Under the pieces are notes generated by a model. That model made no database searches and was not told where the DNA came from. It worked only from the letters and a program-made list of their open reading frames with translations. Below are positions 1 to 64,000 of a stretch of 64,000 nt of DNA, piece by piece (within the stretch, counting starts at the first letter, position 1; every line of letters begins with the position of its first letter). Source of the stretch: Trypanosoma brucei. Its lineage: Eukaryota. A program made the position numbers and the translations under genes. The stretch covers positions 2,720,001 through 2,784,000 of the forward strand of contig CM000207.1 of NCBI GenBank assembly GCA_000002445.1, in the 5' to 3' direction.

Positions 1-479
1 TTGTTCCGCGGTTTGTGCTTGTGCGTACAGCTTTTTTGCCCGTTTTGCCATTTCTGCCGTTGCCAGTCGTTGTGCCGCAGTGTTAGGTTGTGCGGTGAAT
101 GTTTTAATCCAGGTTTGATGGTGTTTGAGCTGTTTCTTCGACTCTTTCCAGAACTGCCAGTCTTCTTCGCTGCCGCCTAACTTATTTTTATTGGCCTGTG
201 GCAATGTCGCCCATTCCTTCTCCGTGTCAATTGCTTGTTGAAAGTCACTTCCCGCTAGACTAATGTTTAGCGCACCCACAACTAGCGCTGTGTCGGTTTT
301 TGTGGTGGCCTCTTGGCCGCCTTTTGTGCACTTAGTCGCTAAGTTGACTAGCATACAGATCGCTTTGTACTGAGCTGTATTGTCGCCTGCAGCTGTGTTA
401 GCTTCCGCTGTGAACAGGTTGGCTGCGGTTAAAAGAAACAGTGTCTTGAATCTTATGAAGGCGCGTTTGGCGTTCGTCA
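1..479 (-). CDS. VSG: VSG, N-terminal part only; gene runs off the window start. Start codon (cat on + strand) at 477..479
   Basis: Reverse-complement translation reads MTNAKRAFIRFKTLFLLTAANLFTAEANTAAGDNTAQYKAICMLVNLATKCTKGGQEATTKTD...: signal peptide plus VSG N-domain style (LC.LV.LA, Cys spacing). A 70-bp repeat lies about 1 kb upstream at 1455..1512. Confidence 0.75.
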
Positions 480-1454
480 TTGCTGATTCTAATAGCAACG
501 CAATAATTCCTTACCGATTTCTTACAGTCGTCTTTTTCACAGTTTGTCACTGTTTCTTCCTATTCACTCAATGAAGAAAGCATCGTGTTTTGTGTTAGAT
601 ATGTAGGGTGCCCAGCAGTTGGCCACATGTATTCAAAACATTGGTATATTAAAGGGGTGCCATCCGGTTGATTCCGGCACTGGCAGTCAGACCGCTGCCT
701 CCATGATTCGTTCTGTTTTGTCAGCCTTTACTTAGTTGAAAAGACACACAGGCTCGAAAGTTACTACATTACATCGCCCAGCTCCATTACATAAATATTT
801 TGCCATTATTGTGTTATCATCATATCTATATCACAGCACAATCACTCACCCACCCATTCCCGTTGTCCCTGAAAGCTAGCCCTATTTTTCACTAGCTGTT
901 CCAAAATTCCCACATGCACTTTATGAGCTGCCGTGCCCAGTATATAATTCATAACATTTGATCCACCACCAGAAAAAAACTACACTTGCAATTATCTTAG
1001 CAGTAACATCTATCTAATTTTGTGTAAAATATGGATCACAACCTCCTCCGGTATCATTTCTTCCTGCGCCTTGCGTCACTGATGTTTTTGTTTTTTATTT
1101 ACTTTCCTTATTTTCTCCTACTGTTTATTTCTGCGCATAACGTAGCGACTCTATTTTCCCTATGCGCTGCACCACGTCTTTCCCTGATTATCCCTATATC
1201 ATAACCTCTTTTTTTCATGAAATCCGTACTCATATCTGTGTTTGAAAATGCACATATTCCATCTCCATCTCCATTTCCCCCCCTCTCTTTCTCTCTCTGT
1301 ATCTTACTACATTCACTCTAAAATAATATTACTCGTGCTCTTCCACTTCGTTTACACACTATCCAAGTCACTGACTTACTCTCGTTGAAACCTTCATATT
1401 GTTTTTGGTTCTTCTGTTTTGGTATTTCATTTGGTTACATCACAACCATTTTGC

Positions 1455-1512
1455 TAATATTAGTATATACACTCACAACACTTTCCTATTATTATAATTT
1501 TTATTATAGTCT
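1455..1512 (-). repeat. VSG-associated 70-bp repeat, single degenerate copy
   Basis: aatattagtatatacactcacaacactttcctattattataattt matches the recurring 70-bp repeat core seen about 15 times in the window, always upstream of a VSG. Confidence 0.6.
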
Positions 1513-1849
1513 CAATTAACATCTATAAAATAAAAAGAAATATGTAAAATTAACTAAATTAGAAGAGCACTTATTTTCACACCACATTACCTTACTTTGT
1601 TACAACATTGTTCCTAGAGGTCACTTTCGTGTGAAAATTGCATATTTTTTTTTGAAAACAATTCATTATTTTTCATATTTCGCAAAGGTTTTAAAAAAGT
1701 GATATAATATGTTAAATTTAGTAACATTTTGTAATTTTCTCAAAATAGTAAATTTCATAAAATTAAGCAAAATCTTTAAAATAGTAGCAAACTTATAAAG
1801 ACAGCAGAAATAATGGCGAAATTATTATTGAAGAAAATAGAGGAATCTT

Positions 1850-3207
1850 TGCAAGTGTTTTCTTCCCATTTGCAATCCGGAGATTTGCATTCTTTTTCTT
1901 GTTACCTTTGCATTTTTCTGCTGCGTTTGTCTGCTCTTTGACTTTAGTTGCGTCTACTTCGCATGATCCATCTGTTTCGGTGTTTCCTTTCCATTTGCAG
2001 TTAGCCTCTGTGCAGGCAGTTTTGTTGTTTTTGTGTTGTTAGCATTCTTTGGCGGTTTTTTTTTCTGGTATGCTGGTTTTTTCTTGCATTTGTTCTCGAG
2101 CTTGTGGTGATTCGCTGTAGATCAGTGATTGAGCTTGTAGCCGTTTTGTTCTTATTCTGTCTGCTGCTTGTTGGCGAACCTGTACTGCTTTTTCGTGGGC
2201 TCTTAGGGCGGTTACTTGGTCGGCTAGCTGATGTAGCCACGGGATGTCTGTGTATTTTTTGCTGCCGTCGCTACCAAGGTCTGTGTATTTTACACACATG
2301 CCGCAGTCTTGGCTTCCCGTGCATTGGCCTTTGTTGTTTTACCAAAGGTCGCCGCTCCGTTTACGCGCATGATTAGTTTTGTGATGTGCAGTAGCTTCGT
2401 TGCGAGTGTATCCGCCGTAATATGGTGTTTTGTCTGTAAGTCACATAGTTTGACTGCTTCAGATATTGCTGCCGCGGCTGGATAGTTACTGCTTCCTGGC
2501 CACGTCTGGGTGGTCCCTGTGACGTACTCACACGCGTTGCCTTCGTTGCTGCCTGCGCCGTTCTGTCTGGTGCATATACATAGCAAAGCTGCTGTGACTG
2601 TTACGGCTTTTTTGTTTTGCGTGCTGCCTTCGCACACTGATTTTGGCCCGGCGACGGTGGCTGCCCCCTTGAAAAGTTTGCTTTCGTCGGAAGGAGCGTC
2701 GCTCCAGGTTTTGTCGCCGTAGAGCGCCGTGTTTAGCTTTTGTTGTAAGGCGCTGTCGTTTAGCAGATTTTCTGTCGGCGCTGCTTTTTGCATGTGTTCG
2801 TTGGTTGCAGTTGCCTCGGCCGCGTGGCGCTGGACAGGTGGGCGGATTGCCGCCTCCTTCTCTGTGGTTATATCTTTTAGCTTGTGCTTTGCCAGTGCAT
2901 CTTGTTGCCCGTCCGGCTTGATGACGTTTAAAGCAGCTGCCTGCCATTTGTTCCATCTTTCTTTCCAGTCCGGGTGTTGCCCGAGCTCGTCGTCTGGGAA
3001 TGCGCGTATTGTCTCCTTGTTGGTTTTGTCTCGGAACAGGTCCAGCCAAGCTTGGTCTGATACGCTCATATTAAGCTCTAGGATGTCGTCCAAATCCGTG
3101 TTCTGAGTTGGGGGCTGAAAGGCTAGTGTTGCCCGCTTGTTCCCTAGTTCAATCAGCCAACAGAGCGCCCATCTCCCTGACGCTGTCATCTTTAGCGATG
3201 TTGGCAA
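1850..3207 (-). pseudogene. VSG: VSG pseudogene, multiply frameshifted
   Basis: ORF 2290..3207(-) has the B-type N-domain motif LDDILELNMSVSDQAW. ORF 2039..2299(-), in another frame, has IPWLHQLADQVTALRAHEKAVQVRQ, homologous to VSG 23722. The C-terminal CKWKG...CKWEENTCKDSS plus GPI signal lies at about 1850..2000 in a third frame. 3'-UTR element at about 1690..1720. Confidence 0.8.
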
Positions 3208-4389
3208 ACGCCCGGCTGGTAATTAAAAGCAATGCCACTTTCACTGAGATTCTAAAAAGCCACCGTGTTGGCATACTCAAATATATCATTTGTCTGACTC
3301 TATCTCAAAATTTCCTGAAAGAGAATGAGCTTAGCGTTGTTGTTTTTAATGAATGTTTCACTGTTTGGTTTGAAAACATGCTGAATTACAGTAGGTGTTT
3401 CCGCGCAGCTGAGCGCTTAGTTTGTAGAATATTGCTGGCTTGTCCCTTATTGCTTTTGGAGAATGTACCATTAAAATCTTGTATGCTGCAGGTAACTACT
3501 GTTTGTAAGATCTAGGTTGCTCGGTGAGTACTTTTAGCCGTTGGTGTATGCTGCTTTTTCTACATTTGTAAGGATGTCACATGCTGCTTCCTTCGACGGT
3601 TCATAGTCTTCGCTAGAATTACGGCTGTGGTTCTTTTTGTGCCTCTGGGAGACTTCTTTCGACCATTCCTTTACTGCTGCCTTTTTTGTTGCTTGTTCCT
3701 GTGTGTCTTGCTGGTGCCTCCATTTTTGTTTTTAGTTAGGAATAAGCTGCGTTCGTCAGGTTGGAATTGAATATTGGATTGAGAACGTCGGCTTTTTGAT
3801 CGAATGTTTTGTCGAGTCCTCAGAGTCGTTTCGCTTGTGCATAAGTATAAATTCAACATGGAGTCGTGAACTCCGCGGTTTTTGGGGCCGTGGTGTTTGC
3901 CTACTCTGTTAGTTTAGGTTTAAACGCAAGGGAGTTTTATATGTTTATTATGTTGCCTTTGAAATATTTTTGAGCGTGTCTGATTTTTTGACTTCGAAGT
4001 AAAGACCGTTTGGTTAAGTTCTGTGTTTGTCTGTGTCTGAAGAAAGTATTTAGTGTCGAACATTTGGCAATGAAGTTTCTTGCGACCTTATGTTTCTGGT
4101 TTTGTCGGTTCAACGTTGTTTAACAGGCGACTTGTTCTTTGTCACCATGTTGTTGTTCGCTGCGGGCCTCTTCGGTCGTTGGCTTGTGCAAGGTTCTGGG
4201 TCGACTGTTCTCGTTACGCGGCCTCACTGGCTGTTGCTAGCACTGGCTATCCGGCGCCGTTGCGTTTTCAGCTGTGGGCTGTTGTTGGCACAAGTAATGG
4301 CTTGTCGGCGGCGGGAATTAAAACGCGCGACACTTTATGAAGAAGGAACAAATTTGTATTCTTTGGCCACTATGCAAAAGACTGCCATA

Positions 4390-5290
4390 TTAGAAGGCCA
4401 ATTTCCCTCGTTTAGCGCAATATAGAGTTTTCTCCAAATATCTAGTGTTAAATTGTTCTCCTTTCAACTCTTTATACCAAGTAAGATTTTTCACAATTAA
4501 CTTTGCTTTCTCCTCCCATGCAATTGGTTGACCCGGAAAATGAATGAATGGGGCTTCGTCAATCACCCCACTATTTGGAATGGAAAATAAATGTTCCTCA
4601 TAATCCAATCCAATCATTCCTCTCTTCAAGACAAATCTCTGTCCAACAGCTTCTTCCTGAATTTCAATCCATATTAACAGAGGCTTTGAAATGCTTTGAT
4701 CCGAACACCACTCCTTACTTCCCTTTAGTAACTCTTCGAATGCATATTCAAATTTCCCAAATGCCCATACTCTTGCTACCAAACCACCACCACTAAGATA
4801 GGGGTTTTCTACTAGGAGGCGATTTCAGCAAATGCGGTAACTTCTTATCCTATTCTTTTCTGTAACCGACATTAAAAAACCAATAGCAATCTCTCTACAT
4901 GCTCTTTGTGATCTGAATTCCTAACCAAATCCAACTGAGGCGCATAACACTCTGATGTTGTCATGAATATAATAGGGGAAATATGCTTCTCTTTTACTAT
5001 ATCTTCTCCACTAAACTTCTCTTCATTTTCAGCAGTATTCTGTATAAAATATTCCACAGAATTTTCATATTTTTCTCCGTAAGAAACAATAACATCAGAT
5101 CCGTCTAAATGAATTAAAATATCCTCATCACTTACATTCTGTTTTTCTAAAAATTCCATAACCCATCTAGGCCTTTTTACATGACTATACAAACCTCCCA
5201 TCGCAATTGTAATAATTTAAACATTGTTTAGTTTGGCACTCAATATGAGCCTACACCATCCTTGAGTTCCATGAGTCGGAACGACAACCA
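4390..5290 (-). pseudogene. GT31-like (beta-1,3-glycosyltransferase-like) family pseudogene, copy A (DxD-less paralog)
   Basis: ORFs 4390..4782 and 4872..5201 plus upstream ...KYPRVFVVVVPTHGTQGWCRLILSAKLNNV. This aligns motif-by-motif with the canonical GT31 copy at 26290..27360 (VVVVQTH~LLIVYAHSPH; IIFMTTSECY~YIMKADDDIF; YISGENIIARV~YVVGYANTISRDV; EEAVGERFV~NEDIMVGKVI). Broken by stops and frameshift. Confidence 0.5.
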
Positions 5291-6049
5291 CAAAGACTCT
5301 CGGATACTTAGTAATATTATGTGTTATATTTTCCCTGTATGATGTTGAAGAGGCATTGATCTTAAACACAAAAAATGTAAGAGCAGCGGTAAGAGTAAAG
5401 TTCTCGAGTTACTAAATTTTATGACTTAATTTACCTTTTAAATTTCAGAGAGTTGTAGGAGAATCATAGAAAACTTATGAAAAGAGTTAAGATTAACCAA
5501 TAATGTGGTTAGTTAAGGCAACGCTGTGTAGGTATATTGTCAATTGTTCCATATTGTTATGATAGATGTGTTTATGATTGTATGCTTAGTGTCTGCACTT
5601 CGTTTTTTTAGTGCGCATACATTGTTTTTCTATTTAGCTTCAACCACACAAAGACCTTTACGCTAAATGCTTTCATCTATTCAGTAGACTCACTTTTCCA
5701 CTCCATGCATTGTCATATGAATGAAAATAGCTAGTTGTTATGGTTATTGGTTCAGAAATACTAAGATTTCTGCTGGTGGATGCGTTACCTCCAACAATCA
5801 TCTACTTTTATCATGCACTTTCTATCACTTTGGATACGTCAGAGGTTCCATTTTCACTGAGCCTGGACTCTGTTTCTTCCATATTGTCCTTCCATTATCT
5901 TGTTTATTATAATTCCAATATTAATATTTGTTTTTGAAACTGTGCATTTTCCATTTCTTTCTCTTTATCTGCATTTTTTCTTTCTTGTGAAAATATTCCT
6001 GTTCCTCTTGCACTCACTCATGCTCACTTATACTCACTCAGTTTACTCC

Positions 6050-6250
6050 CTTTCCATTGTAGTAAGTGATTTTATTTTGTATTATTATCATTATCATTAA
6101 TACTTTTATGAAAATAGTAGCTTATACATACTCACAAAACCTTTTTCCAAAAATAATTATTATCATCTTTTTTCTTTACAGTTACTATTATTACCATTAG
6201 TCTATCCTAGTATCCATGAAATAAACGGAATAAATCATATTATAATAGAA
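6050..6250 (-). repeat. degenerate 70-bp-repeat-like sequence
   Basis: tattattatcattatcattaatac...cttatacatactcacaaaacc has weak similarity to the 70-bp repeat core. It lies upstream of VSG pseudogene 1850..3207 and the GT31-like copy. Confidence 0.3.
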
Positions 6251-6374
6251 TTCATTTTTTCATATCCTATCACTCTGATACTTTATATCTATATGCTAGC
6301 ATTGCGCACATTGCCAAAATTTTTATATTTTCATAGTTCTTGAGTTTTTGAAAATTTGCACATTTCATCAAAAA

Positions 6375-6390
6375 GTGTTAAAATATATCA
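6375..6390 (-). promoter_or_regulatory. VSG 3'-UTR conserved 16-mer (TGATATATTTTAACAC)
   Basis: Exact reverse complement gtgttaaaatatatca on + strand, immediately 3' of the VSG fragment at 6470..7790. Variants of this element recur 3' of every VSG here (for example 13679..13694, 34911..34925, 46135..46149, 57601..57616, 62945..62959). Confidence 0.7.
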
Positions 6391-6469
6391 AATGTTAGTA
6401 AGATTTACGAAATTCTCTCAAAATATCAAATTTTCATCTGTCTAATAAATTTGAGCAAAAATTCTCAAA

Positions 6470-7790
6470 ATGCTACAAAACTCAAAAGAGCAGCCCCATC
6501 ACAGCCAATTTCTTATTGATGATGAAACTGGAATCTTTGCACTTGTTATCTTCCCATTTGCAGCCGGGAACTTCGGTGCTGGTATCCTCCGCTTTACCTG
6601 CATATTTATCCTCTTTCTTTTCTTACGCTTTCGCTCCCTCTTTAGCTTCGCACTTTCCATCTTTGTCTGTTCCTTTTCATACACAGGGCTCATTGCACTA
6701 ACGTTTACCCTTGTAATCGCATTCTTTATCTGCTTGCGTGTTTGTATTACTTTTTTAACCACCTCCGTTGCTGCTGCTGTCTCCGGACACATTTTTCTTG
6801 CGCTGGGGATCAGTGTTTTTGACTAAGTGAGAAGTTTTCTCTTTCTCTTGTTTTTGTATTCGGTGCCGTCCCGCATTGATGCCAGCGCTGTTTGTAGCTG
6901 TTGAAGTTGTGCCTCTTCCACGTCGTAGTTGACCGCTGGATCGTTGGTGTCTAAAAGTGATTTTTGTACTTGGAGTTTGCCTGTTATTTTTGGTGTCTAC
7001 CTTGAGCAATTGCGTTGCCATCCTTGAAGGGTCTGCGAGTTGCTGTTCTAGTAGCGTCATTTTTGCTTTACAGTGCCCGAAATCAGTGCCATCTACTGTT
7101 TGTTTGCCATGGTGGGGCCAGTCCGTGTGAGTGGCTTCTGCGGAGTGGATGACTTTAAACAGGCCGTTTCCACACAGCGTGTCTTTGTGATTGTCATTTT
7201 CTGCGTAAGATTCGCCACCATTGCTGCCATATTGTGTTAGCATGCAGCCTTTGTTAGTCGCTGTCTGAAAGTCTGCCTGTGTGCCCATGGCTGTTTTGAA
7301 CGCACCGTCGTATTTTTTTGCGTGTTTAGAGTCTTTTCCGCAAATGTAGTTAGTTTTCCGCTCTCTTCTAGGCAGCCTGCTAGTTTATTGTTTCCTTTGT
7401 GGTTGTATGCTGCCCTTCCTTTGTCGATGCAGTAGTTGGTCGATCCAATTGCTGCCTTGAATATGCCGACAAAATTGTCTATTCTGCCTGCGAACAAATT
7501 GCACGTTGCGGCTGCGTAGACTGCTGTTTCAGCATTTGTGTGGAGTGTTTTTATCATGGTCGTTGTTGTCCTCTTAACTGCCAGGGATATTATCTGCAAC
7601 CATTCAGAACCGTTCATGTGGTCTTCTGTTACCAGCATTTGCAGGTCGCCGTCTAAGTTCTGAAGTCTCTGTATTACACCCACGTAGCTGGTTAGAATGG
7701 ACGCCACTTTAATGGTTAAGCTTTTTAGTTCGCTGTTGAAGGCTCAAATTTTCGTCATGTCCGCGATCCTACGAACTTCCTTGTACCCCG
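6470..7790 (-). pseudogene. VSG: VSG pseudogene (A-type N-domain; no recognisable signal peptide; frameshifts)
   Basis: ORF 7237..7707(-) has FAGRIDNFVGIFKAAIGSTNYCIDKG. ORFs 6755..7288(-) and 6499..6792(-) continue in other frames. The GPI signal and 3' end are at about 6470..6560 (reverse complement ...gattgcaaatgggaagataacaagtgcaaagattccagtttcatcatc...). Confidence 0.7.
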
Positions 7791-8959
7791 TGGCAGTGTT
7801 CGAAAAAACACTGACCACTAAAAATATCACCTTCATTTGTTGACCGTGGATCAAACTTCTGCCAGCTCCAGTTTCGTTCATTCTGCATTCCTATATACGG
7901 GCTGCCTTACTTTAAGAAGATTAGGGTTTAAAATTACGAGTTTCAGCTACGGTAGATGTATACTTGTTTTGCCGGATCATCTCCCGTGCACGCTGACCTC
8001 CATTCATATCGTAGAGGCTGCCGCCGCGAGGTTTACCGCTGTGGGATGACAACATTGAGCAAGGTGGTGCTTAACCTCCGATTGAGTCGCTGCTTTTGAC
8101 AATCTTCAGAAGAGTTTCCTAGTTTCCCGTTAAGTTTGTCGTTACGCCGGCTTTGTGTAGAGTTTTAGGTCGGTTGAATGTTTTTTGCTATTGATCGTAC
8201 TACACTGTTAAGTTGTTTGTTTCTGTTTACAGGGGTTACTAGTAGTAGTAACAAAAGGGTATGTATACGTCGTGAGGTTTTCCGAGCGCTGCACCGCAAA
8301 ACATGGTACTCTTTCTGATTGATCTTGAACTCAGAGTTATATGTCTAATTTATGCCCGCGTACAATAGCCAAATAAGCTTACCAAGTCATCTATAAAAAG
8401 TCCTGCGTCATCGGTTGATAACACCTAAACAAAATACCCCACATTTATTATATACACTGCGTGCCCTTGACACACTGTCTTATATAAGTATTAGCAATCA
8501 GATTTAAAAACGCTTGACGTCACCGTCTCTGCAGTAGAATCTATACATTTTTAAGTGTAATATTTGAAATAATCCGCTCCTTCTGATATCATATTTTTTC
8601 TGTTTGGTGATACTACGTATCTCGTTCCTCCACTATGTATTTTTTGCTTTCTTTTACCCTTTTTCGTTCCTTCTCCGGATAACGTACCGACGGCATTTGG
8701 TCTTTACTATGAACTCTGTCTCCTCCACCTTGAACCCACCATCGTCTCCTTCTGTATAATGATGCCTATCGTTACGCTTTCTTGAAACGACACATATTCT
8801 ATATCCCTCACTATCCTTCCACCTCTCCATTAATCATATTCTTCTTACCCCCTCTCACTTCCTCTCTTGCTTACTGTCCCAGTCAATCACATAATCTGAT
8901 TGTATACTTGCAATTGCTTTAATTTCTTCTATTTTGCCGTAGATTTAGCCTTGATCACT

Positions 8960-9035
8960 ACTATTATTATAATATTCGTATATGCACACTTACAACAATT
9001 TCCTATCATTATCAATATTATAACCCTAACCCAAC
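8960..9035 (-). repeat. 70-bp repeat (single copy)
   Basis: ctattattataatattcgtatatgcacacttacaacaatttcctatcattatcaatattataaccctaac. Confidence 0.7.
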
Positions 9036-9289
9036 AAACATCCATAAAATAAACAAATTAGAATAGCACTCATTTTCCATCCCCTTTCACCCTCCGGCTT
9101 TGCATCCACAGGTCAGTATCATACGAAATTTTCATATTTTAAAGGTTTTCAATATCTTCATATTTTTCATTAATTTGTACATTTTAATAAAAAAGTTAAA
9201 ATTTAGTAAATTTCCTCCAAATAGAAAATTTTACAAACTTTAGTAAAACGTTTTTGAAAACTTAATTATAGAAACAAAACTTCAAGCAA

Positions 9290-10756
9290 AAGATGGGCCT
9301 TATGAACGACAAAAGAATTTCTTCCTGTGGTGTTTGTGTTTTTTCATCATTCCCTTCTTTTTCTGCTTCTTTTATTACTTCCTTTTGGTTTCCTCACTTA
9401 ATGTGCACTTCTTTTTGCCATCTTCTTCTTCAACAACTTTGCATGGGGGTGTACATTTATTCCCTGGCCCCTTCTTCTCACAAGTTGCGTCTGTTTCTGT
9501 TATTTTTCTGGTTACTGTGTTGTTTTTTTTGCTATTTCTTCCTGCAATTGCTTTCCCAAGTTTTCAAAGGTTTCCTCGTTTTTTATGTGTCTGAGAAGCA
9601 AACTTTTTCTCATGTCTTCGGGGTTGCTGTTAGTTTTTATTTTTTTCTGCCGTCTTGTCAGCTTGGACCTGTGTTACGGGGAGGCTGTCTATTTTGGTTT
9701 TTATCTTTTCGGCCTTGTTCTTAGAGTCCCCTGCTACGCTGTCTAGCAAGGCGGCTGTCCCATAGTCGTTTTTGCTAGTTTTGTCCGTTAGTTTGGCGCC
9801 TTTCCGGACGCTTGTTATAAGCTGAGCTTCCTTGCCTTTGCCGATTACGTGAGCTAGTATTTCGTCCTTTGTTTGGCCGCAGCCGTCATACTCGGCTTTG
9901 ATTAGATGTCCGATGGCATTGAACAATTTTTCTGGTGCTGTTTGTGGATTTTTGTTTCCCAGTCTGTTCCGAGGGTGTCTAACTTGAGGGTGTTTATTGC
10001 TGTGGTTGCGTGGTTGTTGTGAGCAGTTACTGTTAGAAACCCAAACATGACCGGAGTTTCTGGTGGCGATGGCCTTTGCCAGAGTTCGGATGTTGCTGAG
10101 CCTGCGCTGACAGCTTTTAGCAGTCTGCATTTTGTGCTCGCTTGCGCGTTCGAACCGTCGCCGTTTGAGCTTAACTCCTTATAGCCTGTCTTGTCCAGCA
10201 CCTCTGTGTTGGTCCCTGCTGTTGGTGTAATGTCGGCTGTTGACGTTGGTGTGCAACCCAGGCGAGTATTGGCGTTGGTTCCGCTTGGGTTGCCGCCCAC
10301 TGCAGCCAGGCAAGTGCCTGTGGTGCCTCCTGTGGAAACAGCTATTAAGAAGTCGACGAATTCGTTTATCGCTCCTGTTGCCTTGCCCGCGTTAACTGTC
10401 GCCAATAAAGCCACCTTCTGCAGCTCTTCTAGTTCTGCTGCTGCTGCAGCCCCACAGGTTCCTGCAGCGGCCGCAGCTGCCTTGTAGAGTGTTGACGCAT
10501 TGGCATCGTCCTCTGCTTCGGCTGCCAGAAAAACGATCAGCTCCGCCTCATAAGCAGCTTTGATTTCCTTTATGAGAGCCTCTTGCTTTTGTAGTGCTAC
10601 TGAAGATATTTTGTCGAGCTCAGTTGCGACCCTGCAAATCTTTTGTACCTCCGCTTCGTCAAACGCCTTGGCCGACGGCTCCGCAAGTTGAACCGCTGTC
10701 GCTAGCGTTGCCATTAGGCCTATGTATGTTCGCACCACTGGCTTTGAGCTTATCAT
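9290..10756 (-). pseudogene. VSG: VSG pseudogene (frameshifted)
   Basis: ORF 9902..10756(-) starts MISSKPVVRTYIGLMATLATAVQLAEPSAKA (signal peptide) with an A-type N-domain. ORF 9630..10130(-) overlaps in a second frame. The C-terminus and GPI signal at about 9290..9420 are in a third frame. 3'-UTR at 9060..9290. Confidence 0.8.
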
Positions 10757-12424
10757 TATTTTTTCTATTTCTGGCTTATTGTTCGTTGTGTGTTTGGCTA
10801 TGTAATAGCTGCGACACGATGGTTCTTAGATTGGCACGGTGACGTTGTTTCTTCTGTTTTTCTGGCTTATTATCGTTCAGTTGGGAAAAGGTTATTAGAC
10901 TCTGTTTGCAGCTTGTGGAGTGCAGCCCACGCCGCCGCTACAGCTGCTGATAAGCTCGATATATTCGGCTGTCAACGCTTTTCAGAAGCAGCCTGCTGTG
11001 CCACCGAAACCGCATTCTGGTAGCTGCTTTCTTATGCGATCACTTAAATTTACCGTCTTGAATTAAAAAATTTACTAACATCAATTATTTCATGTCCAGC
11101 CTCCATCCAAAATTTTTCCATATTTACCAACACAATATTGGATATCGATTCAAAATTATATCTAAAGCACTCTCCTTGTTTCTTCTCTGCACATTGTGAT
11201 TGCATATACCTCCTTATTTTTTATAGTTGTGATTAAATGTATTAAAACTTCTTCTCGGTCAGGTTTCTGACTATTCCAACCATATTTGACACTCAGAATC
11301 TCACCGTTAAAAAATTTCTTGTACTAGTGCTGCAAACATCTGCGTTATTTTCCGCGTCAATTTTGTTTAAAGGTAGTTTGTAGATCTGTCAAATTTGCTA
11401 TCGATCGCCTCTTTGCCTCGCGTTCTCGAAGTATTGCAGCTGACAGCCTGTCGACTAAAGTTGGTACTAACATTGCTACGCACGGCATCAGTCGCCCTGA
11501 CGCAGATCCTTGGCTTTCGCTGCTTCTTCAGACTTTGTGGTTGCAAATCTTTTAACACAAAGAGTTTTTAACAAGTACAAACTAACACTAGCTCTTAGTT
11601 GTATTCGTCTCCCCTACTTACTTTCTTCTTTCTCACTTAACGATACAGAAAGCTGCAGGGTCCAGAAATACATATGGGAAGTCGATGCTATTTACTGTTT
11701 CCTTACTGGGTGATTCGAACCACTTGCACTTTTCCATGTTTTTTAGCTTCTAACATGCCAAATCTGCAGCTTAGACTTGCTTTTTACATTTTGGATGCTA
11801 ATACAGAAAATAAAGAAATGTTTGCGCCCATACAATACCTTGCCGATTTGGCTACGTCTCAAAACAACGAAGACTCAGTGTTTCCACACTATCTTCTCAT
11901 TCAAAAACGCTTTGATCACCGATATACCATGCCGGTTTTGACTCATTCTTTTATCTGCTTCTATTTTTACTAATTTAGCGCTACTTTTGTTTCTTTCTGT
12001 AAGTTCAACTGTGGCCATTGTACGCTTGCCTCTGAATACACTTTCTAGCTGTCGTTAATACAGGTACCACAAGCACTTTAAGATGAGTTATACGCTCTTT
12101 ATCTCGTCAATTACCTCCAATGTTGCTATAAGGTACAAAGGTATTATATTCCTTATTTTCCTTTCTTCCTTTCCGCTTTCTGTCACTGTTTCTACAGATT
12201 CCGTAGTTACTCTCCTTAGCTTATACACTGGAATTCGACTCTCCCTGATTATTCTTTCTACAATCTAGTTATGTATAATAATATCCATAATCATGTTTGA
12301 GCATGAACTGCCTATATTTCATCTCCTCATTCTCCTCTTCACTCTTCTACTTACTCCCATTGCATCCTTGGAATTTTTAAAAATGTTTCTATTTATCGAA
12401 TCCACTTCGTACTCTCATTATTGC

Positions 12425-12660
12425 TCTCATTATAATATTCGTATATACACACTCACAACACTCTTCTATCATTATCATCATCATTATTATTATTATTATT
12501 ACTGCTCTTATTATAATATTCGTATAGACACACACTCACAAGACTCTCCTATCATTATCATCATTATTATTATTATTATTATTACTGCTCTTATTATAAT
12601 ATTCGTATAGACACACACTCACAAGACTCTCCTATCATTATCATCATTATAGCCCTAACT
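12425..12660 (-). repeat. 70-bp repeat array (about 3 tandem copies)
   Basis: Tandem copies of cattataatattcgtataGacacacactcacaagactctcctatcattatcatcattattattattattattactgctctt. Confidence 0.85.
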
Positions 12661-12809
12661 AATTTGCATTAATAAAAAAATACAAGAAAAGTTAGAATAT
12701 CACTCATTTTCACATTTTCATCAGAAAGTGTAAAGGTATATAAAGTTCAGATAAATTTATAAATTTTATATAATCAAGAAAAGATTTTAAAAATTGTTGA
12801 ATGCTACAA

Positions 12810-13060
12810 AAATAGTAAAAGCAGCAGCCGTCAGAGCCGATTTGTTATTTACAAGTAAACTAGAATCACTTCAAGCTTTATTATTCCATTTGAAGTTATT
12901 GCCCTTTTGTACAGGCATCCGATGTAATGTGGCTAGTGCAGTTGCAGTTGCAGTTGTTTTATCCCCGTCTTTCTTTTCTCCTGTCTCGCCTCCTGTATTT
13001 TTTCTCTCCTTCTTGTTTTACCCCTTCTGCAGCTGTTGTTAGCTTTTCCATTTTTTGAAC
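12810..13060 (-). pseudogene. VSG: VSG 3'-end fragment (C-terminal domain remnant plus GPI signal)
   Basis: + strand gctacaaaaatagtaaaagcagcagccgtcagagccgatttgttatttacaagtaaactagaatcacttcaagc... is the reverse complement of a VSG C-terminus and GPI signal. Flanked by 70-bp repeats on one side and a telomere-like tract on the other. Confidence 0.55.
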
Positions 13061-13279
13061 ATAGTAGTAAGCCATTGCCTTACCGAGGTTGTTCTTGTTT
13101 CAATGCTTGCCAGCGCTAAAAAAACGGCGGTGCAGCGCCATAGGCCACACACCAGGGTCTTTAAAAAAAGTTTGAAGCCTGTCCCTACGAAACGTTCAGA
13201 GGCGAAATTAGCGAAAGCTACAAGAGTACAATTGTAACAATGTGGGAATAAAATTAGTATGAGAAAAATTTAAGCGAGG

Positions 13280-13735
13280 ATGCTGCCGTTCAAATAAGGG
13301 TTAGGGTTTCACTAAAAAGAGAGCTGCTGTGCCACAAAAAAAAAGTGAATCAAAAAATGGGTCGATATTGAGATGGAAATTAGAGCTGCAGATGTAAACG
13401 TAAACAAAAATGTCTGCTTCATCAATAAGGGTTAGGGCCACATCAAAAAAAGAACCAAAATCGTGACGTATCATTGGTAGTATAAAAAAACCAAGAAAAA
13501 AAATCATAACCCTAACCCTAACCCTAACTATCCCCCCTCCCCATTTCCCCGGCTGCACAAAAAAAACTCCAAAAAAAAAGGAAAGAGAAAAAAATTTTTA
13601 GTTGTCAGAAAAACAAAAAAAATTTACAGAATCAGAAGTTTTTTTACAACCAACAAACAAAATCTCGGCTGGATTTACGTGTTAAAATATATCAGAAATT
13701 TTAACCAAAGTTTTAGCAAGGAAGAAAAAGAGGGG
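13280..13735. repeat. internal degenerate telomere-like (TTAGGG/CCCTAA) A-rich tract
   Basis: ataagggttagggtttcac; ataagggttagggccac; aaccctaaccctaaccctaac (13508..13528), embedded in poly(A)-rich sequence. Homologous to the tracts at 34100..34990 and 57170..57720. Confidence 0.6.
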
Positions 13736-13738
13736 AAA

Positions 13739-15070
13739 TTAAAAAAGCAAAAATGCAAGCAAAAGAGAAACCTTCTTAATCACAAATGAATTGCTCCCTG
13801 TGGTGTTTGTGGTTGTTTTTCCATCTTCTTTTGTTACATCTGCTTTTTGTGCTTTCTCTGTGATTTTGCACTTTTCTTTTGTTTTATTCCATTCGCAACC
13901 CTTAGTGGTGCCGCATTCAGCTTGGCCCTTGCCTTCGCATTTGGCCGCCTCCGCTTTGGTAACTTGACAACCTTCTTTGTCGTCCTGCGCTGCTGCGAGT
14001 TGACATGCTGTTTCGTTCAGAGCGATGCGAACAAGTGTTGCTGCTGCTACTGCTTGTTCTGCTTTATTAGCTGCTAAGTTGGCCTGCTTGAATTTTTTGA
14101 TTGTTTCGTGTATGCTCTTGAGCTTGTTGGCTTTGACAGTTATCTCTTTTTCGGGGTACTTATCCACCACAGTTTTCGCTGGAATTTTGAGGTCTTGCCA
14201 TGTTGACTGATCTGTGCCTAAGAGAAGCAACAGTTTGTCCGCTTGTTCTGCTGACTTAAGTTGGTCGACGATCTCTGCCAGGTGCTTTGAGCATTCTTGG
14301 TATGTTGAATCGTCGGCTGTTGGCGCCGTTTTCGTCTGCCAGTTTGTTTGGGTCGGAGCACTGCCCGTTGATGTCGTGAACAATTCGCCGCCCCAGTTGA
14401 CTGCTTGAACTATGTTCTGGCCGTTAATGTAGCCGCCATCTGTTGAGTCGTGCATGGTGAGTCCTCAGTCTGCTTCGCTGCCGTCGGCAGCTAGTTCGGC
14501 GCCGGCGTCTTTTAGGGCTGCGTATTTGCCGGCCACGTTAGGCTCCTCCGAGCTGCTGGATTTTAGTAGCGGCGGGCTACGTCCGGTAGCATCCGCGATG
14601 CAATCAAGTTCATTTGCCTTTGCTTCGTTTGTCGTCCCCTTGATGCAGTAGTTTGATCCTGCTGTTGCTGCCTGGAAAAAGACACTAACAAATTCGTGGA
14701 TTTTGCCTCCGTAGAAAGCGCAGCGCCTTGCTGTTAGTATGGCTCTTTCCGCTCCGTTTTGTATTTTTTGGGCTGTTTCGACTACTAGCTTACTGGCTGG
14801 CAGTAACAGTGTTGACATTTCCTCGTACACCGCTCCGTCAGTTGGTAGAACTGCTGTAAGCAGAATCTGTTGTAGTTCTTGCAGCTCCATTGCTTCTTGT
14901 CCAAGCTTTTGTAGACGGCCGGCGACGTATGCCGGGACCTTTGTCATTTCAAGTGATAAATGGCAAACTTTTTGCATTGCTGCCACTTTTAAGGGCTTTT
15001 TGTGTGCTGACTCTCCTAGCTGGGCATTGGATATCGCTATTGCTGCTACCACCGCTGCTAGTCTCCACAT
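13739..15070 (-). pseudogene. VSG: VSG with a single in-frame TGA (at 14465..14467); otherwise full length, about 440 aa
   Basis: ORFs 14465..15184(-) and 13739..14455(-) are in the same frame, separated only by tga. Signal peptide MWRLAAVVAAIAISNAQ, A-type N-domain (AGSNYCIKG), C-terminal domain and GPI signal ...NSFVIKKVSLLLAFLLF. Confidence 0.8.
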
Positions 15071-15974
15071 CCTTTCAGTCGGCTTAAAATCTATGAAGCA
15101 ATATGTTCGCACGTGCGGTTCTTGCCTTTCGGAGTATCGGAAGCTGTGATGAATGTGGTTCAGAGATAGCAGCGCTTGCTTCAAGTTTTTTGGGAACGCA
15201 GCTGTTGGAGGGAATGTGTAACCACTAGGGAAAACTAGCTTGGGTTAGCGCCTTTTTTTAGTTTTTGTTAAAATTGCGGGCCCAGGCTCCCGGTGCTGAC
15301 GTTACAAACATCATAAACTCTAGAGTTGCCTATGATATTTTTGATTATCTGCATTATAGGCTGCAATATATTTTGCTACTGCGCAGTGGCAGACTGACAA
15401 TACCACGCCGCTGCTGCTGGTTTATGGTGTTCTGCCGTCTGCTGAAATTAGCTTCTACAAACACTTCACACTCTTTGAATTTTCAGTTGCTTGCCTGTGC
15501 AGATAGTAATCAATATTCGTTATCAAATTACGAATTACACTCGTTGGCTGCCATTTCTACAGCCACATCATCCCATTGCTGTGTAAAATATAAGTCACCG
15601 TTTGTCTTTCCTGTATTAGTTTACCCCGTAGTTACCTGCTGTGAATTTTTTTGGTTCATTCTGTATTTTCTATACTTCCACTTTGTCTTCTATTGCTTTT
15701 TCTGTGGATAAAGTAGCGCTTCCACATCCCTTGTACGCTAGACTTTGCTTCTCTCTCTAATATTCACTTCATCATATCATTATATACAATGATTCCCATA
15801 GTCATGATTTGTTCACAACTGCGAATATTGCATAAATCAATGTCTTTGTATTTCTTAGCTACTCTTGATAAAATTATTTGTGTTCTCTATGCCTTACTCT
15901 CTCTCTTACTTGAATTGCATCATTCAAATTATTTTAAGTGCTTTTGTTTTGTCAGTGTCTTTTGTCTTAACAAC

Positions 15975-16030
15975 CACAATTATTATTGTAATATTAGTAT
16001 ATACACAGCCACAATACTCTCCAAAAATTA
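15975..16030 (-). repeat. 70-bp repeat (single degenerate copy)
   Basis: aattattattgtaatattagtatatacacagccacaatactctcc. Confidence 0.6.
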
Positions 16031-16329
16031 TTTTAGACGTAACTAATACGCGTAAAAACAATAAAACAACTAAACCATATTAGAATATCACTTATTTTTT
16101 ACCTAACACCCTACGACTTTGCACTTATAAGAAACATTCATACCAAAATTACATATTTTTTAATGTTCAGCATTTTGCGCATTTTCATTGAAAATTTATA
16201 GTATTTATAACATTTTAGCAAATTCTATCAAATTTTAACAAATTTCATACATTTGAGCAAGAATCTTTAGAAAGCTAGAATTCTAATAAACTCACAAAAT
16301 CAGCTGCCATCAGAGCAAATTACTTTTTT

Positions 16330-17774
16330 ACAAAAGAGCCGGATTTTTTTTTTTGCACTCTGGTCCTTCCCATTTGCAATCTTTCTCAGTTTTCCTTTTA
16401 AATTTATCTGTTGTTTTTTCCTGCTGCCCTTGTTTGTTCTCCTTCCGTGCCTGCACTCGTCTGAGTTGTAACTTTACTTTCATATACTGTGCACTTTCCA
16501 TCTTTTTCCGTAGTTACATCCCATTTTCATTTACCTGTATTTTCGCGTGCAGTTTTGTTGATTTTGTGTTGTTCGCAGTTAGTGTTTAATTCAGTCACCC
16601 TTGCCACTGTTGTTCCTTTATCAAGTGCAGGTGGCTCTGGGATTTGTGTTGCCGCTGCTGCCGTCCCGGATAGGCCTGCATAGAGTGTGGCTATTTGTGT
16701 TTTGAGTCGTTTCGCTTCCTCTGTTGCTTCCTTTGAAAGCCGCAGTGCCCTCGTTGCTTTCCTTACGTTTGCCAGCCACGGTGCTGAGTTGAGTTTGCTT
16801 GTGTCCGTTGCTGACGCGGCGGTGTATGTTGTGCAAAAGCCGTTTGCGCTTCCGCTCCTACAAGCACCACTGTTGGCGGCACCGATGTATAGTTTTTTTG
16901 TGTCAAACCGCCCTGTGGCTAGGACTCGGTCAAGAGCTGCGTCGATAGAGTCGACGTTTATTTCCTGCCCGCTGTTTGCTGTGCAGTAGGCACTGATTTT
17001 TGGCCATTCTGTTGCTGTTGCGGTGCTTGGATTGGCCCAGGTTGTTAGCGCGGTTTGGGGGTTGATACATGCTTTTGGTTCGTTTGCATCGGCTGCGCAA
17101 ACGCACATTATGACGCCGGCTACTGTTATTGGTGGCTTGCCGGTGTTTGTGTCATCTTTGCAGCACACTTGTGGGTCTGCCGCGCAGCCTGACGTGAACA
17201 TGTCCGTGTGTTTTAGTCTCGTTCTGGCCTTGTCGGCTCCACCGAAGGCTGCTGTTTTTAGCAGCTTGTGAGCGGATTCCGCGTCTCTTGATCTTTCGTG
17301 CGTTTTCAGCTCCTGCAAATTTTCGGCGATTTTTGCAGCTTGTGCTGCTACCTTGGCTACTTCAGAGCCGAAATAAATCTTTTGGTGTTTTGACAACTTG
17401 GCTGCGCCGACTTCTTTGAGGACATTTGGTTCGGTGTCTTCCTCTTCTGCCTGGGCAGCTTTTAGCCAGGCGGGATAGAGAGCCTTCCATTGTTTGTTCT
17501 CTTTGTGTGTGTCGGGTATCTCGTCTCGCCAGTTTCCCTCGCCTGGTTTTGTTTTAAAGACGGCTTTCCACGTTGGTTTACTGAATGTTAGGTTTAGTTG
17601 CTGGATTGCTCCGATGTTCGGGTCTTCCGCTGTGGTTTCGCTACCGAGGGTTATTTTGGTCTCAGCTGCGCTCAAAATCGTGCGCAGACCACGGAATAGT
17701 GCTGCGTTTTCACCCGCCGCAACTGCTGCGTTTGCTCTAAGTTTTGGCACGCTCGCAAACGCAAGTGCTATCAT
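16330..17774 (-). pseudogene. VSG: VSG pseudogene (B-type N-domain; frameshift and stop in C-terminal GPI region)
   Basis: ORF 16527..17837(-) has signal peptide MIALAFASVPKLRANAAVAAG and about 415 aa of N-domain. The C-terminus TEKDCKWEGPECKKKKSGSFVKK*FALMAADFVSL is in another frame. T13 homopolymer at 16343..16357. Confidence 0.8.
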
Positions 17775-19424
17775 GGTTTTCAGTGCTCGCGGCGTGCATT
17801 GCGTGAGCTGTGTTTGTGGTCTAGTCGTGCCACACATTGCTTGCAGTCAGCTGTAGCTCTCTTATTTGTTTTTAGTCCTATTTTTTGTTTCTTAAAGTTG
17901 TATGGAAAGAAGACTAGTCAATCATATAGTTTGAGTAGACTTTTGCTGCCTCTTCCAGTCTACTCAAGTTCAAGGTTCGTTATGAGGTAGTGTTACTGCT
18001 TAACCTAATTTGGGGTCCATTGACTTGTACTTCGTGTAGATCACCATTGTTTGCTTGTTATTCTTAGTGAAAACTTGTTCTTCGGTGCTGAAACTTAGTA
18101 TTACCGTCGTGGGGCAGCCGTGGTCGGTTCAGTCATGTACTTTTTGAGTGTGCTACCCGCTGGTCAGTGGAGCTGTCCACACTGTGTACTTCTGCACTTT
18201 TCAAGCGTCTGTCTGTCACACTTCTAGAAGTTAGCTGCACTCACGTCTTAGCGGCGCATGACAGTGACGTTGCTTTGTAAAGCTGTCTTAATCTTTTGTG
18301 GTGAAATTTAGTTTTTACCTTTTTTCCTTGTCACATTTTGTGTGTTATGATGATGGCTGAGCTAGCGGGATGTTGCCTTAGATAAGTTGGAGTCCGCCTT
18401 TAGCTCCTCATTATTTTATTTGATCCATGATGTCATTTGGATTTGAGGTCGGTTATTTTGGTGAGCTTTCTTTCCCCGAGTCTCAAATTCCTCGTGATGT
18501 AGCTGTTCTGTACTATTCCAGACATTATTGGTTTCTTTTCAGTACTCCATTAGAAAAAGCTAAAAAACTACAAAATAATAATATGAAATGACTACTCTCT
18601 GTTTTTTCTCCTTTAAGATGAAATAAATTGCACTTTTTAAAATTATCTCTTATCGAGCCAACTATATTTGCCATTTAAATAAAATTCCCTTCCTTCGCAT
18701 AGCTTTACTCTCGAAATAAACGAACTTCTTGCTTTTTTCGATACCTTAGCCAATTCTCCTTGGTATAAAAACCAGTAAAAGTTACTATTTCAACACTATT
18801 TTGTATGAGAGCACCGTTTTATCGATTTTTTGTCTTTGGTTTTCAATGCATTATTACACTAGCTCCTAGTCTCTTTGAATTTGTTGCTTATTCTGACACT
18901 TCCTCCAATACTAGGTAAAATAGTAATTTGGTTGATTCGTTGTTGCCGCATTTGCTTACTTAACTTCGGTAATAGACGCAACTACAGACAAACGTTTAGT
19001 CTTTTACCTGCTCAAGCTTGTGATGTGTTACTCTGATTCGTATCAAGTGTTTTACTCCATGTTATCTTTCCATTCTCTCTCTTCTGTTGTTGCTTCTGCG
19101 TATAACATGGCGACTCCATTGAGGCTACACACTGGACCATTTTCCTACTTATTTTTCACCATCTATCTTCTTGTGTATGATTATGCGTATTGTCATGCCC
19201 GTGTTGTAAAATTGGTACGTTCCATTATCTTGTCTCTTTCTGTCTGTCTCTATAGCGTTCTATCAACAATATTTCTCATGTGCTTCGTGTCTCTCACACT
19301 TACCATCCTACTCACCCGTTGGCACTTACTTCACTCTTGGCATTTTTTGATTCTATTTATGAAGCCAATTTGGTTTTCGCAAACATTCTTTTATATTAAT
19401 AGTGTACAAGGTCGCAAAAATATA

Positions 19425-19530
19425 CAGTCATTATTATCATTATCATTGTTATTATTATCATTACTATTAATATTACTACTTCTTTTATTATAATATTTGG
19501 ATATGCACACTCACAACACTCTCACCGTTT
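19425..19530 (-). repeat. 70-bp repeat, oriented for minus-strand cassettes
   Basis: cattatcattgttattattatcattactattaatattactacttcttttattataatatttggatatgcacactcacaacactc. Confidence 0.75.
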
Positions 19531-19546
19531 TATACTAAAGTAGAAT

Positions 19547-20400
19547 ATGAAATATTATATTTATACACTTATACTGTTATATTTAGTATTTTCAAGCTCA
19601 GTACCTATTCAAGAAGAAACAACGGCAAATATGGCAGAGAAGGGCCTTAAGAAGCCAAGAATATTTGTGGTTGTAGTTCAAACTCATGCAACTCAAGGAT
19701 GGTGTAGGCTCATATTGAGTGCCAAACTAAACAATGTTGCAATTATTATAATTGCAATGGGTGGTCTGTATAGTCATGTTAAAAGGCCTAGATGGGTTAT
19801 GGAATTTTAGAAAAACAGAATGCATGTAATAAGGATATTGTAATAACTGTTTGATGGGTCTGATGTTATTGTTACTGACGGACAAAAGTGTGAAGATGCT
19901 GTGGAGTATTTTAGTCATGACAACATCAGAGTGTTATGCTCCTCAGTTGATTTTGCTCATGAACTCAGATCACAAGGAGCATGTGCAGAGATGTTATTGG
20001 TATTTCAATGTTGTAAACAGGAAAGAGGAGGATAAAAAGTTTCCTCATTTACTAAAATCACCTCCTAGTGGAAACCCCTATCTTAGTGGTGAAAATATAA
20101 TAGCAAGAGTCTGGGCATTTAAGAAATTTGAATGTGCATTTGGAGAGTTACTGAAAGAAAGTGATGAATGATTGCCAGAGAAGAGTATTTATGCTACACT
20201 GCTAATTGGTAGTGTTACTTAAAAGGAAGCTGTTGGACAGAGATTTGTTTTGAAGCGAGGAATGATTGGTCTGGATTATGAAGAGAGATTATTTTCTTTT
20301 CCGCATAGTGATAAAATTGGAAAGGCTGTATTTATTTATTTCACAGGACAGCGAATGGCATGAGAGGAGAAGGAAAAATTGATTGCGATGAATTTAAGTT
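19547..20400 (+). pseudogene. GT31-like family pseudogene, copy B (plus strand)
   Basis: ORF 19547..19810(+) MKYYIYTLILLYLVFSS (N-terminal TM-like) ...PRIFVVVVQTHATQGWCRLILSAKLNNV...MGGLYSHVKRPRWVMEF. ORF 19851..20171(+) ...MTTSECYAPQLILLMNSDHKEHVQRC...ENIIARVWAFKKFECAFGELL. Continued in a third frame: EAVGQRFVLKRGMIGLDYEERLFSFP. Confidence 0.5.
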
Positions 20401-20922
20401 AATTTAGAGAGTGAGAAAAGAGGATATTTGGTGTAAAAGATTTGGCAGAAATTTAAACTTATTTGATTGACAGTGAAAAATGGAATTTTGAATATGGTGA
20501 GGTTCGCGGAGAGGTGTCAAGTGATGGGAAGTTGTTTAACGCTAAGAAATTGTAGTTGATAACCGGTGGAAGCAAGCAAATAAGCATGTCTAGGGGCGGC
20601 TAAGTATAATAATAGCGACTCATATGGAGGAAGTACCAGAGTCAGAGCTGAATTAAGCAGTTTTGACTAATGCTTCCTTAATTCCGCAGATTATCAGTTG
20701 TGGAGTAGCAAATACATGGCCATCGGATTCCACATGGAAGAGCAGAGTGCCAAAATCGCAGTCAAGCGCAAAACCACTTCGAACATCTATAGCAATTAAA
20801 TTAAAAGGCAAAACTCAAAACAACCGACGACTGGTTACAACATCAGAAAACTGGAGTAGCTGCAGAAACACAATACAACAACCTCCTTACCTCGCTCAAC
20901 CTAAATACAAGGAGAAACAGGC

Positions 20923-22377
20923 ATGATAAGAGCGATAGCCACAATAGCTTTGCTGAGCGCAGGTGCGGCAAGAGCTACACCGCCGGCAGACGACGACAAC
21001 ATAGCAACGCTGACATTGCTTTGCCCAGCACTGCAGTTAGCGGACGGCAAAATAACATTCGAGCCGACGCGACCGACGACGGCAGCAGATATTAATGATC
21101 TGCTCGCTTTAAACATGTCCCTTGCGGATTCAACTTGGCAAGCGAAATTCCAAAAAGCAAAGTCTGACAAAAGTAGCTCAAGTGACCTGGAACGGGCCAA
21201 GGAAGAAAAACTGGGAACTCAAGCTGAAATGACAGCCTGGGCCACAGCCGCCTAAGCAATCAACTCAAAAACTAAATTAGACGCCGTTCTCAAACCGTAC
21301 GGATACGACTCTACAAACATGTCCTTGCTAGCCACAGCGGCTCAGGAAATAAAACACTACACCGCACTGGCCTTTGACGCGCAGCAGCAATTAGCAGCCG
21401 CAACCATCAACGACAAACCCGATACAGAGTTAAAGCAAGCACTAGACAAAGCGATATACGGCGGGTCAGGCGGATACAAAAACACTAGGACAAAAGATGC
21501 AGGGCTCAACAGCGCCGAACCTCGCCAAACCGCTTGCGTAGAAGCCGCCAACACACACAATCCGATCAAAACAATATCCACCATAGTGGCCTGCATTTGC
21601 GCTGTGAAAAACGACATGTCACCGACGCCGACGGCACCGTGTGGACCAAACAGCGAACAATCGATAAAGTGGGAAGCCACCGGCCTACCACTGGCCGCGG
21701 CCTGGAACAAACTGCGCACAAGGTGCCCAGTGCTAACCGAAACAACGATAACAGCAAGCAAAGTAGAGACCGCGCTGAACACAGCCAAGCAGGCATTTTA
21801 CGGCAAAGGAACCGACCTTTACGTGGGAAAATACGACACCGCCGGTTGCGACGGGTCGGCAACCGGCGCATGTATAAAATACACAAACCAAGCGACAAGC
21901 GGCATACCCAAATTCGACAAAGCGGCGTGGGTCAGCGAGTTAACTACTATCATAACTGCACTAAGAGCCCGAGAAAAAGCGACCGAACGCATAAACGCGC
22001 TCCAAAACCAAATAGCGACAGCAAAAGTATTAGTAGCAGCCGCAGCTAAACATCCGCAGAGCATGAGCGACAGACTAACCGACACTGGCGGTAAAACGCA
22101 AAAACCAGAAGACGGCGACACCATTAAAGCGGCACAAAAAGAAATAGACTGCACATCACTGGACAAAGAGACATGTAAACCCGACGTTGGGTGCAAATAT
22201 AATGAAAAAGAAAGCAAATGTGAAAACGACTCTGTAAAAACTACAACAACTCCAGCCACCACAAACACCACAGCAAGCAATTCTTTTACAATTAAGAAAG
22301 CCCCTCTTTTGCTTGCAGTTTTTCTTCTAAAATTAAAAAATTTAGAATTTAATCTCGAGTTTATTATTTTATTTTAA
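20923..22377 (+). pseudogene. VSG: VSG with a single in-frame TAA (21253..21255) and an aberrantly extended C-terminus
   Basis: ORFs 20923..21255 and 21319..22377 share a frame, and the 63 nt between them is open. Signal peptide MIRAIATIALLSAGAARA; B-type motif INDLLALNMSLADSTW; C-terminal ...NSFTIKKAPLLLAVFLLKLKNLEFNLEFIILF (read-through past the usual stop position). Confidence 0.8.
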
Positions 22378-22539
22378 AATAGTTAGATATATTTAAACCC
22401 TCTTTCATAAAAATGTTCAGATTAGTAACTTTTTGCGTTAATGTCGCATATAGCTGTAAAATAGTATAGTGATGGGGTATGAAAAATGAGTGTTATTCTA
22501 ATATTGTATATTTAATTTATTTTGTGGGTATTGCTTAGA

Positions 22540-22640
22540 GTTATAATAATAATAATAGGAAAGTGTTGTGAGTGTGTATATACTAATATTATAATAAGAG
22601 CAGTAATAATAATGATAATAATGATAATGATAATAAAAAG
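22540..22640 (+). repeat. 70-bp repeat, plus orientation
   Basis: gaaagtgttgtgagtgtgtatatactaatattataataagagcagtaataataatgataataatgataatgataat is the reverse complement of the form seen upstream of minus-strand VSGs. It lies 1.1 kb upstream of + VSG 23722. Confidence 0.8.
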
Positions 22641-23721
22641 AAAGACTAAAGTCACGGCCCAAAATGAAGGATATTAAACAATTTTGAGGATGAAATGGAA
22701 GTAGCTGACGGAGTAAGTGAGATATAGTGGAAACCAGAAATATTAATGAAAGGAACTGCAGAAACAGAGGAAGAAAAATAAATATATAATATCCACAATT
22801 TTAAGCGCAAAGATGTATACGTGCATAACCATACACAAGGAGGTTATGAAGGGTAATAAATGCGAGAGGGAAAGAGATAGGGCAGTGTAAAGGAAAAGTG
22901 GATTTTATATTTTTTAAACTGTGATAGCAGCAGTTAACAAAAAATAAATAAAATACATAGCGAAACGACAGTATTTGCGACAACACCCCAGTAAAAGAAA
23001 TGATACATCAGGGTTGGTAGAAGCGAAGGATTTCCATATGCTACTCAAAAACTGATAGAATCTACTGCATAAATGGGAAAGGATCTGCTTTTTCACACAA
23101 CGTTGAACAGAGGCGTTAACAATTAGAGTAAGTTGTTTATACTGATTCACGAAGCTGTTTTGTGGGTTGAAGATTAGTTGAAAAATAGAGGGGAAAGAGA
23201 ATGGTGTTTATAGGCGGATGGATGAATGTGATTTGCGGATTTTTAAATTAATATGGGTTAGATTTTGAAAACAGGAGTAGATCATTTGCAGCGAAAAGAG
23301 ATAACATCGCAAGGCTCCCTGGTAAGTAAAAGCGTTACCGTCAACTTAAATCCGAGCGCCTGCGCAACCGGTTCTTATGGAAGGAAAAACAAGGAATCAG
23401 GATCCATGACTCCGAACAGCGGCGAACCCGCTAGACAAGAAAATTCTGCCGATCCACTATTATTGCACCACGACTCGTCGCCAAGGTGCAGCCAACAACA
23501 TGCGAAACGATCAAACACCGCAGTAACAACCTTTAAAAAAATAAAACTTACTAACCTCCCCAGATCCCCCTCACTGCTTATCACGACAGGCAGAGCCTAC
23601 AAGGGACAAGATAAGAACAATCATAGCGAGGGAACTTGAGCAAGCGAAACCAAAATATTCAATGCTGTGGGCACGTCAACTGTTCCTGTCGACAGTGCTA
23701 TAATCGGTCTTTTTACTCAAG

Positions 23722-25100
23722 GTGGCAGCCGATTTTTCTGAACTCGCGAATGCTAACGAAGCGACGGCGCTTTGTGCGATCGTAACACTCGCCGGCCAGC
23801 GGTCTTCGTTACCCAGCAGCAACGTACAACCACCGTCAGCCCTCAACGACCTCTTAGACCTCAACATGTCGGTGGCGACAAACGAATGGCGGGAACTCTT
23901 CAGGGCAGGGCCAGGGAAAAACACAACGAGGGATTTCCCTGAGGCCGACTACAATGAAACAACAGACTGGAAAGGAAAATGGGCCGCATGGAAAAGCAAA
24001 GCAGAAGAGCTTCTGAGCACAGACAAACTTAAAGCCAAGAGGGAGCAACAAGGGCTAAAACATGCAACTGAAGAACAGATAGCCGAAATCCGACGCGACG
24101 TGCAGAAACGTGCGGCGGAAGCGGTGGCGCTTCACTTCCAAGCAGAAGCGGACGCGCCATCGACAGACCTTCTAACGGACGAGACAATACAACAGCTTCT
24201 AAACGAAGCAGTCTACGGCCAAAAAACGGAAGCAACAGGTCAAGCTTTGGCAAAAAACAATTTCGACGAGACAACAGGCGGCAGCAGGCAGGCGCTCTGC
24301 ACAGGACAAAAGGATGGCGGAAAAACAAAAACGGTCCTCGGTACGCTGGCGTGCCTCTGCATGAAAGAAAGCACCAACAACGCCCATAATCAACACAAAG
24401 TATGCCGAGCCGATCCCGCCATGTCGGCAACATGGACCCAAGGTAGTACGCCGCCGAATCAAGCGACGATGGAGGAAGTGAAAAAACTGTGTGACACTCA
24501 AACGACAAGCCAAATAACTGCGGCGAAGCTAGAATCAAAAATAGACGCCATAACAAGCCTTATAAAGTTAGACACAACAAAGGCGACCCTCGGTGTGTAT
24601 CTAGGTACAGACTGCTCAGCACAAGATACAAGAGGGATATGTGTAAGCTACAACGGCCTTTCACAAGGAGCGGGAAAAGCCAGCGAAGTGATACCTTGGC
24701 TGGAGCAGCTTACCGACCTGCTAGGAAAATTACGAAAACATAAAAAAGCCGTTGCAATCCGACAGCACACTGCAGATGCAGTAAAGTCAAAAGCCAAGAT
24801 AACGAAGGACCTAATCTACCATGCGCGACCGTGGGCAAACAAAAACGTTGCTCAGAAGAATGTCAAAAAAAAAATAGTGACGACGCAACCTTAGCAAAAA
24901 CAAAAGAATGCGCACAACACAAAAATAACAAAAAACCTTGCACAGGAGCGAAATGCTCATGGAAAGGTGGAGAAAGCGAAAACAAAGGGGAGTGCGAAGT
25001 AGATGAGAAACAAGTTAAAAAGAAAATAAAAACAGAAAACAGTGAAAATGCAGGAACAACAAACACTACAGGAAACGATTATGCTGTTATTAACAAGTAG
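23722..25100 (+). pseudogene. VSG: VSG pseudogene (no ATG or signal peptide; frameshift in poly-A run about 24862..24873)
   Basis: ORF 23722..24894(+) starts at gtg. It has LNDLLDLNMSVATNEWRELF (B-type) and IPWLEQLTDLLGKLRKHKKAVAIRQ. ORF 24831..25100(+), in another frame, carries the C-terminal domain CTGAKCSWKGGESENKGECEV...NDYAVINK. Confidence 0.8.
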
Positions 25101-25409
25101 CCTCTTTTTCTCGCAGTTTTGCTTCTAGAATAATACTTTTAAGAATTGTGTGTAAAAGAGTTTTGCTATATTTTATAAAATTCATAAAAATTTATATTTT
25201 TAGAAAAGAAATAAATTTTCTAAAATTTATTATATTTTAAAACTTTTTGACAAAAATGTGTAGATTGTTGAAAAATTAAAAAATATAAATTTTATGTCTG
25301 AATGTGTCCTATGGGTCCAAAGTAATAAGGTAATAAAATATGAAAAAATACTGCCATTATAAAAATCATTTTTTGGTTCATTTTATTGATTTTTTAATTA
25401 TTAGTACTT

Positions 25410-25500
25410 TTGGGGTTGCAATAGTAATAGTGATAATAGTATGGCTAATAATAATAATAGGGGAGTGCTGTAAGTGTGCATATACTAATTTTTTAATAAG
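25410..25500 (+). repeat. 70-bp repeat, plus orientation
   Basis: aatagtaatagtgataatagtatggctaataataataataggggagtgctgtaagtgtgcatatactaattttttaataag. Confidence 0.65.
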
Positions 25501-26289
25501 TGTGGTGGAGAAAACTGTATGTATTTCTAAAATAGAGGCACTTAAAACAGTGCTACTGCTACTAAAGAAGTAGATGGTTGAATGGGAGAGAAGAGGAATA
25601 TTAATAAAGGAAATTCAGAAGAACGAAGAAATAAAAGGATTTAAATATTCGCAATTTCTTACACTCTGCCGGACATCACCACATAAGAGAAAGCTATGGA
25701 GAGGACAGTGAGGGACACAGAGACTCTATTTTATCGGTAGTGGCAGAGGCGGTGACCGCCAAAGTCTGAAAATGTGGAAGTAAAGGACGGAATAAAAGAC
25801 GCAGCAAAGCACAGAGAAACAAGACAGGAGGCGATAAAGCGCTGTATTTCACTCAGACATGGATAGATGGAAAAGTGGAGATGATTGTTGTAATAACAAT
25901 AGTAGCAGTAGTTTATCAACTTATAATGATGTGTCTCTCATGATAAAAGTCAATTGGCGGGGAAGGTTGCGCAGAAGTCTTTAAAATCTTAGCACACATG
26001 ACCCAGTGGCGCACCTAGCTACTGCAATTCACATAACAATGTGTAGAGGGAAATATAGATGCAGGTGAAAATATAAGGTGCGCACACCGAACATACATCT
26101 TTCGACAGATACATGATAACAATATAAAGACATTGCTTACGTAAATACTGTTTCCTTAAATAAACACCTTAGTGCCACAACTGACTTCTTTCTTAACAAC
26201 CTCTATGATATTATAAGATATTTAAAGTTTTCATTAGTACGAAAACAGGAAGTTATAAACCATATGGGAGGTATCTATGCAAAAGTGAG

Positions 26290-27360
26290 TTGTTTATCTT
26301 TTATTTCTATGGTAATTATTTTATATGTGTACTATACAGTTTGTTTAGTGAGGGTGAATCCATTTCACTGGAGATTGTTGAAGATGAGTATATGAGATTT
26401 GTTTCGCAGGATGTTATGAGTATTTGGAAAACTGAAGATTATTTTGTTGTATCTGGAATATCTTCCATAGATAATGATGAAAGATTCAGAAGAAGGAATC
26501 TACAGAGGGAAACTTGTTAGAGTTACCATGAATTGGCACGTAAGTCAAATAATTTTAGTGGGAAGTTGCTTATAGTATATGCTCATTCCCCTCATACAAA
26601 TAATAATTGCGAGCTCAGAGAAATTGTTGAAGGAGATGCAGAGTTATACCAGGATATTATAATTTTACCTGTTTGTGATGTGAATCCAACAGCAAGTAAA
26701 AAAGTTGGAGGGTTGAGGAATTGGGGCTGGGAATAAGATCTCACGATGAGTAGAAAAACATATTTGTGATTCAAATTTGCAGTTTATACATTCAAGTCAG
26801 CTAATCCCTATATAATGAAAGCAGATGATGATATATTTATGAGGGTGCCAATGTATTTGCAATACCTTGAAATATTGCCACAAGAGAAATTGAATATGGG
26901 GAGAGCATGGGGTGAACTTGACGAGTATTGGAAAGCTGACGTGTTATGTCGTTGGGTATGCGAACACAATTTCGAGAGATGTTGTAAAAGAAATAGTTGG
27001 CTATTCGGGAATTTCCAAACTATTATCCAACAAAGTGAGCTTTCGAAATTTCGAAAAATATATTGAATATGCTGCTTTGAACGAAGATATTATGGTTGGT
27101 AAGGTGATAAGGCACAAAATAAAAATTGAAGGTCTATTGACTGTGAATATACAAGATTGTAGCTATGTTATGCACTCAGAGTCACACCCAGAAGCTTTTA
27201 ATTACGGCAACAATAGTGATGCATTATTTAAAAGAGAGTGATTACACCTTTCTGACAACAGTTGACGTGCTAAACAGTAAGATGCAACAACCTGTGTACC
27301 TCCAGAATGAAGTTTACCGTAAGTGTTTTTTTGACCATGCTAAACAACAACGAACAGGTT
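26290..27360 (+). pseudogene. GT31-family beta-1,3-glycosyltransferase pseudogene (canonical DDD motif), fragmented across 3 frames
   Basis: KLLIVYAHSPHTNNNCELREIVEG (motif 1). ELYQDIIILPVCDVNPTASKKVGGLRNWGW plus YIMKADDDIFMRVPMYLQYL (DxD region, compare B3GALT YVMKTDSDIFVN). CYVVGYANTISRDVVKEIVGYS (GYxYxxSxDLV). NEDIMVGKVI (EDVYVG-like). Confidence 0.6.
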
Positions 27361-27511
27361 AAACATCACAATATCATCAAATGAAGTCACCCTTACGTTG
27401 CATATTAACAGCGATAAAAAATTAAACTCTTCACATATGATGTCAATGTTTCAAAACAAACCTCTTCTCAACAAACGCTAACGATATACAGGAACCAAGG
27501 AGGCACACACT

Positions 27512-28268
27512 ATGTTTCAAACCACATTAGTAACAGCAATAACAGTAGTCCTTTTTGCGGATAAATGTGCACCGACAGCAGGACACAATATCAAAGAATT
27601 CGCGCTAATGTGTCAACTATTTACCACGTGCGAACAGGGGACTTCAACCACTGGAAACGAGGCTGAACCAACACTAGAATCTGAAACAAAAAACGTTAGT
27701 CGTCAATAACATGTCGGCAGCAGATGAAGAATTCTTCGGAAGTAACTTCGACGACGTCCAAGACCATAAAAAGGACAAGAACTACGCAAAACACAAAAAC
27801 ACTTGGGCACAAACTAAAAAAAAGGATTTAGGCACAAAAAAGATAGGAAATATACCGGAAAAACTTACACGTATGACCGCCGGTACACTTCGGTTCGGTA
27901 TACAACAACAAGCACTGGAAGCGATACCTAACCTCGAAGCAGAAAAAGCGGCGTTGCCCAAGGACAAGACAACGATAACGATAAATTATGACCTAAAGGA
28001 GGTTCTGTACGGCGAAGGAAACACAGAAGCAAAGGGTACCTGGCAGTCAACGTTCGGCAGCGGCGGCAACGCAGCATGCGGCAATGACGGTAGCGCAGAC
28101 AACAAGGTCGGCACATCTCTAGCCAACGGCCTGGCCTGCCGTTGCGGCGACAACTCGGACGACACGGCTGCCGCAGGTTGTATAAGCAACAGGAGCTCAA
28201 CCGGAAGCAAGTTCGCCAGCGAAGCCTGTGGCCCAGCACCCAAAGCGACAATAGTGGCGAAATACTAA
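27512..28268 (+). pseudogene. VSG: VSG 5' fragment (signal peptide plus part of N-domain, frameshifted)
   Basis: ORF 27512..27709 MFQTTLVTAITVVLFADKCAPTAGHNIKEFALMCQLF. ORF 27711..28268, in the next frame, has ...LKEVLYGEGNTEAKGTW...LACRCGDNSDDTAAAGC. It ends about 95 bp before the ingi 5' end. Confidence 0.7.
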
Positions 28269-28363
28269 AAAAAACAGCACTACTGGAAGCACTCCTCGTG
28301 ACTTTTAAGTCATTATTAGGCAAACATGCCGTACACACGCCATCGGCGCAGTACAACTACGGC

Positions 28364-28442
28364 CCCTGGCGATGCCGGCCACCTCAACGTGGTGCCAGGG
28401 TCCAGTACCCCGTATCATCGGGGGAAGCCAAGAGCCAGCAGA
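28364..28442 (+). promoter_or_regulatory. conserved about 77-nt 5' signature of ingi/L1Tc-type elements (reported as an internal promoter, Pr77)
   Basis: The sequence matches, as far as I recall it, the conserved first about 79 nt shared by ingi, RIME, L1Tc and SIDER elements. Confidence 0.5.
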
Positions 28443-28724
28443 GTTCCTTTCATGGGAAACACTGATGTGCTCCGGCTACGGCATCATACAGCACAGGGAT
28501 CAGCAGCGTCTTGCTGGGACACCGTTCTTCATTTGTCGGTCCCTGGGCACGTGCCAGCGTGCCATCAGCAGTATCATCCGCACTAAGATGCTGCTGTTCG
28601 GTGACATGGAAGAGAATCCCGGCCCGTCGTTGCGCGGGATGCAGGGAACTGCGCCGGGCTATCTCAAGGAAAGAGATTAGCACTCCAAAAAACCCTTGTT
28701 GATGAGCGGATCGCCTTTTTTCTG

Positions 28725-31700
28725 TTGAGCGAGACAAGGATGACGCTTGAAGAGGCGGCTTGCTTTAGCGTTGCTGGCTACCAACATCACGGAATAGCTC
28801 GTAACTGCAAAGGAGGTGGTGTATCAATACTAGTGAGGGAGGACCTACCAGTTGAGATCGGTATGGCCGTTGTTGGTCGCATTGAACAAGTGCATGCAAC
28901 AATTCACCTTGCACGTGGAAAGGCGCTGACTGTCACGTCGGCATACGTCCCACCAAAACACACCTTCACGGCAACTGACCTAGATACGCTTCTGACAACT
29001 GACGGTTACCAGCTCATCGGTGCAGACGCTAACGCACACGCGTTGGCATGGGATCGCACGAGCCCACCAAATACCAAGGGTGAAACCCTCACACAGTGGT
29101 GCATTGACAACCAGTTTCTGGTCTGCAACACTGGTCAGTGCACCAGGTACGCGCGCCACCACGGGGAGTCCACCCTTGATGTGACACTGTCAAGGAATTG
29201 CACAGTGTACATGTGGACATCGCTGTATTCTCCCGATAGCGATCACCATAACATATTTTTCGACTTTATCGTTGGAGATGACACAGATGCACTGAGTTGC
29301 CCGCGGCTTCGAAAGCCCATGTACGCATGGCTAAAAGCTAACTGGAGGAATTTCCGTCTCAAGGTTGACGAGCTCTGCAGGAAAATTGGTAGAGAGAAGA
29401 ACGTCAATACCCTGGAACAGAAATTGAGCTCCGCCATCCGCATTGCGACGAAGATGTTCGTCCCCCGTAGCTGCAGAGCAACGCCACCACATTGGACACC
29501 AACGCTCACTAAACTCGATGAAGAGATCGCTGGATGCGGACCCTCCCACCGAAGGGAAATGTTGGTAGCCACGCGTAAGCAGATCCTGGACCGTACCACA
29601 AAGAAGAGATGGAGAACGCTATGCTCCAGACTTGCGGTGTCAGACCGCTGCAGTTGGCACATTGTCAAGAAGGTATATGCGCCACGACCACTAACCACAC
29701 TGGCTGTACTTGTTGATAACGCGGCCATCACGGACTACCATCAAGCTGAGAGGTTCAGTAAACTGTACTCGTCCCGTGCAAGAACGCACCCCGACTCACA
29801 CCCACCGGCACCAATAAAGACGATAGCGAGTGAGTTCAGTCCCATCACGATGGCTGAACTATGGAGATCGATCAAACTGCTTCCGACCGGATCCGCAGCA
29901 GGACCTGATTGCTTATACAACGAGGCAATACAACATTTCGGTAGAACAGCGCTGAATGTTGTTCTGAGGCTATTCAATGAGAGCCTACGAACGGGAGTCG
30001 TGCTGCCTGCATGGAAGATTGGTGTTATCATCCCCATCCTGAAGGCCGGAAAAAAGGCGGAGGACCTCGATTCTTACAGGCCTGTGACGCTCACAAGCTG
30101 TCTCTGCAAAGACATGGAGCGCATAATTGCCGCGAGGCTTAGAGACACTGTTGAGTCCCAGCTGACGCCGCAGCAATCAGGCTTTCGCCCCGGATGCTCA
30201 ACGCTCGAACAACCGCTGCACGTCCGCGCTGCCCTCTGCCGCCCCACGCACCAATATCGTACAGGTGCTGTATTCGTTGACTACGAGAAGGCATTCGATA
30301 CAGTAGACCACGACAAAATTGCGAGGGAAATGCACAGAATGAAGGTATCACCCTACATTGTGAAGTGGTGCGTATCATTTCTGAGTAACCGAACTGGAAG
30401 AGTGAGATTCAAGGAGAGGCTTTCCAGAAGCAGAACATTTGAGCGAGGAGTGCCACAAGGAACTGTCCTTGGCCCAATCATGTTCATTATTGTCATGAAC
30501 TCGTTGAGCCAGCGCCTTGCAGAAGTGCCGTTGCTGCAGCACGGATTCTTTGCAGACGACCTAACGCTACTTGCGAGACACACAGAGAGGGATGTCATCA
30601 ACCACACACTGCAATGCGGCCTAAACGTGGTGTTACAGTGGTCACAAGAGTACTTCATGTCTGTCAATATAGCGAAAACAAAGTTCACACTCTTCGGGTG
30701 TATAGAGCGCCACCCCCTTACATTGCAACTGGACGGCGAAAGAATAGGAGCTGACAGGACACCGAAGCTTCTCGGAGTAACATTCCAGTGTCTGCAGGGG
30801 ATGGCAACACATGCAGCCGAAACGAGACGCAAGATGGACTTCCGACTACTGCAGATAGCATCCATCTCAGCTTCTACATGGGGGCCAAGACGACAAGTAC
30901 TGAGAGCTTTTTATCTAGCACTCGTACAGGCACACACCATGTATGGCATTGAGGTATGGTACTGGGACGCTTCGGAACGAAGTCGCGACCTCCTTGCAGC
31001 AGCACAACACAAAGCCAGTCGCATCATAGCTGGCATACCGCATGGGACGCGCAAAGAGAACTCTCTGCTGGAAGCAAACCTCCTGCCACTCAAGACGGCC
31101 ACTCTTGTGCGCAGCATGAAATTCATACTGATGTGTGAGTCACGAGGCGGATGTCTGCGCCGCAGTGCTGAGGAAGTACACCACAGCAAACATCCAGTCA
31201 GAGTCTTACATTCCCGCATCATGCGGTCCTACCCCCACCTCCGCATTGAGCCACGCGAGCACCCACTGGAGACATCGACACTCCGCCACAGCTGCCGACC
31301 GCTATTTCACACGCAGATAAAGCCTGTGTGCGCTGATGACCCTGACGATGTCAAAAGGGAGGCTTCCGAAAAGTGGATTGAACGGCATTTTGCACGGAGG
31401 GGGAAGGAGCCACCGCGACGAGAGCACTACGAATTGTGGACTGATGGATCCGTGTCCCTCGGTGAGAAGTCCGGAGCAGTTGCTCTGCTCTATAGAAACA
31501 ACACGCTGATTTGTGCACCCAAAACTGGAGCAGGGGAACTCTCATGTAGTTACAGAGCGGAATGCGTAGCATTAGAGATAGGACTGCAACGGCTGCTGAA
31601 ATGGCTCCCGGCTTACAGAAGCACACCGAGCAGGTTGTCCATCTTCTCTGACTCGCTGTCAATGTTAACAGCACTGCAGACAGGTCCCCTAGCCGTAACG

Positions 31701-32576
31701 GACCCAATTCTGAGACGACTATGGAGGCTTCTGCTTCAAGTTCAGAGAAGGAAGGTGCGTATCCAACTGCAATTTGTGTTTGGCCATTGTGGCGTGAAAC
31801 GGAATGAGGTTTGTGATGAAATGGCCAAAAAGGCCGCTGATTTACCACAGTTGCGAGATACATGGATCCCCGACATCATTGCTTATGCGAAGCGAGTGCT
31901 TAGGTCGGAAGAAGTCCATGAGAACACTCATAGGTTTGGTATCACGGGCAACCACTTTCCAACAAAACATAAGGAAGAACTGACGAGGGAAGAAGAAACG
32001 GCACTGGCACGCTTTCGGGTTGGGTCTTCAAGACACTATGGATGGATGTTGCGAAAGATCAACCCGAGTGTGCCTCCACAGTGCCGATGGTGCAACCCAC
32101 AACATGCAGCGATAGGACCAACAATACAAACAGCCCCACTTGTTGCGACACGCACTCTTCAGAGAACCTCCGAACCGATCAAATGTACGGAATGTGATGC
32201 CACATACCAATGCCGCTCGAGTACTGTAACGCACATGGTAAACAAACATGGCTTTGTGCGAGCTGATGCCCTCCGGAGGATCAAATACGGCGATGCAACA
32301 CCCGCAGTGGATATCCCCCCGGAGCCCCCTCCAGTGGTGGCGATCGTTCCTCTACCATCGAGCACACGAGTCCCGATGAGACCGCAGGTGCTTCATTGTA
32401 CCATCTGTGCCTCCAAATTCGCAGTACCAGGCAGACTATTACACCACCTTAGAACAATACATGGCATAGGCAGCGGTAGTTGCCGCGTGAAAAGGGGGCG
32501 AGAGAACGAGGACTCATTGCAAGGAGATGGTAGAGCCCCAGCAGCGCCAGCCTCTCAGGATACACGGAAGCTGTAG
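28725..32576 (+). CDS. ingi polyprotein ORF (endonuclease C-terminal part, reverse transcriptase, RNase H, zinc fingers), 1283 aa, ending at an in-frame stop
   Basis: ORF-track protein with RT motifs (YRPVTLTSCLCKDMERIIAARL; FADDLTLLA), RNase H and CxxC...HxxxH fingers (CTECDATYQCRSSTVTHMVNKHG; CTICASKFAVPGRLLHHLRTIHG). Confidence 0.85.
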   Translation: MSETRMTLEEAACFSVAGYQHHGIARNCKGGGVSILVREDLPVEIGMAVVGRIEQVHATIHLARGKALTVTSAYVPPKHTFTATDLDTLLTTDGYQLIGADANAHALAWDRTSPPNTKGETLTQWCIDNQFLVCNTGQCTRYARHHGESTLDVTLSRNCTVYMWTSLYSPDSDHHNIFFDFIVGDDTDALSCPRLRKPMYAWLKANWRNFRLKVDELCRKIGREKNVNTLEQKLSSAIRIATKMFVPRSCRATPPHWTPTLTKLDEEIAGCGPSHRREMLVATRKQILDRTTKKRWRTLCSRLAVSDRCSWHIVKKVYAPRPLTTLAVLVDNAAITDYHQAERFSKLYSSRARTHPDSHPPAPIKTIASEFSPITMAELWRSIKLLPTGSAAGPDCLYNEAIQHFGRTALNVVLRLFNESLRTGVVLPAWKIGVIIPILKAGKKAEDLDSYRPVTLTSCLCKDMERIIAARLRDTVESQLTPQQSGFRPGCSTLEQPLHVRAALCRPTHQYRTGAVFVDYEKAFDTVDHDKIAREMHRMKVSPYIVKWCVSFLSNRTGRVRFKERLSRSRTFERGVPQGTVLGPIMFIIVMNSLSQRLAEVPLLQHGFFADDLTLLARHTERDVINHTLQCGLNVVLQWSQEYFMSVNIAKTKFTLFGCIERHPLTLQLDGERIGADRTPKLLGVTFQCLQGMATHAAETRRKMDFRLLQIASISASTWGPRRQVLRAFYLALVQAHTMYGIEVWYWDASERSRDLLAAAQHKASRIIAGIPHGTRKENSLLEANLLPLKTATLVRSMKFILMCESRGGCLRRSAEEVHHSKHPVRVLHSRIMRSYPHLRIEPREHPLETSTLRHSCRPLFHTQIKPVCADDPDDVKREASEKWIERHFARRGKEPPRREHYELWTDGSVSLGEKSGAVALLYRNNTLICAPKTGAGELSCSYRAECVALEIGLQRLLKWLPAYRSTPSRLSIFSDSLSMLTALQTGPLAVTDPILRRLWRLLLQVQRRKVRIQLQFVFGHCGVKRNEVCDEMAKKAADLPQLRDTWIPDIIAYAKRVLRSEEVHENTHRFGITGNHFPTKHKEELTREEETALARFRVGSSRHYGWMLRKINPSVPPQCRWCNPQHAAIGPTIQTAPLVATRTLQRTSEPIKCTECDATYQCRSSTVTHMVNKHGFVRADALRRIKYGDATPAVDIPPEPPPVVAIVPLPSSTRVPMRPQVLHCTICASKFAVPGRLLHHLRTIHGIGSGSCRVKRGRENEDSLQGDGRAPAAPASQDTRKL

Positions 32577-33689
32577 TTTCAATGTGACCTGTGTGAGGCG
32601 AGCTTCGGTACACGCTCTTCCCGGTCACTACACAAGAAATTCAAACATAAGAGCATAGTGACGGAGGACGGTACCGTGGTGGTGGTGCAATTCCCTCGTA
32701 AGCGTGCCCGTGAAGGAAACGTTGACGTCCCGGGGAAAGGCGAGGAGCAGTGTGGTGTGCGCCAGAAAGTGCTCAGTTGCAGGGACTCTCTCATCCGACA
32801 CTGTAAGGCTTTCCACTAATGTGAGGAAGTCGAGGTTAAATGCAGCAAAAGCACAAAATTATGTGCCACTGATTCCCCGCATACAAATGCATCCATGTTG
32901 GGTGTGACCGACATGCGGAAGGCAGTGTGCTAGCAAAACTGGCCTCACCCTACATCAAAAGAAGATGCACGGTATGAAGATAGAGCGCGCTGTTACCAGC
33001 CAACGCGGCGACTGCGAAGAAACGGCGCTGCACCTGATGAACTGTCCCGATTTGAAGGAGTTACGTGTTAGGTTTGCGGTGGAAGGTGTGTGTGTGTGTG
33101 CAGGATGTATTATTCTCCAAAAGACTGGCGCAGTTTCTCATTGCGGTTGAACGAAGCCGGCCGCATGTGAAGTCCTCCCCTAATGTAACAGTTATACAAC
33201 CCACTTTCCTTTCTGCAACTTTCCCCCTTATTGCCGAGTGTGGAGCTAGCAGGAAAAGCACCGGACGCAGGAATAGTCCAGACACCCTCAGAGACAGAGG
33301 GGGTATGCAATCAACAAGCAACAGAAACAGAAAAAGGGGAAGAGAATAATAAACGAATAACAAAAATCAAAACAAAAGGATTGCTAATTGACATCTTTTG
33401 GAGAGTCTGGGGTGGGAGGTTTCTCGCCCCATCTGCTGTATTCCGTTCAACTGCGGAGCTACAACAAAAGTTATAGAAAGTGTATTAGGCTGAATAAAAA
33501 AGGGAGACTCTGCCACAGTCGCCAGACCGATAGCATCTCAGGGCTCTACGGTGATGGCTGATGGCCGCGCCAGTGGGGGGAAACTCCCACGAAGGCACGA
33601 AGAAAATTCCAAAAAATATAATATGTTAAATTTTTCAAAATAGCACATTCTTGAAAATTTTCAAAAATTTTATTATGGCATTAAACTCA

Positions 33690-34080
33690 AAAAAGCGTCA
33701 GCCATCAGAGCAATTCGCGTTTTGACGAGGATACTGGAATCACGGAATTTTGTTTTAACTCTCTCCTGTCCATCAATGAAATCAATCCATCCGGAGACAG
33801 ATTTCTTTTCTCTTTCAGTTTCCCTGGAGCATTGACACATTTCTCCGGGTTATTATACACGCCACAATTGTGTCTCCTGGTGCTACAGCTTCATCTGTTC
33901 CTTGGTTTGTCGTCCTTTTCTCTCTCTTTGGGTTTGCACCAAGCTGCTGTACAGGTTGCGTTTGTTGTGTGCTGCTTGCTGTCTGCACGCATCGCTGAAG
34001 GTTGCTGCCTATTTGGCGATATGTGCTGATGCTGAATATCGTTCTCCTGCTCCTACTTGCCTCGCCTTAAAAGCACAGGG
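33690..34080 (-). pseudogene. VSG: VSG 3'-end fragment (C-terminal domain remnant plus GPI signal)
   Basis: Reverse complement encodes ...EKCVNAPGKLKEKRNLSPDG... and, in an adjacent frame, FRDSSILVKTRIALMADAFL (GPI-signal type). A VSG 3'-UTR-like motif at 33615..33640. Confidence 0.55.
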
Positions 34081-34099
34081 ACGACTGAAGTGAAACTAC

Positions 34100-34990
34100 G
34101 ACGGGGTACCGTAAAAAAACAGCCGCTATATCACTAGAAGAAAAACATGGATCATTAAAAAAATATTGGGTCGATGTGGGGATGAAAAAGAAGGTGGAAA
34201 AAATTTAAGGAAAGATGTATGCTGGATGAAAAACGGTTAGGGTTTGCAGAAAAAAGAGACGCTTAATAATTAAACAAAATTAAAAAATATATTTAAAAAA
34301 ACTAAAAATCAAAAAAATCAAAAAAATGAAAATTTAGAAAAAATTAAAGAGGCAAATTTTTTTAAAACGCTTCTGAAGTACAAAAAATAAAAGCCGCCGC
34401 ACGGCTTGTGAGAATAAGGGTTAAGGTCCCATAACAAAATAGCCGCTGGACGGCTGAAAAAATAAAAACAAAAGCTAAACCCCAAAACGACTCAGAAAAT
34501 TAAAAAATTAGCGTGGAGGAAAATTAACCCTAACCCGAAACACCTCGGCATAAAAAGGAAGGGAGGTCCAAAAAAAACGATATCGGATGGAAAAGGAAAG
34601 TAAAAAATATCAAAGGTCAAAAAAATTTTTAAATTAAAATTCAAAAATTCACGAAATTAAAAAAATGCTGAAAAAAAATTTAAGCATAAAAAAATCAAAA
34701 TTACAATTAAAAAGTTGTTAAAATAGAAAAATTCAAAAAATCTAAAGGTCTAAAAATCTAAAAACTTTGAAAAAACCCTAAAAAATACTAACCCTAAAAT
34801 GTCAAAAAAATTCAAAAAAGGGAGAAAAAATGGAAAAAAATATAGGCGCCAGAAAAAAATCACAGAATCAGAATATTTTACAAAAACACACTATTTTCAG
34901 GTAAATTACCTGTTAAAATATATCAAATAGCAAAAATTTCTTTTAAAAGGGGAAATTTGTTTTAGAAAAACAAGGCCACAAAAGCAAAAA
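34100..34990. repeat. internal degenerate telomere-like A-rich tract
   Basis: aacggttagggtttgc; ataagggttaaggtccc; aaccctaacccgaaac; actaaccctaaaatg, inside poly(A)-rich DNA. The segments tgggtcgatgtggggatgaaaaag and cagaatcagaatattttacaaaaacac are homologous to the 13.3 to 13.7 kb and 57.2 to 57.7 kb tracts. Confidence 0.55.
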
Positions 34991-35007
34991 CACTGAGAGC
35001 GAATTGT

Positions 35008-36598
35008 TTGTTTACCAAAAAGCTTCCATTTCGGCACATTTCTTTTTCTAGATCAGGCTCATTATCTTTACCCTTCCTCCATGCGCAATTTTGCTTGTCG
35101 CCTGTTTTGCCATTTTTACAAGCGGCTTTATCACTTCCGTGTCGTGCACACCCATTTGAAGCTGCTCCTCCTGTAGCTCCATCTTTTTATGCTTTAGCTG
35201 CTTGTTGTTCTACTGCTGCCGTATTCAATTTGCAGTGTTTTCCATCTTTCGCGTCACCGCCCTCCCATTTGCATTTTCCATTGTTTTTGGAGTCAGCTGC
35301 TACCGTTATGGCTTCGCACTCTTTGGTCAGGTCGTCCGTCTCACGTGGCGCGGTTTGTTCTGCTTTTGTAGCATGGTTTTTGACCTACGTGTCCCATATT
35401 ATGTCCTTTAGCGTCTCATTTAGGTTGTCAATTTGCTGATTTATATCCTTGATGCTTTGCGCTGCAGCTATAATGTGTTCCTGCTGCGTTAGCGCTTCTT
35501 CGAGACTTACTAACCAGGGTACCGTTATTTTTTCGCCAGAAAAATGTTCGCCTTTATAGTGAACGCATTTGCCGCCGTTGGTGTCCGTTTTACCTAGGCA
35601 ACCGTCGGCAGCCGTGCCCGCTGTTATGCCTAATAAATGCATTGTGGCCTCGTTGGTATCGCTTTTTTTTTGCTAGGCTGAGTTTTGAAGTTTGCCACCG
35701 CTGCGTGCAGCGCTGCGGCTGTTAGGCTCTGTCCCTTTGGCAATTTTTGGCATTCTTTTTTGAAGACTGCCCATATCTTTTTGTCTTCCTTGGCGGCTGG
35801 CCAGTCGACGGTTGCCAGGTTGTGTCCGTCTTCTGTGGCCCCACACCCCGGGAAGCACGCTTGGCCAGCGTCGTTGTCAGCGGCTTTAAAAGCGCACAAG
35901 CAATGCAGGTCCCATCTGAGACTCCGGCCGGCCAGAGAAGTGCCTAGGCTGGCGTGGTTGCCGCATCTGTCCGCCAGGCCCGCGCCCCCTGACGCTGTCG
36001 TCTCCATTGTTTCCGTTTGGTCTTTGCCGTAAAGCGCATCTTGCTTTGCTTTTTTTACTGCTGCCGGGGTTAGCTTGTCTTTCTCCAATTTATATTTCTT
36101 GTAAAGCTTGAAAGCCTGCCGAGCCATTGATTCTAGCCGCTTTTTGGCTCTGCTGGTTAGCTTGGCTTGTCGCCACTTTTCGTATTCTGCCTTAGTTTTT
36201 TGTTCCACAAGTTTTTTTAGCCCTAGTTGCCAAAAGTCCCCGTGTTCTTTCCATTTTTCTAACTCGGCGCCGCCTTTTGGCGCTACATCTTTAACTTTGA
36301 GTTGCTCAATCGCATAACATGCCTCCAAAACGTTAGTGAAGACTGCGGAGCTACTTGTTAGATTTATTGCTGCTACCACGGCAACTGCGGCTCCTGGGTT
36401 CTGATCTCATGGTGGTACAATGGTCTTCGTCAGCGCCAAATTTACTAAGTCACAAAGAGCGCCGAACTCCTGTCTTAGTGTGCCTTTTCCTGTGTCAGCA
36501 GCGCTTGGCTGCATATAAAAAAGAACCATTAGTACAGAAACGGCTGCAAGTCGCTGTTTCAGTGTCATTTTCTGGCTGATCTGTTCCTTTAACGCCAA
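35008..36598 (-). pseudogene. VSG: VSG pseudogene (frameshifted into at least 3 frames)
   Basis: ORF 36407..36598(-) MTLKQRLAAVSVLMVLFYMQPSAADTGKGTLRQEFGALCDLVNLA. ORF 35630..36379(-) N-domain (HCLCAFKAADNDAGQAC). ORF 35385..35642(-). C-terminus and GPI signal at about 35008..35100. Confidence 0.8.
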
Positions 36599-36859
36599 AA
36601 AAAAATGCTGATGTATTTTCCGACTGCTGCGCTTTTTTAGGTGTGGATTTTACAGAAGTAAATAAAAAAGAATGTCACAGACCTGCTTCTTTCAAGGATT
36701 GAGGTAAAATACTATTCAGTTAAGACAAAAGTTTCATATTTTAGAATGCTAGGCTACATTGCTCAATATCTGAATCTAAAAAATATAAAAATTTATGGTT
36801 TCCACTTCACGCTTGCAGTTGCTAATCTGGAACCGTAGTTTTGGTTTGGAATGATAAGG

Positions 36860-37278
36860 TAGTGCAGTTTTCACTCGTTCGCACGCTATTTCGTTTGTCT
36901 TTTTTAGAGGGTGGTGAGAAATTGTACCATTGTAATTTAGTAGTCGGAAATATCGTCACTGCAACCGCTTTTGTGCTAACTCGTCCGCTGAGCCCTGGCC
37001 TGGTTAGTACTGTGGGCGTTTTCTCTCTGTTGTCTTCGCAAATTGGCCCGCCATACTGCCGGACTCATTGATGTATTAAGTTTCTGAATTTCCATGTGAT
37101 CGCTAGCTGCTTTTGTGGTGTCGTCTGTTGCCTTTGGTAGTCTATTCGGCAGCTGTATTAAGTCACACAGCTCCCGGTAAAGATATGCGTGTTCACCTTC
37201 TGCTACCGCTGCTTCGAGCCTGTGCAGCATAGTTAGAATTGATAGGCATGAGACTAGGAAACGGCTTGTTGCTAGCAT
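36860..37278 (-). pseudogene. VSG: orphan VSG N-terminal fragment (signal peptide plus start of N-domain)
   Basis: ORF 36976..37278(-) MLATSRFLVSCLSILTMLHRLEAAVAEGEHAYLYRELCDLIQLPNRLPKATDDTTKA resembles the VSG N-terminus LC.L..L pattern of neighbouring VSG 36598. Confidence 0.4.
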
Positions 37279-37597
37279 TTCTGAACCTCTTTACTTTAAG
37301 TGGCTACGTTTCGCTCCTGAATAGAACGATATTGTGTGATGCATCTATTGGCTCATTGCAATTGCTGTGTCCGCGGCAGCACATACATTTAGTGTACTTG
37401 GTAGCGAGCCACCCTTGGGTCTGTACTATAGGGTTCTTCAAAAACTCACAATTATAGAGCCTTAACAAAATCCCCTCCTTTAATCGCATCACAACAAATA
37501 CTTCCACATTTAACCACCCATTCCTTTCCATCTATTGAATACATTTTAATTTTCACCAAATTTCTCGTATTAAATTTCTTCCTTTTAACTATTTACA

Positions 37598-38400
37598 TTA
37601 TGTAAGGGTTTTCACAATTAATTTCGCTTTCTCTTTCCATGCAATTGGCTGTACAGGAAAATGGATGAATGGAACCTTTCCAACTTCACTATTAGTCAGA
37701 ATCAAAAAGTATCTCTCCTCATAATCTAATCCAATCATTCCTCTCTTCAAAACAAATCTCTCTCCAACAGCTTCTTCCTGAATGGCACTCCATATTAGCA
37801 GAGGCTTTGAAATACTTTGATCCGACCACCACTCCTCATTTTTTTTACAATAACTCTTGAAATGCATATTCAAACATTTTAACTGCCCATACTCTTGCTA
37901 TTAAAGGTCAACCACTAATATAAGGTTTTCTACTAGGAGGAGATTTCAGTAAATGAGGTAATTTATTATCCTCCCCTTTTCTGTAACCGACATGAAAAAA
38001 CCAAAAACATCTCTGCACATGCTCCTTGTGATCTGAATTCATAACCAAATCCAACTGAGGCGCATAACACTCTGATGTTGTCATGAATATAATAGGGGAA
38101 ATATGCTTCTCTTTTACTATATCTTCTCCACTAAACTTCTCTTCATTTTCAGCAGTATTTTGTATAAAATATTCCACACCATTCTCATACTTATTTCCAT
38201 CACTAACTATAACATCAGATCCGTCTAAATGGATTACAATATCCTCATCACTTGCATTATGTTTTTTCAAAAATTCCATAACTCATCTAGGTCTCTTAAC
38301 ATGGCTATACAGACCTCCTATCGTAATTACAATAATTTCAACATTTCTTAATTAGCCACTCAATATGAGTCAACACCATCCTTGAGTTCCATGAGTTTGA
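37598..38400 (-). pseudogene. GT31-like family pseudogene, copy C (best-preserved copy)
   Basis: ORFs 37908..38279(-) and 37598..37873(-): MEFLKKHNASDEDIVIHLDGSDVIVS...IIFMTTSECYAPQLDLVMNSDHKEHVQRCFWFFHVGYRKGEDNKLPHLLKSPPSRKPYISG / ...AIQEEAVGERFVLKRGMIGLDYEERYF... Confidence 0.5.
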
Positions 38401-39354
38401 ACGACAACGACAAACACTCTTACTTTGCTAGAATTATTTTGTGTTATATTTGTTGTTGTGTTTTATTGAAAATCTATTTCGCTTAAACAAAGTGAATGTT
38501 ATAACAACAATAGATCCCATAAGATAATAAACTTCATCTCCGTAACTCACCTACAAATTTGATTGTTTTATAAACAAAGCTTAGAAACATTAAGGAAACA
38601 AGTCAAATGCGCCACTAAGGTCTTTAGTTAAGGAAAAGATTTCATATAGATAATGCCTTGATGTTTATATATTGGAACTGTGAAGTGTGTATACTTAGTG
38701 TAAATAGCTTATCTTTGGGCACACAAATCTGATACTTTCTTAATAAAATAACTTTTGCTATACCTATAATCACACACTAACTGTATTTCACTGTAGTTTG
38801 CATTTACATATTTTGCGTATGCATTTTTATTACAATTGCAGTAGCGATTCGTATTGTTTCTCTCAAATATACTACGAAGTTTGCTACCCTTACGTGATAA
38901 ATACTATAACCACACTGTTTTATTATGAGAATTCAATTAGTATGGCTTCATAAATTAACAATTCTGTTGTTTATACCTCTATCCCTGAAATAGCATGTAT
39001 TTGCGATTTTCAAACATAGGGATAAATTTCATTAAGTATTATTTTCTTTCTTAGCATATTACAGCGCACCCTATTGTTTCACTCTATATTTATGTTTTTT
39101 TATCTTTTTCTTTTCTGTCTCTATTGATACTGATAACGTAGCTATCAAATTTGGTTTGCATTCTCTACCCTGTTTCTACCTAATTTTCACCTCCATCATC
39201 TCCCTGTGTATAATGTTTCCCTTTGTCATGTTTGTGCCTAAAACTACGCATATTCTATGTCATTCTCTCTCCCCTTGCCTCTCATTCACTCTCGTTGGAC
39301 ACTTAATATTGTTTTAAAAGATTCTAATTTGGCATTATATTTAGTCTTCACCGA

Positions 39355-39425
39355 ATTATTATTACAATATTAGTATATAGACATTCAAAATGCCCTCCTA
39401 TAATTATCACTCTAAAATTATAATT
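39355..39425 (-). repeat. 70-bp repeat (single degenerate copy)
   Basis: ttattattacaatattagtatatagacattcaaaatgccctcctataattatcac. Confidence 0.55.
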
Positions 39426-39731
39426 GCTACTAATGTTACTATTTGACCACTAAAATTGTTCCTCTTTTTAATAATGTAAACAAAACAAAGAACGTAAACA
39501 AGAAAGTAAAAATTTCTTACCATAGGAACTGCACTAATTTACACTCATAGTTCACCATCTTGCATATTTGAATAACATTTTCATAATTTTCACATTCTAA
39601 AAAAAATACTAATTTTAACATTTTGCAGAGATTTGCATATTGTCATCAAAAAACAATAAAATATATCAATTATCTCATATTTTGGAAATTTTATTGGATT
39701 TCATAAAATGTAAGGAAAGAACCTTAACATT

Positions 39732-41174
39732 CTAAAATTCTACAAAACCCACAAAAGAAGAAACAATCAGGGCGATTTTTTTGTTTACTAGAATGGAGGA
39801 ATCTTTGCATTCTGTTCCTTCCCATTTGCAACCATCTTTGCACACGGCTTCACTTTTATTATCTTTGCATTTTTCTGTTGTTGTTTCAGGTCCTCCAGTT
39901 TGTGCTTGTGTTACAGAAACACTCTTCTTTTTTGCTTTTTCTGTATCTAATTTGCACTTTTTATTTTCATCAGTTTCTGTTTTGTTAAAACTGCATGCAG
40001 CTGTTGCATTGCAGTCTGCTTCGATTTTAATTTCGTTGCAGCCGCCTTCTGTTGTGATTGGGTTACATTCTGTTGGTGGTGGTGGTGGAGTTATTTCCTG
40101 TGTTAGTTGCGCTCTTTTTGTGGTCTCAGTGCTTTTTCCTGATGCCGTAACTGCGTCCCCTCTAAGCTTTTTGATTGCCTTGTGAGCTGCTTTCAGCGTC
40201 GGTACGGATATTTCTACAGTTTGTTCCGTGTCGCCAAGTCCGAGTTTGGCTTCCGTTGTAGTTATAGCTTTAAAAGTCGGGTTGGGGTCGGCGCTTCCGA
40301 GTGTTGTTAATTGACCGAGTGCCGCCGTCGCTGCGTCTAAGCTTGCGGTACATGTTGGCTTTAGAGCCTTGACTTTGGTTATCGGGTTATTTGTTTCGAG
40401 TGGATGGCCGGTGGACCAGCTAGTCGCCGCTGGTACTGAACCTGTCAGTTTTAGCAAGCCGGCCATAAGATAGATCGTTGGTGCGGTGCCCCCCCCGGCG
40501 CCCATTACTCCGTTTGTGCCGTCAGTTGCTGAGAGTCGGCAGCTTTTGGTGGCGTCGACGCCTTTGCTGCCATCGCCTCCTGTGCCGAAGTTTGTTAGAG
40601 CGTGCTGGGCGCCGGTTAAGGTTGCGACCGCCTCCTTCTTGAAGGTTCGTCTCACGGCGTCTCTGTCCTTGCAGTCGGGGATATCGTTGATGGCTGCTCT
40701 GCCGCCTGCTCCGTCGTTGCTCATGCAATAGTTCGAGCCGCCGTTGTTCGCGGCAAAAAACAGGTGCGTGGTTTCTAGTATCGCACCGGCAACAAAGGCT
40801 CCTTCATTTCCGGCGTCTATCGCTGCTGCCAAGTGTGTTCGCACAGCTGCCTTTGCTTCGTCTACTGTGGTCCTAGTATGCATCAGAAGGTTTATATTGT
40901 CGTCGTTCCTCGCCAGTGTCCCTGATTTCATTAACTTTTTTATGTCGTGGAGTATCGTTTCAACTTCAAAAAGGTGGCTTGTTAGTGTTTTGGTTATTGT
41001 TTCGGCGTAACTACCGTATTTCATCAGCTCGTTGGCAATCTTGCAGCTGTCATCAAATCCCTTGGCTTTTAAGGCTTCTTGTGTGCCCATGGTTGGTGCT
41101 GACGTCGAAATTAGACTCAGGATTGCCAGCAACATCTGGTACAGGACAGGTCTACGTTTGGATGTTTGAGTCAT
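39732..41174 (-). CDS. VSG: VSG, apparently intact (480 aa, A-type N-domain, two Cys-rich C-terminal subdomains, GPI signal)
   Basis: Single uninterrupted ORF MTQTSKRRPVLYQMLLAILSLISTSAPTMG (signal peptide) ... GGSNYCMSNDG ... ECNPITTEGGCNEIKIEADCNATAACSF ... CKDNKSEAVCKDGCKWEGTECKDSSILVNKKIALIVSSFVGFVEF. 3'-UTR element variant at about 39640..39660. 70-bp repeat 1.5 kb upstream. Confidence 0.75.
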   Translation of the reverse strand: MTQTSKRRPVLYQMLLAILSLISTSAPTMGTQEALKAKGFDDSCKIANELMKYGSYAETITKTLTSHLFEVETILHDIKKLMKSGTLARNDDNINLLMHTRTTVDEAKAAVRTHLAAAIDAGNEGAFVAGAILETTHLFFAANNGGSNYCMSNDGAGGRAAINDIPDCKDRDAVRRTFKKEAVATLTGAQHALTNFGTGGDGSKGVDATKSCRLSATDGTNGVMGAGGGTAPTIYLMAGLLKLTGSVPAATSWSTGHPLETNNPITKVKALKPTCTASLDAATAALGQLTTLGSADPNPTFKAITTTEAKLGLGDTEQTVEISVPTLKAAHKAIKKLRGDAVTASGKSTETTKRAQLTQEITPPPPPTECNPITTEGGCNEIKIEADCNATAACSFNKTETDENKKCKLDTEKAKKKSVSVTQAQTGGPETTTEKCKDNKSEAVCKDGCKWEGTECKDSSILVNKKIALIVSSFVGFVEF

Positions 41175-42711
41175 TTGAAGTGACTGTTAGAGATCGAACG
41201 TGCGGTGTCGTCCTTTACAAAGTGCTGTGCTGTTCCTATCAATTGTGTGAACATGGAAACTAAAAAGGGTTGGTTTTGTTTTGCCAAGAGTTTCTTTGGC
41301 AGTTCATATTCAACACGGTTATAGCTTTTTTCGGGTTGTGACAGTGTAACTCCTATACAGATAGTCTTTGTGGTTTGTTTTAGCTTGGAACCGCTGTCTT
41401 GCGAGCTCTGAAGATTGTTAATATTGGGAGTTAAAAGGAACAGAGGAAACTTCGGCTTCTTTTGTACCGCAGGTCATGTTGGAGGCTATCGTCTCTGTCA
41501 CTCCGTGTTCTAAGGCAGCTTCTAGCATTTGGTGATGGTGCCTTTAGCCTTTCTTGAATGTTTTTGGAGGAGCTTTTTATTGTGACAATGGGTCTGGTTA
41601 AGGCGGTTAGTTCTCCGTGGCTGCTGTCCGGCTCATATGGATATAAGGGCTTTCTGTGCTTTTTAAAAACTTTACACTGCTATTACAGTGTGGCATTTTC
41701 TAGGAGAATATCCTTATAATTGATTTATACGCGGTAGCATTTTCTTCTCAACCACAAACAGGTCTTTTACGTCCTTTCGAAAGTATGTGCCTATTCCACC
41801 TACTGTGCTCACTATCATTATCCTGCTGCAAGTATTCCGATTTGCTCCGACTTGGTTGAAGTTCCTGAGAAGATTTAGAAAACCACGTTATCTTACCACC
41901 ACTTTTTCTCATTTCTGCTAAACTATGCCGTCCTATCTCAAAGTCTATTCTGGCTATCTACCTTTGCCAATCCAGATATTCATTTTTTAAAATTCAGCAG
42001 ACATTTCTATACATGAAAATTCTGTGCTTATGATCTGTTATTGGTTCTATTAGGTAGAAAACCGTAGTTTCAGGTTGGTAAAGTAACAAGGTAGCAGTAA
42101 TGTGTGCTCCGCGAGTGATTTATTGTAGTCTTTCCTTTATATTTTGTAACAATTTGTATAGAAATTTCCTTATACTGTACAATATGGTTCCGAAAATGCT
42201 ATCGCCGTTGCAGACGTTTAAAAAATACTCAGCGTAAGCTGCGTCTTAGAGACCACTCTACTGTTAACTACTCGCTCCTTTAAGAAGTTTTAGTGTCTGC
42301 GTACTTTATAAATAAGGAAACTGTAGAGTATCAACATTATTCCTCTTCACTTTATAGAGATCCTCCATTTAAACATATGCACCTCTTGTTCTGTTCACGC
42401 TGTTTTTCACTTCCTTTATAGCCAATAGAGTCCATTTTCTGTACAGCTCCGAGCAAAAAATCAGCTAAATTAGTTACTGTTTGTTCAATGTCTCCCTCCA
42501 TGATCGCTGTCTCTATATTTTTTCATATGAAAATTCCTTTGTTGTTTTCTCATTTTAAAATGCTTATAATCCACCCCCTTGCATATTCTTCTATAATGAT
42601 ATTACAGTTCTCTCATATTCATCATTTCACACTCAATTAACTTCATTTCACCGCTTTCATTGCTGTAAGTGCTTCGTTTTCGCCAATCATTTAGCCTCTA
42701 CCACAACTCTT

Positions 42712-42785
42712 TTTACAATATTCGTATATACACAGTCACAACACTCTCCTCTTATTATTATTACTATTATTACTATTAACCTAAA
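42712..42785 (-). repeat. 70-bp repeat
   Basis: caatattcgtatatacacagtcacaacactctcctcttattattattactattattactattaacc. Confidence 0.75.
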
Positions 42786-43029
42786 TAATATTATTAAAAT
42801 TAGGAAAACAAACCAAGTAAAAACAGCTTTTTTCAAATACACTATCACTCTACCACTTGCCACACACATGTCACTATCATACAAATTTTCAAAAAATTTA
42901 ACAATCTAAAACGTTTTGACAAAAAGTGTTAAAATATATTAAACTCTCTTACAATAAAAAAATATCATATAATAAAAAACATTCCTCAAAATACAAAAAT
43001 GCTACCAAACTCGTAAAAGCAGCAGCCAT

Positions 43030-44571
43030 ACTCAGAACAAACTTCTTATTTTATAGAAAACTATTGCTTCCGCACTTCTCCATATTCTAGTCGTCTCCGC
43101 CATCTTTTCCTTTTCTCCATCCACAAACAGAGGTTTGGCAAGCAGTATTGCGTTTTTCACAAGTTGATTTATCCTCATGTTGCTTACAGTTTGTGTTTTC
43201 TCCCTCTGCAGATCCCTCTACTTCTTCTGTTGTGTTTGTCTCTCCTTCTCCATCTTTAGGTTTGCATTCCTTTTTAGTGCCATCACATGTGCAGCTGTCT
43301 TGTGGGCACTCTTTCTGGTTTCTATTGTATTTTTCACATGCTTTCTTCTCTTCTACTGTTGGTTCTTTGTTTCCTTTTGGAGTTAGTGCCGGCATTGTTG
43401 GTACATCCTCGATATTTATTGATTCGTACAATTGCCATGCGCTGAGTTTGAGGTGTTGTAGTTCTGTAGCGGTTTTTTCCTGTTTTGCTTCCTTTTGAGC
43501 TCGTGCTAAAAGTTTGCTTGCCGCATGTTCGATGCTTTTGTAACATTTGATTTCGTTTCTGGGCTCGCTTGGTCACTCCAACATTTCTTTTGTGTAGTCT
43601 ACGCATGCTACTTTTGCTTGGCTTGGGAATTTGCCAGTGGTATGCGGATTTCCTAAGACAACAGTGCCGGGGTCGGCTTGCTTACCGCTCTTAAGCGCCG
43701 CTCTAAATGCTGCTACCGCTGCCGTGATTTCGTGCGCCGTGAGTTTTCCCGTAAACGGCTGGCATTTGGGTTCCAGTGTGTCCCACGCTGTTTTTGGTAC
43801 GAAACTTCCTCCCCAGGCCTGGCTGTGGGTAGCCACTGTGTGCCCGCAGAGCTTGACGTCGGTGGTGGTGCTATCTGTGGCGCGCAGGCAGATCAGGTCA
43901 TCTATGAGGGATTTGTCGGCTGCTGGGATTGCGCAGTTGGCTTCCCTGCTCCCGCTGTGTATTATTGCTGCTGCTTCGCTGCCGTCTTTTGCGGAAGCTC
44001 CTGTACCGTATATGGCGGCATCCAGGTCCGCTCTGATATCAGGTGCTCCGTCAGCCAAACTTGGCTTAATGTTCTTTTCGTAATCGTTGTAGATCGATTT
44101 GGCGTTGTCAGCTATTAGTGCAAGTTGTTTTTGGATCCGCCTGCCTGTGACAGTTTCCTGTGGCCCTCTTTTGAGTTTGAGTTTCTCATTAGTTTTAGAA
44201 CCCGCTATGAATGCCGCTTTGGTGGCCTGCCATTTGGAGTAGAGTGTTTTGCAGTTCTCCTTGTCGTGTGCCATTATCTTGGAGCATGTCGATTCTGCTT
44301 TCTCTGCCTGTGCGTCTTTGACCTCGTCATCGAATTCATTGTACCATGAAGTTACACTGGCTGACATGTTTAGCTGTTCTATTTCGCTGACATCGGCGGT
44401 ACTGAGCTCCGCTACATTTAACCTTGTTAGATCGCTGCGCGCTAATGAAATAAGTGAACACATCACGTGGAATTCCTTCCCGTTTGGCATGTCGCCTTGA
44501 GCAGCTCTTGCATATTTTACCAATTCCGGTAAAAGCAGCAAAACAAAAGCTAATATAACGTGTGAATTCAT
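43030..44571 (-). pseudogene. VSG: VSG pseudogene (B-type; stop between N- and C-domains; stop in GPI signal)
   Basis: ORF 43573..44571(-) MNSHVILAFVLLLLPELVKYARAAQG...EIEQLNMSASVTSWYNEF. ORF 43087..43431(-) C-domain in another frame. GPI region reads EKCGSNSFL*NKKFVLSMAAAFTSLVAF. Confidence 0.8.
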
Positions 44572-45834
44572 CTGGTAGTCTGCTTTGCCTATAGAGTTAA
44601 AAGTGTAGTCAAAACGAAGTTACTGACACATCTGGATAGTTATTAGGTGCGTTTGGTTTTTATTTTTGGCGGTCTAATTGAATTTTGTTTCTGATTTTAA
44701 TTTAGATGTAGTCTGCCACTTCCGCTATTCTGATCTATATCGTTCTATTCCTATATATAAAACAATTAAAATTTATGGTTTCTTTGAGTCAGTCTATTTC
44801 AGTCCAGCTTCTGCTTGCTAAATGCATCGTCTACAATGATATAACGCCAATTGTTTTGCAGCACGCATGATTGTATGTATTTTACACTGTAACCCCAGCT
44901 GATCGTCGGTTTCTTTAGTCTATCACACGGTAACTGCGTAACCTCGTGCACTCTTTTTTCTTTTGAACATTCTTGTTATTCTTCAACACCGCGTCAGCGT
45001 GTATTTTTATGCTAATTAGCCACTCTTGAAACAGTCATAGTGTCTGACCGGTAAAACAATAGGTAGTGGTGGTGTATCATTACAAACTTTTGACACTTTA
45101 CATGAATATTCTTTAACGACTAATTCTCGCACCATTTTAAGAAGTTTTCGCACCTTTACCCTTCTTCTTCTTGCCAAAGAAATTCATTAGTAGTCTTGGT
45201 TTTATACTTATTCTCCCAATAATATAACATTTGTTTCTACAAGGTTTGACCATTACTACTATATTTTATGGGAAAAAGGCTCCCACACTACCTCATAATT
45301 ATCTAATTCCTTCTTTCTGCTGTTGGTGTTCCTATTTATTTAAAGCTGGATATTAGAATTCACCATTAAATTAAAAACCACGTTTGCTACTGTTGTTTCT
45401 TCAATGGCTTATATATCCATTTTTAGTAAAATACGTGGCGTTATCGGTTACTGTTTCATGTGCTTTTTTGTTACGAAGTCTTGTAGTTTATCGTTTTATG
45501 CCATATTTAATTATCTTCTTTTCCTTTTTCCCTCTCTAAACGCTTCGGCAGATGACTTAGAAATTTGATTTGGCTACTAAAGAGGACTCTTTCTATTCCT
45601 CATTGTCCCCCATCATGGCCATGCGCATGATGATGACCATTTTCATGTTTGTGATTGAAACTAGGAATCTTCAAAATTTCTTCCCTTTATGTTTCTCTTT
45701 CTGCTTTCCATTTTATAATGTAACGAGTGCTTGATGTTTTATTTAATTAAACACCCATTTACTTACTTCAATTTCACCATCGTCGTTGCCTTCAGTTTTT
45801 CCATTTGTATACTTATTCAGCTATCAAAAATGTT

Positions 45835-45965
45835 TAATATAATATTCGTATATACACACTCACTACACTCTCCTATTATTATTATTATTACTGCTCTTAT
45901 TATAATATTAGTACAAACACGTTCACAACTGCCTCCTATTATTATAATCTTTATTATCATAACTC
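45835..45965 (-). repeat. 70-bp repeats (about 2 copies)
   Basis: aatattcgtatatacacactcactacactctcctattattattattattactgctcttattataatattagtacaaacacgttcacaactgcctcc. Confidence 0.8.
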
Positions 45966-46201
45966 TAAGCCTAGCCACTATCCGTAAATAGGTCAAAATA
46001 ACAAAATTAAAATGTTACTCACTTTGTTACACCTTATCACCATAATAAGCGGCATACACAGGACACAGTAATATACATTTTACTAAAATTTCATATTTTA
46101 AAAAATTTCACTAATTTTCACACTTTTATTAAAGGTGTTAAATATATCAAATTTAGAAAACTTCATTAATTTCATAAAGTCGAGGGGAAATCTTAAAAGT
46201 T

Positions 46202-47656
46202 TTATAGAATCAAAAATGCTAGCAAAAGAGGAGCTTTATTGATAACAAAAGAATTACTTACTGTGGTGTTTGTAGCTTTTCCATCTGTCCCTGTTGCTGC
46301 TGTGGTCGCTTTAACTTTGCACTCCCCATCTTTGTATTCACACCCATCCTTGTTGTTGCATTTAGTTTCGTCTTTTTCTCCCTTGCACTCTTCTGATTTT
46401 TTGTTATACACTGTTTCTGATATGTTCTTCATTTTCTCTGCCGTTTACAGTTTCCGCTTGATTCTTATTCCTTCCATTTGGCTGAGAGCTAAGTTTGCTG
46501 CTTGTGCTGTTGTCATGCTTGTAATCTTCTTTTTTTCCTGCTTGACTCTGTCTCTTGTCGGTGTTGTGTCTGCAGCAAAATCTTCTTCAAAACTCGCTTT
46601 AAATGCGTTGGCGTCGTGCCCGAATTTGCTCGAAATCCACTCTGATATTTTTTGACCCTCCGCTCCGCTTTGTGGGTCATCTGCGCTGTCGAATTTGGGG
46701 AGACAGTTGCGTATCGTGCGGCGCACTATTGGGTTATCCTTTAGAGCTGGGCCACTTAGGGTGGGCATCGTTTCTGGCGCAACGTCGGCCTTTAGTGCTT
46801 CGCAGAGTTTCTGGGCGAGTGTTTTGGGGTGATTGGCTGCGTCCTGTGGAGATGCGGCGTCATTGGCACACGCTCCACGCTTCTCGTTCGATGCGAAGAA
46901 TTGAATTTGAGTCTGAGCCGGTTTTCCGACCCAGTTTCCGTGCGTGAACGCGACTTTGCCGTCGCTGGCATGCCATGTGCAGGCGTTAAGCACTGTGCCT
47001 TGGCTACCGCTGCTACCGCCGCTGAAGCCTGAACCGTGGGCTGGGACCAACTTTTTGGTTGGGACGTATTCGTGGAGTTTTGCTGCGTCCGTTACTTTCA
47101 GCTTGTACAGTTTCGTTGCATCTGGGTTTCTGCCTTTACATTCTGGTGTTGCCTCTGGTGCTGTTGGCTTGCAAATCTGTTTACCGGCCGCTTTCGTTTC
47201 AAGGTTTATAGTAACTGTGTGGCTTGCTTTAGTGTGACTGGCGTCCGTTTTCGCCCCTACTACTGTTGTCGCCACCGCTATTGCCGCTTGGGCTATACCG
47301 ATCTGAATATCTATCCTTTGCTGCGCTGCCCGCATAGCGGTCGTTGCTACCGCGAGCTTACCTTCGTTTCTCTCGAGGCTGTTCCCTGCGAGAGCCACCA
47401 GCGCCAGGATGCTGCAGATGTATTCGGCCACCATAGCTTTCGCTGCTGCCAGCCTGTATTTGCGCGCCAAAGTTTTTGAGTCAGCGACTGCTGGGCTCAG
47501 CGACCCGAGTCGGCCTTCAAGCTGTTTCCTAAGTTCTTTTAGGTAGTCGACCTCAGTGCAGGGGTCCGTTATCCCTTTTTCCGCGGCGGGGTCGTTTGTT
47601 TCAGCCGCCGACGTAGCCGTATATTTAGATAAAAGAAGCGCTATGGTTAGTGTCAT
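46202..47656 (-). pseudogene. VSG: VSG with a single in-frame TAA (46445..46447); otherwise full length
   Basis: ORFs 46445..47707(-) and 46202..46432(-) are in the same frame, separated by taa plus 4 sense codons. Signal peptide MTLTIALLLSKYTATSAAE. C-terminus ...CKGEKDETKCNNKDGCEYKDGECK...NSFVINKAPLLLAFLIL. Confidence 0.8.
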
Positions 47657-48624
47657 TGCTTTTTTCAATATCGTGTGGCAGCAGCTTGGTTTACGGTCAA
47701 GAATCATATTGTATATTTCTTCTACTGCTCTCTAACTTGCTTCCAAAAGCTGCATATGTTTTGTTACAGGGTTTTGTGTAAATCACAATTTTTGTTAAAT
47801 TTTTCTGACGGCTCTTAGTTTGATATATAAGAAAATTGGGTTTATACAGTTTATTAAAAATTTTGATGCTAACTCCACTTTGGCTTCCAGTGTACTGATC
47901 AGCATTTATATAAGTAAAAAAAAAACTAACGTAAAACTCGAAAAGTAGTGAATTATTCTATTTTAAAGTTGCATTTGATTGTGGCTTGTTGTATTCATTC
48001 GCCGTCATTTGTTGCTTATATTGTCGCATTGCACGCTCGTTTCAGGATTTTTGTGATTTTGTAAACGATTATTTAGCCTGTTTTAGGGGTAAGTATTGAC
48101 ACGAAAGTCTGTCACAACTATTGATGTGTATTTTATATTCATGCTTTTGATTTAATTGTGAGTGTGCGCACTTTTTTGGCACTTTTTCCTTTTCCACTGT
48201 TTGTTTCGCTTGTAGTCTGGTGTTTGTTGTTCTTTTCAAATACTTGGAATTAGAATACGCCATAAAGTCAAAAACTAGAGTCTTCACCATCATCTCTGCG
48301 GTGCCATCTATTCGAATTTAAGATAAATACCAGCTGACACAATTCCCCCTTCCTCCTCCTGATATATTACCTTCTCTTTCATATTTTTTCTCCGCCTCTG
48401 CAGGTAATGTAGAGAAAACATTTTTCCTGCGCACGGGATTTTGTCTCCACCTTTTTGTTTTCCCCATCATATCCCTGTGTATGATACTGCCTATCAACAT
48501 GTCTGTATACAAAGCTGCTCATTTTTCATTTCCATTTCTTTTAGTCTTCACTAATTCCCATTGCACCATTTCCATTGTTTAGAGAACTTCTATTTCAACT
48601 GTGCATTTACTGTACACTACTCCT

Positions 48625-48745
48625 ATTATAATAGTATTAGTATACACACACACTCACAACACTTCTATCATTATCATTATCATCATCATCATCATTATTA
48701 TTATTATTATCAATATTGCTTATTATTATTACCATTATAGTCAAA
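48625..48745 (-). repeat. 70-bp repeat with long TCA/TTA triplet run
   Basis: ctattataatagtattagtatacacacacactcacaacacttctatcattatcattatcatcatcatcatcattattattattattatcaatattg. Confidence 0.8.
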
Positions 48746-48989
48746 AACTTAAGTAGTATAGATTAAACAAAAAATGAACTAAAGTAGCAAATTAGAATAG
48801 CACTTTTTTCATGCCCTATCACCATGCTATATTACACATTCAGGTGGCTGTCATACTTTTTTTACTAAATTATTTAAAAATAAAAAACTTTCATTAATTT
48901 TATAAATTTCATAAAATTGAGTAACATCCTTAATATACTAAAATACTAAAATGATGTCTAACTCACTAAAGCAGTAGCTATAAGAGTGT

Positions 48990-50436
48990 ATTTCTTACTT
49001 AAAAGAAAACTGGAATCTTTGCACTTTCTATCCTCTCATGTGGATCCATCTTTGCAATCTTTTTGTTCCTTTCCTGTGCAAGCAAAAATTGTCCCTGCTT
49101 TTTCATCATCCCCATCTTTCTCGTCTCATTTATCATCTTTTGTAAAAACAAGTTTGCCCATCCGGTTTTCCGCCATCAAAATCACAACCCTTTTCGCCCG
49201 CGCACTTTACGCTACTGTTGTGCTTCTTGCAGTTTCCACATGCTTTCCCTGTGGGTCCTGTTGCTTTCTTCATCTTCTTGTTTTCCTTTTCGAGTGCTAG
49301 AAAAGCTCGTTCATTAACTGCAGTATAGTAAACCAAAACCCTTTCCAGTGTGTCTACATCCCCTAGGGCTTTTATCCGTTGTTGTTCGTTGGTGTCATCT
49401 TTTGAGCCTTTAACATCCTTTTCCTCGAAAGCGGACCACATGGCTTCCAACTTGTTGTTATTGTCAAAAAATAGGTGGTTTTGCGGTTGTAGCTTCACTT
49501 TTGAGTTGTGATGCTTTTTTTGGTTCGTGGCAGCTATGTTTTCTTGGATTAAAATGATTATTGAAGGCTGTTCGGCAAGTTCTTTTAGCAGATCTTTTCC
49601 TTTTTTCTTCCTTTGGGTTGTCGTATCTGGCGTATATCGAGACTGACTTTGTGTGCACGTTTGAATATGCCGAGTGCGCCTTAGCTGCCCGCTTGCTTAA
49701 GTTTTGTTAAGTCGGGTGTGTTCGGTTGATCGTCTGCTGCCACCGTGATGGTGCCGTAACCCATTGTGAAAGTGTCACCGCCCCCCATCTTGATGCCTGG
49801 GTTGTTTGTAACCACCACTGTTGTCGTGAACATTCCGCACTGCGACGCCTGTCCTTGTCCGTTGCTGCCGGTTACTGCTGGGTTTTTTTGGAAATCCTCT
49901 CTGTTGATGGCGTCCGGATCCATTTCGTCGGTGTTTTGCAGTGTGTCTAGTTCCAGTGCTTTGCAGCCTGCATAATCTATCTCGACTTCGCCATTGCCGC
50001 CGTTCTTGTCTACTTTGCTGTTTAGGCAGTAGTTGCTGCTGCCGCCAGCGCTTGCTATCGTCATTATTGGTATCGTTAAAGCAGCTTCTATATCTGGAGT
50101 AATCGAAGTTTCCCTCAGCGCCGTGTCGATGGCCGAGTTGGCAGTGCCTATCGCCTCTCCGCTGAGTTTGGCTGCCTGAGCCGCCAGTACTTCCGCAGCA
50201 TCGTAGTACTCTGATGTTGGGTAAGCCGCTGCATACACTTGGAGTTGCAACTTTATCATGTTTAGGGTTTTGAGGGACTCTATAAGGTTTCCCAGCTTGT
50301 TTTTAGCTTGTCCCTGCGTCGTCCTCAGCTGTGTTTTCAGCTGTAATTGAGCTTTCCAGATGTTTGCTTTCATTTCAAGATGTGCTGCGTCCACTGATCC
50401 GATGATTAAGAGCGCCGTTAGTATCTTTAATTTCAT
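48990..50436 (-). pseudogene. VSG: VSG pseudogene (A-type, frameshifted; N-domain appears shortened)
   Basis: ORF 49681..50451(-) MKLKILTALLIIGSVDAAHLEMKANIWKAQ...GGSSNYCLNSKVDKNGG. ORF 49133..49498(-) C-domain ...CGNCKKHNSSVKCAGEKGCDFDGGKPDGQTC. GPI signal at about 48990..49080. Confidence 0.75.
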
Positions 50437-52414
50437 GTGTTCGCTTAACATAGCTTGCTTTCTACGTTCACTATAGCACTTTTGTATTCGCCGGCATTCT
50501 GCTAAGATATTTTTTATCGAGAAGATACAGGGTTATTAAATCGGTGGTGACATCTATCTTTCTAAGCTTCTGAACGGTCCTTTTTTTCACAGTTTAATTT
50601 GCGTGTAAATACTACAAAAGAGAGTTTTTTGTGGGCATACGCCACATCGCATGTCGAAATAATACGACTTTAATAGTTGCATGTGGTTGCTTGTTCCGTG
50701 CAGTTGCTTTTATTGTACTTGCCGCTTGCTTGTTACACGTTTCCGCCCTCGAACACAAATAAGTTCATAAACCACTGATTTTCTCATTTATATCCATGTA
50801 CTGCATCTATTTTTGGCCTATAACTGTTTTTGAGATACGATAAGTATAACGCTGCTTCGTGAAAATTACGAGTTAAACCATATTTGAAATTCATAAGTTA
50901 CTTGTCATCACATCCCTAAGCACAAGCTCTGCTATTAGGTGGAGGGGCGGTTGTCAATCACTTGTACGTAAAAACAGCCGGTTTGCACCCCGGTTTTTGT
51001 GGTGATTGCCCCTTTTGTCAAGTCTTTGTGCAATTACAGCCGTTCATGTTGCTGCTGCATTGAATTCAAACATTTCGGTCTCTCCTACGTATTTTATCAT
51101 CCAGTGCAGAACTTATCTATATCCGAGTTTCTCCTGACACCATACCCTAATTCCTTTTTTATACAGCGGGTAGCCTTTAATTGCACTCTAACTGCTTCTT
51201 TAAGCTTGATGTTTTATAAATTTCTTCTCTTGCCACCAAAAGTTATATAAAGCTGTAAGCATCCAATATTACACTTAGAAATGGCCTTGCTACACTTGTA
51301 TACGTTTTTAAAAATAGATAAAATGGCGCTCATGTAACTAACCTCTATCCTAACGTACTAATCCTGTTATTCAACCTGTATTTTCACAACGATTCACGTT
51401 TTCATTCTAAAAATAACAGAATGTTTTCTTGTACTTAATAACTCTGCCAATTTAACCAAACGTGCACATCACTAATGCTCGACGTTTCTACACTTTGTGA
51501 CAAAGCAACAGCCCTTTTATTTCTTCATTTATTTTTACATATAATTTAGCTTACTGTGAGTTTCTCTAACATAAGCGAGTCTTTGAGCATTTTCTAAAAG
51601 CCTGCCTTCATGCAAAACCCATTTATTTTGCTTCCACTTACTCATCTGGTTGTTTATACAGCAGAAACAACTCTTTTATAAATTGCAACTCTTTGAATGC
51701 TCTTAATGTTTTTCCGATTTACCAGTATAGAATTAGTGCTGTTTCACTGCTTATTTTCTTCACTTAATAACGCTCATCTATGTGTTTATATATTCGCTAT
51801 TTAAAGCAGTTTCCGAGGGTATTTTTTTCTATGCTATCCACAGTAATCTATTAGAGGATTTGTTTTAAAATCCCCAGCAGATAATATTATATTGTTTCAC
51901 ACAAATGTTGACCATTGTTACTATACCTGATAAAAAAACTAAGTTTATGTTACCTCATACTTTCTCAATTCCTTCTCACAACTGTTTGTATATCTTTGTA
52001 GCTTTATATTAAAACCTACTGTAAGATTAAAATCTATCCCTTTGATCATTTCAGAGGTAGGATACATCCATTTTTGAGTGAATAGTGGTGCACAATCCCA
52101 TCCAGACGTATCACCATCCTTGGTGCATCGCTGCTGCAACTGCCGTTGTTTCTTCCTTTTTCACTTCTCTGTCGTTTTCTGATGTCTGTTCTCCTGATAG
52201 CGCACTTACTCCATTATGCCTATATACCGGACTCTATCTCTCTTCAGTATTCCCTCCATCATCTTCCTGTGTATGATGATGTTCATCGCTACAATTGTGT
52301 TTAAAACTGCGCATATTACATCTCCTTTATCTCCAAATTACTCCCCTTGCACCCTTTCCATTGTTGTAAGTACTCCCATTTATCCGTCCATTTGGTATTC
52401 GCTACCACTATTTT

Positions 52415-52485
52415 TATAATAATATTAGTAGATAGACACTAACTACTCACTCCTATTCTTATTATTATTTTGATAACCAATAACT
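52415..52485 (-). repeat. 70-bp repeat (single, degenerate)
   Basis: ttataataatattagtagatagacactaactactcactcctattcttattattattttgataacc. Confidence 0.55.
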
Positions 52486-52779
52486 AATATTCAAAAAAAC
52501 AATAAACGAAGTTAGCCAAATTAAGGTGGCACTTACTTTTTCCTCCCTATTACTACTTTACAACCATAGGTCACTTTCATAGAATAATTATATATTTTTA
52601 AAAATTTCACTAATTTGTGTATTTTGCAAAAGCTCTACAACAGCGTTATAAATTATCGAGTTATCTCAAAATAGCAATTTTTATAATTTTTTATAAATTT
52701 TCATAAATTTCACACTTTTGATCATATGTTCTTAAAATTCTAAAATGCTACTAAACTCATAAAAGCAGCAGCCATTAGA

Positions 52780-54282
52780 GAAAAGTTCTTATTGACGAGA
52801 AAACTGGAATCTTTGCGCTTTTTTCTATCCCATTTGGAGTTGCTGTCCTTGTCGCAAGCATTTTTGTCGGTTCTGTGTTTTGAGCATTTCTCCTCTTGCT
52901 CCTGCTGTTCCCCCGCTGTCTTTCCTGTTCCTGCTAATGGGGCTTCTGTGTCTGCTTTAATTTCATCCGGTGTGCAGGGGCCATCTTTATCGCGGTTTCC
53001 TTCCCATTTGCATTTGTCTGTATTTTCGCATGCCGTCTTGTTGTCTTTGTGCTTCTCACATTCCTGTTGTTTCTCTTCAATTGTCTTATCATTGTTTGCT
53101 TCTTTGTTGTTTGTAATGGCGCTTATGGGTACGACTTTTCGCCTCTATACTGATTCCGCTTGGTTTCTCAGTTTTTTTAGGTTGGCGTCTGTAGTCGCTG
53201 CATGTCTTTGCAGTTTCTGAAATTGCCATACGGCGTTTGCCGCCTGTGCTAGCTCATTATACCATGGTATTTTGCTGTAGCCTTTGTTCTCGCCAATGAG
53301 CAGGTCTTTGTAATTGACACAGTTGTCGGTGTCAGAGGTTGTACAAGTTGTGGCAGACCTTTTACCGACGCCTACAACCGCTTTGGTGGTTTCAAGGTTG
53401 CGTATCCTGCTAGCTACTCGGCCGAGCGCCGCTGTAATTGCAACGTCAAGTAGTATGGCTACGCCGTGGTGTGGACATCCCCCTGTTATCTTTTAAAATT
53501 CGTTGTTTGGTATGTTTCCGTTGGCATTGTTGCCGTGCGCCGCACCGGCTGCACACGCGTCTTCGGTTTTATCAGAGCAAAGGCAAAGAATGTCTGTTGC
53601 CAGGGCTTTGCCATTTTCTTTCTGTGCACACTTCGCCGTTTTTGTCGCCGCTCCGCCGGTTATATCTTTGCACTTTTGCTGCCGTCGTCGTATTTGTGAG
53701 TTGCGTCCGAGCCACACATTGCGTTCTTGAGGTGGTCTTTAATTTTCTGCGCTAATTGTGCTGAATTTTGCCCGTTTTAACTTTCTCGAGTCTTGATTAA
53801 TTCCTTGGCTTTTGCCACTGTGTGGGTTATGAGTTCCTTTGCTTTGAGAAAAAGGTTTTTGTCTGCGGGTTTTGGGTGCTGCTTGCCCCAGTCATTGTCC
53901 GTAGTATGTTTCTTTATATGAGCCATTTGCTCTTTCCATTTTCTCCAGTCGTCTACACACTCCAGTTTGTTTTCGTCAGCTTTTAGCGTTTTTTTATCTG
54001 CTCCCACTATCCTGCCGGGCCGGCCTTGTCAAAGAGGTTCTGCCATGAGTCATCTGCCACGTTAATATTCATTCGCAGAATCTCTTGTAAGTCATCAGGG
54101 GTGACTTCGATGCTGAAAGTTTGCTCCAGGCCTTCCTTGGCCACTATCCAAGCTTCGCATAGAGCCAGGTAGTCCGCCGTGACATCGCCGACTGCTGCTG
54201 TAGCGCTCTGCGTTAGCATGTGGCTCGCTAAAACAAATAGTAGGAATTTTATTAAAACCGATATTGCGCTTTTTGGTTTCAT
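52780..54282 (-). pseudogene. VSG: VSG pseudogene (B-type, heavily frameshifted)
   Basis: ORF 54007..54282(-) MKPKSAISVLIKFLLFVLASHMLTQSATAAVGD...LQEILRMNINVADDSWQNLF. ORFs 53777..54007(-) and 53493..53717(-) (...DILCLCSDKTEDACAAG) in other frames. C-terminus and GPI signal at 52780..52990. Confidence 0.75.
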
Positions 54283-54774
54283 CTGTTTTGTCTGGCAAAA
54301 AAAATACTAAAGCTTGAAAAGGGTTGACTTGCATAAAATATTTTGTAGTTCTGTGTGGGAATATTTGGGGGATTTTTCTTTTCTGTTTCCAGGTGTCATG
54401 GGCACTGAGTGAGACGGAACGCTTGCGGCTACTAAGATTACAGCCCGGTACCGAGGTGCCGCACTGTCGCCTCCACTTTAAAAAATGTTTGTTATTTGGT
54501 ACTATGTGCTGTCACAAAGTGGGGTAAAAATTCACTGCGTGGCTCTGTGGTTAGTTTTCACCTTGTAGTCAGGGGTATAGTTCTGTTCTGTGTTTTAGAC
54601 GCTTTCCGCCTGTAAACTGCGATGTAGTATAGTGCATGCGGCTTGCCTGACCATTCTCGTTACACTTTCTTAGCTTTAAATAACTCCCTTTCTTTGAAAG
54701 AGTCACCACAAATATCTCCATAATTAAAATTCCATTTTTCTCCACTCATAGCATAAGTTCAAATCTTTCTTGAA

Positions 54775-55400
54775 TCATTCGTCATAAACCGCCTTGTTTC
54801 CAACTCTTTCTACTAAGTAAAATTTTTTACAATCAATTTTTCTTTCTCCCATGCAAGTGGCTGAAAAACAAAAATAAATAAATGCAGTCTTTCCAAACTC
54901 TCCACTAGTTGGAATAGAAAATAATGTCTCCTCATAATTCCATCCAATTATTCCTCTTCTCAAAGAAAATTTCTGTACAACAGCTTCTTTTTGAGTTGCA
55001 CTTCACATTGGTAAAAGCGATGAAAACTTTGCTCTAATTTCCATTATTCTCTTCCTCTCAAAAATTCTCCAAATACATATTCAAATATCTTAAATTCCCA
55101 AACTCTGGCTATTAAGCCACCACTAAGATAAGATTTTTCACTAGGAGGTGATTTCAGCAACTGAGGTAATTTTTTATCCTCTTCTTTTTCTTAACCTACA
55201 TTAAAAAACCACTTACATATCTCCATGCTTTTTTACAATATCCTCATCACTTGCATTATGTTTTTATAAAAATTCTATAACATCTAGGTTTTCTGACATG
55301 ACTATACAAACCTCCAATCTAAATTGTAATAATTTCAACATGGCTCCGTTTGGCACTCAGTATGAGTCTACACCATCCTTGAGTTACATAAGTTTGAACG
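54775..55400 (-). pseudogene. GT31-like family pseudogene, copy D (internally deleted, degenerate)
   Basis: ORF 54775..54963(-) MRRGIIGWNYEETLFSIPTSGEFGKTAFIYF corresponds to KRGMIGLDYEE.LFSIPNSG of copy A. Sequence at 55330..55440 matches the 5' flank of copy C (38320..38440). Confidence 0.4.
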
Positions 55401-56404
55401 ACAACGACAAACACTCTTACTTTGCTAGAATCATTTTGTGTTATATTAGTAATGTTATTTATTTTTTCAAAATATCAAGTGATTTTGTGCTTTAGTACTC
55501 TAAATGTAATATCCATGGTAGTGGTAAAATTCTCAAGACACCAAACGTCATTCTAAAATATACTTTTTAAATCTTAAAGTGTTAAAAGAAGAATTAGAAA
55601 CTTTAGGAAAAGAAGTTAGTTGCACCACTAAGGTGAACAGTTAAGGAAACCATGTTTACATATGTAAATAATGCGTTAACATTGTTCTGATATAATTGTT
55701 AAAGGGTATATCCTCACCATCTGTAGCTTATCCTTGAGCACGGATCTCTGGGCTTTGTTTTTTTAAAGTTAGTTTCTATCCGTAGTTGGTTCTGCGCTCC
55801 ACATGCATGCTACTGTTACTTTTTCACATTTCCCCATTCTGCGTAGTTATGGGAACTACAGTAGTTAGTTGTACTGATTATTTCAGATACGCTAGGAGTC
55901 TTACCAGTTGCCTTTGGTAACTATCTCGGTAGCCGCTTTTAGCACGAGACTCTCCTCACCATAGCTTTATTACATACATATTCTCTTGTGCAATCGTTAT
56001 CTATGCGATGGCATCTATCCACTTATGTGTATAAGGTGCTGCACAATCTTTTTCTAGTTTTTCTCTAGAGTACTGCTCTGCACCAAGATGTTTCATTCCG
56101 CATTCCGCATTCCGCATTTCCATTTCCATTTCTTCTTTTTCATCCTCTATTGCTGCTTCTGCAGATAAGAGAGCGAGCTTATCTGAGCTATACATTGAAC
56201 TCTGTGCCTTTCTTAATGTCCTTTCCATTAACATCACATGTGTGATAATACACATCGCCGCGTTTATGCCGCAACTGCATGTATTTAGCCACTATTTTCC
56301 TTAGTCTCTTACCCTCCCTCTCACTCATTCACTTATTTCCATTGCAGTCTTGTCATTTTCTTAAATGCTTTTATTTTCTCTTTTCGTTCGGTTTTCACCA
56401 TAAC

Positions 56405-56495
56405 TCTCAATATAATATTAGTATATTCGCACTCGCAATACAATCATATCGATATCATCATTATTAGTATCAGTACTGTTATAACCCTACCTATT
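56405..56495 (-). repeat. 70-bp repeat (single, degenerate)
   Basis: ctcaatataatattagtatattcgcactcgcaatacaatcatatcgatatcatcattattagtatcagtactgttataaccctacc. Confidence 0.6.
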
Positions 56496-56739
56496 ATTTT
56501 AAAAAATAAACTAAACTAAATTAGAATAACACACATTTTTTACACACTATTATCCTACTACTTTGCACCCATATGCCACGTTCAAACACATGTTACTAAA
56601 AGTCGCACATATCAATCATAAAGTTTTGAAATACATCAACGTTTAGAAAATATTAGCAAACTATTACAAAAGTAATTTTCTTAGAAAACAACATATTTAT
56701 AAATAAAAATACCTAAAATTTTACAAATCCACAAAAGCA

Positions 56740-57010
56740 GCAGCCATCACAGCAAATTTTTTATTTACAAGAAAACTGGAATCCTTGCACTTGCTATCTT
56801 CCCATTTACAGTTGTTGTCCTTTTCAAAAGCTTGTCGATTAGTGCCATGTCTGGTACACCTATCTTTTTTCTAATCTTTACCTCCTTCTTTTGCTGCTTC
56901 TTTTGCTGTTGCGTTTTTCCACCCAATGTGCACTTTTTATCCTCGTTTCCTTTGGGATTTAAAATGCGGCCATGACAGTTGTGCGGCTTTAGACGTCTGC
57001 TGGCAGGGGC
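56740..57010 (-). pseudogene. VSG: VSG 3'-end fragment (C-terminal domain remnant plus GPI signal)
   Basis: ccacaaaagcagcagccatcacagcaaattttttatttacaagaaaactggaatccttgcacttgctatcttcccatttacag is the reverse complement of a VSG GPI signal and Cys-rich C-terminus. Confidence 0.55.
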
Positions 57011-57146
57011 AGATCTGGAAGTCGTTCCTTAACTGCTGATCGTAATAATCTCCTAGTTTCGAATAGCTCTCTTTTTAGATTATTTATACTTTAAAAGCAA
57101 TTCGTTTCGCGCAGCTACACTGCCACGCGCCAGCGTTAAAAACGTA

Positions 57147-57167
57147 TATATATATATATATATATTT
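57147..57167. repeat. (TA)10 microsatellite
   Basis: tatatatatatatatatatat. Confidence 0.9.
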
Positions 57168-57169
57168 TA

Positions 57170-57720
57170 ATCCGGGCGCAACCCGAAATGCAAACCGGAA
57201 ATTCACAAAAGATTAAAAAGTGGTATTGTAACAATGTGGAAATAAAATAAATAGGTGAAAAATAAGAAGACGAAGTTGCCTACTCTCTGAAGAAGCGCCA
57301 ACCATAATTAAAAAAAGCCGCTGCATCGCAAAGAAAAAATGGCAAGTTATAAAAAATTCAAAAAAGGTAAATTAAAACCCTAACCCTAAGCCTAAGTTTA
57401 AGCCTACCTGACCTCCCTAACTAACCCCCTAACTAACCTAACTAACCTACCTAACTACCCCTCCCCACTCCTACCCCCACTTCCACAAAAAAAACGGGAA
57501 AGAAGGAAAAAAAAATTTTTAAGTTTCCAGAAAAAATTTCTAGACAATCAGACAGTCAACTTACAAAACACAGAACAAAGAAATCTCGGCTGGTTTTAGG
57601 TGTTAAAATATATCAGAAAGTTTTCAAGTAGCAAAAAATTTTAGCAAAAATTTTTTAAAAAAGAGGGGTAAAAATTAAAAAAGCAAGGCCACAAAAGCAG
57701 CAGAAACCATGCTAAGGGCG
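57170..57720. repeat. internal degenerate telomere-like A-rich tract
   Basis: aaaaccctaaccctaagcctaagtttaagcctacctgacctccctaactaaccccctaactaacctaactaacc (57365..57440). Flanking box attgtaacaatgtggaaataaaat is shared with 13225..13250. Shares cagaatcag...aaatctcggctgg.tttacgtgttaaaatatatcagaaa with the 13.6 kb tract. Confidence 0.6.
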
Positions 57721-59349
57721 AATTGTTTGTTTAGGAGAAAACTGGAAGAGCGGCACCTAAACTCGTCTTTGTCCTTGTCAGCTTCGCCACCTTTTTTCCA
57801 GGCACAAACAGGTTTGTCTTTTCCTTCATTCATTTTTTTACAGCCGCTTTCGTCATTGAAATGCTGTGCACATCCAGTTTGTGTTTTCTCCCTCTGCAGA
57901 TCCCTCTCCTGCTCCTGTTCCTGCTGTGTTTGTCTGTCCTTCTCCATCTTTAGCTGTGCACTTTCCTTTGGTGTCACTCTCTCCTGTCCATTCGCAAGGT
58001 TCATTACATTCTTCTTTCTTGATTTTTTCTGAGCATTTGGGATTCGTTCTGATTGTTTCTTCAAAAGTCTTCCGGCAGTTGGCGGTCCCCTGATACTTTG
58101 CATACATTACCGCTTCCGCTGGTCCTGTTGATGCTTTTTTGGCGAGAGCAGCTAGTGTCTCGGAGGTTTCTTTTCCTGCTATTTTGTAACGTTCTGTCTG
58201 CTCTGCGGCTGCTTTTAGAAAAACGACTTCAACTGAGTCTGTCGATTCGCCTAGAAAGTCCCTGACTGCTTTGGCCTTGTCAGATACAGCTTTGTCTGGG
58301 TCGTATTTGTCTGGGTTTAAAGCTATAACGATTTCCTGCATCGTTAGGTCATTTGCCAAGTCACTCACCTTTTCTGCGCTTACTGTCTTTTGTTTTTTTG
58401 CCTTCTCTGCATTTCCGCGGCACAGCTGTGCCGCCATCAGGTCTGCTGTTACTGTGAGTTTTGTGTCCTTTCCGTCTATGGTTTCACATGTACGATCGCC
58501 GCTGGCTTTGGTGTACTTTGCTGCTTTATTATTCGGCGAGCTTGGCTCCGCCGGTTTCATTGTGTGTATTCCCACTGCGCCGTTTTCTGATCCCTTTGCT
58601 ACGTTGGTACCGCACGCGTTGTTGTTTTGTTGAGTGCTCAGCTCTGCGCTAACTGTTCCTTTACAAACTGCTTTGACTGTTAAGTGTGGTCTTTTGAACA
58701 GATCGTCGTGAACTAATGTTAGAGTTTCATATGTGTCTAAGTGAGTAGCGGCATGATCGAGCTCCTGCGTGTTCGCGTTTTCTGTATCGCATGCGTTTTG
58801 CGGCTTTTCTGCCCCGTCAAATCGAACTGAGCACGCTCCTGTTGAGCCTGCAGTGAAAAAGTCGTTGCCTGCCCCTGAGCTTGCTTGCGTTGTCGCCCGG
58901 GGCTCCGTAAACAAGTCGACCTGCGTTAGCATTGCCAGCTGTCCGCGGCGCTTGTCTATTATTTCCGGTGTCTTTTGCCATTCTTCTGTTTTGCTCGTAA
59001 GCTCAGAAACTTGGGTCTGTAGGCGAGCCGTTGTTAGTGCTGCTAAGGCTGTAAGTTTTTTTTGTGTGGATCCCGTTGGTGTCTTGGCTTTTACCAATTC
59101 TATTAACGCCACGTCATTGGCTAATTCTGCCGCCGCTTTCTGAGTTTCTGCTATCCGCTGCGAAAACCTTGTCCGAATTGCTTTTAAAAATCTTGTCTCT
59201 GAGCATGGCATCGTTATCTTAGCAAGCAATGGAGTGTGTGTCGTGGCTTGTGCCTCTTTTTCTAGCGACACCGCCAGTAGAGCTAGTACAAATTGCAAAC
59301 CGCTTCCTGAAATAGACATAGACCGTATTGACAACGTATAAGCCGGCAC
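57720..59349 (-). pseudogene. VSG: VSG pseudogene (B-type; frameshift at N-/C-domain junction)
   Basis: ORF 57853..59349(-) MPAYTLSIRSMSISGSGLQFVLALLAVSLEKEAQA..., 498 aa. ORF 57675..58103(-) C-terminus ...CRSSSFLLNKQFALSMVSAAFVALLF in another frame, diverging after EGSAEGENTN. Confidence 0.8.
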
Positions 59350-59584
59350 TGTTTGTGTAATTCGCTATCTTTGCTGCGGTATTTAGGGGTTTATTGTCGA
59401 AAGCAATTTTGTTTGGATGCTGAAAGATGGTTATTAGTTCCAATGCCCATCGACTGGCAGATAACTGTTGTTTTAAGTACCTAGGCCAGGTGGTTGTTGC
59501 CACAGACCTCATTTGGTAAGTCATTACTTGCTCGAATACTTTTTGTGCTTATTTTTTCAGTTTTTCCTTGTTCGTCACCACAAC

Positions 59585-59660
59585 TATCATAATCTTAGTA
59601 TATGCACACTCACAACACTTTACTATTATTATCATTATTATTATCAGTATAACCCTAACA
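59585..59660 (-). repeat. 70-bp repeat
   Basis: catcataatcttagtatatgcacactcacaacactttactattattatcattattattatcagtataaccctaac. Confidence 0.7.
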
Positions 59661-59805
59661 AATGTCTGCAAAACAAAAAATGGACCAAATTAGAGCAACA
59701 CTAATTTTTCATACCATATCACCCGCTCACCTTACTATAATGCACCCATAGGACACTCACATACAAATGTTTCAAATTCTCAAAATCTGCACATTTTCAT
59801 AATTT

Positions 59806-61417
59806 TCATAAAGTGGAGCGAACATCTTTTAAACATTTAAAATACAATGTTACCAAACTCACAAAAGCAGCCATCAGAGCAAATTTCTTCTTGACGAGAA
59901 AACTGGAATCTTTGCAGTCTGTTTCTTCCCATTTGCAGTTTGCAGTGCATTCTTTCTCTCCTTTACCTACGCAAGTAGAAGTAGTTTTCCCATCATTTCC
60001 CTCTTTCTCTTTTTCTTCTTTTCGTTCATTTAGTTTTGGAAAGTATTTTGGGGTACTGTCTTTATCAAACTCACAGCCTGCCTTTCTAAAAGGTTCATCA
60101 GCGGTGTGACTTTTGCATACTTCTGCCGTTTTCGTTGACTTTGTTTCAGTTTTATTTTGTAATTTCCGCTTGATGTCAGTGATTTCGTTGTTAATCCTCA
60201 ATTTATAATGGTAAAGAATGGCGGTGAGCTCTGTTAACGAGCTGATTGCTCCCAGATTTTTTTTAGGTCAAGCCGGCCACACCCTCCCTGTATTCTATCT
60301 TCGTTAATTATGCCTTCCAGTTCCGTTATTTTGTCTTTGTCTTTGCCTCCTAGTTCATTTGTTATCGCCGCTTTGACGTCGCTTGCCGATTTTTATGTCT
60401 TCCAGTAGCAGTACTCTTTTGACTATATCTGCCAGCTTCGCCCATTTTTCTGTCGATTCTGTGTCGTTTTTAAAATCTGCAGCCTCGTCGGTTACAACTC
60501 CAGTTATTGCTTGATGAGCTTCTTGCCAAGCTGCAGCGGCGTTCGCTCCTTTATTTTTTAGATCGTCGGCTGCCGTTAGGTCGATTTCGCCTGCACTGTC
60601 CAGTATCTTCATATACCCGCCCATTGTGTAGACGGCATTTGCCTCGCTGCTAGTGTGCGTAAATCCGTCTCCGTGGTGGGCTGCTAGTAGGTTGTACTGC
60701 TGTGCTCCGCTGCTCTCCTGATGGGCGTGACTTTTGCCGTTGTTGTGGATCAGCTTCTCGAAGCCTGCAGCCGTTACGTAGGTTCTTGCGCTTTTTTTGG
60801 TTTCTGTCAGCGGTGTGATGTCCAAGAGACAGTCAGTTTCGTGCAGTTTGGCGCCGTTGTTCGGCCTTGTTTGTTGTGCTGTCTGCCTGTAGAAGGCACG
60901 CGTTGTTGTTCAACTTTGTCTGCTCTAGCATTTTGAGAAAGTCATCTATTCGTCCTTTGAGATAGCCAGATTCCTGGGCTCCTCTGATGTTAGATGCCAA
61001 TCCCGTAGTCGCATAGGCGTCTGCGGTTACGCCAGCTTTCGCACTAGGATATTTTGCATAAAGGAACGCTTGCCTAGACCTTTGTGTCCCCAAGTTTTTA
61101 GTTGAATACGCTTGTGCTCGCAGTTGTTGGATTGTCAGAGTTTTAGCAAAGCTTAGAGCTGAGGAACCGTGGGCAAGAACATCACCACCCACTAAACCTA
61201 GTTCTTCGCTGAGTCCGCAAATCGGCTGCCAGACGGTGTTTTTGAGGCCGCGGGATGCTACTGCATCGCTGACTTCGAAGCTCCAGTGAGCTGCCGCCAT
61301 CAGAGCGAAAACTCGCGTGGTTTCCTTTGGGTATTGCATGCTTTGGGTAGTCTCTTGACGGAAGTCTAATGCTGGAAAAAGCTCGTGAGTTGGTGGATGG
61401 TAATTATTACTCCCCAA
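59806..61417 (-). pseudogene. VSG: VSG-like pseudogene (diverged A-type N-domain, no signal peptide, frameshifted)
   Basis: ORF 59806..60201(-) C-domain ...CTANCKWEETDCKDSSFLVKKKFALMAAFVSL. ORFs 60355..60825(-) and 60833..61417(-) N-domain, with GRIDDFLKMLEQTKLNNNACLLQ parallel to the A-type GRIDNFVGIFKAAIGSTNYC. Confidence 0.55.
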
Positions 61418-62699
61418 AGAGGGTGTGTTTTGTTACGTCATGCTGATGCTTAGTTATTCTTAAAGCTAACGAAGGCAAAACCGTTGATTCTCGTGATTGT
61501 TTGTGAAGAACCGCAGTTTTGTATAGGAACCACGATTTTTGTCTACCGCTTTCGTGTGGCTCCGCCATTTGAATACCTACACGCCTGATAAACAACTGAA
61601 GTCATAGAAGTTTATGACAACTTTTAGTTTTGCGTGACGCTACACAGGTTGCGATTTTCTATAGACTGAAATAAAGGTCGATTCATATTTACGCCTTATC
61701 TAAAAAATCACCCAGTCTTCTTTCGGATATGCCGATTCTGAAGTAAAGAGACCTATGCAGAATCTATGAAAAGCTGTTCCAGAGCTTGCTGTTTCGCATC
61801 AGAATTCACCATCTATTAAAAAATACATCCACAACAAGTTTTAGAAGCTTAGAATAACATTTAGACACAGCGTCTCATCTTTTTAATATGCTGAGTAACA
61901 CTTATATAAATTAAAAAATGAAAAAACTGTATAATTTCAATAATAATTGATTAGTATCTTTTGAAGCTGGATTTCACTACAGTTTGTTGGAACTATTTAT
62001 TGTATTTTTCGGCTTCTAAAGATGCCTATCACGGGTAGTTCTGGATTTTTGTGATGTCATAAACGAATATCTTGCCTATTATATGGCAAATATCTTCATG
62101 CTATTCCGTGACCACTAGTGACTAGATTTTCTTACTGTTATTTTTGAATTTGGTTGTAGTAGAGCGCTATTATCAAGCATTTTCCTTTTCGTCTATTTCC
62201 GTTGTTTTCTCTTGTTTGATTTGTGGCTCGTTATTGTCAACAACTGGACATTGGTGCTCCTCCATCATATTTAAATCCAAGATCATCATCATCTATAACG
62301 TAGAATATATACATTTGTGAGTGAAATATAGAGGTCAATATCCTACTATATCTTTTTTCCCGCTGATTTGTGGTGTCAGATCGTATTCTGTCATTTCATT
62401 ATGCATTTATGGTTCTCTACTTGCTTTTTTGTCTCGAGTTTTTATGGATCACGTGTAAATTGTATTTTATCATACATAGATTCTGTTTTACACCATTTTC
62501 CTTTCTATCATCTTAATGAATGTAATGATACTCATCGTTATATCGGTGTTTGAAACCACAATATTCTGTTTGCCTCTCTCTTTATGTTTAAAGACATTTC
62601 TCGTGCTCTTCCTCACTCCTTTTCACACACTTACACCAACTGCACCGTGCCATCATTTCATTGCTTCATTTTTTCTTGTCAATTTGATGTCCATTACTT

Positions 62700-62785
62700 C
62701 TCTCATTATAATATTAGTATATACACACTCACAACACTCTCTTATTATTATAATCTTTATTATAATATTACTTCTCTTATAAATT
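62700..62785 (-). repeat. 70-bp repeat
   Basis: ctcattataatattagtatatacacactcacaacactctcttattattataatctttattataatattac. Confidence 0.75.
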
Positions 62786-63013
62786 TATCTAATATCCTCA
62801 AACAAAATAAGCCAATATAATAAATTTTTAATAATGACGCTAATTTTTCATTCACTATCACCATACTGCTTTACACCCATAGGATACTTTTATACTAACA
62901 CTTCATATTTTAAAAAATTTCACTAATTTTCACACTTTTATTAAAGGTGTTAAATATATCAAATTTAGAAAACTTCATTAATTTCATAAAGTCGAGGGGA
63001 AATCTTAAAAGTT

Positions 63014-64000
63014 TTATAGAATCAAAAATGCTAGCAAAAGAGGAGCTTTATTGATAACAAAAGAATTACTTACTGTGGTGTTTGTAGCTTTTCCATCTGT
63101 CCCTGTTGCTGCTGTGGTCGCTTTAACTTTGCACTCCCCATCTTTGTATTCACACCCATCCTTGTTGTTGCATTTAGTTTCGTCTTTTTCTCCCTTGCAC
63201 TCTTCTGGTTTTTTGGTGTCAATTGCTTTGGGTATGTTTTTCTTCTCTGCTTCAAGTTCCCTCTTGATTCTTATTCCTTCCATTAAGCTCACAGCTTGAT
63301 TGGTTTTCTCTGTAGAACTGGTTAGTTCGGTGATCTTTTTGCTTTCTACCTCTCCCTTGTCTCGTATGGGTGTGCTTTCACCCTCAAGTAGGGACTTGAA
63401 TTTGTCGTTGAAATTGTCTGCTGTTTCTCCGTAGCCTTTTTCTATCCATTTTATCAATTCTTTTGCCTTGCTGTTATCCGTTGGGTCGTCTATGTTGTGA
63501 AACGCAGGCCAGCAGTTGCGCACATAGGTTCGGATCGCATGAGACCCGCTGAGGCTTTTGCCGCTATATTCAGATATTTTTGTTGTGTTTGGTGTTAGCT
63601 TCACGCCCTCGCATATCGCCTTGGCTCGTCTTTTCAGTGGCTCATTTGCTGCATCTGCTGCTGTGATGTCTGAGTGGCAGGCTGTCTTGTCTTCGTTGCT
63701 CTTGAAAAAGTGGGTTGCTGTCCTGTAGGCTGATGCTGGCGGTTTGGCTTTTGTTATTTCGACAGCACCTGAGGCGCCGCTGAACGAACATGCGTTTAGT
63801 GCACCCGTAGCGCTTTGGCTGTTTTGCGTTGTGCAGCCGCCTTCGGCTGTAATTTTGATACCGTCCAGTTGATTGGCTTTGTTAACTTTTGATTTATCTG
63901 TGAGGTCCAGTTTAAAAAGGTCTTGCGGTTCCGGTGTTTCCCCTCCGAACGTTTCTTTTGCTTCGTCAGTTTCTAATTTGCACAGGTCTTCGCTTTTCGC
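63014..64000 (-). pseudogene. VSG: VSG, 3' two-thirds (runs off window end); frame break near 63604
   Basis: ORF 63014..63604(-) ...MEGIRIKRELEAEKKNIPKAIDTKKPEECKGEKDETKCNNKDGCEYKDGECK...NSFVINKAPLLLAFLIL. This is a paralog of VSG 46202..47656, with an identical roughly 310-bp 3' end. Upstream sequence to 64000 is VSG N-domain-like in other frames. Confidence 0.7.

Follow-up and report, generated by a model that had tools for sequence, protein, structure and literature searches.

The window, that is the whole 64-kb stretch of DNA analysed here, is filled by a VSG array of Trypanosoma brucei TREU927 with about 14 cassettes. One type of composite module occurs in this array three times, always on the minus strand, and all three copies (M1, M2 and M3) lie where the initial annotation had placed them. 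In the sense of the VSG, each module begins with a full-length VSG pseudogene, followed by a canonical 3′UTR carrying the 16-mer, a spacer of about 120-150 nt conserved across modules, a set of TTAGGG-like repeats with the G-strand in VSG sense, and subtelomere-like units, one or two in number and about 130 bp long, each closed by a box. An orphan fragment of a VSG C-terminal domain (CTD; 213-324 bp) with an ordinary array-type 3′UTR ends the module. As previously annotated, a 70-bp repeat is found 3′ of the orphan fragment in M1 and M3, and an ingi element takes its place in the second copy. Some 20 kb, occupied by 4-5 ordinary cassettes, separates one module from the next, and an inverted block on the plus strand sits between M2 and M1. 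The tract separating pseudogene and orphan fragment is missing from the other ten or so cassettes. Some details of the initial description needed correction. The VSGs reported as complete are so in length only, every one of them having stops or a frameshift; the tract reported as poly(A)-rich is A-rich on the plus strand, the VSG sense strand being T-rich (41-51% T); and the two boxes listed separately turned out to be end variants of one and the same unit of about 130 bp.

The VSG pseudogene of M1 (13739..15070, minus strand, as are all features below) was recognised from its translation and a match to Pfam Trypan_glycop. It has an A-type NTD, a short CTD ending in LLAFLLF before the stop codon and one internal stop, an in-frame TGA at about 14465. 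The adjoining telomere-type 3′UTR and spacer (13529..13738), matched by nhmmer to positions 57598-57450 of M3 (E = 3e-7), contain the 8-mer TTTCCCCTC, the 16-mer TGATATATTTTAACAC at 13694-13679, a CCAGCCGAGATTT block at 13672-13660, a TCTGATTCTGT block at 13636-13626, a T-rich run and a G-rich block. Tandem Repeats Finder and a pattern search then identified a perfect (TTAGGG)3.7 segment at 13504..13528 (run 13528-13507), with the G-strand in VSG sense. Two tandem units of about 131 bp follow (13195..13462), defined by a direct repeat at 131-bp spacing, by unit alignment and by nhmmer matches to M3 and M2. Each unit opens with GC(A)GC and goes on to a T-run and CCCTAACCCTTATT, in which the telomere hexamers are inverted; boxes at 13372-13356 and 13248-13231 close the two units. 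The spacer at 13036..13194 holds the junction between tract and resident DNA, the similarity between M1 and M3 fading in the nhmmer alignment at about 13170-13131. The orphan CTD and GPI signal, designated F1 (12787..13035), were detected by tblastn and by a match to Pfam Trypan_glycop_C (positions 28-103, E = 6e-7); the sequence contains internal stops and ends in DSSLLVNNKSALTAAAFTIFVAFNNF and a stop codon. The array-type 3′UTR of F1, with a degenerate 16-mer and then TTCTGATGAAAATGTG, occupies 12410..12786 together with the 70-bp repeat of the next cassette (2.8 copies at 12650-12410).

In M2, the pseudogene (34962..36568; B-type NTD, identified from translation and Pfam VSG_B and Trypan_glycop_C) has three stops, one frameshift and a CTD ending in FVALFF and a stop. 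Its tract (34104..34961) matches M1 13440-13304 in nhmmer (E = 3e-5). The 3′UTR carries the 16-mer with one mismatch at 34925-34910 and a TCTGATTCTGT block at 34872-34862; degenerate TTAGGG repeats at 34797-34786 and 34539-34528 are accompanied by T-rich slippage repeats. The two units that follow, at 34445-34262 and 34262-34120, contain CCTTAACCCTTATT / CCCTAACCG, and the box lies at 34181-34165. The orphan CTD F2 (33673..33996; Pfam Trypan_glycop_C positions 12-104, E = 1e-7) ends in RDSSILVKTRIALMADAFLSLMP and a stop; about 100 nt of 3′UTR lead to the ingi boundary at about 33.58 kb. The M3 pseudogene (57675..59319), found by translation, homology search and Pfam Trypan_glycop_C, is 62% identical to T. 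brucei VSG 529, has an unclassified NTD, ends in SAAFVALLF and a stop, and carries one frameshift at about 57880, within the CTD. The telomere-type 3′UTR and spacer (57462..57674, nhmmer match to M1) contain the 16-mer at 57615-57600, CCAGCCGAGATTT at 57593-57581, a T-rich run and a G-rich block. These are followed by an array of TAGTTAGG / TTAGGG-like repeats terminating in TTAGGCTTAGGGTTAGGG (57378..57461; Tandem Repeats Finder, G-strand in VSG sense), a single unit of about 130 bp (57195..57345, box at 57241-57225) that matches M1 13347-13143 (E = 3e-8), and a spacer with the junction (56934..57194) that includes a (TA)10 run at 57165-57145. The orphan CTD F3 (56721..56933; tblastn, Pfam Trypan_glycop_C positions 29-103, E = 9e-15) ends in NNCKWEDSKCKDSSFLVNKKFAVMAAAFVDL and a stop; its array-type 3′UTR and the next cassette's 70-bp repeat (56482-56404) lie within 56404..56720.

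The telomere dimer TTAGGGTTAGGG, allowing up to two mismatches, has 12 matches in the window against 3.1 expected, a number that none of 100 shuffles reached. The three tracts cover about 3% of the window and contain ten of the 12 matches as well as 39 of the 55 minus-strand telomere 7-mers. Perfect hexamers are few (2-4), and the longest perfect run comprises 3.7 repeats. Hexamers occur in both orientations inside one tract, the CCCTAA motifs lying in the direct units of about 131 bp. Low complexity, the high T content and the slippage repeats of M2 might suggest that the tracts are generic T-rich simple sequence, in which telomere-like hexamers arose by chance and which has no telomeric history. 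We consider this very improbable, as the motif count exceeds that of every shuffle and the matches are packed into so small a part of the window, as nhmmer comparisons corrected for composition give E = 3e-5 to 3e-8, as block order is kept, and as the tract is missing from some ten further intergenic regions between VSGs whose AT content is similar.

Aligning the modules with one another by nhmmer, a check proposed with the initial annotation, gave significant blocks between tracts: two collinear ones between M1 and M3 (E = 3e-7 and 3e-8) and one between M1 and M2 (E = 3e-5). Identity between tracts is about 60-70%, with many indels and a conserved block order, and the homology between M1 and M3 runs about 60 nt past the box. 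The same search found no significant match to the tracts elsewhere in the 64 kb. Of the segments said to be shared, 'tctgattctg...' is indeed present in all three tracts, and ccagccgagattt in M1 and M3 only. The 16-mer TGATATATTTTAACAC is exact in M1 and M3, and a motif resembling the TTTCCCC 8-mer is found in all three modules. As is typical of interstitial telomeric sequences, the telomere units are non-terminal, with non-telomeric DNA on both sides. VSG arrays being repetitive, telomeric reads could have been misjoined into the array in the clone-based TREU927 assembly. This explanation appears extremely improbable: the tract is found in three separate and mutually diverged copies, each with at most four degenerate hexamers set in unique sequence; there is no long repeat at any junction to mislead the assembler; and the VSGs concerned have decayed to pseudogenes, which sets them apart from typical telomeric VSGs. 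An Rfam scan of the window gave no match, exact-pattern scans of metagenome and prokaryote-genome collections returned none, and two array contigs of T. equiperdum proved to lack the tract.

In bloodstream expression sites, VSG and telomere are separated by 200-1590 nt (PMC2567434). TTAGGG-like repeats serve as a marker of telomere proximity in PMC3708902, which cites Aline & Stuart 1989; by published criteria, they lie some 200 nt or more downstream of the VSG. Counted from the stop codon, the first TTAGGG-like repeat lies at 211 nt in M1, 165 nt in M2 and 214 nt in M3. Relative to the published range, M1 and M3 therefore lie at the lower end, and the weak first hexamers of M2 are slightly closer than the minimum. 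Since TTAGGG-like repeats mark telomere-proximal VSGs, these data support the view, put forward in the initial annotation, of a telomere-proximal flank embedded in the array, and the nature of the 3′UTR and the sense of the G-strand agree with it. Telomere-proximal VSG flanks of expression sites and minichromosomes, with the 'conserved sequence organization' of Aline & Stuart 1989 as used by Hall et al. 2013 (PMC3708902), resemble the modules in having a canonical 3′UTR with the 16-mer, G-strand-in-sense TTAGGG-like repeats a few hundred nt downstream and non-telomeric blocks conserved from copy to copy. Unlike those flanks, the array tracts stop after at most four perfect hexamers and one or two units, and the orphan CTD and further cassettes follow. 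With no more than 3.7 perfect repeats and array DNA beyond, the tracts are thus relics rather than present-day telomeric flanks. On the same published hallmarks, the spacer and, above all, the distal 130-bp units with inverted CCCTAA are putatively telomeric.

The M-type flanks diverge from the array consensus right after the 16-mer: array ends read ...ACAC TTTTTGATGAAATGTG, and those of the modules ...ACAC(G/C)TAAA.CCAGCCGAGATTT. In a comparison of 3′ ends, the best partners of M1, M2 and M3 were one another, and F1, F2 and F3 paired with array ends such as v52743 and v6485. The VSG 3′ ends and flanks of M1-M3 thus form a class separate from array-type ends. The combination of distinct M-type flanks with array-type orphan ends is what one would expect to see had a telomeric cassette been joined to one resident in the array. 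We propose that each module is what is left of a telomere-proximal VSG cassette, copied or relocated into the silent subtelomeric array, a reading to which we would assign a probability of roughly 0.6. A VSG conversion tract usually stops in the shared 3′ homology of the gene (CTD, 16-mer). Here, copying would have overrun this limit into the telomere-adjacent DNA of the donor and would have been resolved by an illegitimate or microhomology join within a resident array gene. Such a join would delete the resident NTD and leave the resident CTD, its array-type 3′UTR and the next 70-bp repeat downstream. Later, the incoming genes would have become pseudogenes and the short telomere tracts would have degenerated. 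That the donors were telomeric is suggested by the published hallmarks, and we infer both the direction of transfer and the joining mechanism. The module is a scar, and no present function is evident.

Several features fit the capture of telomeric cassettes less well. The join always spares about a CTD, at most some 430 bp of a gene of about 1.5 kb; three random breaks would all do so with a chance of roughly (430/1500)^3, or about 0.02, which a simple illegitimate join does not predict. In each copy, 107-217 bp of unassigned sequence separate the last recognisable tract homology from the recognisable CTD. Furthermore, the well-documented direction of VSG conversion is the opposite one, not from telomere to array. 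The same local structure is predicted if each module is a former chromosome end, its telomere much shortened, that was internalised when distal array DNA starting in a VSG C-terminal region was added through break-induced replication, through telomere conversion or by fusing to a broken fragment. The array would then have grown outward stepwise, in the manner of 'growth rings', and the very short residual TTAGGG runs would suit eroded telomeres; the spacing of the modules, with ordinary cassettes between them, is also in keeping with this route. We regard this route as possible, if rather doubtful. It needs three successive end-healings on one arm, each entering the donor at the CTD, and requires that the VSG downstream direction, toward lower window coordinates, once faced the chromosome end; the inverted plus-strand block between M2 and M1 also speaks against it.

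Two further candidates were set aside. A head-to-head telomere fusion was rejected on finding no inverted repeats between the TTAGGG-run part and the CCCTAA-unit part of any tract, and with the orphan CTDs lying in sense; the inverted-repeat search yielded no pair in M1 and, in M2 and M3, short and weak ones unrelated to the TTAGGG/CCCTAA switch. The spacers between box and orphan fragment look by eye like a degenerate ingi/RIME 5′ signature. In local alignments to the minus strand around the ingi boundary near 33.58 kb, taken as an ingi/RIME end, their scores fell within those of shuffles.

A separate question is whether the three modules reflect one event or several. The initial annotation held them to be paralogous copies of one ancestral flank and not independent events. 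This conclusion was not supported, as the VSGs are of different classes, the orphans are closer to ordinary array ends than to one another, the junctions show no significant similarity and the neighbouring cassettes are not duplicates. In its present form, the idea is that a single ancestral scar was amplified by segmental duplication and that the upstream VSGs were later swapped by cassette conversion. It bears on how many events there were and is compatible with both capture and accretion; we place its odds a little below even. The identical composite architecture of the three copies, the restriction of all orphans to the CTD and the occurrence of the module in three of some 14 cassettes within 64 kb are all in keeping with it, and so are the extension of M1-M3 homology past the box and the start of F1 and F3 at nearly the same position of the Pfam model (28/29). 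Against these stand the different NTD classes (A-type in M1, B-type in M2, unclassified in M3), the equally different CTD classes, the fact that the nearest relatives of the orphans are not one another, the varying number of units, and the low identity and many indels of the tracts. The segments joining tract to fragment are without significant similarity between modules (z 0.4-1.7). Visual matches spanning the junctions of tract and orphan, such as TTTTTAGCGCTGGC, were likewise not significant, so that neither shared nor distinct junctions can be claimed. The duplication of whole modules was rejected, neighbouring cassettes not being paralogous and an unrelated non-VSG repeat being the only flank element in common. 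As to the shared non-telomeric segments, these would be expected anyway among independent telomeric flanks, because sequence organisation downstream of telomeric VSGs is reportedly conserved, as the title of Aline & Stuart 1989, cited in PMC3708902, states.

Interstitial telomeric sequences elsewhere, viewed as scars left by the repair of breaks, by end fusion or by exchange between subtelomeres (review PMC6410037), resemble the modules in their short, degenerate, non-terminal repeats, their unique flanks and their position at a rearrangement junction. Unlike the usual sequences of this kind, the VSG modules carry a specific gene cassette, a recurrent orphan VSG tail and both hexamer orientations. 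Internal SICAvar/pir islands of Plasmodium knowlesi, as summarised in PMC9131526, likewise place variant-antigen genes with telomere-like repeats away from chromosome ends. They belong to another organism and gene family, and the repeats there are, by that summary, widespread in complex families, whereas in the T. brucei window only 3 of about 14 cassettes have them, and always in connection with a VSG 3′ flank. The searchable literature yielded no description of telomere-like tracts inside T. brucei arrays, nor of an orphan CTD fragment linked to an upstream telomere-type tract. Segmental VSG gene conversion, or 3′ donation, and telomere conversion also have boundaries that cluster at the VSG CTD, and copying in them can run on through the VSG toward the telomere. 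Those processes are documented as transfers into expression sites; the modules are a product in the silent array, with a non-homologous 3′ join. Berriman et al. 2005 are said to have found C-terminal VSG fragments to be a sizeable minority of TREU927 array VSGs. F1-F3 match such archive fragments in having a CTD, a GPI signal and an array-type 3′UTR and, for F1 and F3, a 70-bp repeat thereafter.

VSG switching is usually described as one-way, from the silent archive to telomeric expression sites, and we know of little documentation of how the archive is renewed and enlarged. Telomere-type flanks fossilised in an array are physical evidence for the entry into the archive of cassettes that have a telomeric past. 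The modules also suggest an origin for orphan C-terminal fragments, which are 3′ donors in mosaic formation. We think it unlikely that the module is a general signature of an archive fed or extended from the chromosome ends, with most orphan CTDs genome-wide being displaced resident tails beside telomere-type tracts. Were this so, the modules would record a steady flow from telomere to array, or old ends internalised stepwise, and one could arrange them chronologically. A telomere-type 3′ flank would also give an array VSG extra 3′ homology with expression sites, and such genes should then be activated earlier than ordinary array genes. An association holding throughout the genome would thus provide a simple sequence marker by which to trace and date archive growth across strains, a testable prediction of the array genes used early in infection, and candidate positions inside silent arrays for the binding of telomere proteins or for base J; a merely local one would represent an ordinary interstitial telomere scar. 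In keeping with the relic reading, the decay of the genes parallels that of the tracts: M2 has four coding lesions and the most degenerate tract, and M1 and M3 have one lesion each and retain perfect TTAGGG runs.

In Trypanosoma brucei brucei TREU927, the window corresponds to a silent VSG array. Its ORFs encode A-type and B-type VSG N-terminal domains as well as VSG C-terminal domains (Pfam), and its intact VSG (39735-41174) shares 100% identity with XP_827754.1 / EAN77424.1 of TREU927. The minus strand carries about 14 VSG 3' ends. In ordinary cassettes, the VSG is followed by a 3'UTR that contains TGATATATTTTAACAC (the 16-mer) or a variant of it, by some 150-300 nt with a TTTTTGATGAAATGTG-like start and, in every case, by a 70-bp repeat block. 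The otherwise minus-strand array contains an inverted block (20.9-28.3 kb) with plus-strand VSGs at 21319-22377 and 23722-25118, a plus-strand fragment at 27711-28265 and 70-bp repeats of its own (22543-22620 and 25421-25500). A plus-strand ingi retrotransposon (~28.3-33.6 kb; EN-RT-RNaseH ORF at 28725-32576) separates this block from the minus-strand 3'UTR of an orphan VSG fragment (F2, below), and thus marks an inversion or strand-switch boundary.

The composite module reported in the initial annotation was found at all three proposed positions, on the minus strand. In M1, the VSG (15070->13739) and its 16-mer (13694-13679) precede a telomere-type tract with a perfect (TTAGGG)3.7 (13528-13507) and a tandem pair of units at a spacing of 131 bp (13462-13195), both starting with ...CCCTAACCCTTATT and ending in a conserved box; an orphan C-terminal domain (F1, 13035->12787) and 70-bp repeats (12650-12410) follow. 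In M2, the tract behind the VSG (36568->34962) is longer and more degenerate, with two units, TTAGGG-like motifs at 34797 and 34539 and a box at 34181-34165; the orphan F2 (33996->33673) and then the ingi element come next. In M3, the VSG (59319->57675) is followed by a TAGTTAGG/TTAGGG array (57461-57378), a single unit with its box at 57241-57225, the orphan F3 (56933->56721) and a 70-bp repeat (56482-56404). The module VSGs, originally described as complete, do have full length, but each of the three is a pseudogene, with one stop in M1, one frameshift in M3, and three stops and one frameshift in M2. The tract, said to be poly(A)-rich, is T-rich on the VSG sense strand (41-51% T), and the two boxes are both variants of the end of one ~130-bp unit. 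The pairing of tract and orphan is complete in the window: each orphan C-terminal domain adjoins a tract, and each tract an orphan. An assembly chimera is unlikely to account for this arrangement, given that the three copies are diverged, contain at most four hexamers and have no long repeat at the joins.

Three-way alignment showed the same order of blocks in all copies: an 8-mer-like motif, the 16-mer, a TCTGATTCTGT block, TTTTTTCTGG, AAAAATTTTTTT, a T-run, a G-rich block and, starting ~115-150 nt downstream of the 16-mer, TTAGGG-like repeats.

Chance occurrence of motifs in simple sequence was rejected by a shuffle test and by homology scores. Telomere dimers (up to two mismatches) matched 12 times in the window against 3.1 expected, a count reached in 0 of 100 shuffles; ten of the 12 fall within the three tracts, which make up ~3% of the window. 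The tracts also hold 39 of the 55 telomere-derived 7-mers of the minus strand, and most of the others lie at the edges of 70-bp repeat blocks. In composition-corrected nhmmer searches of the whole 64 kb, tracts 1 and 3 matched in two collinear blocks (13677-13523 with 57598-57450, E 3e-7; 13347-13143 with 57341-57121, E 3e-8) and tract 1 matched tract 2 (13440-13304 with 34245-34103, E 3e-5); no further match to the tracts was found in the rest of the 64 kb. Several 70-bp blocks carry at their upstream edge a single telomere-like motif in VSG sense (TTAGGG, TAGGGTTA or GGGTTAGGG; minus strand, 12659, 59659-59656, 56489-56488 and 9035-9024, weaker at ~46000 and ~42790), as exemplified by ttagTTAGGGctataatgatg just ahead of the block at 12650.

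At a real expression-site telomere the G-strand lies on the VSG sense strand, and the TTAGGG G-strand of the modules is likewise on that strand. The first TTAGGG-like repeats occur 211 (M1), 165 (M2) and 214 nt (M3) after the stop codon, and conserved non-telomeric blocks accompany them; in bloodstream expression sites, VSG and telomere are 200-1590 nt apart (PMC2567434). Minichromosomal reads have been flagged by such repeats as a marker of telomere-proximal VSGs (PMC3708902). By published hallmarks rather than by direct comparison, namely repeat distance, G-strand sense and conserved blocks, the tract is read as telomeric. This assignment is least secure for the distal 130-bp units, where CCCTAA stands in inverted orientation.

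When every VSG 3' end of the window was compared together with its flank, the best partners of the M1, M2 and M3 VSGs were one another. F1, F2 and F3 paired with ordinary array ends (v52743, v6485, v42991), not with one another or with the M class. The M-type flank leaves the array consensus directly after the 16-mer, that is, at the polyadenylation region. The orphans cover only positions of the Pfam C-terminal-domain model (28-103, 12-104 and 29-103 for F1, F2 and F3), indicating that the resident gene lost its whole N-terminal domain.

We propose, with a probability of roughly 0.6, that each module is a telomere-proximal cassette copied or moved into the array, where an illegitimate or microhomology join sealed it. 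VSG conversion tracts normally end where C-terminal domain and 3'UTR provide shared homology; in these modules the tract would have continued beyond that point into telomere-adjacent DNA, to which nothing in an array corresponds. A join inside the resident gene would have left its C-terminal domain, the array-type 3'UTR and the 70-bp repeat, and the incoming gene and short telomere run would later have decayed. Coding lesions are most numerous, and the tract is most degenerate, in M2; M1 and M3, with one lesion each, keep perfect hexamers. The copy-in reading does not explain why the leftovers all amount to about one C-terminal domain, no more than ~430 bp from a gene of ~1.5 kb (chance for three random breaks about 0.02, a rough figure), or the unassigned 107-217 bp that separate, in the three copies, the last credible tract homology from the recognisable C-terminal domain. 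A rival explanation, which we consider rather improbable, takes each module for a former chromosome end that became internal through the addition of distal array DNA; the local structure expected from it would be identical.

The tracts had been interpreted as copies of one ancestral flank, not independent events. A single event amplified later, which we regard as a tentative possibility, would fit the identical architecture, the clustering of the copies and an M1-M3 similarity reaching ~60 nt past the box. It is at odds with the differing N- and C-terminal domain classes and unit numbers of the modules, with orphans that are not one another's closest relatives, with junction segments devoid of significant similarity (z 0.4-1.7) and with unrelated neighbouring cassettes. 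Since telomeric VSG flanks reportedly have a conserved organisation (Aline & Stuart 1989, as cited in PMC3708902), the common blocks are no proof that the origin was single.

Several components are known already: telomere-proximal VSG flanks, recombination boundaries at the C-terminal domain, and interstitial telomeric sequences left as scars of rearrangement. Orphan C-terminal VSG fragments were reportedly described in the TREU927 archive by Berriman et al. 2005. Internal variant-antigen islands with telomere-like repeats in P. knowlesi offer a parallel (PMC9131526). No description of the recurrent composite, an in-array telomere-type flank joined to an orphan C-terminal domain, was found in the genome and telomere literature searched, in which older work is partly covered and an earlier mention is possible. 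The module has no evident function; it bears on how the VSG archive is replenished and on the origin of C-terminal VSG fragments.

The single frameshift of the M3 VSG (57870-57890) lies inside a conserved part of the C-terminal domain (...GSAEGENTN/C...) that is also found in the VSG ending at 42991, and may represent a recombination joint instead of a simple indel. In M3, the start codon is only ~265 bp away from the 70-bp repeat (59320-59585), the distance being ~0.9 kb in M1, ~2.8 kb in M2 and ~1-1.5 kb in ordinary cassettes. A non-VSG element (75-86% identity) occurs on the minus strand between 70-bp repeat and gene upstream of three different VSGs (~54810-55470, 37730-38470 and 4610-5330); its ORFs (e.g. 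37908-38279 and 4390-4782) had no match in Pfam. Finally, one pair of VSG 3' ends and flanks (45975-46315 and 62787-63127) has 88% identity over 333 nt, far closer than any other pair, indicating that a cassette was recently duplicated in the array.

Follow-up and report, generated by a model that had tools for sequence, protein, structure and literature searches.

A strand-switched run of cassettes in a silent VSG array of Trypanosoma brucei is an ordinary, old rearrangement scar

Why does a 9-kb run of VSG cassettes read on the plus strand within an array that otherwise reads on the minus strand, and is it the run itself that was flipped? The window analysed here is a 64-kb stretch of subtelomeric silent VSG array on a 3.06-Mb record; its intact VSG matches a TREU927 protein at 100%, which identifies the source as T. 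b. brucei TREU927. A preliminary description of this DNA had proposed a plus-strand run of cassettes at 19.5-28.3 kb between minus-strand flanks, arisen by inversion or segment capture mediated by ingi or 70-bp repeats. AT skew, 70-bp repeats, tblastn, Pfam and 16-mers all agree on the switch of strand. At 19.53-33.6 kb, VSGs, 70-bp repeats, degenerate 3'UTR 16-mers and the ingi element are all plus, and the rest of the 64 kb is all minus. The AT skew changes sign at ~19.5 kb, is still positive over an A-rich spacer (34.1-34.9 kb) and is negative again by ~35.0 kb. In the 64-kb window the core of the 70-bp repeat, GAGAGTGTTGTGAGTGTG, is matched 14 times versus 0.03 expected, 12 on the minus strand and only two, at 22559 and 25461, on the plus strand. 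With 38 VSG proteins as queries, tblastn gave plus-strand matches only at 20923-22374 and 23749-25200, and 17 minus-strand segments elsewhere. The Pfam VSG_B matches of the block (20905-22374, 23704-24891 and 27482-28265) are all plus, and degenerate 16-mers, each with 3 mismatches, lie on that strand directly 3' of two plus-strand VSGs (22385, 25228); copies of the canonical 3'UTR 16-mer TGATATATTTTAACAC are found on the minus strand only.

Such an organization is not without precedent, as co-oriented VSG blocks parted by strand-switch regions reportedly occur in the TREU927 subtelomeric arrays. For chromosome 9 of this strain, co-oriented VSG blocks with strand-switch regions between them have been documented (Maree et al. 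2017, PMC5359979). The present locus comes from the same genome, shares with those arrays the silent VSGs and pseudogenes, the upstream 70-bp repeats and the alternating one-orientation runs, and differs from them in nothing essential. Rearrangement scars of this type, old and ordinary, are already known from T. brucei antigen-gene arrays, and the run is one of them.

The left edge of the block is a head-to-head breakpoint, where the upstream end of a minus-strand 70-bp repeat is fused ~20-45 bp from the start of a plus-strand pseudogene (Table 1). The abrupt junction claimed beforehand, with the repeat abutting a pseudogene at 19547, is thus plainly visible: the single 70-bp unit at 19425-19530, which belongs to the leftward cassette (VSG 16527-17837, minus strand) and forms the left edge, is separated by 17 bp from the ATG at 19547. 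This pseudogene is one of four copies in the window of a separate family, here called family X. In self-BLAST, homology of the block copy to the others begins at ~19574 (5045-5383 matches 19913-19574), and the copies at 5.4k and 55k share ~150 bp more upstream; the copy at 19544 has neither the usual upstream region of 0.7-0.9 kb nor a 70-bp repeat of its own. Since the junction is the same base for base in T. b. equiperdum IVM-t1, it is older than the split of the TREU927 and IVM-t1 arrays.

Table 1. Features of the locus (window coordinates)
Feature	Position	Strand	Basis or remark
Single 70-bp repeat unit	19425..19530	-	Sequence read; core at 19506-19523, 0 mismatches; conserved in equiperdum
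Head-to-head junction	19531..19574	.	Self-BLAST; 70-bp positions of other copies; identical in equiperdum
Family-X pseudogene (earlier 'GT31-like copy B'), frameshifted	19544..20400	+	LH3/PLOD glycosyltransferase domain likeness
B-type VSG pseudogene	20905..22374	+	Pfam VSG_B 1.3e-57; homologues are T. brucei VSGs; degenerate 16-mer 22385
70-bp repeat	22526..22647	+	Core 22559-22576
B-type VSG pseudogene	23704..25100	+	Pfam VSG_B 7.6e-60; weak Trypan_glycop_C
70-bp repeat, degenerate	25410..25512	+	Core 25461-25478, 3 mismatches
GT31 (Galactosyl_T) pseudogene	26209..27174	+	PF01762 23.9 bits, cut-off 23
Segment 'a'	27175..28362	+	VSG_B profile 3-237 of 352 at 27482-28265
Full-length ingi non-LTR retrotransposon, 5.24 kb	28363..33606 (start 28363/4)	+	Pfam; ends read
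VSG C-terminal domain, GPI signal and 3'UTR fragment	33607..34080	-	Sequence read; conserved in equiperdum
A-rich spacer (T-rich on -), degenerate TTAGGG motifs	34081..34909	-	Downstream of next VSG
B-type VSG pseudogene	34910..37278	-	16-mer 34910-34925; equiperdum homologue called VSG_B
Family-X pseudogene, second copy	37455..38470	-	Self-BLAST
Intact VSG, 480 aa	39732..41174	-	100% identical to TREU927 XP_827754 / EAN77424
70-bp repeat unit	42731..42778	-	Far limit of segment inverted in equiperdum

The junction pseudogene had been taken for a relative of the GT31 pseudogene further right, and this label has to be abandoned. Pfam found no PF01762 (Galactosyl_T) match in the copy at 19544-20400 or in the best family-X copy, and BLASTP between the former and the true GT31 pseudogene (E=0.44) gave no similarity; the copy is not a GT31 relative. 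The predicted resemblance of family X is rather to the LH3/PLOD glycosyltransferase domain, as suggested by a weak GT_PLOD match (E=0.005), a profile match to LH3 chain 6wfv (E=0.0019) and LH3 as the best Foldseek matches (E about 1e-5); an intact homologue of 368 aa was found. The PF01762 match of the true GT31 pseudogene extends over about 26.2-27.24 kb on the plus strand.

Inside the block, the first VSG contains one internal stop (21253-21255) and has no upstream 70-bp repeat in matching orientation, the sole nearby repeat being inverted, as had been observed for it (as VSG 20923) in the preliminary description. As a pseudogene without a correctly oriented repeat, it is probably limited to contributing through segmental (mosaic) conversion. 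The second VSG lacks its ATG and is frameshifted into the C-terminal domain; the repeat at 22526-22647 lies upstream of it in the same orientation, as does the one at 25410-25512 for the GT31 cassette. Segment 'a', which closes the block, consists of ~310 bp of upstream sequence and the N-terminal two-thirds of a B-type VSG (ATG 27512), ended by the 5' end of the ingi. It has neither a same-orientation 70-bp repeat upstream nor another copy in the window, and the 28 kb compared from equiperdum do not contain it.

At its right edge the block ends in a tail-to-tail junction, where a full-length ingi without TSD sits at a convergent strand switch. The ORF remnant of this element (1282-1283 aa) gave Pfam matches to Exo_endo_phos_2, RVT_1 (7e-44) and RNase_H; it encodes an APE-type endonuclease, a reverse transcriptase and an RNase H, and both size and domains are those of Tbingi. 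Its 5' end reads CCCTGGCGATGCCGGCCACCTCAACGTGGTGCCAGGG, which may match the conserved ~79-bp 5' signature that Tbingi shares with RIME, and of the 3' poly(A) expected in Tbingi there are only 4 A, as in equiperdum. The flanks were correctly described beforehand, as a plus-strand VSG fragment at the 5' side and a minus-strand VSG 3' fragment at the 3' side, the 3'UTR end of the latter adjoining the ingi 3' end. While a simple Tbingi insertion is normally flanked by a 12-bp TSD (PMC3820030), a search at the ends found none here, in line with the earlier reading. Between the 5' flank GTACAACTACGG and the 3' flank TTCCAAAAAATA, no match of at least 8 bp is flush with the ingi ends, and the 5'-flank 12-mer occurs a single time in the window, both strands considered. 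The 3' junction of the element is identical in the TREU927 and equiperdum arrays.

Rearrangements associated with ingi and RIME have reportedly been described in T. brucei. These elements are stated to recombine and to cause rearrangements (Jackson et al. 2010, PMC2854126). Ectopic recombination between two opposed ingis would make the present element their hybrid and invert the intervening DNA; the exchange would also yield a convergent junction and part the two TSD copies, in keeping with a full-length, TSD-less ingi whose flanks are of opposite polarity. We nevertheless consider this origin unlikely. The opposite partner envisaged in the preliminary description is missing, as neither strand of the 64 kb carries a second ingi or RIME. 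Moreover, the 3' 3.5 kb of the 5.24-kb element, the part covered by the comparison, show a fairly even identity of 91-97% to the equiperdum copy, without any crossover-like step.

Alignment with 28.25 kb of T. b. equiperdum IVM-t1 (CM010680.1:2176873-2205126, without Ns and ending inside the ingi) allowed the orientation of each part of the locus to be compared. In window coordinates (W), W11389-22349 and W25059-27174 are collinear, and W42965-34760 and W34537-30093 are inverted. The baseline identity of 96-100%, with patches of 52-85%, is that expected for the same array changed by segmental conversion. The orientation of the block relative to its left flank is the same in both genomes and, because the left junction is conserved as well, the block was not recently flipped. 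An inversion of the block itself, as proposed beforehand, is not supported by comparison of these genomes. Both edges do qualify as rearrangement junctions, the left one at a 70-bp repeat and the right one at an ingi devoid of TSD, and a real difference in orientation exists just beside the block. The inverted segment (28.4/30.1-42.76 kb) comprises the ingi and ~9.1 kb to its right (W 33.6-42.76 kb), that is, three cassettes with a VSG 3' fragment, a spacer, a VSG, a family-X pseudogene, the intact VSG and a 70-bp repeat. As far as the draft equiperdum assembly can be relied upon, the ingi and these ~9.1 kb form one unit whose orientation with respect to the block is reversed between the two genomes. 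At its far end (~42757), the inversion stops between the triplet run and the GT-rich core of a 70-bp repeat, and no ingi is present where equiperdum joins the block to the inverted segment. Together with the lack of a second ingi in the window, these two observations mean that exchange between ingis fails to account for the documented inversion.

Two further differences separate the genomes. The 2.7-kb cassette at 22349-25059 is missing from equiperdum, with a crossover in the GPI-signal coding repeat, an instance of repeat-mediated recombination at the locus. Homology also stops sharply at ~27175 inside the GT31 pseudogene, which is cut at about 27165-27175 in TREU927 only; equiperdum carries on with the GT31 C-terminus and another VSG ('u'). 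The breakpoint truncates the pseudogene and joins it to a unique VSG fragment in TREU927 alone. Neither the GT31 3' end nor VSG 'u' has a copy anywhere in the TREU927 window.

Any model requires at least two events. The inversion concerns the segment neighbouring the block and most likely used 70-bp repeats, and the ingi appears to be its passenger. One limit of the inversion lies in the 70-bp repeat at ~42757; the other is obscured in TREU927 by a breakpoint or deletion at 27175 and in equiperdum by the end of the sequence inside the ingi. The overall explanation that we favour, by a modest preference, combines an old scar, a 70-bp-mediated inversion of the ingi segment and a deletion in TREU927. 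One lineage would have inverted the ingi-containing segment through oppositely oriented 70-bp repeats, and TREU927 would further have lost about 2-3 kb (the GT31 3' end, VSG 'u' and a 70-bp repeat); the partner repeat of the proposed inversion, missing in TREU927, is presumed to have been deleted. This 70-bp repeat model leaves the missing TSD without explanation, and the latter may record an older event at the ingi. Within the same favoured explanation, the block would be one co-oriented sub-block among those composing the silent subtelomeric VSG arrays of T. brucei, and would be a structural scar left in the antigen-gene archive by recombination rather than a functional unit.

The sharp, non-homologous loss of homology at ~27175, inside a gene, could alternatively reflect a break in the GT31 pseudogene repaired from another array by segment capture or break-induced replication. 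In that case, all TREU927 sequence to the right of this point would come from another context, and a local inversion would be unnecessary. The uniqueness of segment 'a' in the window, its absence from the equiperdum stretch and the lack of the reciprocal products (GT31 3' end, VSG 'u') anywhere in the window agree with such a scenario. We judge it improbable, as the segment made up of the ingi and three cassettes lies near the same block in both genomes, within 2 kb in equiperdum and within 1.2-6.4 kb in TREU927, which speaks for a local flip of sequences that were ancestrally close rather than for import.

It is also conceivable, if quite doubtful, that no inversion separates the strains, the equiperdum arrangement being a mis-join at the 70-bp repeat and that of TREU927 being ancestral and shared; the TSD would then be absent through target-site deletion at insertion or endonuclease-free capture at a double-strand break. 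The IVM-t1 assembly is indeed a draft obtained from MiSeq and about 2x PacBio data merged with Metassembler, with low long-read coverage and chromosomes built on the TREU927 reference (PMC6395869). Besides, the proteins of the locus are annotated four times in equiperdum, and the discordant join falls in a repeat family. However, no gaps (Ns) occur over the join, and the 70-bp unit of about 100 bp is single and degenerate, pairwise identity among copies within the window being only 71-91%, so that an assembly of 300-bp reads with k=68 is unlikely to have been misled by it. Scaffolding guided by the reference would be biased towards the TREU927 orientation rather than against it, and the 27175 breakpoint, which falls in unique sequence, is genuine either way.

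Compared with known ingi/RIME rearrangements, the locus similarly presents a full-length ingi without a 12-bp TSD where synteny and orientation change, but the visible limit of the documented rearrangement is in a 70-bp repeat, the ingi is inside the moving segment and no partner ingi was found in the 64 kb. VSG recombination bounded by the 70-bp repeat and the 3' end is known as duplicative gene conversion, and the function of the repeat depends on its orientation (Hovel-Miner et al. 2016, PMC4858185). The breakpoints of the present locus use this same pair of homology blocks, namely the 70-bp repeat, both where the inverted segment ends on its far side and at the left junction, and, for the 2.7-kb cassette indel, the VSG 3' end. 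They differ in that inversion or deletion takes place within the silent archive instead of copying into an expression site, and in that the repeats would be in inverted orientation.

Since this type of feature is already described for TREU927, the value of the locus is that of an example, not of a new concept. What it adds to the known arrays is the exact anatomy of the junctions and a comparison with one other genome, and it offers a base-resolution view of a silent antigen archive being reshaped, with three junctions in the two homology blocks of VSG switching. As the orientation of the 70-bp repeat affects whole-cassette copying of VSGs, flips could change the usable repertoire. We tentatively propose that opposed 70-bp repeats in the silent archive may drive multi-cassette inversions (~14 kb here, with the ingi as passenger) that are polymorphic among Trypanozoon lineages. 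If true, the 70-bp repeat would not only direct gene conversion into expression sites but also restructure the archive itself and alter which VSGs keep a usable upstream repeat.

Judged from its sequence matches, the window belongs to the reference strain TREU927 and is a silent subtelomeric VSG array, since the longest intact ORF near the block (39732-41174, - strand, 480 aa) is 100% identical to TREU927 XP_827754 / EAN77424, annotated as 'variant surface glycoprotein (VSG, atypical)' of Trypanosoma brucei brucei TREU927, and the + strand VSG at 21319-22377 has homologues among Trypanozoon VSGs only. The preliminary description of a + strand block set within a - strand array is borne out by every strand marker. 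Along the window the AT skew is negative, apart from a positive stretch that begins at ~19.5 kb and has reverted by ~35.0 kb. The 70-bp repeat core matches 14 times (0.03 expected), 12 times on the - strand and on the + strand only at 22559 and 25461. When 38 VSG proteins were compared with the window by tblastn, + strand matches were confined to 20923-22374 and 23749-25200, and 17 segments outside them lay on the - strand. Pfam profiles assign the VSG and galactosyltransferase (GT31) pseudogenes of the block to the + strand (see table). Finally, both + VSGs are followed by degenerate 16-mers on their own strand, and the canonical 16-mers of the window are found on the - strand only. An Rfam search of the window gave no match.

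Positions of the annotated features in window coordinates
Feature	Position	Strand	Evidence or remark
Family-X copy	4393-5408	-	
Short degenerate (TTAGGG)n tract	13504-13527	-	
70-bp repeat unit	19425-19530	-	ends 17 bp before ATG at 19547
Family-X copy (formerly 'GT31-like copy B')	19544-20400	+	
B-type VSG pseudogene	20905-22374	+	Pfam
B-type VSG pseudogene	23704-24891	+	Pfam
Galactosyl_T (GT31) pseudogene	~26.2-27.24 kb	+	Pfam
VSG_B fragment	27482-28265	+	Pfam, profile positions 3-237 of 352
Short degenerate (TTAGGG)n tracts	34528-34539 and 34786-34797	-	
Family-X copy	37455-38470	-	
Family-X copy	54572-55474	-	
Short degenerate (TTAGGG)n tract	57378-57470	-	

Three VSGs have these degenerate (TTAGGG)n tracts on their sense strand, 130-250 bp beyond the 3'UTR 16-mer, with the G-rich run GGGGAGGGG ahead of the tracts. 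TTAGGG-type matches number 12 versus 3.1 expected, and inverted CCCTAA-type motifs come next (13295 and 13426; also 34247 and 34415). The tracts resemble remnants of VSG copies that once lay next to a telomere and later became internal to the array.

The first + VSG is 93% identical to a VSG fragment of T. b. equiperdum IVM-t1, which led us to CM010680.1:2176873-2205126, read as two loci (L001 and L002) totalling 28.25 kb with zero N and ending 1.7 kb before the ingi 5' end is reached. Positions 11389-22349 and 25059-27174 are collinear with this array, and positions 42965-34760 and 34537-30093 match it in reverse. Overall identity is 88-94%, with a patchy profile. Most 250-bp windows of 11389-42965 against L001/L002 reach 96-100%, interspersed with sharply bounded patches of 52-85%, most of which lie in the N-terminal domains of VSGs or in family-X copies. 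That the equiperdum array is an old paralogue (overall identity of ~88-92%) was rejected on this 96-100% baseline and its conversion-like patches; the TREU927 and equiperdum sequences are better read as one array that two lineages share, with changes from what appear to be short conversion tracts. Inside the A-rich spacer, between a VSG 3'UTR and a VSG 3' fragment, TREU927 and equiperdum differ by a ~350-bp indel at 34466-34715. Besides, three equiperdum locus proteins carry four GenBank accessions each on the same 2.44-Mb record, reflecting either a four-fold segmental duplication or draft-assembly redundancy; the nearest named relatives of the locus proteins are Lister 427 VSG-599 and VSG-614 and EATRO1125 VSG 1125.1328.

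The left junction is as abrupt as previously described, with a - strand 70-bp repeat adjoining a + strand pseudogene, and is a true breakpoint at the repeat edge. Each of the other copies of this pseudogene family (family X) is preceded at 0.7-0.9 kb by a co-oriented 70-bp repeat of its own; the copy at 19.5 kb lacks the upstream homology common to them. In equiperdum, every base of the junction is the same except for the length of the triplet run, so this head-to-head join was already there before the two arrays diverged, and both genomes inherited the block in + orientation relative to its left flank. The 'GT31-like' label given to the copy at this junction does not hold, as it has neither a GT31 profile match nor similarity to the true GT31 pseudogene. 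Family X, with four copies in the window, stands in some cassettes between the 70-bp repeat and the VSG. An intact 368-aa relative has weak GT_PLOD and LH3 sequence matches, and its AlphaFold model (pLDDT 71.6) has the human LH3 glucosyltransferase domain and mimivirus R699 as its nearest structures; the predicted fold is closest to the LH3 glycosyltransferase domain.

Within the block, TREU927 has a 2.7-kb cassette (22349-25059, a 70-bp repeat and VSG 23704) that equiperdum lacks; the crossover lies in the conserved sequence CCTCTTTTGCTTGCAGTTTT, which codes for the GPI signal and is common to the adjacent VSG 3' ends. Homology to equiperdum then stops sharply at ~27165-27175, inside the GT31 pseudogene. 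Beyond this point, the GT31 C-terminus and then a different VSG ('u') follow in equiperdum, whereas TREU927 has a unique 1.19-kb segment ('a'), made of 310 bp of upstream sequence and two thirds of a VSG_B N-domain, followed by the ingi 5' end. The truncation of GT31 at ~27175 is a derived state. Equating segment 'a' with VSG 'u' was rejected on zero similarity.

The ingi extends from 28363/4 to 33606, ends in a tail of 4 A and encodes endonuclease, RT and RNase H domains (Pfam). Its flanks, GTACAACTACGG and TTCCAAAAAATA, have nothing in common and, as noticed earlier, no target-site duplication (TSD) was found flush with its ends. A + VSG fragment does lie on its 5' side and, directly 3', a - strand VSG C-terminus with GPI signal and 3'UTR. 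The latter was rejected as the missing part of 'a': it holds only the C-terminal domain, so ~115 N-domain residues of 'a' are still unaccounted for. Equiperdum has an identical 3' junction, down to the 4-A tail and the adjoining VSG 3'UTR, so this join is as old as the left junction. A simple Tbingi insertion is recognised by a 12-bp TSD (PMC3820030); its absence here points to an older event, for which the candidates are ingi x ingi exchange, an insertion that lost its target site, and capture at a break.

The two genomes differ in the orientation, relative to the block, of a unit comprising the ingi, VSG 3' fragment, spacer, VSG, family X, intact VSG and 70-bp repeat. With this unit reversed, the + domain of equiperdum runs on through its cassettes; the ingi lies at the far end, in - orientation, and none is found at the block/segment join. 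Strong homology of the inverted unit begins at ~42757, a point inside a 70-bp repeat that has the triplet run on one side and the GT-rich core on the other. A mis-join could be suspected, IVM-t1 being a draft (MiSeq reads and 7,508 PacBio reads merged with Metassembler; PMC6395869) whose locus proteins are annotated four times and whose discordant join falls within a repeat family. However, the 70-bp unit at that join is single and degenerate, no gap crosses it, and scaffolding guided by a reference, as the IVM-t1 chromosomes were built on TREU927 (PMC6395869), would not produce a departure from that reference, all of which argues against a mis-join. A single clean inversion is excluded, since its predicted reciprocal products (the GT31 3' end and VSG 'u' on the - strand, right of 42.76 kb) are absent from the window by blastn and tblastx. 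At minimum, two events would be required: an inversion with a visible limit in a 70-bp repeat, and a TREU927-specific deletion or breakpoint at 27175. The inversion may have arisen in either lineage.

The preliminary description had seen the block itself as inverted or captured between its two boundaries, through recombination at ingi or 70-bp repeats. That reading is supported in part: the two boundaries do mark rearrangements, and there is an inversion nearby. The inverted segment, however, is the neighbour, and both the left junction and the block orientation are common to the two arrays. This neighbouring inversion most likely used a 70-bp repeat, an element whose action in VSG recombination is orientation-dependent (PMC4858185); the ingi appears to be a passenger inside the flipped segment and not a recombination substrate.

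To conclude, the block and its junctions are an instance of known features and bring little new. The mosaic divergence across 11389-42965 suggests that short-tract (segmental) gene conversion acts on silent archive genes.

Follow-up and report, generated by a model that had tools for sequence, protein, structure and literature searches.

A dead copy of the ingi retrotransposon stands between two facing gene blocks in a subtelomeric VSG array of Trypanosoma brucei brucei TREU927, and because it is an ingi without the duplicated target site of a simple insertion, the locus is the trace of an old rearrangement or else of a join made in the assembly. We put at about one half the probability that it is a recombination scar, and not a working device, which originated in an exchange between two ingi copies. 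Rearrangement of this kind is already known in the T. brucei genome.

An ingi copy at a convergent strand switch of the VSG array

The window, by which we mean the whole 64-kb stretch of DNA that was analysed, holds the ingi exactly where the VSG array switches strands convergently: a plus-strand block of 9 kb with three VSGs meets a long minus-strand VSG array tail-to-tail at the element. The other end of the plus-strand block, at about 19.53 kb, is a 70-bp repeat and not an ingi, and a four-way alignment placed positions 19531-19780 within a plus-oriented inter-VSG unit. The inverted segment is 14 kb long and has a 70-bp repeat at one border and the ingi at the other. The features around the element are listed in Table 1.

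Table 1. Features of the ingi locus and its two flanks (positions in the window)
Feature	Position	Strand	Evidence
5' flank VSG pseudogene, b-type N-terminal domain, ATG at 27512	27510..28363	+	Pfam VSG_B, E=2.6e-13
GCCATCGG, presumed ingi endonuclease recognition motif	28339..28346	+	GG at -19/-18 from ingi
TACAACTACGGC, expected 5' copy of the target-site duplication	28352..28363	+	12 nt immediately before ingi
ingi non-LTR retrotransposon body, full length	28364..33610	+	BLAST and MAFFT against other copies, Pfam
ingi A6 tail	33611..33616	+	alignment with comparator copies
3'UTR of orphan VSG fragment, truncated by ingi tail	33617..33669	-	homology to orphan UTRs of other modules
Orphan VSG C-terminal-domain fragment, decayed GPI signal (DSSILVKTRIALMADAFLSLMP)	33670..33849	-	translation, Pfam Trypan_glycop_C
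Possible further decayed VSG coding remnant	33850..34080	-	coding-like composition, multiple frame breaks
A-rich decayed telomere-like tract	34081..34910	-	hexamer count, colinearity with other modules
3'UTR of VSG pseudogene and stop codon	34911..34964	-	perfect 16-mer core GATATATTTTAACA at 34911-34924
VSG pseudogene, b-type N-terminal and C-terminal domain, GPI signal GSFLVNKQFALSVFAFVALFF	34965..36570	-	Pfam

Boundaries and coding capacity of the ingi copy

The ends of the ingi were placed by alignment to eight other copies, including L002, L003 (twice), L004, L005, L007 and L008; the comparators L002-L008 had been obtained via protein-cluster members. L001 from T. b. equiperdum, the first comparator, was dropped, as its palindromic, N-containing assembly offers no usable 3' end. 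With its tail, the element measures 5253 bp (28364-33616); over its whole length it matches L002, L003a and L005 with 95-96% identity, and its identity to the other copies spans 93-97.6%. The 5' end is precise and begins with CCCTGGCG. At the 3' side, homology to the T. b. equiperdum and T. b. gambiense copies stops at cacgaaggcacgaagaaaattcc (33610), the canonical ingi 3' end being GAAGAAAATTCC followed by an A tail. Fine mapping against other copies thus puts the 3' end at 33610 plus A6, in agreement with the initial annotation.

The domains of an AP-type endonuclease, a reverse transcriptase and an RNase H are present in the element (Pfam Exo_endo_phos_2, E=4.7e-13; RVT_1, 7.6e-44; RNase_H, 2.5e-9) together with a 3' poly(A). 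The missing duplication described below bears on the integrity of the insertion and leaves its identity as an ingi untouched. The reading frame of the element is interrupted: 1 nt is deleted near 28644, a stop lies in frame at 32574-32576, 1 nt is inserted near 32900 and 4 nt are inserted at 33086-33089. This is therefore a dead copy. In comparison with Tbingi (ingi4 subclade), the likeness lies in the 5' end, which falls within the conserved 79-nt signature region, in the three domains, in the canonical 3' end with its A tail and probably also in the upstream GG motif at the usual offset. The locus copy differs, however, in being broken in at least four places, where the intact reference copy (P0050) encodes 1656 aa, and in lacking the 12-bp target-site duplication of the family.

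The target-site duplication is missing and the two flanks are unrelated

One publication (PMC3820030) reports a conserved motif upstream of Tbingi and gives a 12-bp target-site duplication as the rule for its insertions. At the 5' junction studied here, GCCATCGG is followed by 5 nt, then by the 12-nt target site and then by the ingi. The identical octamer stands at the same offset upstream of L003a, and the motifs found at this offset in other copies are GCCATAGG (L005), GTGGTCGG (L001a), ATGCAGG (L002) and TGTGGGG (L008). The GG motif of this locus agrees with the pattern in six comparator flanks, which is a small set. With this motif at the usual offset, the 5' flank therefore looks like a genuine insertion site. 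The interrupted gene is a VSG pseudogene that matches positions 57-239 of the 352 positions of the VSG_B profile and holds a stop and a frameshift; the ingi truncates it mid-domain, and its C-terminal half and 3'UTR are absent.

The expected partner of TACAACTACGGC is missing as well: within the 64-kb window, a search allowing up to 3 mismatches returned only the sequence itself. When TACAACTACGGC, before the ingi, was compared with TATAATATGTTA, after the tail, the best 12-mer match was 6/12, which is the mode of 2000 shuffled controls and thus at chance level. Among the comparators, the duplication matches at 12/12 in L008, at 11/12 with one indel in L003a and at 9/12 in L002, and L005 and L006 show no clear one. 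The initial annotation had proposed that the module to the right of the element, composed of a VSG, a telomere-like tract and a VSG fragment, may have served an ingi-associated rearrangement as its target or partner. This proposal gains support, since the poly(A), though short, is present whereas a target-site duplication is not.

Could this have been an ordinary insertion whose duplication was later lost by mutation? On one hand, the ingi is old enough to have collected at least four inactivating lesions, and duplications are poor in some comparators too (L005 and L006). On the other hand, a divergence of about 5% predicts about 11 matches in a 12-mer, where 6 were observed, and the flanks are not merely mutated but are different genes on opposite strands: by Pfam, the left one is a plus-strand VSG N-terminal domain and the right one belongs to a minus-strand VSG 3'UTR. 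Judged by their sequences, the two flanks cannot derive from one interrupted locus, and the loss of a duplication by mutation is effectively refuted.

An orphan VSG fragment adjoins the ingi tail

On the right, an orphan VSG 3' fragment had been described as directly following the ingi 3' end, with nothing but VSG 3'-UTR-like sequence in between. Such a fragment is present, with the GPI signal given for it and within a few bases of where it had been placed, and the 53 nt at 33617-33669 alone separate the A tail from its tandem stop codons (33670-33675). Its proposed extent (33690..34080) holds in part. The 58-aa segment at 33676-33849, whose minus-strand translation terminates in GWIDFIDGQERVKTKFRDSSILVKTRIALMADAFLSLMP and two stops, matches positions 63-104 of the 104 positions of Trypan_glycop_C (E=6e-7; 30.2 bits, the Pfam cut-off being 21.4 bits), but at 33850-34080 the frames are broken and gave no Pfam match at E<=0.1. 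The UTR region of the fragment (33741-33627) is homologous to 56783-56673 (E=2e-7), which is orphan-fragment 3'UTR of another module, includes a degenerate 16-mer-like element at 33624-33644 and adjoins the ingi tail with GAAAAATTTAACATATTATA. In the two other modules of this architecture, about 140-235 nt and then 70-bp repeats are found at the place that the ingi occupies here.

One conceivable way to bring the tail and this UTR together would be a break within or beside the A tail or target site of the ingi, fused by microhomology-mediated joining to a break in the A/T-rich orphan 3'UTR with no second ingi involved. The A6 tail could have been trimmed, being shorter than the 7-12 A of seven of the eight comparators (in L005 the tail is a degenerate AAGAAGAA), and both sides of the junction (AAAAAA followed by TATAATATG) are A/T-rich, which is favourable to microhomology. 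However, the breakpoint would have to fall, give or take a few bases, on the element's natural end, and L008 has a tail of A7 alongside a perfect target-site duplication, so A6 is near the normal range. We thus regard such joining as unlikely.

The sequence after the tail begins with T, as in 6/8 comparator copies. This resemblance to ordinary ingi junctions would suit a rearrangement coupled to the insertion itself, in which the priming of reverse transcription and the joining of the 5' end took place at distant or different sites, so that the duplication was never made; variants of this idea involve a large target-site deletion or the bridging of two broken ends. In other non-LTR elements, such as mammalian L1, full-length copies without duplications arise in this way. 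Nevertheless, an endonuclease-type 5' motif at the exact two-nick offset is unexpected for an arbitrary distant join, and a deletion alone leaves the opposite orientation of the flanks unexplained, which makes this origin very doubtful. The post-tail T would likewise fit a second ingi whose tail/target junction is genuine.

Exchange between two ingi copies as a possible origin

The 3' flank was probably exchanged later than the insertion, and the most likely route is recombination between two ingi copies. In a first step, endonuclease-primed reverse transcription would have placed a full-length ingi at 28352-28363, inside a plus-strand VSG (pseudo)gene. The right-hand side of that ingi would later have been swapped by homologous recombination with a second ingi, whose own insertion would have hit the minus-strand module, in the short spacer that comes after its orphan VSG 3' fragment. 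The product would be one hybrid ingi with both ends intact, its left target site coming from one insertion and its right one from the other. The element at the locus is indeed complete from end to end, while its two target-site halves differ and its flanks are non-contiguous. The exact termini and the kept A tail favour an exchange, because a random break would rarely hit the end of an element, and an exchange taking place inside two elements leaves both ends preserved. In addition, its motif makes the 5' junction look like a true insertion site that lacks its partner sequence. The complementary site of the second ingi is predicted by this model to consist of a GG-containing motif, 5 nt, TATAATATGTTA and then CCCTGGCGATGCC.

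According to the T. b. gambiense genome paper, which speaks of it in general terms, ingi and RIME undergo recombination and give rise to rearrangements (PMC2854126). With such ectopic retroelement recombination our locus shares intact ends, mismatched target sites and unrelated flanks, and it sits at a change of gene orientation. It differs in two respects: the defining proof would be the reciprocal product, of which the 64-kb window shows no trace, and there is a 70-bp repeat, not an ingi, at the far border of the inverted block. The same window yielded no second ingi or RIME, no partner and no reciprocal half-site, and no chimera breakpoint in the ingi was seen by sliding-window or regional identity, which is a weak test with five comparators that are all from other subspecies. 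As the far end of the plus-strand block is at a 70-bp repeat, a simple ingi-by-ingi inversion inside the window is excluded, and it therefore takes an inter-locus exchange or no fewer than two events to explain the arrangement. Two further candidates were set aside. A simple inversion of 19.55-33.62 kb restores no duplication and has a 70-bp repeat as its left breakpoint. Insertion of the 14-kb segment into the module's own spacer, for which there is a weak 39-nt match (E=0.001), has the four-way alignment against it and was not adopted.

It needs to be considered that the exchange might have taken place in the assembly, two ingi loci of the TREU927 subtelomere being joined through the ingi itself as a 5.25-kb, about 95%-identical repeat. 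A collapsed repeat join in a Sanger assembly would leave the identical signature of exact ends, no duplication and unrelated flanks. Moreover, ingi is a high-copy element (one protein cluster alone has 60 members in related genomes), and T. b. equiperdum L001 shows how poorly ingi regions can assemble. The copies, however, are 3-6% different, which is enough for a finished Sanger assembly to tell them apart, and the identity pattern does not change abruptly along the ingi. The reference chromosomes were also finished from large-insert clones, and an assembly chimera is rather improbable on these grounds.

Antigenic variation draws on the silent VSG archive as its raw material, and the shuffling of the arrays is understood only in part. 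This locus provides a base-pair-resolved example from the reference genome of a dead ingi at the seam of oppositely oriented array segments, with the 5' target site of the element still readable, and lends itself as a test case to the question of how frequently recombination end-points are provided by ingi and how frequently by 70-bp repeats. It leaves current ideas unchanged, as the T. brucei genome is already known to have VSG pseudogenes, C-terminal fragments and rearrangement mediated by ingi/RIME.

Three VSG modules with telomere-like tracts

The initial annotation had taken the module next to the ingi for the second copy of its kind. The VSG/telomere-like/VSG-fragment architecture is real, but the window has three such modules and not two, at about 12.8-15.2, 33.6-36.6 and 56.7-59.3 kb. 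They are just 60-70% identical to one another and are therefore old paralogues, not recent copies. In the module at 34 kb, the VSG pseudogene matches VSG_B (E=3.9e-26) and Trypan_glycop_C (E=6.1e-25) and has three in-frame stops and one frameshift. The tract that follows it (34.1-34.9 kb) holds four exact TTAGGG/CCCTAA hexamers within about 0.8 kb. TTAGGG-type hexamers in the sense of the VSG lie at 34797-34776 and 34533-34528, CCCTAA-type motifs of opposite sense lie at 34426-34415 and 34242-34237, and short A-rich tandem repeats of 8-10 nt are also present. This tract is colinear with the one at 13.3-13.5 kb (E=7.5e-14). Over the window, TTAGGGTTAGGG has 12 matches at up to 2 mismatches, where 3.1 are expected, and these are clustered after the three VSGs. 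A perfect (TTAGGG)3 is found at 13510-13527 and two units at 57378-57389, the 34-kb module having decayed to single hexamers. TTAGGG units are thus above chance and in telomere orientation relative to the upstream VSG, as in an interstitial telomere relic.

In bloodstream expression sites, the distance from the VSG to the TTAGGG repeats is 200-1590 nt (PMC2567434). The modules resemble a telomeric VSG in that TTAGGG in VSG sense begins about 210 and 280 nt past the stop in the two better-preserved ones, with which the 34-kb module is colinear. They differ from it in that the repeats comprise 2-3 units or are decayed, are internal and not at a chromosome end, and have opposite-sense CCCTAACCCTTA motifs and then another VSG fragment behind them. 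Silent subtelomeric VSG arrays consist of cassettes, each with a 70-bp repeat, a VSG and a 3'UTR carrying the 16-mer, and they include VSG pseudogenes and C-terminal gene fragments. With such a cassette the 34-kb module shares a pseudogene in which VSG_B and C-terminal domains, a GPI signal and the perfect 16-mer are present, as well as an orphan C-terminal fragment with its own decayed UTR. The difference here is that a telomere-like tract and the orphan fragment come next instead of a 70-bp repeat, and that the ingi stands in place of the next 70-bp repeat. Our literature search for internal telomere-like tracts downstream of array VSGs found nothing specific. We tentatively suggest, while holding it to be unlikely, that the three colinear modules, each running from a VSG through a TTAGGG relic and opposite-sense CCCTAACCCTTA to an orphan fragment, could be fossils of former chromosome ends, or of telomeric VSGs pasted into a resident VSG. 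If so, part of the silent archive would have been built from telomeric genes, and the 14-kb inverted segment would show 70-bp repeats and ingi acting jointly as end-points of archive reshuffling.

An Rfam scan of 27-37 kb gave a single match, sub-threshold and chance-like. The intact neighbouring VSG at 39732-41174, for which no near-identical orthologue from another assembly was found among the indexed proteins, is 100% identical to a TREU927 protein.

The orphan VSG fragment directly follows the ingi 3′ end

The table gives the layout of the window, which is a silent VSG array. As ingi comparators we used, in place of a consensus, loci reached via protein matches and their cluster members (L001-L003 and L005-L008 from T. 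b. equiperdum, L004 from T. b. gambiense). One of them illustrates how untrustworthy ingi regions can be in assemblies: at 8118-20057 of L001 (CM010677.1), ingi pieces lie in palindromes with N runs and lack proper 3′ ends, which is probably an assembly artefact of that genome. The window sequence from 28364 (CCCTGGCGATGCC...) to 33616 aligns end to end with L002, L005 and the copy L003a at 95-96% identity. All copies share the body terminus ...CACGAAGGCACGAAGAAAATTCC, followed by an A tail that is mostly a plain A run (7-12 A in seven comparators, the degenerate AAGAAGAA in L005 and A6 in the window copy). The initial annotation had proposed fine-mapping of this end, and the alignment thus places it at 33610 plus A6. 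Pfam finds endonuclease, RT and RNase H domains in the element. It is dead: compared with an intact 1656-aa copy, it has lost 1 nt, carries two insertions and has an in-frame stop. A (GT)7.5 microsatellite in its 3′ region (33086-33100), 4 nt longer than in other copies, is one of the frame-breaking changes.

Only 33617-33669 separates the tail from the orphan fragment. This stretch is homologous to the 3′UTR found behind the orphan fragments of other modules, and holds a weak element resembling the conserved VSG 16-mer. The initial observation that the fragment follows the ingi directly, with just a 3′UTR-like motif between them, is therefore confirmed, to within a few bases. Translated on the minus strand, 33661-34101 ends in ...GWIDFIDGQERVKTKFRDSSILVKTRIALMADAFLSLMP followed by two stops, in exact agreement with the GPI-signal-like peptide quoted previously. 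As for the fragment proposed at 33690-34080, its C-terminal part stands, as 58 residues (33676-33849) align to the final 42 positions of the Pfam profile Trypan_glycop_C with a score that passes the curated cut-off (E=6e-7); from 33850 to 34080, minus-strand frames are broken and match no Pfam profile, so that it is uncertain how far the fragment extends on its 5′ side.

Coordinates of features in the window
Feature	Position	Strand	Basis or remark
VSG genes and pseudogenes	1-19 kb and 33.6-64 kb	-	
Block of three VSGs, 8.8 kb	19.5-28.4 kb	+	
Recurrent inter-VSG unit	19648-20388, 26520-27063	+	
Recurrent inter-VSG unit	4569-5310, 37612-38421, 54872-55418	-	75-86% identity to the 19.65-20.39 kb unit
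5′ flank, b-type VSG N-terminal domain	27510-28363	+	VSG_B E=2.6e-13
Ingi body	28364-33610	+	alignment to comparator copies
Ingi A tail (A6)	33611-33616	+	comparison with comparator tails
VSG pseudogene	34965-36570	-	VSG_B and C-terminal domains, normal GPI signal
Modules	12780-15184, 33617-36570, 56670-59349 (about 12.8-15.2, 33.6-36.6, 56.7-59.3 kb)		

The two ingi flanks do not derive from one target

Tbingi insertions carry a 12-bp duplication on their flanks and a conserved motif before them (PMC3820030). Such duplications directly follow the tail in L008 (TTTCACATATCT on both sides, 12/12; 6034-6045 and 11294-11305), in L003a (CTTCTCCTCACA vs TTCTCCTTCACA, ~11/12 with one indel; L003 5981-5992 and about 11245-11256) and in L002 (9/12). 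The window ingi is preceded by TACAACTACGGC, and its tail is followed by TATAATATGTTA; the best 12-mer match within 45 nt past the tail is 6/12, the mode of 2000 shuffles, and the 5′ flank 15-mer has no second match in the window with up to three mismatches. The initial annotation had suggested that the module was a target or partner of an ingi-associated rearrangement, a normal duplication and poly(A) being what would speak against it. The ingi has a poly(A), albeit a short one, but no duplication, and a rearrangement of this kind in which the module was one partner is thus supported, its precise mechanism being what we infer. The flanks themselves rule out that a duplication has simply decayed: a plus-strand VSG_B domain stops mid-domain at the ingi, on the other side lies a UTR that belongs to a VSG fragment on the minus strand, and these cannot be halves of one interrupted target.

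In the 5′ flank we found GCCATCGG, whose GG stands at -19/-18; 5 nt separate this octamer from the 12-nt site. An identical octamer precedes L003a at equal offset, where other copies have GCCATAGG (L005), GTGGTCGG (L001a), ATGCAGG (L002) and TGTGGGG (L008). The GG recurs in 6/6 usable 5′ flanks, an empirical target pattern which, judging from these six copies, may be that recognized by the endonuclease. As a recognition-type motif stands at the right offset, the 5′ junction appears to be a genuine insertion site, and the former post-tail sequence (TACAACTACGGC and the remainder of that VSG) would since have been replaced. A rearrangement coupled to the insertion itself fits poorly with this correct spacing.

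Exchange within the ingi is the most likely mechanism

Because the ingi is exact at both ends, the data are most likely explained by an exchange with a second ingi that took place within the element. The partner would have been an ingi inserted after the orphan fragment, and exchange internal to the two elements would leave a hybrid ingi with one target half per parent, at which two oppositely oriented array segments are joined. That ingi/RIME recombination causes rearrangements in T. brucei is acknowledged (PMC2854126), so this would be a known class of phenomenon, here in a well-studied reference genome. No second ingi/RIME was found as a partner in the 64-kb window, and identity profiles against five copies, an underpowered test, revealed no breakpoint. 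On one hand, the short A6 tail and the A/T-rich junction suggest break-joining at the tail; on the other hand, the break must then coincide with the element end. A chimeric assembly through the ingi repeat would look identical.

At the left boundary of the plus-strand block (~19.53 kb, within a divergent strand switch at 19440-19650), a 70-bp repeat in minus orientation (19440-19525) meets, head to head, inter-VSG unit sequence in plus orientation. With this repeat at its left edge and the ingi at its right edge, the block must have a history of more than one simple ingi × ingi inversion. In the inter-VSG unit copy at 26.5-27.1 kb, the sequence resembles a galactosyltransferase-like gene that has decayed to a pseudogene (Galactosyl_T of Pfam at E=4e-4, below cut-off).

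Three modules look like relics of telomeric VSG ends

The module had been described as a second copy, implying two; we found three. They are colinear over the VSG 3′UTR, the telomere-like tract, the orphan fragment and the UTR behind it, and their identity of only 60-70% makes them old paralogues. A VSG with a perfect 16-mer comes first, followed by VSG-sense TTAGGG repeats and opposite-sense conserved CCCTAACCCTTA motifs; an orphan C-terminal VSG fragment with a UTR of its own closes the series. In the two better-preserved modules (TTAGGG)2-3 in VSG sense starts ~210-280 nt past the stop codon, within the 200-1590 nt that separate expression-site VSGs from the telomere (PMC2567434), and 70-bp repeats of the next cassette begin 140-235 nt after the orphan UTR. 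At 34 kb the ingi tail sits, after 53 nt, where these repeats would be. The modules resemble relics of telomeric VSG ends that have become internal; we found no description of such an arrangement in the searchable literature.

Beside the orphan fragment, an A-rich tract in which telomere hexamers are scattered leads to the neighbouring VSG, a pseudogene by its three in-frame stops and one frameshift, to which the perfect 16-mer at 34911-34924 belongs. A sub-threshold Rfam hit to the c-di-GMP-I riboswitch (34940-35019, plus strand; 26.4 bits vs 35, E=0.078), which spans the 3′ end of this VSG in a eukaryotic genome, was dismissed as a chance match. Elsewhere in the array lies an intact VSG (39732-41174, minus strand); it shows 100% full-length identity to one that is annotated in Trypanosoma brucei brucei TREU927 as 'VSG, atypical'.

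Follow-up and report, generated by a model that had tools for sequence, protein, structure and literature searches.

The window analysed here, a stretch of 64,000 nucleotides from a subtelomeric VSG array of Trypanosoma brucei brucei TREU927, contains an element that recurs four times in the vicinity of VSG genes and pseudogenes, and the question raised by this locus is what these elements are and whether they make up a glycosyltransferase family of their own. An initial annotation of the sequence had described them as open reading frames of 280-330 aa encoding a conserved, presumably inactive, GT31-like module, in which TTSEC occupies the position of the catalytic DxD motif, and had proposed tentatively that they might correspond to ESAG3. 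Here, we establish the ESAG3 identity of the four copies, their decay, the fold class to which they belong, the retention of a DXXD motif, and their position relative to the 70-bp repeats and the VSGs. We conclude, with a probability of roughly 0.95, that the four elements are pseudogenes of ESAG3 (expression-site-associated gene 3; trypanosome surface-gene family Fam53), without function and decaying independently of one another within silent VSG cassettes. The copies are an ordinary, previously described feature of silent VSG arrays and not a new DxD-less GT31 family. The main value of the analysis is one of correction, in that the module belongs to a family of ESAG3 pseudogenes already well annotated in the VSG arrays of T. 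brucei. The established picture of ESAG3 is left unchanged, and its sole possible addition, an apparently exclusive linkage to B-type VSGs, is an unconfirmed lead.

A repaired consensus of the copies yielded a single match in a large protein collection, a 368-aa protein with 80% identity (E 9.7e-159). The members of the matched cluster are named ESAG3 and derive from Lister 427 expression sites, TREU927, and T. b. gambiense, which bore out the tentative assignment. The word-indexed protein search reached this one cluster only, and an exhaustive HMMER search of representative sequences recovered 46 relatives. Compared with the ESAG3 of expression sites (e.g. CAQ57304.1 and Q26748; Fam53), the copies are collinear along the whole 368 aa at 60-77% protein identity, and they have in common with it the signal-peptide start and the motifs DGSD, TTSECYAPQ, LSGGG, WWSEQ, and FIHFPGQ.

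Searches of the window with 15 ESAG3 proteins by tblastn, together with frameshift-aware protein-to-DNA alignment, located exactly four ESAG3-related loci (Table 1), and the recurrence of the family in four copies, as first described, is therefore correct. The coordinates assigned to them initially were roughly right, but the elements are longer and extend up to ESAG3 residues 1-368. The earlier ends of copies B and C fall at a stop at codon W318, past which the homology continues. This codon is a stop in B (TAA, 20402), C (TAA, 37598), and D (TAG, 54813) and is TGG in A; E336 is in addition a stop in B and D. None of the four copies contains an intact open reading frame, so the 280-330 aa frames do not exist: the frame of each copy is broken 2-8 times by stops and 2-5 times by frameshifts, with additional internal deletions in B and D. 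Copy B is missing 27 aa around residues 130-158, and its tblastn match extends to aa 1, versus aa 12 in the frameshift-aware alignment. Copy D, which is identical to ESAG3 at 111 of 184 positions over aa 182-368, has lost residues 107-181, a deletion that includes the DXXD region and agrees with the earlier observation that this copy is without it. At the DNA level the copies are 72-85% identical to one another over approximately 0.9 kb, and apart from short matches at VSG 3' ends their likeness is limited to the ESAG3 body and at most about 100-200 bp upstream. A larger duplicated unit embracing the copies was considered and rejected, as their flanks share almost nothing.

Table 1. ESAG3 pseudogenes of the window, with the adjacent 70-bp units and the VSGs that follow them
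Feature	Position	Strand	Remarks
ESAG3 pseudogene copy A	4331..5422	-	aa 1-368; 277/362 identical (77%); 2 stops, 5 frameshifts
ESAG3 pseudogene copy B	19547..20552	+	aa 12-368 aligned; 217/330 identical (66%); 6 stops, 5 frameshifts
ESAG3 pseudogene copy C	37458..38535	-	aa 11-365; 252/351 identical (72%); 8 stops, 2 frameshifts
ESAG3 pseudogene copy D	54663..55468	-	aa 28-106 and 182-368; at least 6 stops
70-bp unit, single, degenerate	6099..6167	-	upstream of copy A; weak, nhmmer E 0.004
Two 70-bp units	19393..19523	-	part of the cassette of VSG 16527-17837(-); head-to-head with copy B
70-bp unit, single, degenerate	39359..39410	-	upstream of copy C; nhmmer E 8.6e-7
70-bp unit, single, degenerate	56404..56474	-	upstream of copy D; nhmmer E 6e-10
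B-type VSG pseudogene	1796..3304	-	downstream of copy A
B-type VSG, one frame break	20905..22374	+	downstream of copy B
B-type VSG N-terminal fragment (36979-37278), then second B-type VSG pseudogene	34965..37278	-	downstream of copy C
B-type VSG pseudogene	52743..54306	-	downstream of copy D

The decay of the copies can be read against what is known of the parent protein. Recombinant ESAG3 has been reported to be an active Mn2+-dependent UDP-glucose O-glucosyltransferase, and the enzyme acts on class B VSGs and is required for the O-glucosylation of VSG3 at S317/S319 (preprint 10.64898/2026.01.27.701950). According to the same work, its GT-A fold is closest to that of LH3, with D110/D113 superposed on D112/D115 and H297 on H253, and with G215-G216, E244/Q245, and W242 likewise aligned to LH3; D110N and W242A mutants are dead, the protein forms an octadecameric ring, and an H54A/W345A interface mutant has higher activity in vitro (10.64898/2026.01.27.701950). 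Our profile and structure comparisons lead to the same fold. An ESAG3 family profile matched only human LH3/PLOD3 chains among solved structures (E 3.6e-7), placing 'fDGaDtvf' on LH3 'VDSYDVIL' and 'RYLNaGGviG' on LH3 'RFLNSGGFIG'. The Pfam family GT_PLOD was matched by 7 of 18 ESAG3 relatives, with a best E of 4e-10, and ESAG3 itself scored 16.5 bits, below the cut-off of 27. Pfam and PDB searches with the single sequences of the repaired copies gave noise or sub-threshold GT_PLOD matches only, and a family alignment was required. In Foldseek comparisons of an AlphaFold2 model of ESAG3 (pLDDT 87, pTM 0.84), ranks 1-10 were all LH3 (E ~5e-9, prob 1.0), followed by mimivirus R699; with 6WFV, the isolated GT domain, as the basis of normalisation, the TM score was 0.66.

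The same model and alignment locate the metal site. In the 18 aligned relatives, which are 23-31% identical to ESAG3, D110 and D113 are invariant, as are T53, W59, C60, Y82, H84, R87, W90, C162, C182, and G215, and the column of H297 is histidine in most full-length members. The DGSD motif lies at the end of strand 105-110 of the model, the canonical position of a GT-A metal site, and 'FMTTSEC' forms strand 154-159, one beta-strand further on, where the family consensus reads LLFxAExxCYAPQ. ESAG3 thus has a GT-A fold like that of LH3/PLOD3, and its metal motif is the DXXD sequence 'DGSD' (D110/D113). It shares with the N-terminal glucosyltransferase domain of LH3/PLOD3 (PDB 6FXR, 6WFV; Pfam GT_PLOD PF25342) not only this fold but also the DXXD metal site, a glycine loop, a C-terminal His, a conserved (A/S)ExxC strand, the UDP-glucose donor, and Mn2+ dependence. 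The two proteins are nevertheless only ~16% identical and differ in acceptor, which is galactosyl-hydroxylysine in LH3 and VSG Ser/Thr in ESAG3; ESAG3, unlike LH3, has no lysyl hydroxylase domain, and the reported octadecameric ring also sets it apart. The description of the module as glycosyltransferase-like consequently survives at the level of the GT-A fold, whereas its assignment to GT31/Fringe gives way to LH3/PLOD3 by both profile and Foldseek comparison.

Each copy has lost at least one key residue. Copies A, B, and C still have the DGSD motif (D110/D113), which falls within the deletion of copy D. The glycine pair G215-G216 persists in A and D, with G215E in B and a stop at G215 in C; W242 is kept in C only, being replaced by C in A, L in B, and K in D; the histidine H297 remains in A and C and is tyrosine in B and D; and copy A carries E244D. 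With their frames broken, the array copies cannot yield a working enzyme whichever of these residues they retain, though fragments of them could conceivably be transcribed. Their inactivity is that of pseudogenes and not of a DxD-less family, so the proposed inactivity applies to the copies of the window and not to the family, for which activity is reported (10.64898/2026.01.27.701950). TTSEC had been placed at the catalytic DxD position, one strand away from the true site. The string IIFMTTSECY, attributed initially to A, B, and C, is present in A and C, but copy B is deleted at this point and reads ..VMTTSECY. TTSEC is also found in intact ESAG3 and is in this sense a family trait, but it does not lie at the metal site.

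The setting of the copies within the array was analysed next to their coding content. The window holds about 16 VSG genes and pseudogenes, with Pfam A-type or B-type domains, including an intact 480-aa VSG at 39732-41174(-) whose sequence matches XP_827754.1 (T. b. brucei TREU927) exactly; exact look-ups of three further long VSG open reading frames gave no match in the protein collection. The cassettes are separated by 70-bp repeat units, which were detected by nhmmer with a profile derived from units of the window itself, and a conserved 14-mer of the VSG 3'-UTR is also found in the window. According to AT skew and repeat orientation, the cassettes run along the minus strand, save for an inverted block from ~19530 to ~34900. 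Copy B begins 24 bp from the divergent strand switch at the left edge of this block (19393-19560; AT skew and repeat orientation), and the plus-oriented block meets the 3' end of a minus-strand VSG at ~34900 (14-mer at 34912-34925). The only well-preserved array of several 70-bp units in the window lies at 12417-12655 and comprises three units with a period of 83 and 94% matches; most other cassettes possess one degenerate unit and occasionally two.

All four ESAG3 pseudogenes lie on the same strand as a VSG gene or pseudogene, 180-1000 bp upstream of it, in accordance with the initial annotation. Their placement between a 70-bp repeat and a VSG, also claimed there, was confirmed for A, C, and D, each of which has one degenerate unit upstream in sense orientation; copy B is an exception, in that the adjacent units are oppositely oriented and belong to the divergent cassette. 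Functional ESAG3 genes of expression sites are located upstream of the 70-bp repeats, whereas the pseudogenes of the window follow a 70-bp unit and immediately precede the VSG. This arrangement has precedents. ESAG3 pseudogenes are widespread in VSG arrays (PMC6152948, PMC4766357, PMC3607257), and an 'ESAG3 pseudogene 3' of 70-bp repeat' has been tabulated for BES7 and BES15 of Lister 427 (Hertz-Fowler et al. 2008, PMC2567434), where the order 70-bp repeat, ESAG3 pseudogene, VSG (VSG3 in BES7, VSG11 in BES15) is the same as in the window. Both the pseudogene family and its position between the 70-bp repeat and the VSG are thus already described; in the literature we found no account that joins ESAG3 with the 'co-transposed region'. 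BES7 and BES15 are telomeric expression sites and the copies of the window lie in silent array cassettes; the two are likened here by arrangement.

A simple mechanism may account for this arrangement. The parent gene encodes an ER-resident, Mn2+-dependent UDP-glucose:VSG O-glucosyltransferase built around DXXD D110/D113, G215-G216, W242, E244/Q245, and H297, and its decayed derivatives lie inside the segment that extends from the 70-bp unit to the VSG 3' end. Gene conversion running from the 70-bp repeat to the VSG 3' end would carry such copies into an expression site; because they are situated between the 70-bp unit and the VSG, they would travel passively with the latter, which would account for the ESAG3 pseudogenes found 3' of the 70-bp repeats in BES7 and BES15. 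The position of the copies within a co-transposed stretch is as proposed initially; passive co-transposition itself is a step that we infer, and the BES7/BES15 arrangement supports it.

The VSGs that follow all four pseudogenes are of the B type (Pfam VSG_B). In this window an ESAG3 copy is present in 4 of 7 B-type cassettes versus 0 of 9 others (hypergeometric P = 35/1820 = 0.019). The VSGs of BES7 and BES15 are class B like the four of the window; VSG3 and VSG11 are O-glycosylated (10.64898/2026.01.27.701950), and no other Lister 427 expression site is on record as having an ESAG3 pseudogene on the 3' side of its 70-bp repeats (PMC2567434). Recent duplication of a single cassette as the origin of this association was considered and is unsupported, as the four linked VSGs are 22-35% identical, do not group together, and are not mutual closest relatives. 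The cassette that follows copy C is composite: a 100-aa B-type fragment with a signal peptide is followed by a second B-type pseudogene (34965-36650) with a signal peptide of its own.

A specific linkage between ESAG3 pseudogenes of the 70-bp-to-VSG spacer and class B VSG cassettes is a tentative proposal, and on balance we regard it as doubtful. It is of interest since the products of class B VSGs are the substrates of the ESAG3 O-glucosyltransferase, a PLOD-like GT-A enzyme with an intact DXXD motif whose action on these VSGs shapes antibody epitopes. If the linkage were general, it would suggest that an ancestral pair of enzyme and substrate, ESAG3 and a class B VSG, was amplified as a unit, the ESAG3 possibly in a short form ending at codon 317. 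A genome-wide linkage would also bear on the question, raised in the preprint, of what accounts for the physical association of an O-glucosyltransferase gene with VSG loci (10.64898/2026.01.27.701950).

Two further readings concern why the copies persist and what they descend from. ESAG3 pseudogenes could be kept as upstream recombination homology, with array copies pairing with expression-site ESAG3 and so giving VSG gene conversion another possible 5' boundary, an idea compatible with their being pseudogenes. Recombination breakpoints within expression sites have been noted to fall together with ESAG3 loci, and it has been speculated that these help to orient exchange (Hertz-Fowler et al. 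2008, PMC2567434); the 72-85% DNA identity retained over ~0.9 kb between almost unrelated flanks would be consistent with such a role. The same degree of identity, however, makes a poor substrate for homologous recombination, and a copy is present in only 4 of the ~16 cassettes of the window, so that we consider selection for recombination homology unlikely.

The second reading arises from the pattern of substitution among the copies. Pairwise dN/dS among the copies is 0.24-0.49 in the core (codons 41-317) and 0.4-1.0 in the tail (codons 319-368), where dN is 2-4 fold above that of the core, although these ratios are biased downward by the protein-anchored alignment and rest on small numbers. 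Because the core values are 0.24-0.49 and not 1, much of the core divergence would have built up while the sequences were constrained. This agrees with an origin from different paralogues that were once functional and counts against the pure neutral decay of one dead ancestor, from which such constraint is not predicted. The stop at W318 in B, C, and D may go back to one truncated ancestor of the three or to a one-step mutation that recurred, and this shared stop and the constraint on the core are two observations that are not fully reconciled.

The second reading would derive B, C, and D from a once-functional short form of ESAG3, ending in a stop at codon 318, that spread with class B cassettes before it decayed. 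Such a form would lack the C-terminal tail, including the interface residue W345, and would retain the catalytic residues, all of which precede 318; the higher in vitro activity of the H54A/W345A mutant (10.64898/2026.01.27.701950) is compatible with it, as are the TGG codon at 318 in A and the dN/dS values among B, C, and D, which are 0.33-0.49 in the core and 0.5-0.7 in the tail, with tail dN 2-3 fold higher. The tail comparison, however, covered 43-47 codons only, and the tail is poorly conserved in intact relatives as well. TGG is a single step from a stop and could have been mutated recurrently, the closest pair by dS is A and C even though A does not have the W318 stop, and no intact short form was found. 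Descent from a functional short form is accordingly quite unlikely, and decay of separate ESAG3 copies in silent cassettes is the reading that we retain.

The reading offered initially, in which the copies are conserved and catalytically dead members of a DxD-less GT31/Fringe family, paralogous to a pseudogene at 26290-27360 and bearing SEC in place of DxD, draws on three correct observations. This pseudogene is truly GT31-like: it matches Galactosyl_T at E 3.8e-5 (24 bits, cut-off 23), which makes it a positive control, and through several stops and one frameshift it keeps a canonical DDD motif. TTSEC is, as noted above, a genuine trait of intact ESAG3. Finally, both families are GT-A folds, so that strand-like motifs can be matched by eye in a loose order. 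The T. brucei UDP-Gal/UDP-GlcNAc-dependent glycosyltransferase family, to which the subtelomeric pseudogene belongs, shares the GT-A superfold with ESAG3 in a general way, but it is characterised by the DDD motif and the Galactosyl_T match, whereas ESAG3 has neither a Galactosyl_T match nor detectable sequence or profile similarity to that family.

The initial annotation had named in advance the absence of a Galactosyl_T/Fringe profile match as an outcome that would speak against it. Galactosyl_T (PF01762) and Fringe (PF02434) gave no match to intact ESAG3 at E<=10, to the repaired copies at E<=1, or to the 18 relatives at E<=0.1. The ordered alignment of motifs with the pseudogene proved no better than chance, since BLASTP of ESAG3 against it gave non-collinear scraps (lowest E 0.39) and the ESAG3 family profile, compared with it by hhalign, reached a probability of 0.4%; no GT31 structure appeared among the 50 best Foldseek PDB matches of the ESAG3 model. 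With an invariant DXXD one strand upstream of TTSEC and an active enzyme that is abolished by D110N (10.64898/2026.01.27.701950), membership in a dead GT31 family is extremely improbable.

Some further features of the window deserve mention. Three minus-strand open reading frames, at 46445-47707 (420 aa), 57853-59349 (498 aa), and 63014-63604 (196 aa), occupy VSG cassette positions with absent or marginal matches to the Pfam VSG N-terminal domain, and they are possibly atypical or divergent VSGs; the exact sequences of the first two are absent from the protein collection searched. Within the inverted block, a sense 70-bp unit at 25432-25502(+) is followed by the GT31-like pseudogene, in place of a VSG, and then by a retroelement. 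The latter is of the ingi non-LTR type, with an open reading frame of 1283 aa (28725-32576) that encodes endonuclease, reverse transcriptase, and RNase H domains, and its GC content of ~0.52-0.54 stands out from the ~0.40 of its surroundings.

Follow-up and report, generated by a model that had tools for sequence, protein, structure and literature searches.

Sharing of the C-terminal domain (CTD) and 3' UTR between VSGs, as well as conversion of silent VSGs, is already established in the antigenic variation of Trypanosoma brucei, so that the locus described here raises no new question. In '3' donation' (Hall, Wang & Barry 2013, PMC3708902), which is a segmental conversion with its junction in the CTD and donors of low identity, a gene is copied into the active expression site while the resident 3' end and all DNA downstream of it are retained, and N-domains can be combined with a different tail. 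It was seen in 57% of the unique expressed VSG sequences of mouse infections. Conversion among silent VSGs of the archive is also accepted, with ectopic subtelomeric recombination acting 'independently of locus' (Gjini et al. 2012, PMC3472502). These conversions were diversifying imports into the N-domains of closely related pairs, with mean tracts estimated at 14-25 nt. In mosaic VSG formation (PMC3708902; PMC13233330), homology-guided patching is segmental and pseudogenes take part; mosaics arise within the expressed gene, their donors are highly related, and it is usually the N-domain that is altered. Recent work reported that recombination junctions are biased towards the VSG 3' end (bioRxiv 10.64898/2026.07.31.741217).

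Here we describe two silent VSGs, genes A and B, with an identical 306-bp block at their 3' ends. Both were found in a stretch of 64,000 nucleotides of T. brucei DNA, which we call the window. Judging from the sequence comparison, it is probable that a recent ectopic homologous recombination copied one VSG 3' module, of which the two silent array VSGs now carry a copy. The locus resembles 3' donation in that the junction is in the CTD (codon 438), the partners are of low identity (34% between the N-domains), and the end of the CTD is shared together with the 3' UTR. Unlike in 3' donation, A and B are silent and array-internal, and the identity stops 45 bp past a 16-mer-like motif. Neither identity continuing downstream nor a telomeric site was found at either gene: the identity breaks off at 46089/62901, and both A and B are followed by further 70-bp repeats and VSG cassettes. 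Like the conversions of PMC3472502, this one would be an ectopic conversion of silent subtelomeric copies that is detected purely from the pairwise pattern of identities and mismatches. The A/B tract, however, is homogenising, measures up to 306 bp, covers the CTD and 3' UTR and joins a distantly related pair. Unlike in mosaics, neither N-domain of the A/B pair was altered, and gene A keeps its nonsense codon.

Two VSGs of a silent array

With 12 or more VSG genes or gene fragments and an ingi-like retroelement, the window represents a trypanosome VSG array, which supports the original prediction that A and B are two VSGs of a silent array. Neighbouring ORFs matched the Pfam families Trypan_glycop (A-type), VSG_B and Trypan_glycop_C, and the whole window gave no Rfam family at the gathering score. 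The two genes are in the same orientation with a spacing of 16.8 kb (Table 1). Gene A is a full-length pseudogene with a single in-frame TAA. The aligned position in gene B is GAA, and the frame of gene B is open up to the end of the window (64000). A 70-bp-type repeat marks the A cassette at its 5' end; the stretch upstream of B lies beyond the window.

Table 1. Coordinates, within the window, of genes A and B, their shared elements and the adjoining 70-bp-type repeats
Feature	Position	Strand	Remarks
VSG gene A	46202..47707	-	501 codons; ATG at 47707, TAA at 46202..46204
In-frame TAA of gene A	46445..46447	-	codon 421; 49 bp upstream of the block
VSG gene B	63014..>64000	-	3' 328 codons plus stop at 63014..63016
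Identical block, copy A	46090..46395	-	3' end of gene A
Identical block, copy B	62902..63207	-	offset +16812; content as copy A
21-nt exact island, gene A	46457..46477	-	ATGGAAGGAATAAGAATCAAG (MEGIRIK, hinge)
21-nt exact island, gene B	63263..63283	-	ATGGAAGGAATAAGAATCAAG (MEGIRIK, hinge)
Nonamer of 3' UTR, gene A	46182..46190	-	TTTCCCCTC
Nonamer of 3' UTR, gene B	62994..63002	-	TTTCCCCTC
15-mer, gene A	46135..46149	-	TGATATATTTAACAC, the 16-mer minus one T
15-mer, gene B	62947..62961	-	TGATATATTTAACAC, the 16-mer minus one T
70-bp-repeat-type element downstream of A	45834..45960	-	upstream of the next VSG cassette (43087..44571)
70-bp-type counterpart downstream of B	62693..62780		
Single 70-bp-type repeat	48620..48735	-	~0.9 kb upstream of the A start codon

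Gene A, with its stop read as X, was compared with solved structures by phmmer and matched VSGsur (6z7c/6z79) over residues 15-500 with E=1.8e-23. Its CTD matched MITat 1.2 (7p57) with E=4e-4 (phmmer). Gene B is 46% identical to gene A over 331 residues. Three Pfam VSG models were applied at the gathering score: PF00913 (A-type), PF13206 (B-type) and PF10659 (C-terminal domain). The N-domains of A and B had no Pfam VSG match at E<=0.01, and at E<=10 the only match of the two genes was PF10659 on the CTD with 9.5 bits, below the cut-off of 21.4, whereas neighbouring VSGs in the window do match the Pfam VSG models. The match to VSGsur combined with the miss in Pfam places A and B in a divergent, VSGsur-like subgroup of VSGs which is overlooked by the models.

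The cysteines of the CTD are spaced as C-x8-C-x5-C-x6-C, followed by a linker, SNSFVINKAPLLLAFLIL and the stop, and the tail consists of 17 hydrophobic residues after a Ser (…TTVS, then NSFVINKAPLLLAFLIL). In the scheme of PMC12226131, CTDs have one or two structured regions. Like MITat 1.2, genes A and B have a CTD with a single structured region (type 2-like), four cysteines, a linker and a hydrophobic tail. The likeness to VSGsur, the tail of which is NTTGSNSFVIKKAPLLLAFLL, extends over the full length of gene A. Unlike MITat 1.2 and VSGsur, A and B remain below the Pfam thresholds and carry a 16-mer minus one T, and gene A has a premature stop.

Most VSGs in the window are visibly pseudogenes. 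Split VSG ORFs were seen at 6755-7707, 9630-10756, 13739-15184, 43087-44571, 49133-50451, 57675-59349 and 59806-61417, and the only intact-looking VSG is that at 39732..41174 (480 aa). The array, otherwise on the - strand, is interrupted by a + strand block of B-type VSGs, in which VSG_B fragments (21319..22377, 23722..24894 and 27711..28268) are accompanied by an ORF of 1283 aa (28725..32576, +) with endonuclease, reverse-transcriptase and RNase H domains, that of an ingi-like non-LTR retrotransposon. At 12417..12650 an 83-bp unit of 70-bp-repeat type is repeated in tandem, with 2.8 copies that match at 94%. This is the sole multi-copy run of that type in the window, other cassettes having single copies.

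Degenerate TTAGGG-type repeats were found at 13505..13530, 57378..57470 (- strand) and also 34528..34539. They are located 150-220 bp past the canonical or near-canonical 16-mers (13679, 57600, 34910) of three internal VSGs, which may derive from telomere-proximal copies. A non-VSG repeat family of ~1 kb is present in four copies (4428..5530, 19574..20554 (inverted), 37458..38473 and 54661..55658) with 71-85% identity and with ORFs that have no Pfam match. The copies at 4.4 kb and 37.5 kb share a 118-bp exact island (4922 and 38042), which is perhaps another conversion tract.

A 306-bp identity with two ends

An ungapped comparison at the offset of 16812 showed that the two copies of the block are identical in 306/306 bases, with a mismatch on either side (46089/62901 and 46396/63208). 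The original prediction had recognised the identity of the two tails correctly, but the coordinates that it gave, 46089..46398 and 62903..63214, were 1-7 bases off and unequal in length. A k-mer census of both strands showed that the block is the longest exact repeat of the 64-kb window; the runner-up, of 118 bp, sits in an unrelated element. The chance of 306 matches in a row at the identity of the best flank (79%) is P = 5e-32, and a fragment-length test on a local alignment of 620 columns with 97 differences gave P ~2e-27. Chance is excluded as the source of the identity. The divergence within the block has a 95% upper bound of ~1%, by which the copying event would be recent. An exact 50-mer from the block had 0 matches in a metagenome scan, and a full-text search of the literature for the tail peptides of A and B gave no paper. 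Among the proteins of a collection that evidently contains no trypanosome VSGs, none had as many as three 5-residue words in common with the 89-aa CTD, and exact-product look-ups returned no contig for the 420-aa ORF of gene A or for the intact VSG of 480 aa.

The block is composed of 2 nt, 63 codons (EECKGEKDETKCNNKDGCEYKDGECKVKATTAATGTDGKATNTTVSNSFVINKAPLLLAFLIL), the TAA stop and 112 nt downstream. The 63 codons encode the four-cysteine region, the linker and the GPI signal, while the 112 nt past the stop are divided into a 67-nt 3' UTR through the end of the 15-mer and 45 nt beyond, where the downstream limit lies. The 5' limit is the second base of codon 438 of gene A (KKS followed by EEC; KKP followed by EEC in gene B), three codons ahead of the first cysteine of the CTD. 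This anatomy agrees with the prediction that the shared part is C-terminal domain plus 3' UTR and that it includes the GPI signal. The sequence CKGEKDETKCNNKDGCEYKDGECK was likewise found in the block, although it had been called a part of the Cys-rich domain and is really the whole four-cysteine region. The point of divergence was found where it had been expected, at ttctgatttt in A against ttctggtttt in B. The nonamer TTTCCCCTC, presumably the conserved 9-mer of VSG 3' UTRs, recurs in the 3' UTR of the VSG at 13.7 kb.

The conserved 16-mer of VSG 3' UTRs has the consensus TGATATATTTTAACAC (bioRxiv 10.1101/2020.01.30.925776). Both A and B carry the 15-mer TGATATATTTAACAC at the expected site, 52 nt after the stop; the 16-mer variant of the prediction, aggtgttaaatatatca, is present in the block at 46133..46149. 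Seven 16-mer-like sites were found in the window, all on the - strand (6375, 13679, 34910, 42926, 46135, 57600 and 62947). Three of them are canonical, two have one substitution, and the 1-nt deletion occurs in A and B only. The deletion is derived and shared, and it falls in the only element under known constraint, which argues for copying rather than selection. If A or B were copied whole into an expression site, the mRNA would probably be unstable. Since both genes have the 15-mer, each would probably depend on a fresh resident 3' end, that is, on 3' donation. The intact-looking VSG of 480 aa has no 16-mer within two errors, and the same holds for all + strand VSGs.

Outside the block, a codon-threaded alignment of the proteins covered 262 codons, with an identity of 34% for amino acids, 48% for nucleotides and 37% for third positions; a gapped nucleotide alignment agreed with it. 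Third positions there are close to saturation, and the N-domains are distant paralogues, as had been predicted. Inside the block, the 63 codons were 100% identical at the amino-acid, nucleotide and third-position levels, and so were the 115 non-coding and stop bases. The nucleotide identity of 20-codon windows nearing the block was 58%, then 72%, then 98-100%. Scattered mismatches, the sign of ordinary paralogy, were not found in the alignment, in which the identity steps from ~65-79% to 100% and down to 60%.

When six VSG 3' regions of the window were compared over the columns of the block, A and B were 100% identical and all other pairs 54-66%. The best identity of the block to other VSG 3' ends of the window was 72-80% by BLAST and 58-62% by MAFFT. 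Downstream of the block, the six-way alignment gave 60.4% for A-B versus 61.0% for A-D, 64.3% for B-D and 64.5% for C-D, where C and D are two of the other tails. The downstream identity of A and B is thus the background of unrelated VSG tails, indicating that the block is a two-ended island and not ordinary paralogy. The other tails of the window were also considered as outgroups for the direction of transfer, and were rejected because they are too distant (54-66%).

Upstream of the block, the 21-nt exact island in the hinge is common to A and B only. Between it and the block are ~60 nt of ~72% identity with two 3-nt indels. The island may stem from an older micro-conversion or reflect conservation of the hinge; a remnant of an older conversion may be of the short kind that has been modelled for the archive.

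Origin of the shared tail

The island is discrete, has two defined ends and is longer than the divergence of its flanks predicts, which is what characterises a gene-conversion tract. In the copying account, a short-tract gene conversion, or an equivalent double exchange, would have replaced up to 306 bp of one tail, the source being either the other of the two array genes or a common third donor. The module would span everything from the structured four-cysteine region through linker and GPI signal to the 3' UTR, and ~45 bp more. The exchange would have been guided by the patchy homology of related VSG 3' ends (~65-79% upstream, ~60-75% downstream), and this patchiness, with the 21-nt exact island upstream, suggests that the joints were resolved in short or micro-homologies. 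The tract extends beyond the 16-mer-like motif, hence probably beyond the poly(A) site, which points to a DNA template rather than cDNA. Because the copy stopped 49 bp short of the nonsense codon of A, gene A stayed a pseudogene: if B donated, A is not repaired, and if A donated, the stop is not passed on.

The segmental gene conversion of the original prediction is upheld as recombinational copying, but not its wording as '3'-boundary sharing', because the identity ends downstream too. A patch with two ends contradicts the retention of the recipient 3' end that takes place in expression-site switching, and the comparison gave no support to a role of the switching machinery in the event. Against the conversion account, flank identities of 60-79% are low for classical RAD51-dependent strand exchange, and the tract of up to 306 bp is >10 times the 14-25 nt mean estimated for imported tracts in the N-domains of silent VSGs (PMC3472502).

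Two copies of the block are visible in the window, and a direct transfer between A and B would look like two imports from a third donor. That A and B each took the tail independently from another VSG is, in our estimate, unlikely. One route would take each gene, by copying, into a shared expression site, where it retained the CTD and 3' UTR of the resident gene before its return to the array; of two junctions formed independently, the more 3' one would then set the 5' limit that is observed. Such imports would draw on a frequent process, 3' donation having produced the 57% of unique expressed sequences mentioned above, often from telomere-proximal donors (PMC3708902). The degenerate TTAGGG downstream of the 16-mers of other array VSGs (13505..13530, 57378..57470) also indicates that array genes with a telomeric past exist here. 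However, no TTAGGG-like tracts were found downstream of A or B, and the single downstream end base that they share (46089/62901) would be a coincidence if the imports were independent. More events would also be needed than in a single direct transfer. We consider it quite improbable that a whole cassette was duplicated and that later conversions overwrote the N-domain and, separately, the downstream DNA, leaving 306 bp. The canonical unit of VSG conversion, which runs from the upstream 70-bp repeats to inside the CTD (PMC3708902), would fit such a history, as would several weak matches that link 37.4-47.7 kb with 54.6-64 kb and whose offsets, at 16.8-17.2 kb, are alike. These near-collinear matches, however, are generic 70-bp repeats, CTD motifs and the four-copy element, and in the latter the 37.5-kb copy is matched more closely by the 4.4-kb copy (84%) than by the 54.7-kb copy (~71-85% in pieces). 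The duplication would further require at least two extra events whose ends happen to frame the module, and the downstream flank, at 60%, is merely family background. A 17-kb segmental duplication as the origin of A and B is unsupported, since the array repeats are generic and the A and B segments have no special affinity.

Assembly of subtelomeric VSG arrays is difficult, and a false identity could have arisen if the reads of one tail had corrected the other during assembly or consensus polishing. Such an artefact is nonetheless highly improbable, because 306 bp is short enough to lie within single reads of any technology, the limits are sharp to a single base amid well-differentiated unique sequence, and the tract is the sole one of its kind in 64 kb of similar repeats. 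Ordinary paralogy under strong purifying selection on the CTD and 3' UTR is effectively refuted. CTDs and the motifs of the 3' UTR are indeed the most conserved parts of VSGs (PMC3708902, PMC12226131), but selection would have to account for identity at 63/63 third positions and 112/112 non-coding bases, including the 45 bp past the 16-mer-like motif, while other functional-looking VSG tails in the window are at 54-66% over the same columns. A and B also both carry a mutation in the only motif for which constraint is known.

Possible tail exchange in the silent archive

We propose, only tentatively, that silent internal array VSGs exchange whole modules of CTD and 3' UTR in situ, without an expression site. 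If this is true, tract lengths would exceed the 14-25 nt estimated for the N-domain conversions about tenfold. The 3' ends of the archive would evolve in concert and may spread defective elements, such as the 16-mer minus one T, and even VSGs with an open frame such as B would depend on 3' donation for their expression.

The recent copying of a 3' module that we favour provides a base-resolved example in a silent VSG pair, with single-base end points and with a pseudogene of one nonsense codon as one of the partners. [quoted passage not shown] It also illustrates that an intact-looking VSG of the archive may still need a donated 3' end.

Follow-up and report, generated by a model that had tools for sequence, protein, structure and literature searches.

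Array context and features of the locus

The window (the whole stretch of 64,000 nucleotides of Trypanosoma brucei DNA that was analysed) is a silent subtelomeric VSG array of T. brucei brucei, most likely of strain TREU927. The sizeable open reading frames (ORFs) around the gene of interest, hereafter gene A, all belong either to VSGs or to an ingi-type retroelement, and both 70-bp-type repeats and the 16-mer of the VSG 3' UTR recur along the minus strand of the window. Pfam models of VSG_B or Trypan_glycop (A-type) matched the ORFs at 2290, 7237, 9902, 14465, 16527, 21319, 23722, 35630, 39732, 43573 and 49681. Only two VSGs of the window are clearly intact (39732..41174 and 57853..59349); the second gene of interest, gene B, is open as far as it is visible. 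The intact VSG neighbouring gene A encodes 480 aa. The remaining VSGs are frameshifted or truncated.

A single in-frame stop interrupts the VSG at 13739..15184 (-) midway along its N-terminal domain and leaves two ORFs, 13739..14455 and 14465..15184, in one frame. With a cluster of VSGs from EATRO1125 and T. evansi (P0106) this VSG has 77% identity, and it has a canonical 16-mer at 13679. The ORF at 28725..32576 (+) encodes 1283 aa with endonuclease, reverse transcriptase and RNase H, i.e., an ingi-type non-LTR retrotransposon lies within the array. Two B-type VSG ORFs at 21319..24894 (+), accompanied by a 70-bp repeat core on the same strand (22563..22600), lie in an array that is otherwise on the minus strand; this pair is a local inversion or a strand switch.

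The genes and the elements that surround them are the following (coordinates of the window):

46202..47656 (-): gene A, a full-length VSG pseudogene of 484 conceptual codons plus the terminal stop, with one internal TAA
46448..47656 (-): region of gene A encoding the signal peptide and the N-terminal domain, 403 codons, open
46445..46447 (-): in-frame TAA, codon 404 of the 484 of gene A, aligned with GAA in gene B
48620..48735 (approximate, -): 70-bp-type repeat, read directly, about 930 nt upstream of gene A, 5' boundary of the cassette
45834..45953 (-): 70-bp-type repeats downstream of gene A, part of the next cassette
46135..46149 (-): defective 16-mer of the VSG 3' UTR, 15 nt, TGATATATTTAACAC, with one T missing, common to gene B
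62947..62961 (-): the same 15-nt variant of the 16-mer (TGATATATTTAACAC) in the gene B copy of the shared block
63014..64000 (-): gene B, cut by the end of the window, its 327 available codons open, likely source lineage of the block shared with gene A

The repeat upstream of gene A consists of a TAA/TGA-rich run followed by GTGTTGTGAGTGTGTGTGTATACTAATA, and related copies of this core are found elsewhere in the window. The canonical 16-mer of VSG 3' UTRs is TGATATATTTTAACAC (bioRxiv 10.1101/2020.01.30.925776), and it has been reported as essential for VSG mRNA stability and for the m6A of the poly(A) tail. Canonical copies are located at 6375, 13679 and 57600, and copies with one mismatch at 34910 and 42926. 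Gene B, with a 16-mer that lacks one T, nevertheless counts as an intact VSG in the TREU927 annotation.

Gene A is a full-length VSG with a single lesion

Two ORFs of gene A share a frame and are split by one TAA, as had been noted earlier from the sequence. The first (46445..47707, -) gives 420 aa if read from an upstream ATG and 403 aa if read from 47656, the ATG at which the signal peptide opens with MTLTIALLL. The second (46202..46432, -) gives 76 aa. The TAA separating them (46447..46445) stands in the context ...MEGIRIKRKL*TAEKMKNISE..., and it is the sole interruption of the 484 codons, which contain no frameshift. Past it, 80 in-frame codons encode the hinge, a four-cysteine C-terminal domain and a GPI signal (conceptual translation TAEKMKNISETVYNKKSEECKGEKDETKCNNKDGCEYKDGECKVKATTAATGTDGKATNTTVS-NSFVINKAPLLLAFLIL). 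The four-cysteine subdomain (...EECKGEKDETKCNNKDGCEYKDGECK...) and the hydrophobic GPI-anchor signal that follows it (TTVS/NSFVINKAPLLLAFLIL) were read directly; the terminal stop codon is at 46204..46202 (-). The earlier note placed the internal stop at the domain boundary, which is a fair description: it lies in the linker, 21 codons ahead of the first cysteine of the C-terminal domain.

Gene A was not matched by the A-type and B-type VSG models of Pfam, nor by Trypan_glycop_C, at E<=0.01; at this threshold Pfam gave no match at all for gene A or for the available part of gene B. The membership of gene A in the VSGs therefore rests on pairwise homology. Its N-terminal domain is 88% identical over 278 aa to VSG 1755 of Lister 427 (P0001) and its N-terminal region also clusters with VSG 1125.1518 of EATRO1125 (P0124); identity with other named VSGs is 28-42% across 93-100% of the length. 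An exhaustive search of representative proteins with the 80 residues after the stop (E<=0.001) returned 117 matches, and all 21 whose source name was seen were named VSGs. A word-indexed protein search with the hinge and the C-terminal domain of gene A (129 aa, with X at the stop) scored nothing. We rejected the possibility that gene A is not a VSG, given its strong homology to named VSGs despite the silence of Pfam. Gene A is a silent array VSG pseudogene of the commonest kind, i.e., of full length and disabled by one nonsense codon.

The orthologues of gene A in the other two strains, VSG 1755 (287 aa) and 1125.1518 (304 aa), both end in ...PKNSPTHSVKH. This ending matches another reading frame of gene A near 46800 (46792..46971, -), so a frameshift, and not a stop in the hinge, breaks the Lister 427 and EATRO1125 genes. 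Like a mosaic, gene A (46823..47656, -) differs from both of them in two discrete patches, one at about aa 175-200 and one at about aa 257-276.

Genes A and B share an identical 3' block

The comparison of gene A with gene B adds the following elements:

46090..46395 (-): block of 306 nt, 100% identical between genes A and B, a putative recent gene-conversion tract
62902..63207 (-): gene B copy of the 306-nt shared block
46457..46478 (-): island of 22 nt, AATGGAAGGAATAAGAATCAAG, encoding MEGIRIK, identical to 63263..63284 of gene B, a candidate upstream crossover site for 3' donation
46396..46456 (-): A-specific diverged hinge of 61 nt, about 70-74% identical to gene B, with two in-frame 3-nt insertions; it contains the TAA

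The shared block, delimited by local alignment and by the longest exact match, comprises 63 codons (EECKG...LIL) with the stop codon after them, and runs on for 112 nt into the 3' flank. The earlier note reported an identical C-terminal domain and 3' UTR in the VSG at 63014; this is correct for these 306 nt, and the identity stops short of the TAA. In the rest of the 64-kb window nothing is closer to the block than 72-80%. Both copies have unique, diverged flanks around the block, for which reason we rejected the collapse of two loci in the assembly as the source of the identity.

Reading upstream from the block, genes A and B first differ at 46396 (TCA, Ser, and CCA, Pro, respectively). Another 7 nt are identical beyond it, up to 46403, after which identity collapses. 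This 5' edge (46396-46404) is seamless: it keeps the reading frame and shows neither indels nor untemplated bases, and none of the 306 bases copied in gene A differs from gene B. The edge lies shortly before the first C-terminal-domain cysteine, and the 3' limit of the block is about 45 nt past the 16-mer. Aligned by codons, genes A and B have 45% nucleotide identity over 230 codons of the N-terminal domain, 22 identical positions out of 22 in the island, about 70-74% identity in the hinge and 100% in the block. A near-identical 3' segment, distant N-terminal domains and an abrupt boundary are what is expected from 3' donation. VSG conversions terminate in the 3' coding region or in the 3' UTR (PMC1868767), and the boundaries of the block in gene A, past the 16-mer at one end and in the region of the hinge and C-terminal domain at the other, match these known limits.

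The MEGIRIK island occurs in two copies only in the window, where none is expected by chance. It is identical between genes A and B at all synonymous positions, with diverged sequence on both flanks, and may be what is left of an earlier conversion tract, or else a place where crossovers recur.

Probable direction of the transfer

Gene B matches an intact VSG of TREU927 (XP_827755.1, P0125) over the roughly 100 C-terminal residues that were compared by eye. Directly upstream of its block, and continuous with it, gene B has the standard hinge of the family, RELEAEKKNIPKAIDTKK, and its hinge and C-terminal domain resemble those of VSG 572, 712 and 1125.280. The N-terminal domain of gene A belongs to another lineage, that of VSG 1755 and 1125.1518, and its hinge is an outlier. 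Because the hinge and C-terminal domain of gene B match the family and the hinge of gene A does not, the block would be native to the lineage of gene B and foreign to gene A. Hence, to judge by family resemblance between proteins, the transfer most likely went from the B lineage to gene A.

Perfect identity is symmetric, and one can also read it the other way round, with gene A as the source of the 306 nt and gene B as the recipient. There would therefore be no junction in gene A, and the TAA would be a plain mutation in its native 3' region. Gene B is 98% identical to VSG 546 of Lister 427 (P0002) over its 327 available residues, and the differences from this orthologue are unevenly distributed: none in 229 residues of the N-terminal domain, seven in the last 98 (Fisher p = 1.9e-4). 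The 3' end was therefore exchanged or patched in one of the strains since they split, an example of how readily 3' ends recombine in this family. Such an exchange could have happened in either strain, which leaves room for gene B as a recipient. A homologue search with gene B returned no third-strain orthologue by which the seven differences between the two strains could be polarised. At most of the seven sites, nevertheless, the TREU927 gene B state is also that of the outgroup VSG 572 and of other family members. Together with a gene B hinge of family-standard sequence that runs into the block, and an outlying one in gene A, this makes the reversed direction unlikely. The differences between gene B and VSG 546 (63014..63310, -) begin upstream of the block shared with gene A.

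The stop codon aligns with a conserved glutamate

The TAA is separated from the 306-nt block by 50 nt (17 codons), or by 42 nt if one mismatch is allowed, with about 15 mismatches and two in-frame 3-nt insertions in between. On its other side the MEGIRIK island ends 9 nt upstream, and these nucleotides include three mismatches specific to gene A. The earlier note had proposed that the lesion lies at, or very near, a recombination junction. A tract edge does exist nearby, at 46396-46404, but the TAA is 42-50 nt upstream of it, in sequence specific to gene A. The same note regarded identity starting well downstream of the stop, and unrelated to it, as evidence against its reading; this is essentially the pattern given by the alignment of the two genes, in which identity begins 50 nt downstream of the TAA.

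We inspected the hinges of 12 related VSGs (P0002-P0008, P0011, P0015, P0041, P0125, P0126), and all 12 have Glu where gene A has the TAA. They carry the motif RIK-(R/K)(E/K)(L/I/H)-E-(A/G/V)-(E/G)-KK, three of them as a close variant, and in gene A (RIKRKL*TAEK) the stop aligns with the Glu of the motif. Since the homologous codon of gene B is GAA, and all 12 hinges have Glu, one G-to-T transversion suffices to produce the TAA. An independent nonsense mutation of this type would be its simplest origin, with the ancestral codon deduced from the paralogues.

As the TAA is a single base away from a sense codon, one could also suspect an error of sequencing or assembly in an otherwise intact gene A. 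This is extremely improbable: there is no sign of low quality at the TAA, an array VSG is expected to contain in-frame stops (PMC1868767), and in two other strains the orthologue of gene A is likewise broken, in a different manner.

The hinge around the stop is a genuine variant

The hinge of gene A keeps the frame and the residues AEK..KN..KK, and its TVYNKK matches the TVYSKK of one VSG (P0041). Because its indels relative to gene B are codon-sized and TVY.KK is common to P0041, this hinge would be templated or ancestral sequence, and not junction filler. Its sequence suggests the same hinge module in an older form that has since diverged.

A templated hinge might also have come from elsewhere, as a short mosaic patch of 61 nt copied, together with its stop, from a third VSG pseudogene that was already defective. 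The order of the segments in gene A (identical island, 61 diverged nt, identical block) is the expected trace of an internal patch, and patches with 5-20 bp of flanking homology have been documented (PMC13233330). Yet the 64-kb window contains no matching donor: a sensitive blastn search of the window with the hinge returned only chance 8-12-mers. The hinge is also absent from the 117 relatives of the C-terminal domain, the closest of which has TVY.KK alone, a weak negative as protein databases are blind to pseudogene donors. We regard such a patch as improbable.

The earlier note also suggested that the TAA is possibly the footprint of an imprecise segmental conversion. It could then be a by-product of the event that brought in the C-terminal domain, if ends were joined imprecisely, repair synthesis made errors or heteroduplex next to the tract was wrongly repaired. 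Lu et al. (Cell, 1993) reportedly described point mutations accompanying VSG gene duplication or conversion, and the TAA is at most 50 nt from the tract edge, in the sole diverged segment between two stretches identical to gene B. But the junction is seamless and in frame, the TAA neither coincides with it nor straddles donor and recipient sequence, and the converted 306 nt are free of errors. The approximately 15 mismatches and the two codon-sized indels between the TAA and the block resemble natural variants of the hinge, unlike repair errors. A scar of imprecise recombination should combine a lesion that coincides with the join and an indel, filler or disruption of the frame; we found none of these in gene A. 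With an in-frame join, a stop that aligns with a conserved Glu and a hinge that is a genuine variant, the view of the TAA as a scar of the recombination is not supported, and we judge a by-product of this kind very unlikely.

The proximity of the stop and the tract edge is compatible with chance

We estimated how often a stop would fall close to the tract by counting all the single-base changes that create a stop in the restored gene A. As many as 14% of these one-step nonsense paths are within 50 nt of the tract edge, and 7% are in the 61-nt hinge. The abundance of Lys and Glu codons in the hinge accounts for these shares. Chance co-location is thus expected at 7-14%, which weakens the case for a by-product of the conversion. 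The more specific arrangement, a TAA inside the 61-nt diverged segment flanked by stretches identical to gene B, is nominally a coincidence of 4-7%. The closeness of the TAA to the junction was noticed after the fact; it is compatible with chance and unremarkable.

One may nevertheless speculate, with very little confidence, that a more general process is at work: synthesis linked to conversion, or heteroduplex repair, may be mutagenic just outside the tract, or stops in the hinge may be tolerated or favoured since 3' donation bypasses them. If conversion were mutagenic nearby, archive VSGs would gather nonsense and frameshift lesions beside the 5' edges of exchanged 3' modules. Under either hypothesis the formation of pseudogenes would be linked mechanistically to the exchange of C-terminal domains. 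The one wider question that gene A touches, beyond the reach of a single locus, is whether lesions cluster at the edges of conversion tracts genome-wide.

A probable history of two ordinary events

We think it likely that gene A was shaped by two independent and ordinary events, a precise gene conversion of its 3' end and a GAA-to-TAA point mutation in its own hinge. In the first, a homologous conversion of the 3' donation type would have overwritten the last 306 nt of gene A from a VSG of the 546/572/712 family. The most likely donor would be gene B, which is 16.8 kb away in the same orientation. In the second, a separate G-to-T change would have turned the Glu codon GAA into TAA (46447..46445) in the older, diverged hinge of gene A. 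The order of the conversion and the TAA mutation relative to one another is one that we infer.

Such a gene should still be usable as a donor, because the whole of its antigenically relevant N-terminal domain is open. A conversion ending upstream of 46447 would pair the N-terminal domain of gene A with the resident C-terminal domain of the expression site, and so bypass the TAA. The MEGIRIK island would be one possible end point of this conversion, which would spare the expressed gene both the TAA and the defective 16-mer. By 3' donation, a crossover few codons upstream of the TAA would thus give a functional chimeric coat protein. Gene A illustrates cleanly why such a pseudogene stays useful: its sole coding lesion comes after a complete N-terminal domain.

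Comparison with known systems

Only 4.5% of the array VSGs of TREU927 are intact (PMC1868767), and around 80% of the VSG repertoire of T. brucei consists of pseudogenes or fragments (PMC13233330); the predominance of broken VSGs in the window agrees with these figures. Gene A is like the array pseudogenes of TREU927 described in VSGdb (PMC1868767) in its location in an array, its upstream 70-bp repeat, its complete domains, its GPI signal, its 3' UTR motifs, with the 16-mer as a variant lacking one T, and its in-frame stop. We found no substantial difference from the class of full-length pseudogenes in VSGdb, within which gene A is a mild case, with one lesion in 484 codons, placed past the N-terminal domain.

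The exchange between genes A and B resembles 3' donation, which Hall, Wang & Barry (2013, PMC3708902) observed for 57% of expressed VSGs. In both cases the C-terminal domain and the 3' UTR are swapped between VSGs of low identity, with a precise boundary in the region of the hinge and C-terminal domain. However, 3' donation was seen in expression sites during infection (PMC3708902), whereas the exchange in gene A is fixed between silent array genes. The lesion of gene A escaped this exchange, as the tract begins 42-50 nt too far downstream.

Recombination sites of mosaic VSGs have 5-20 bp of flanking homology and depend on homologous recombination (PMC13233330). The event in gene A is similarly templated and guided by homology, and the 7 nt of identity ahead of its tract edge are within this range. 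It differs from those mosaics in being archival and germline-like, with no sign of induction by DNA breaks or of selection by antibodies.

The sole precedent that we can name for a mutagenic conversion is the work of Lu et al. (1993), in which the mutations were reportedly inside the newly copied tract; in gene A, the tract is free of errors and the TAA is outside it.

Both features of gene A, the nonsense stop and the borrowed 3' end, are already known to be routine in the antigen-gene archive of T. brucei. The locus is a textbook example of an archive in which silent VSGs are mostly pseudogenes and 3' ends are shuffled apart from the antigenic N-terminal domain.
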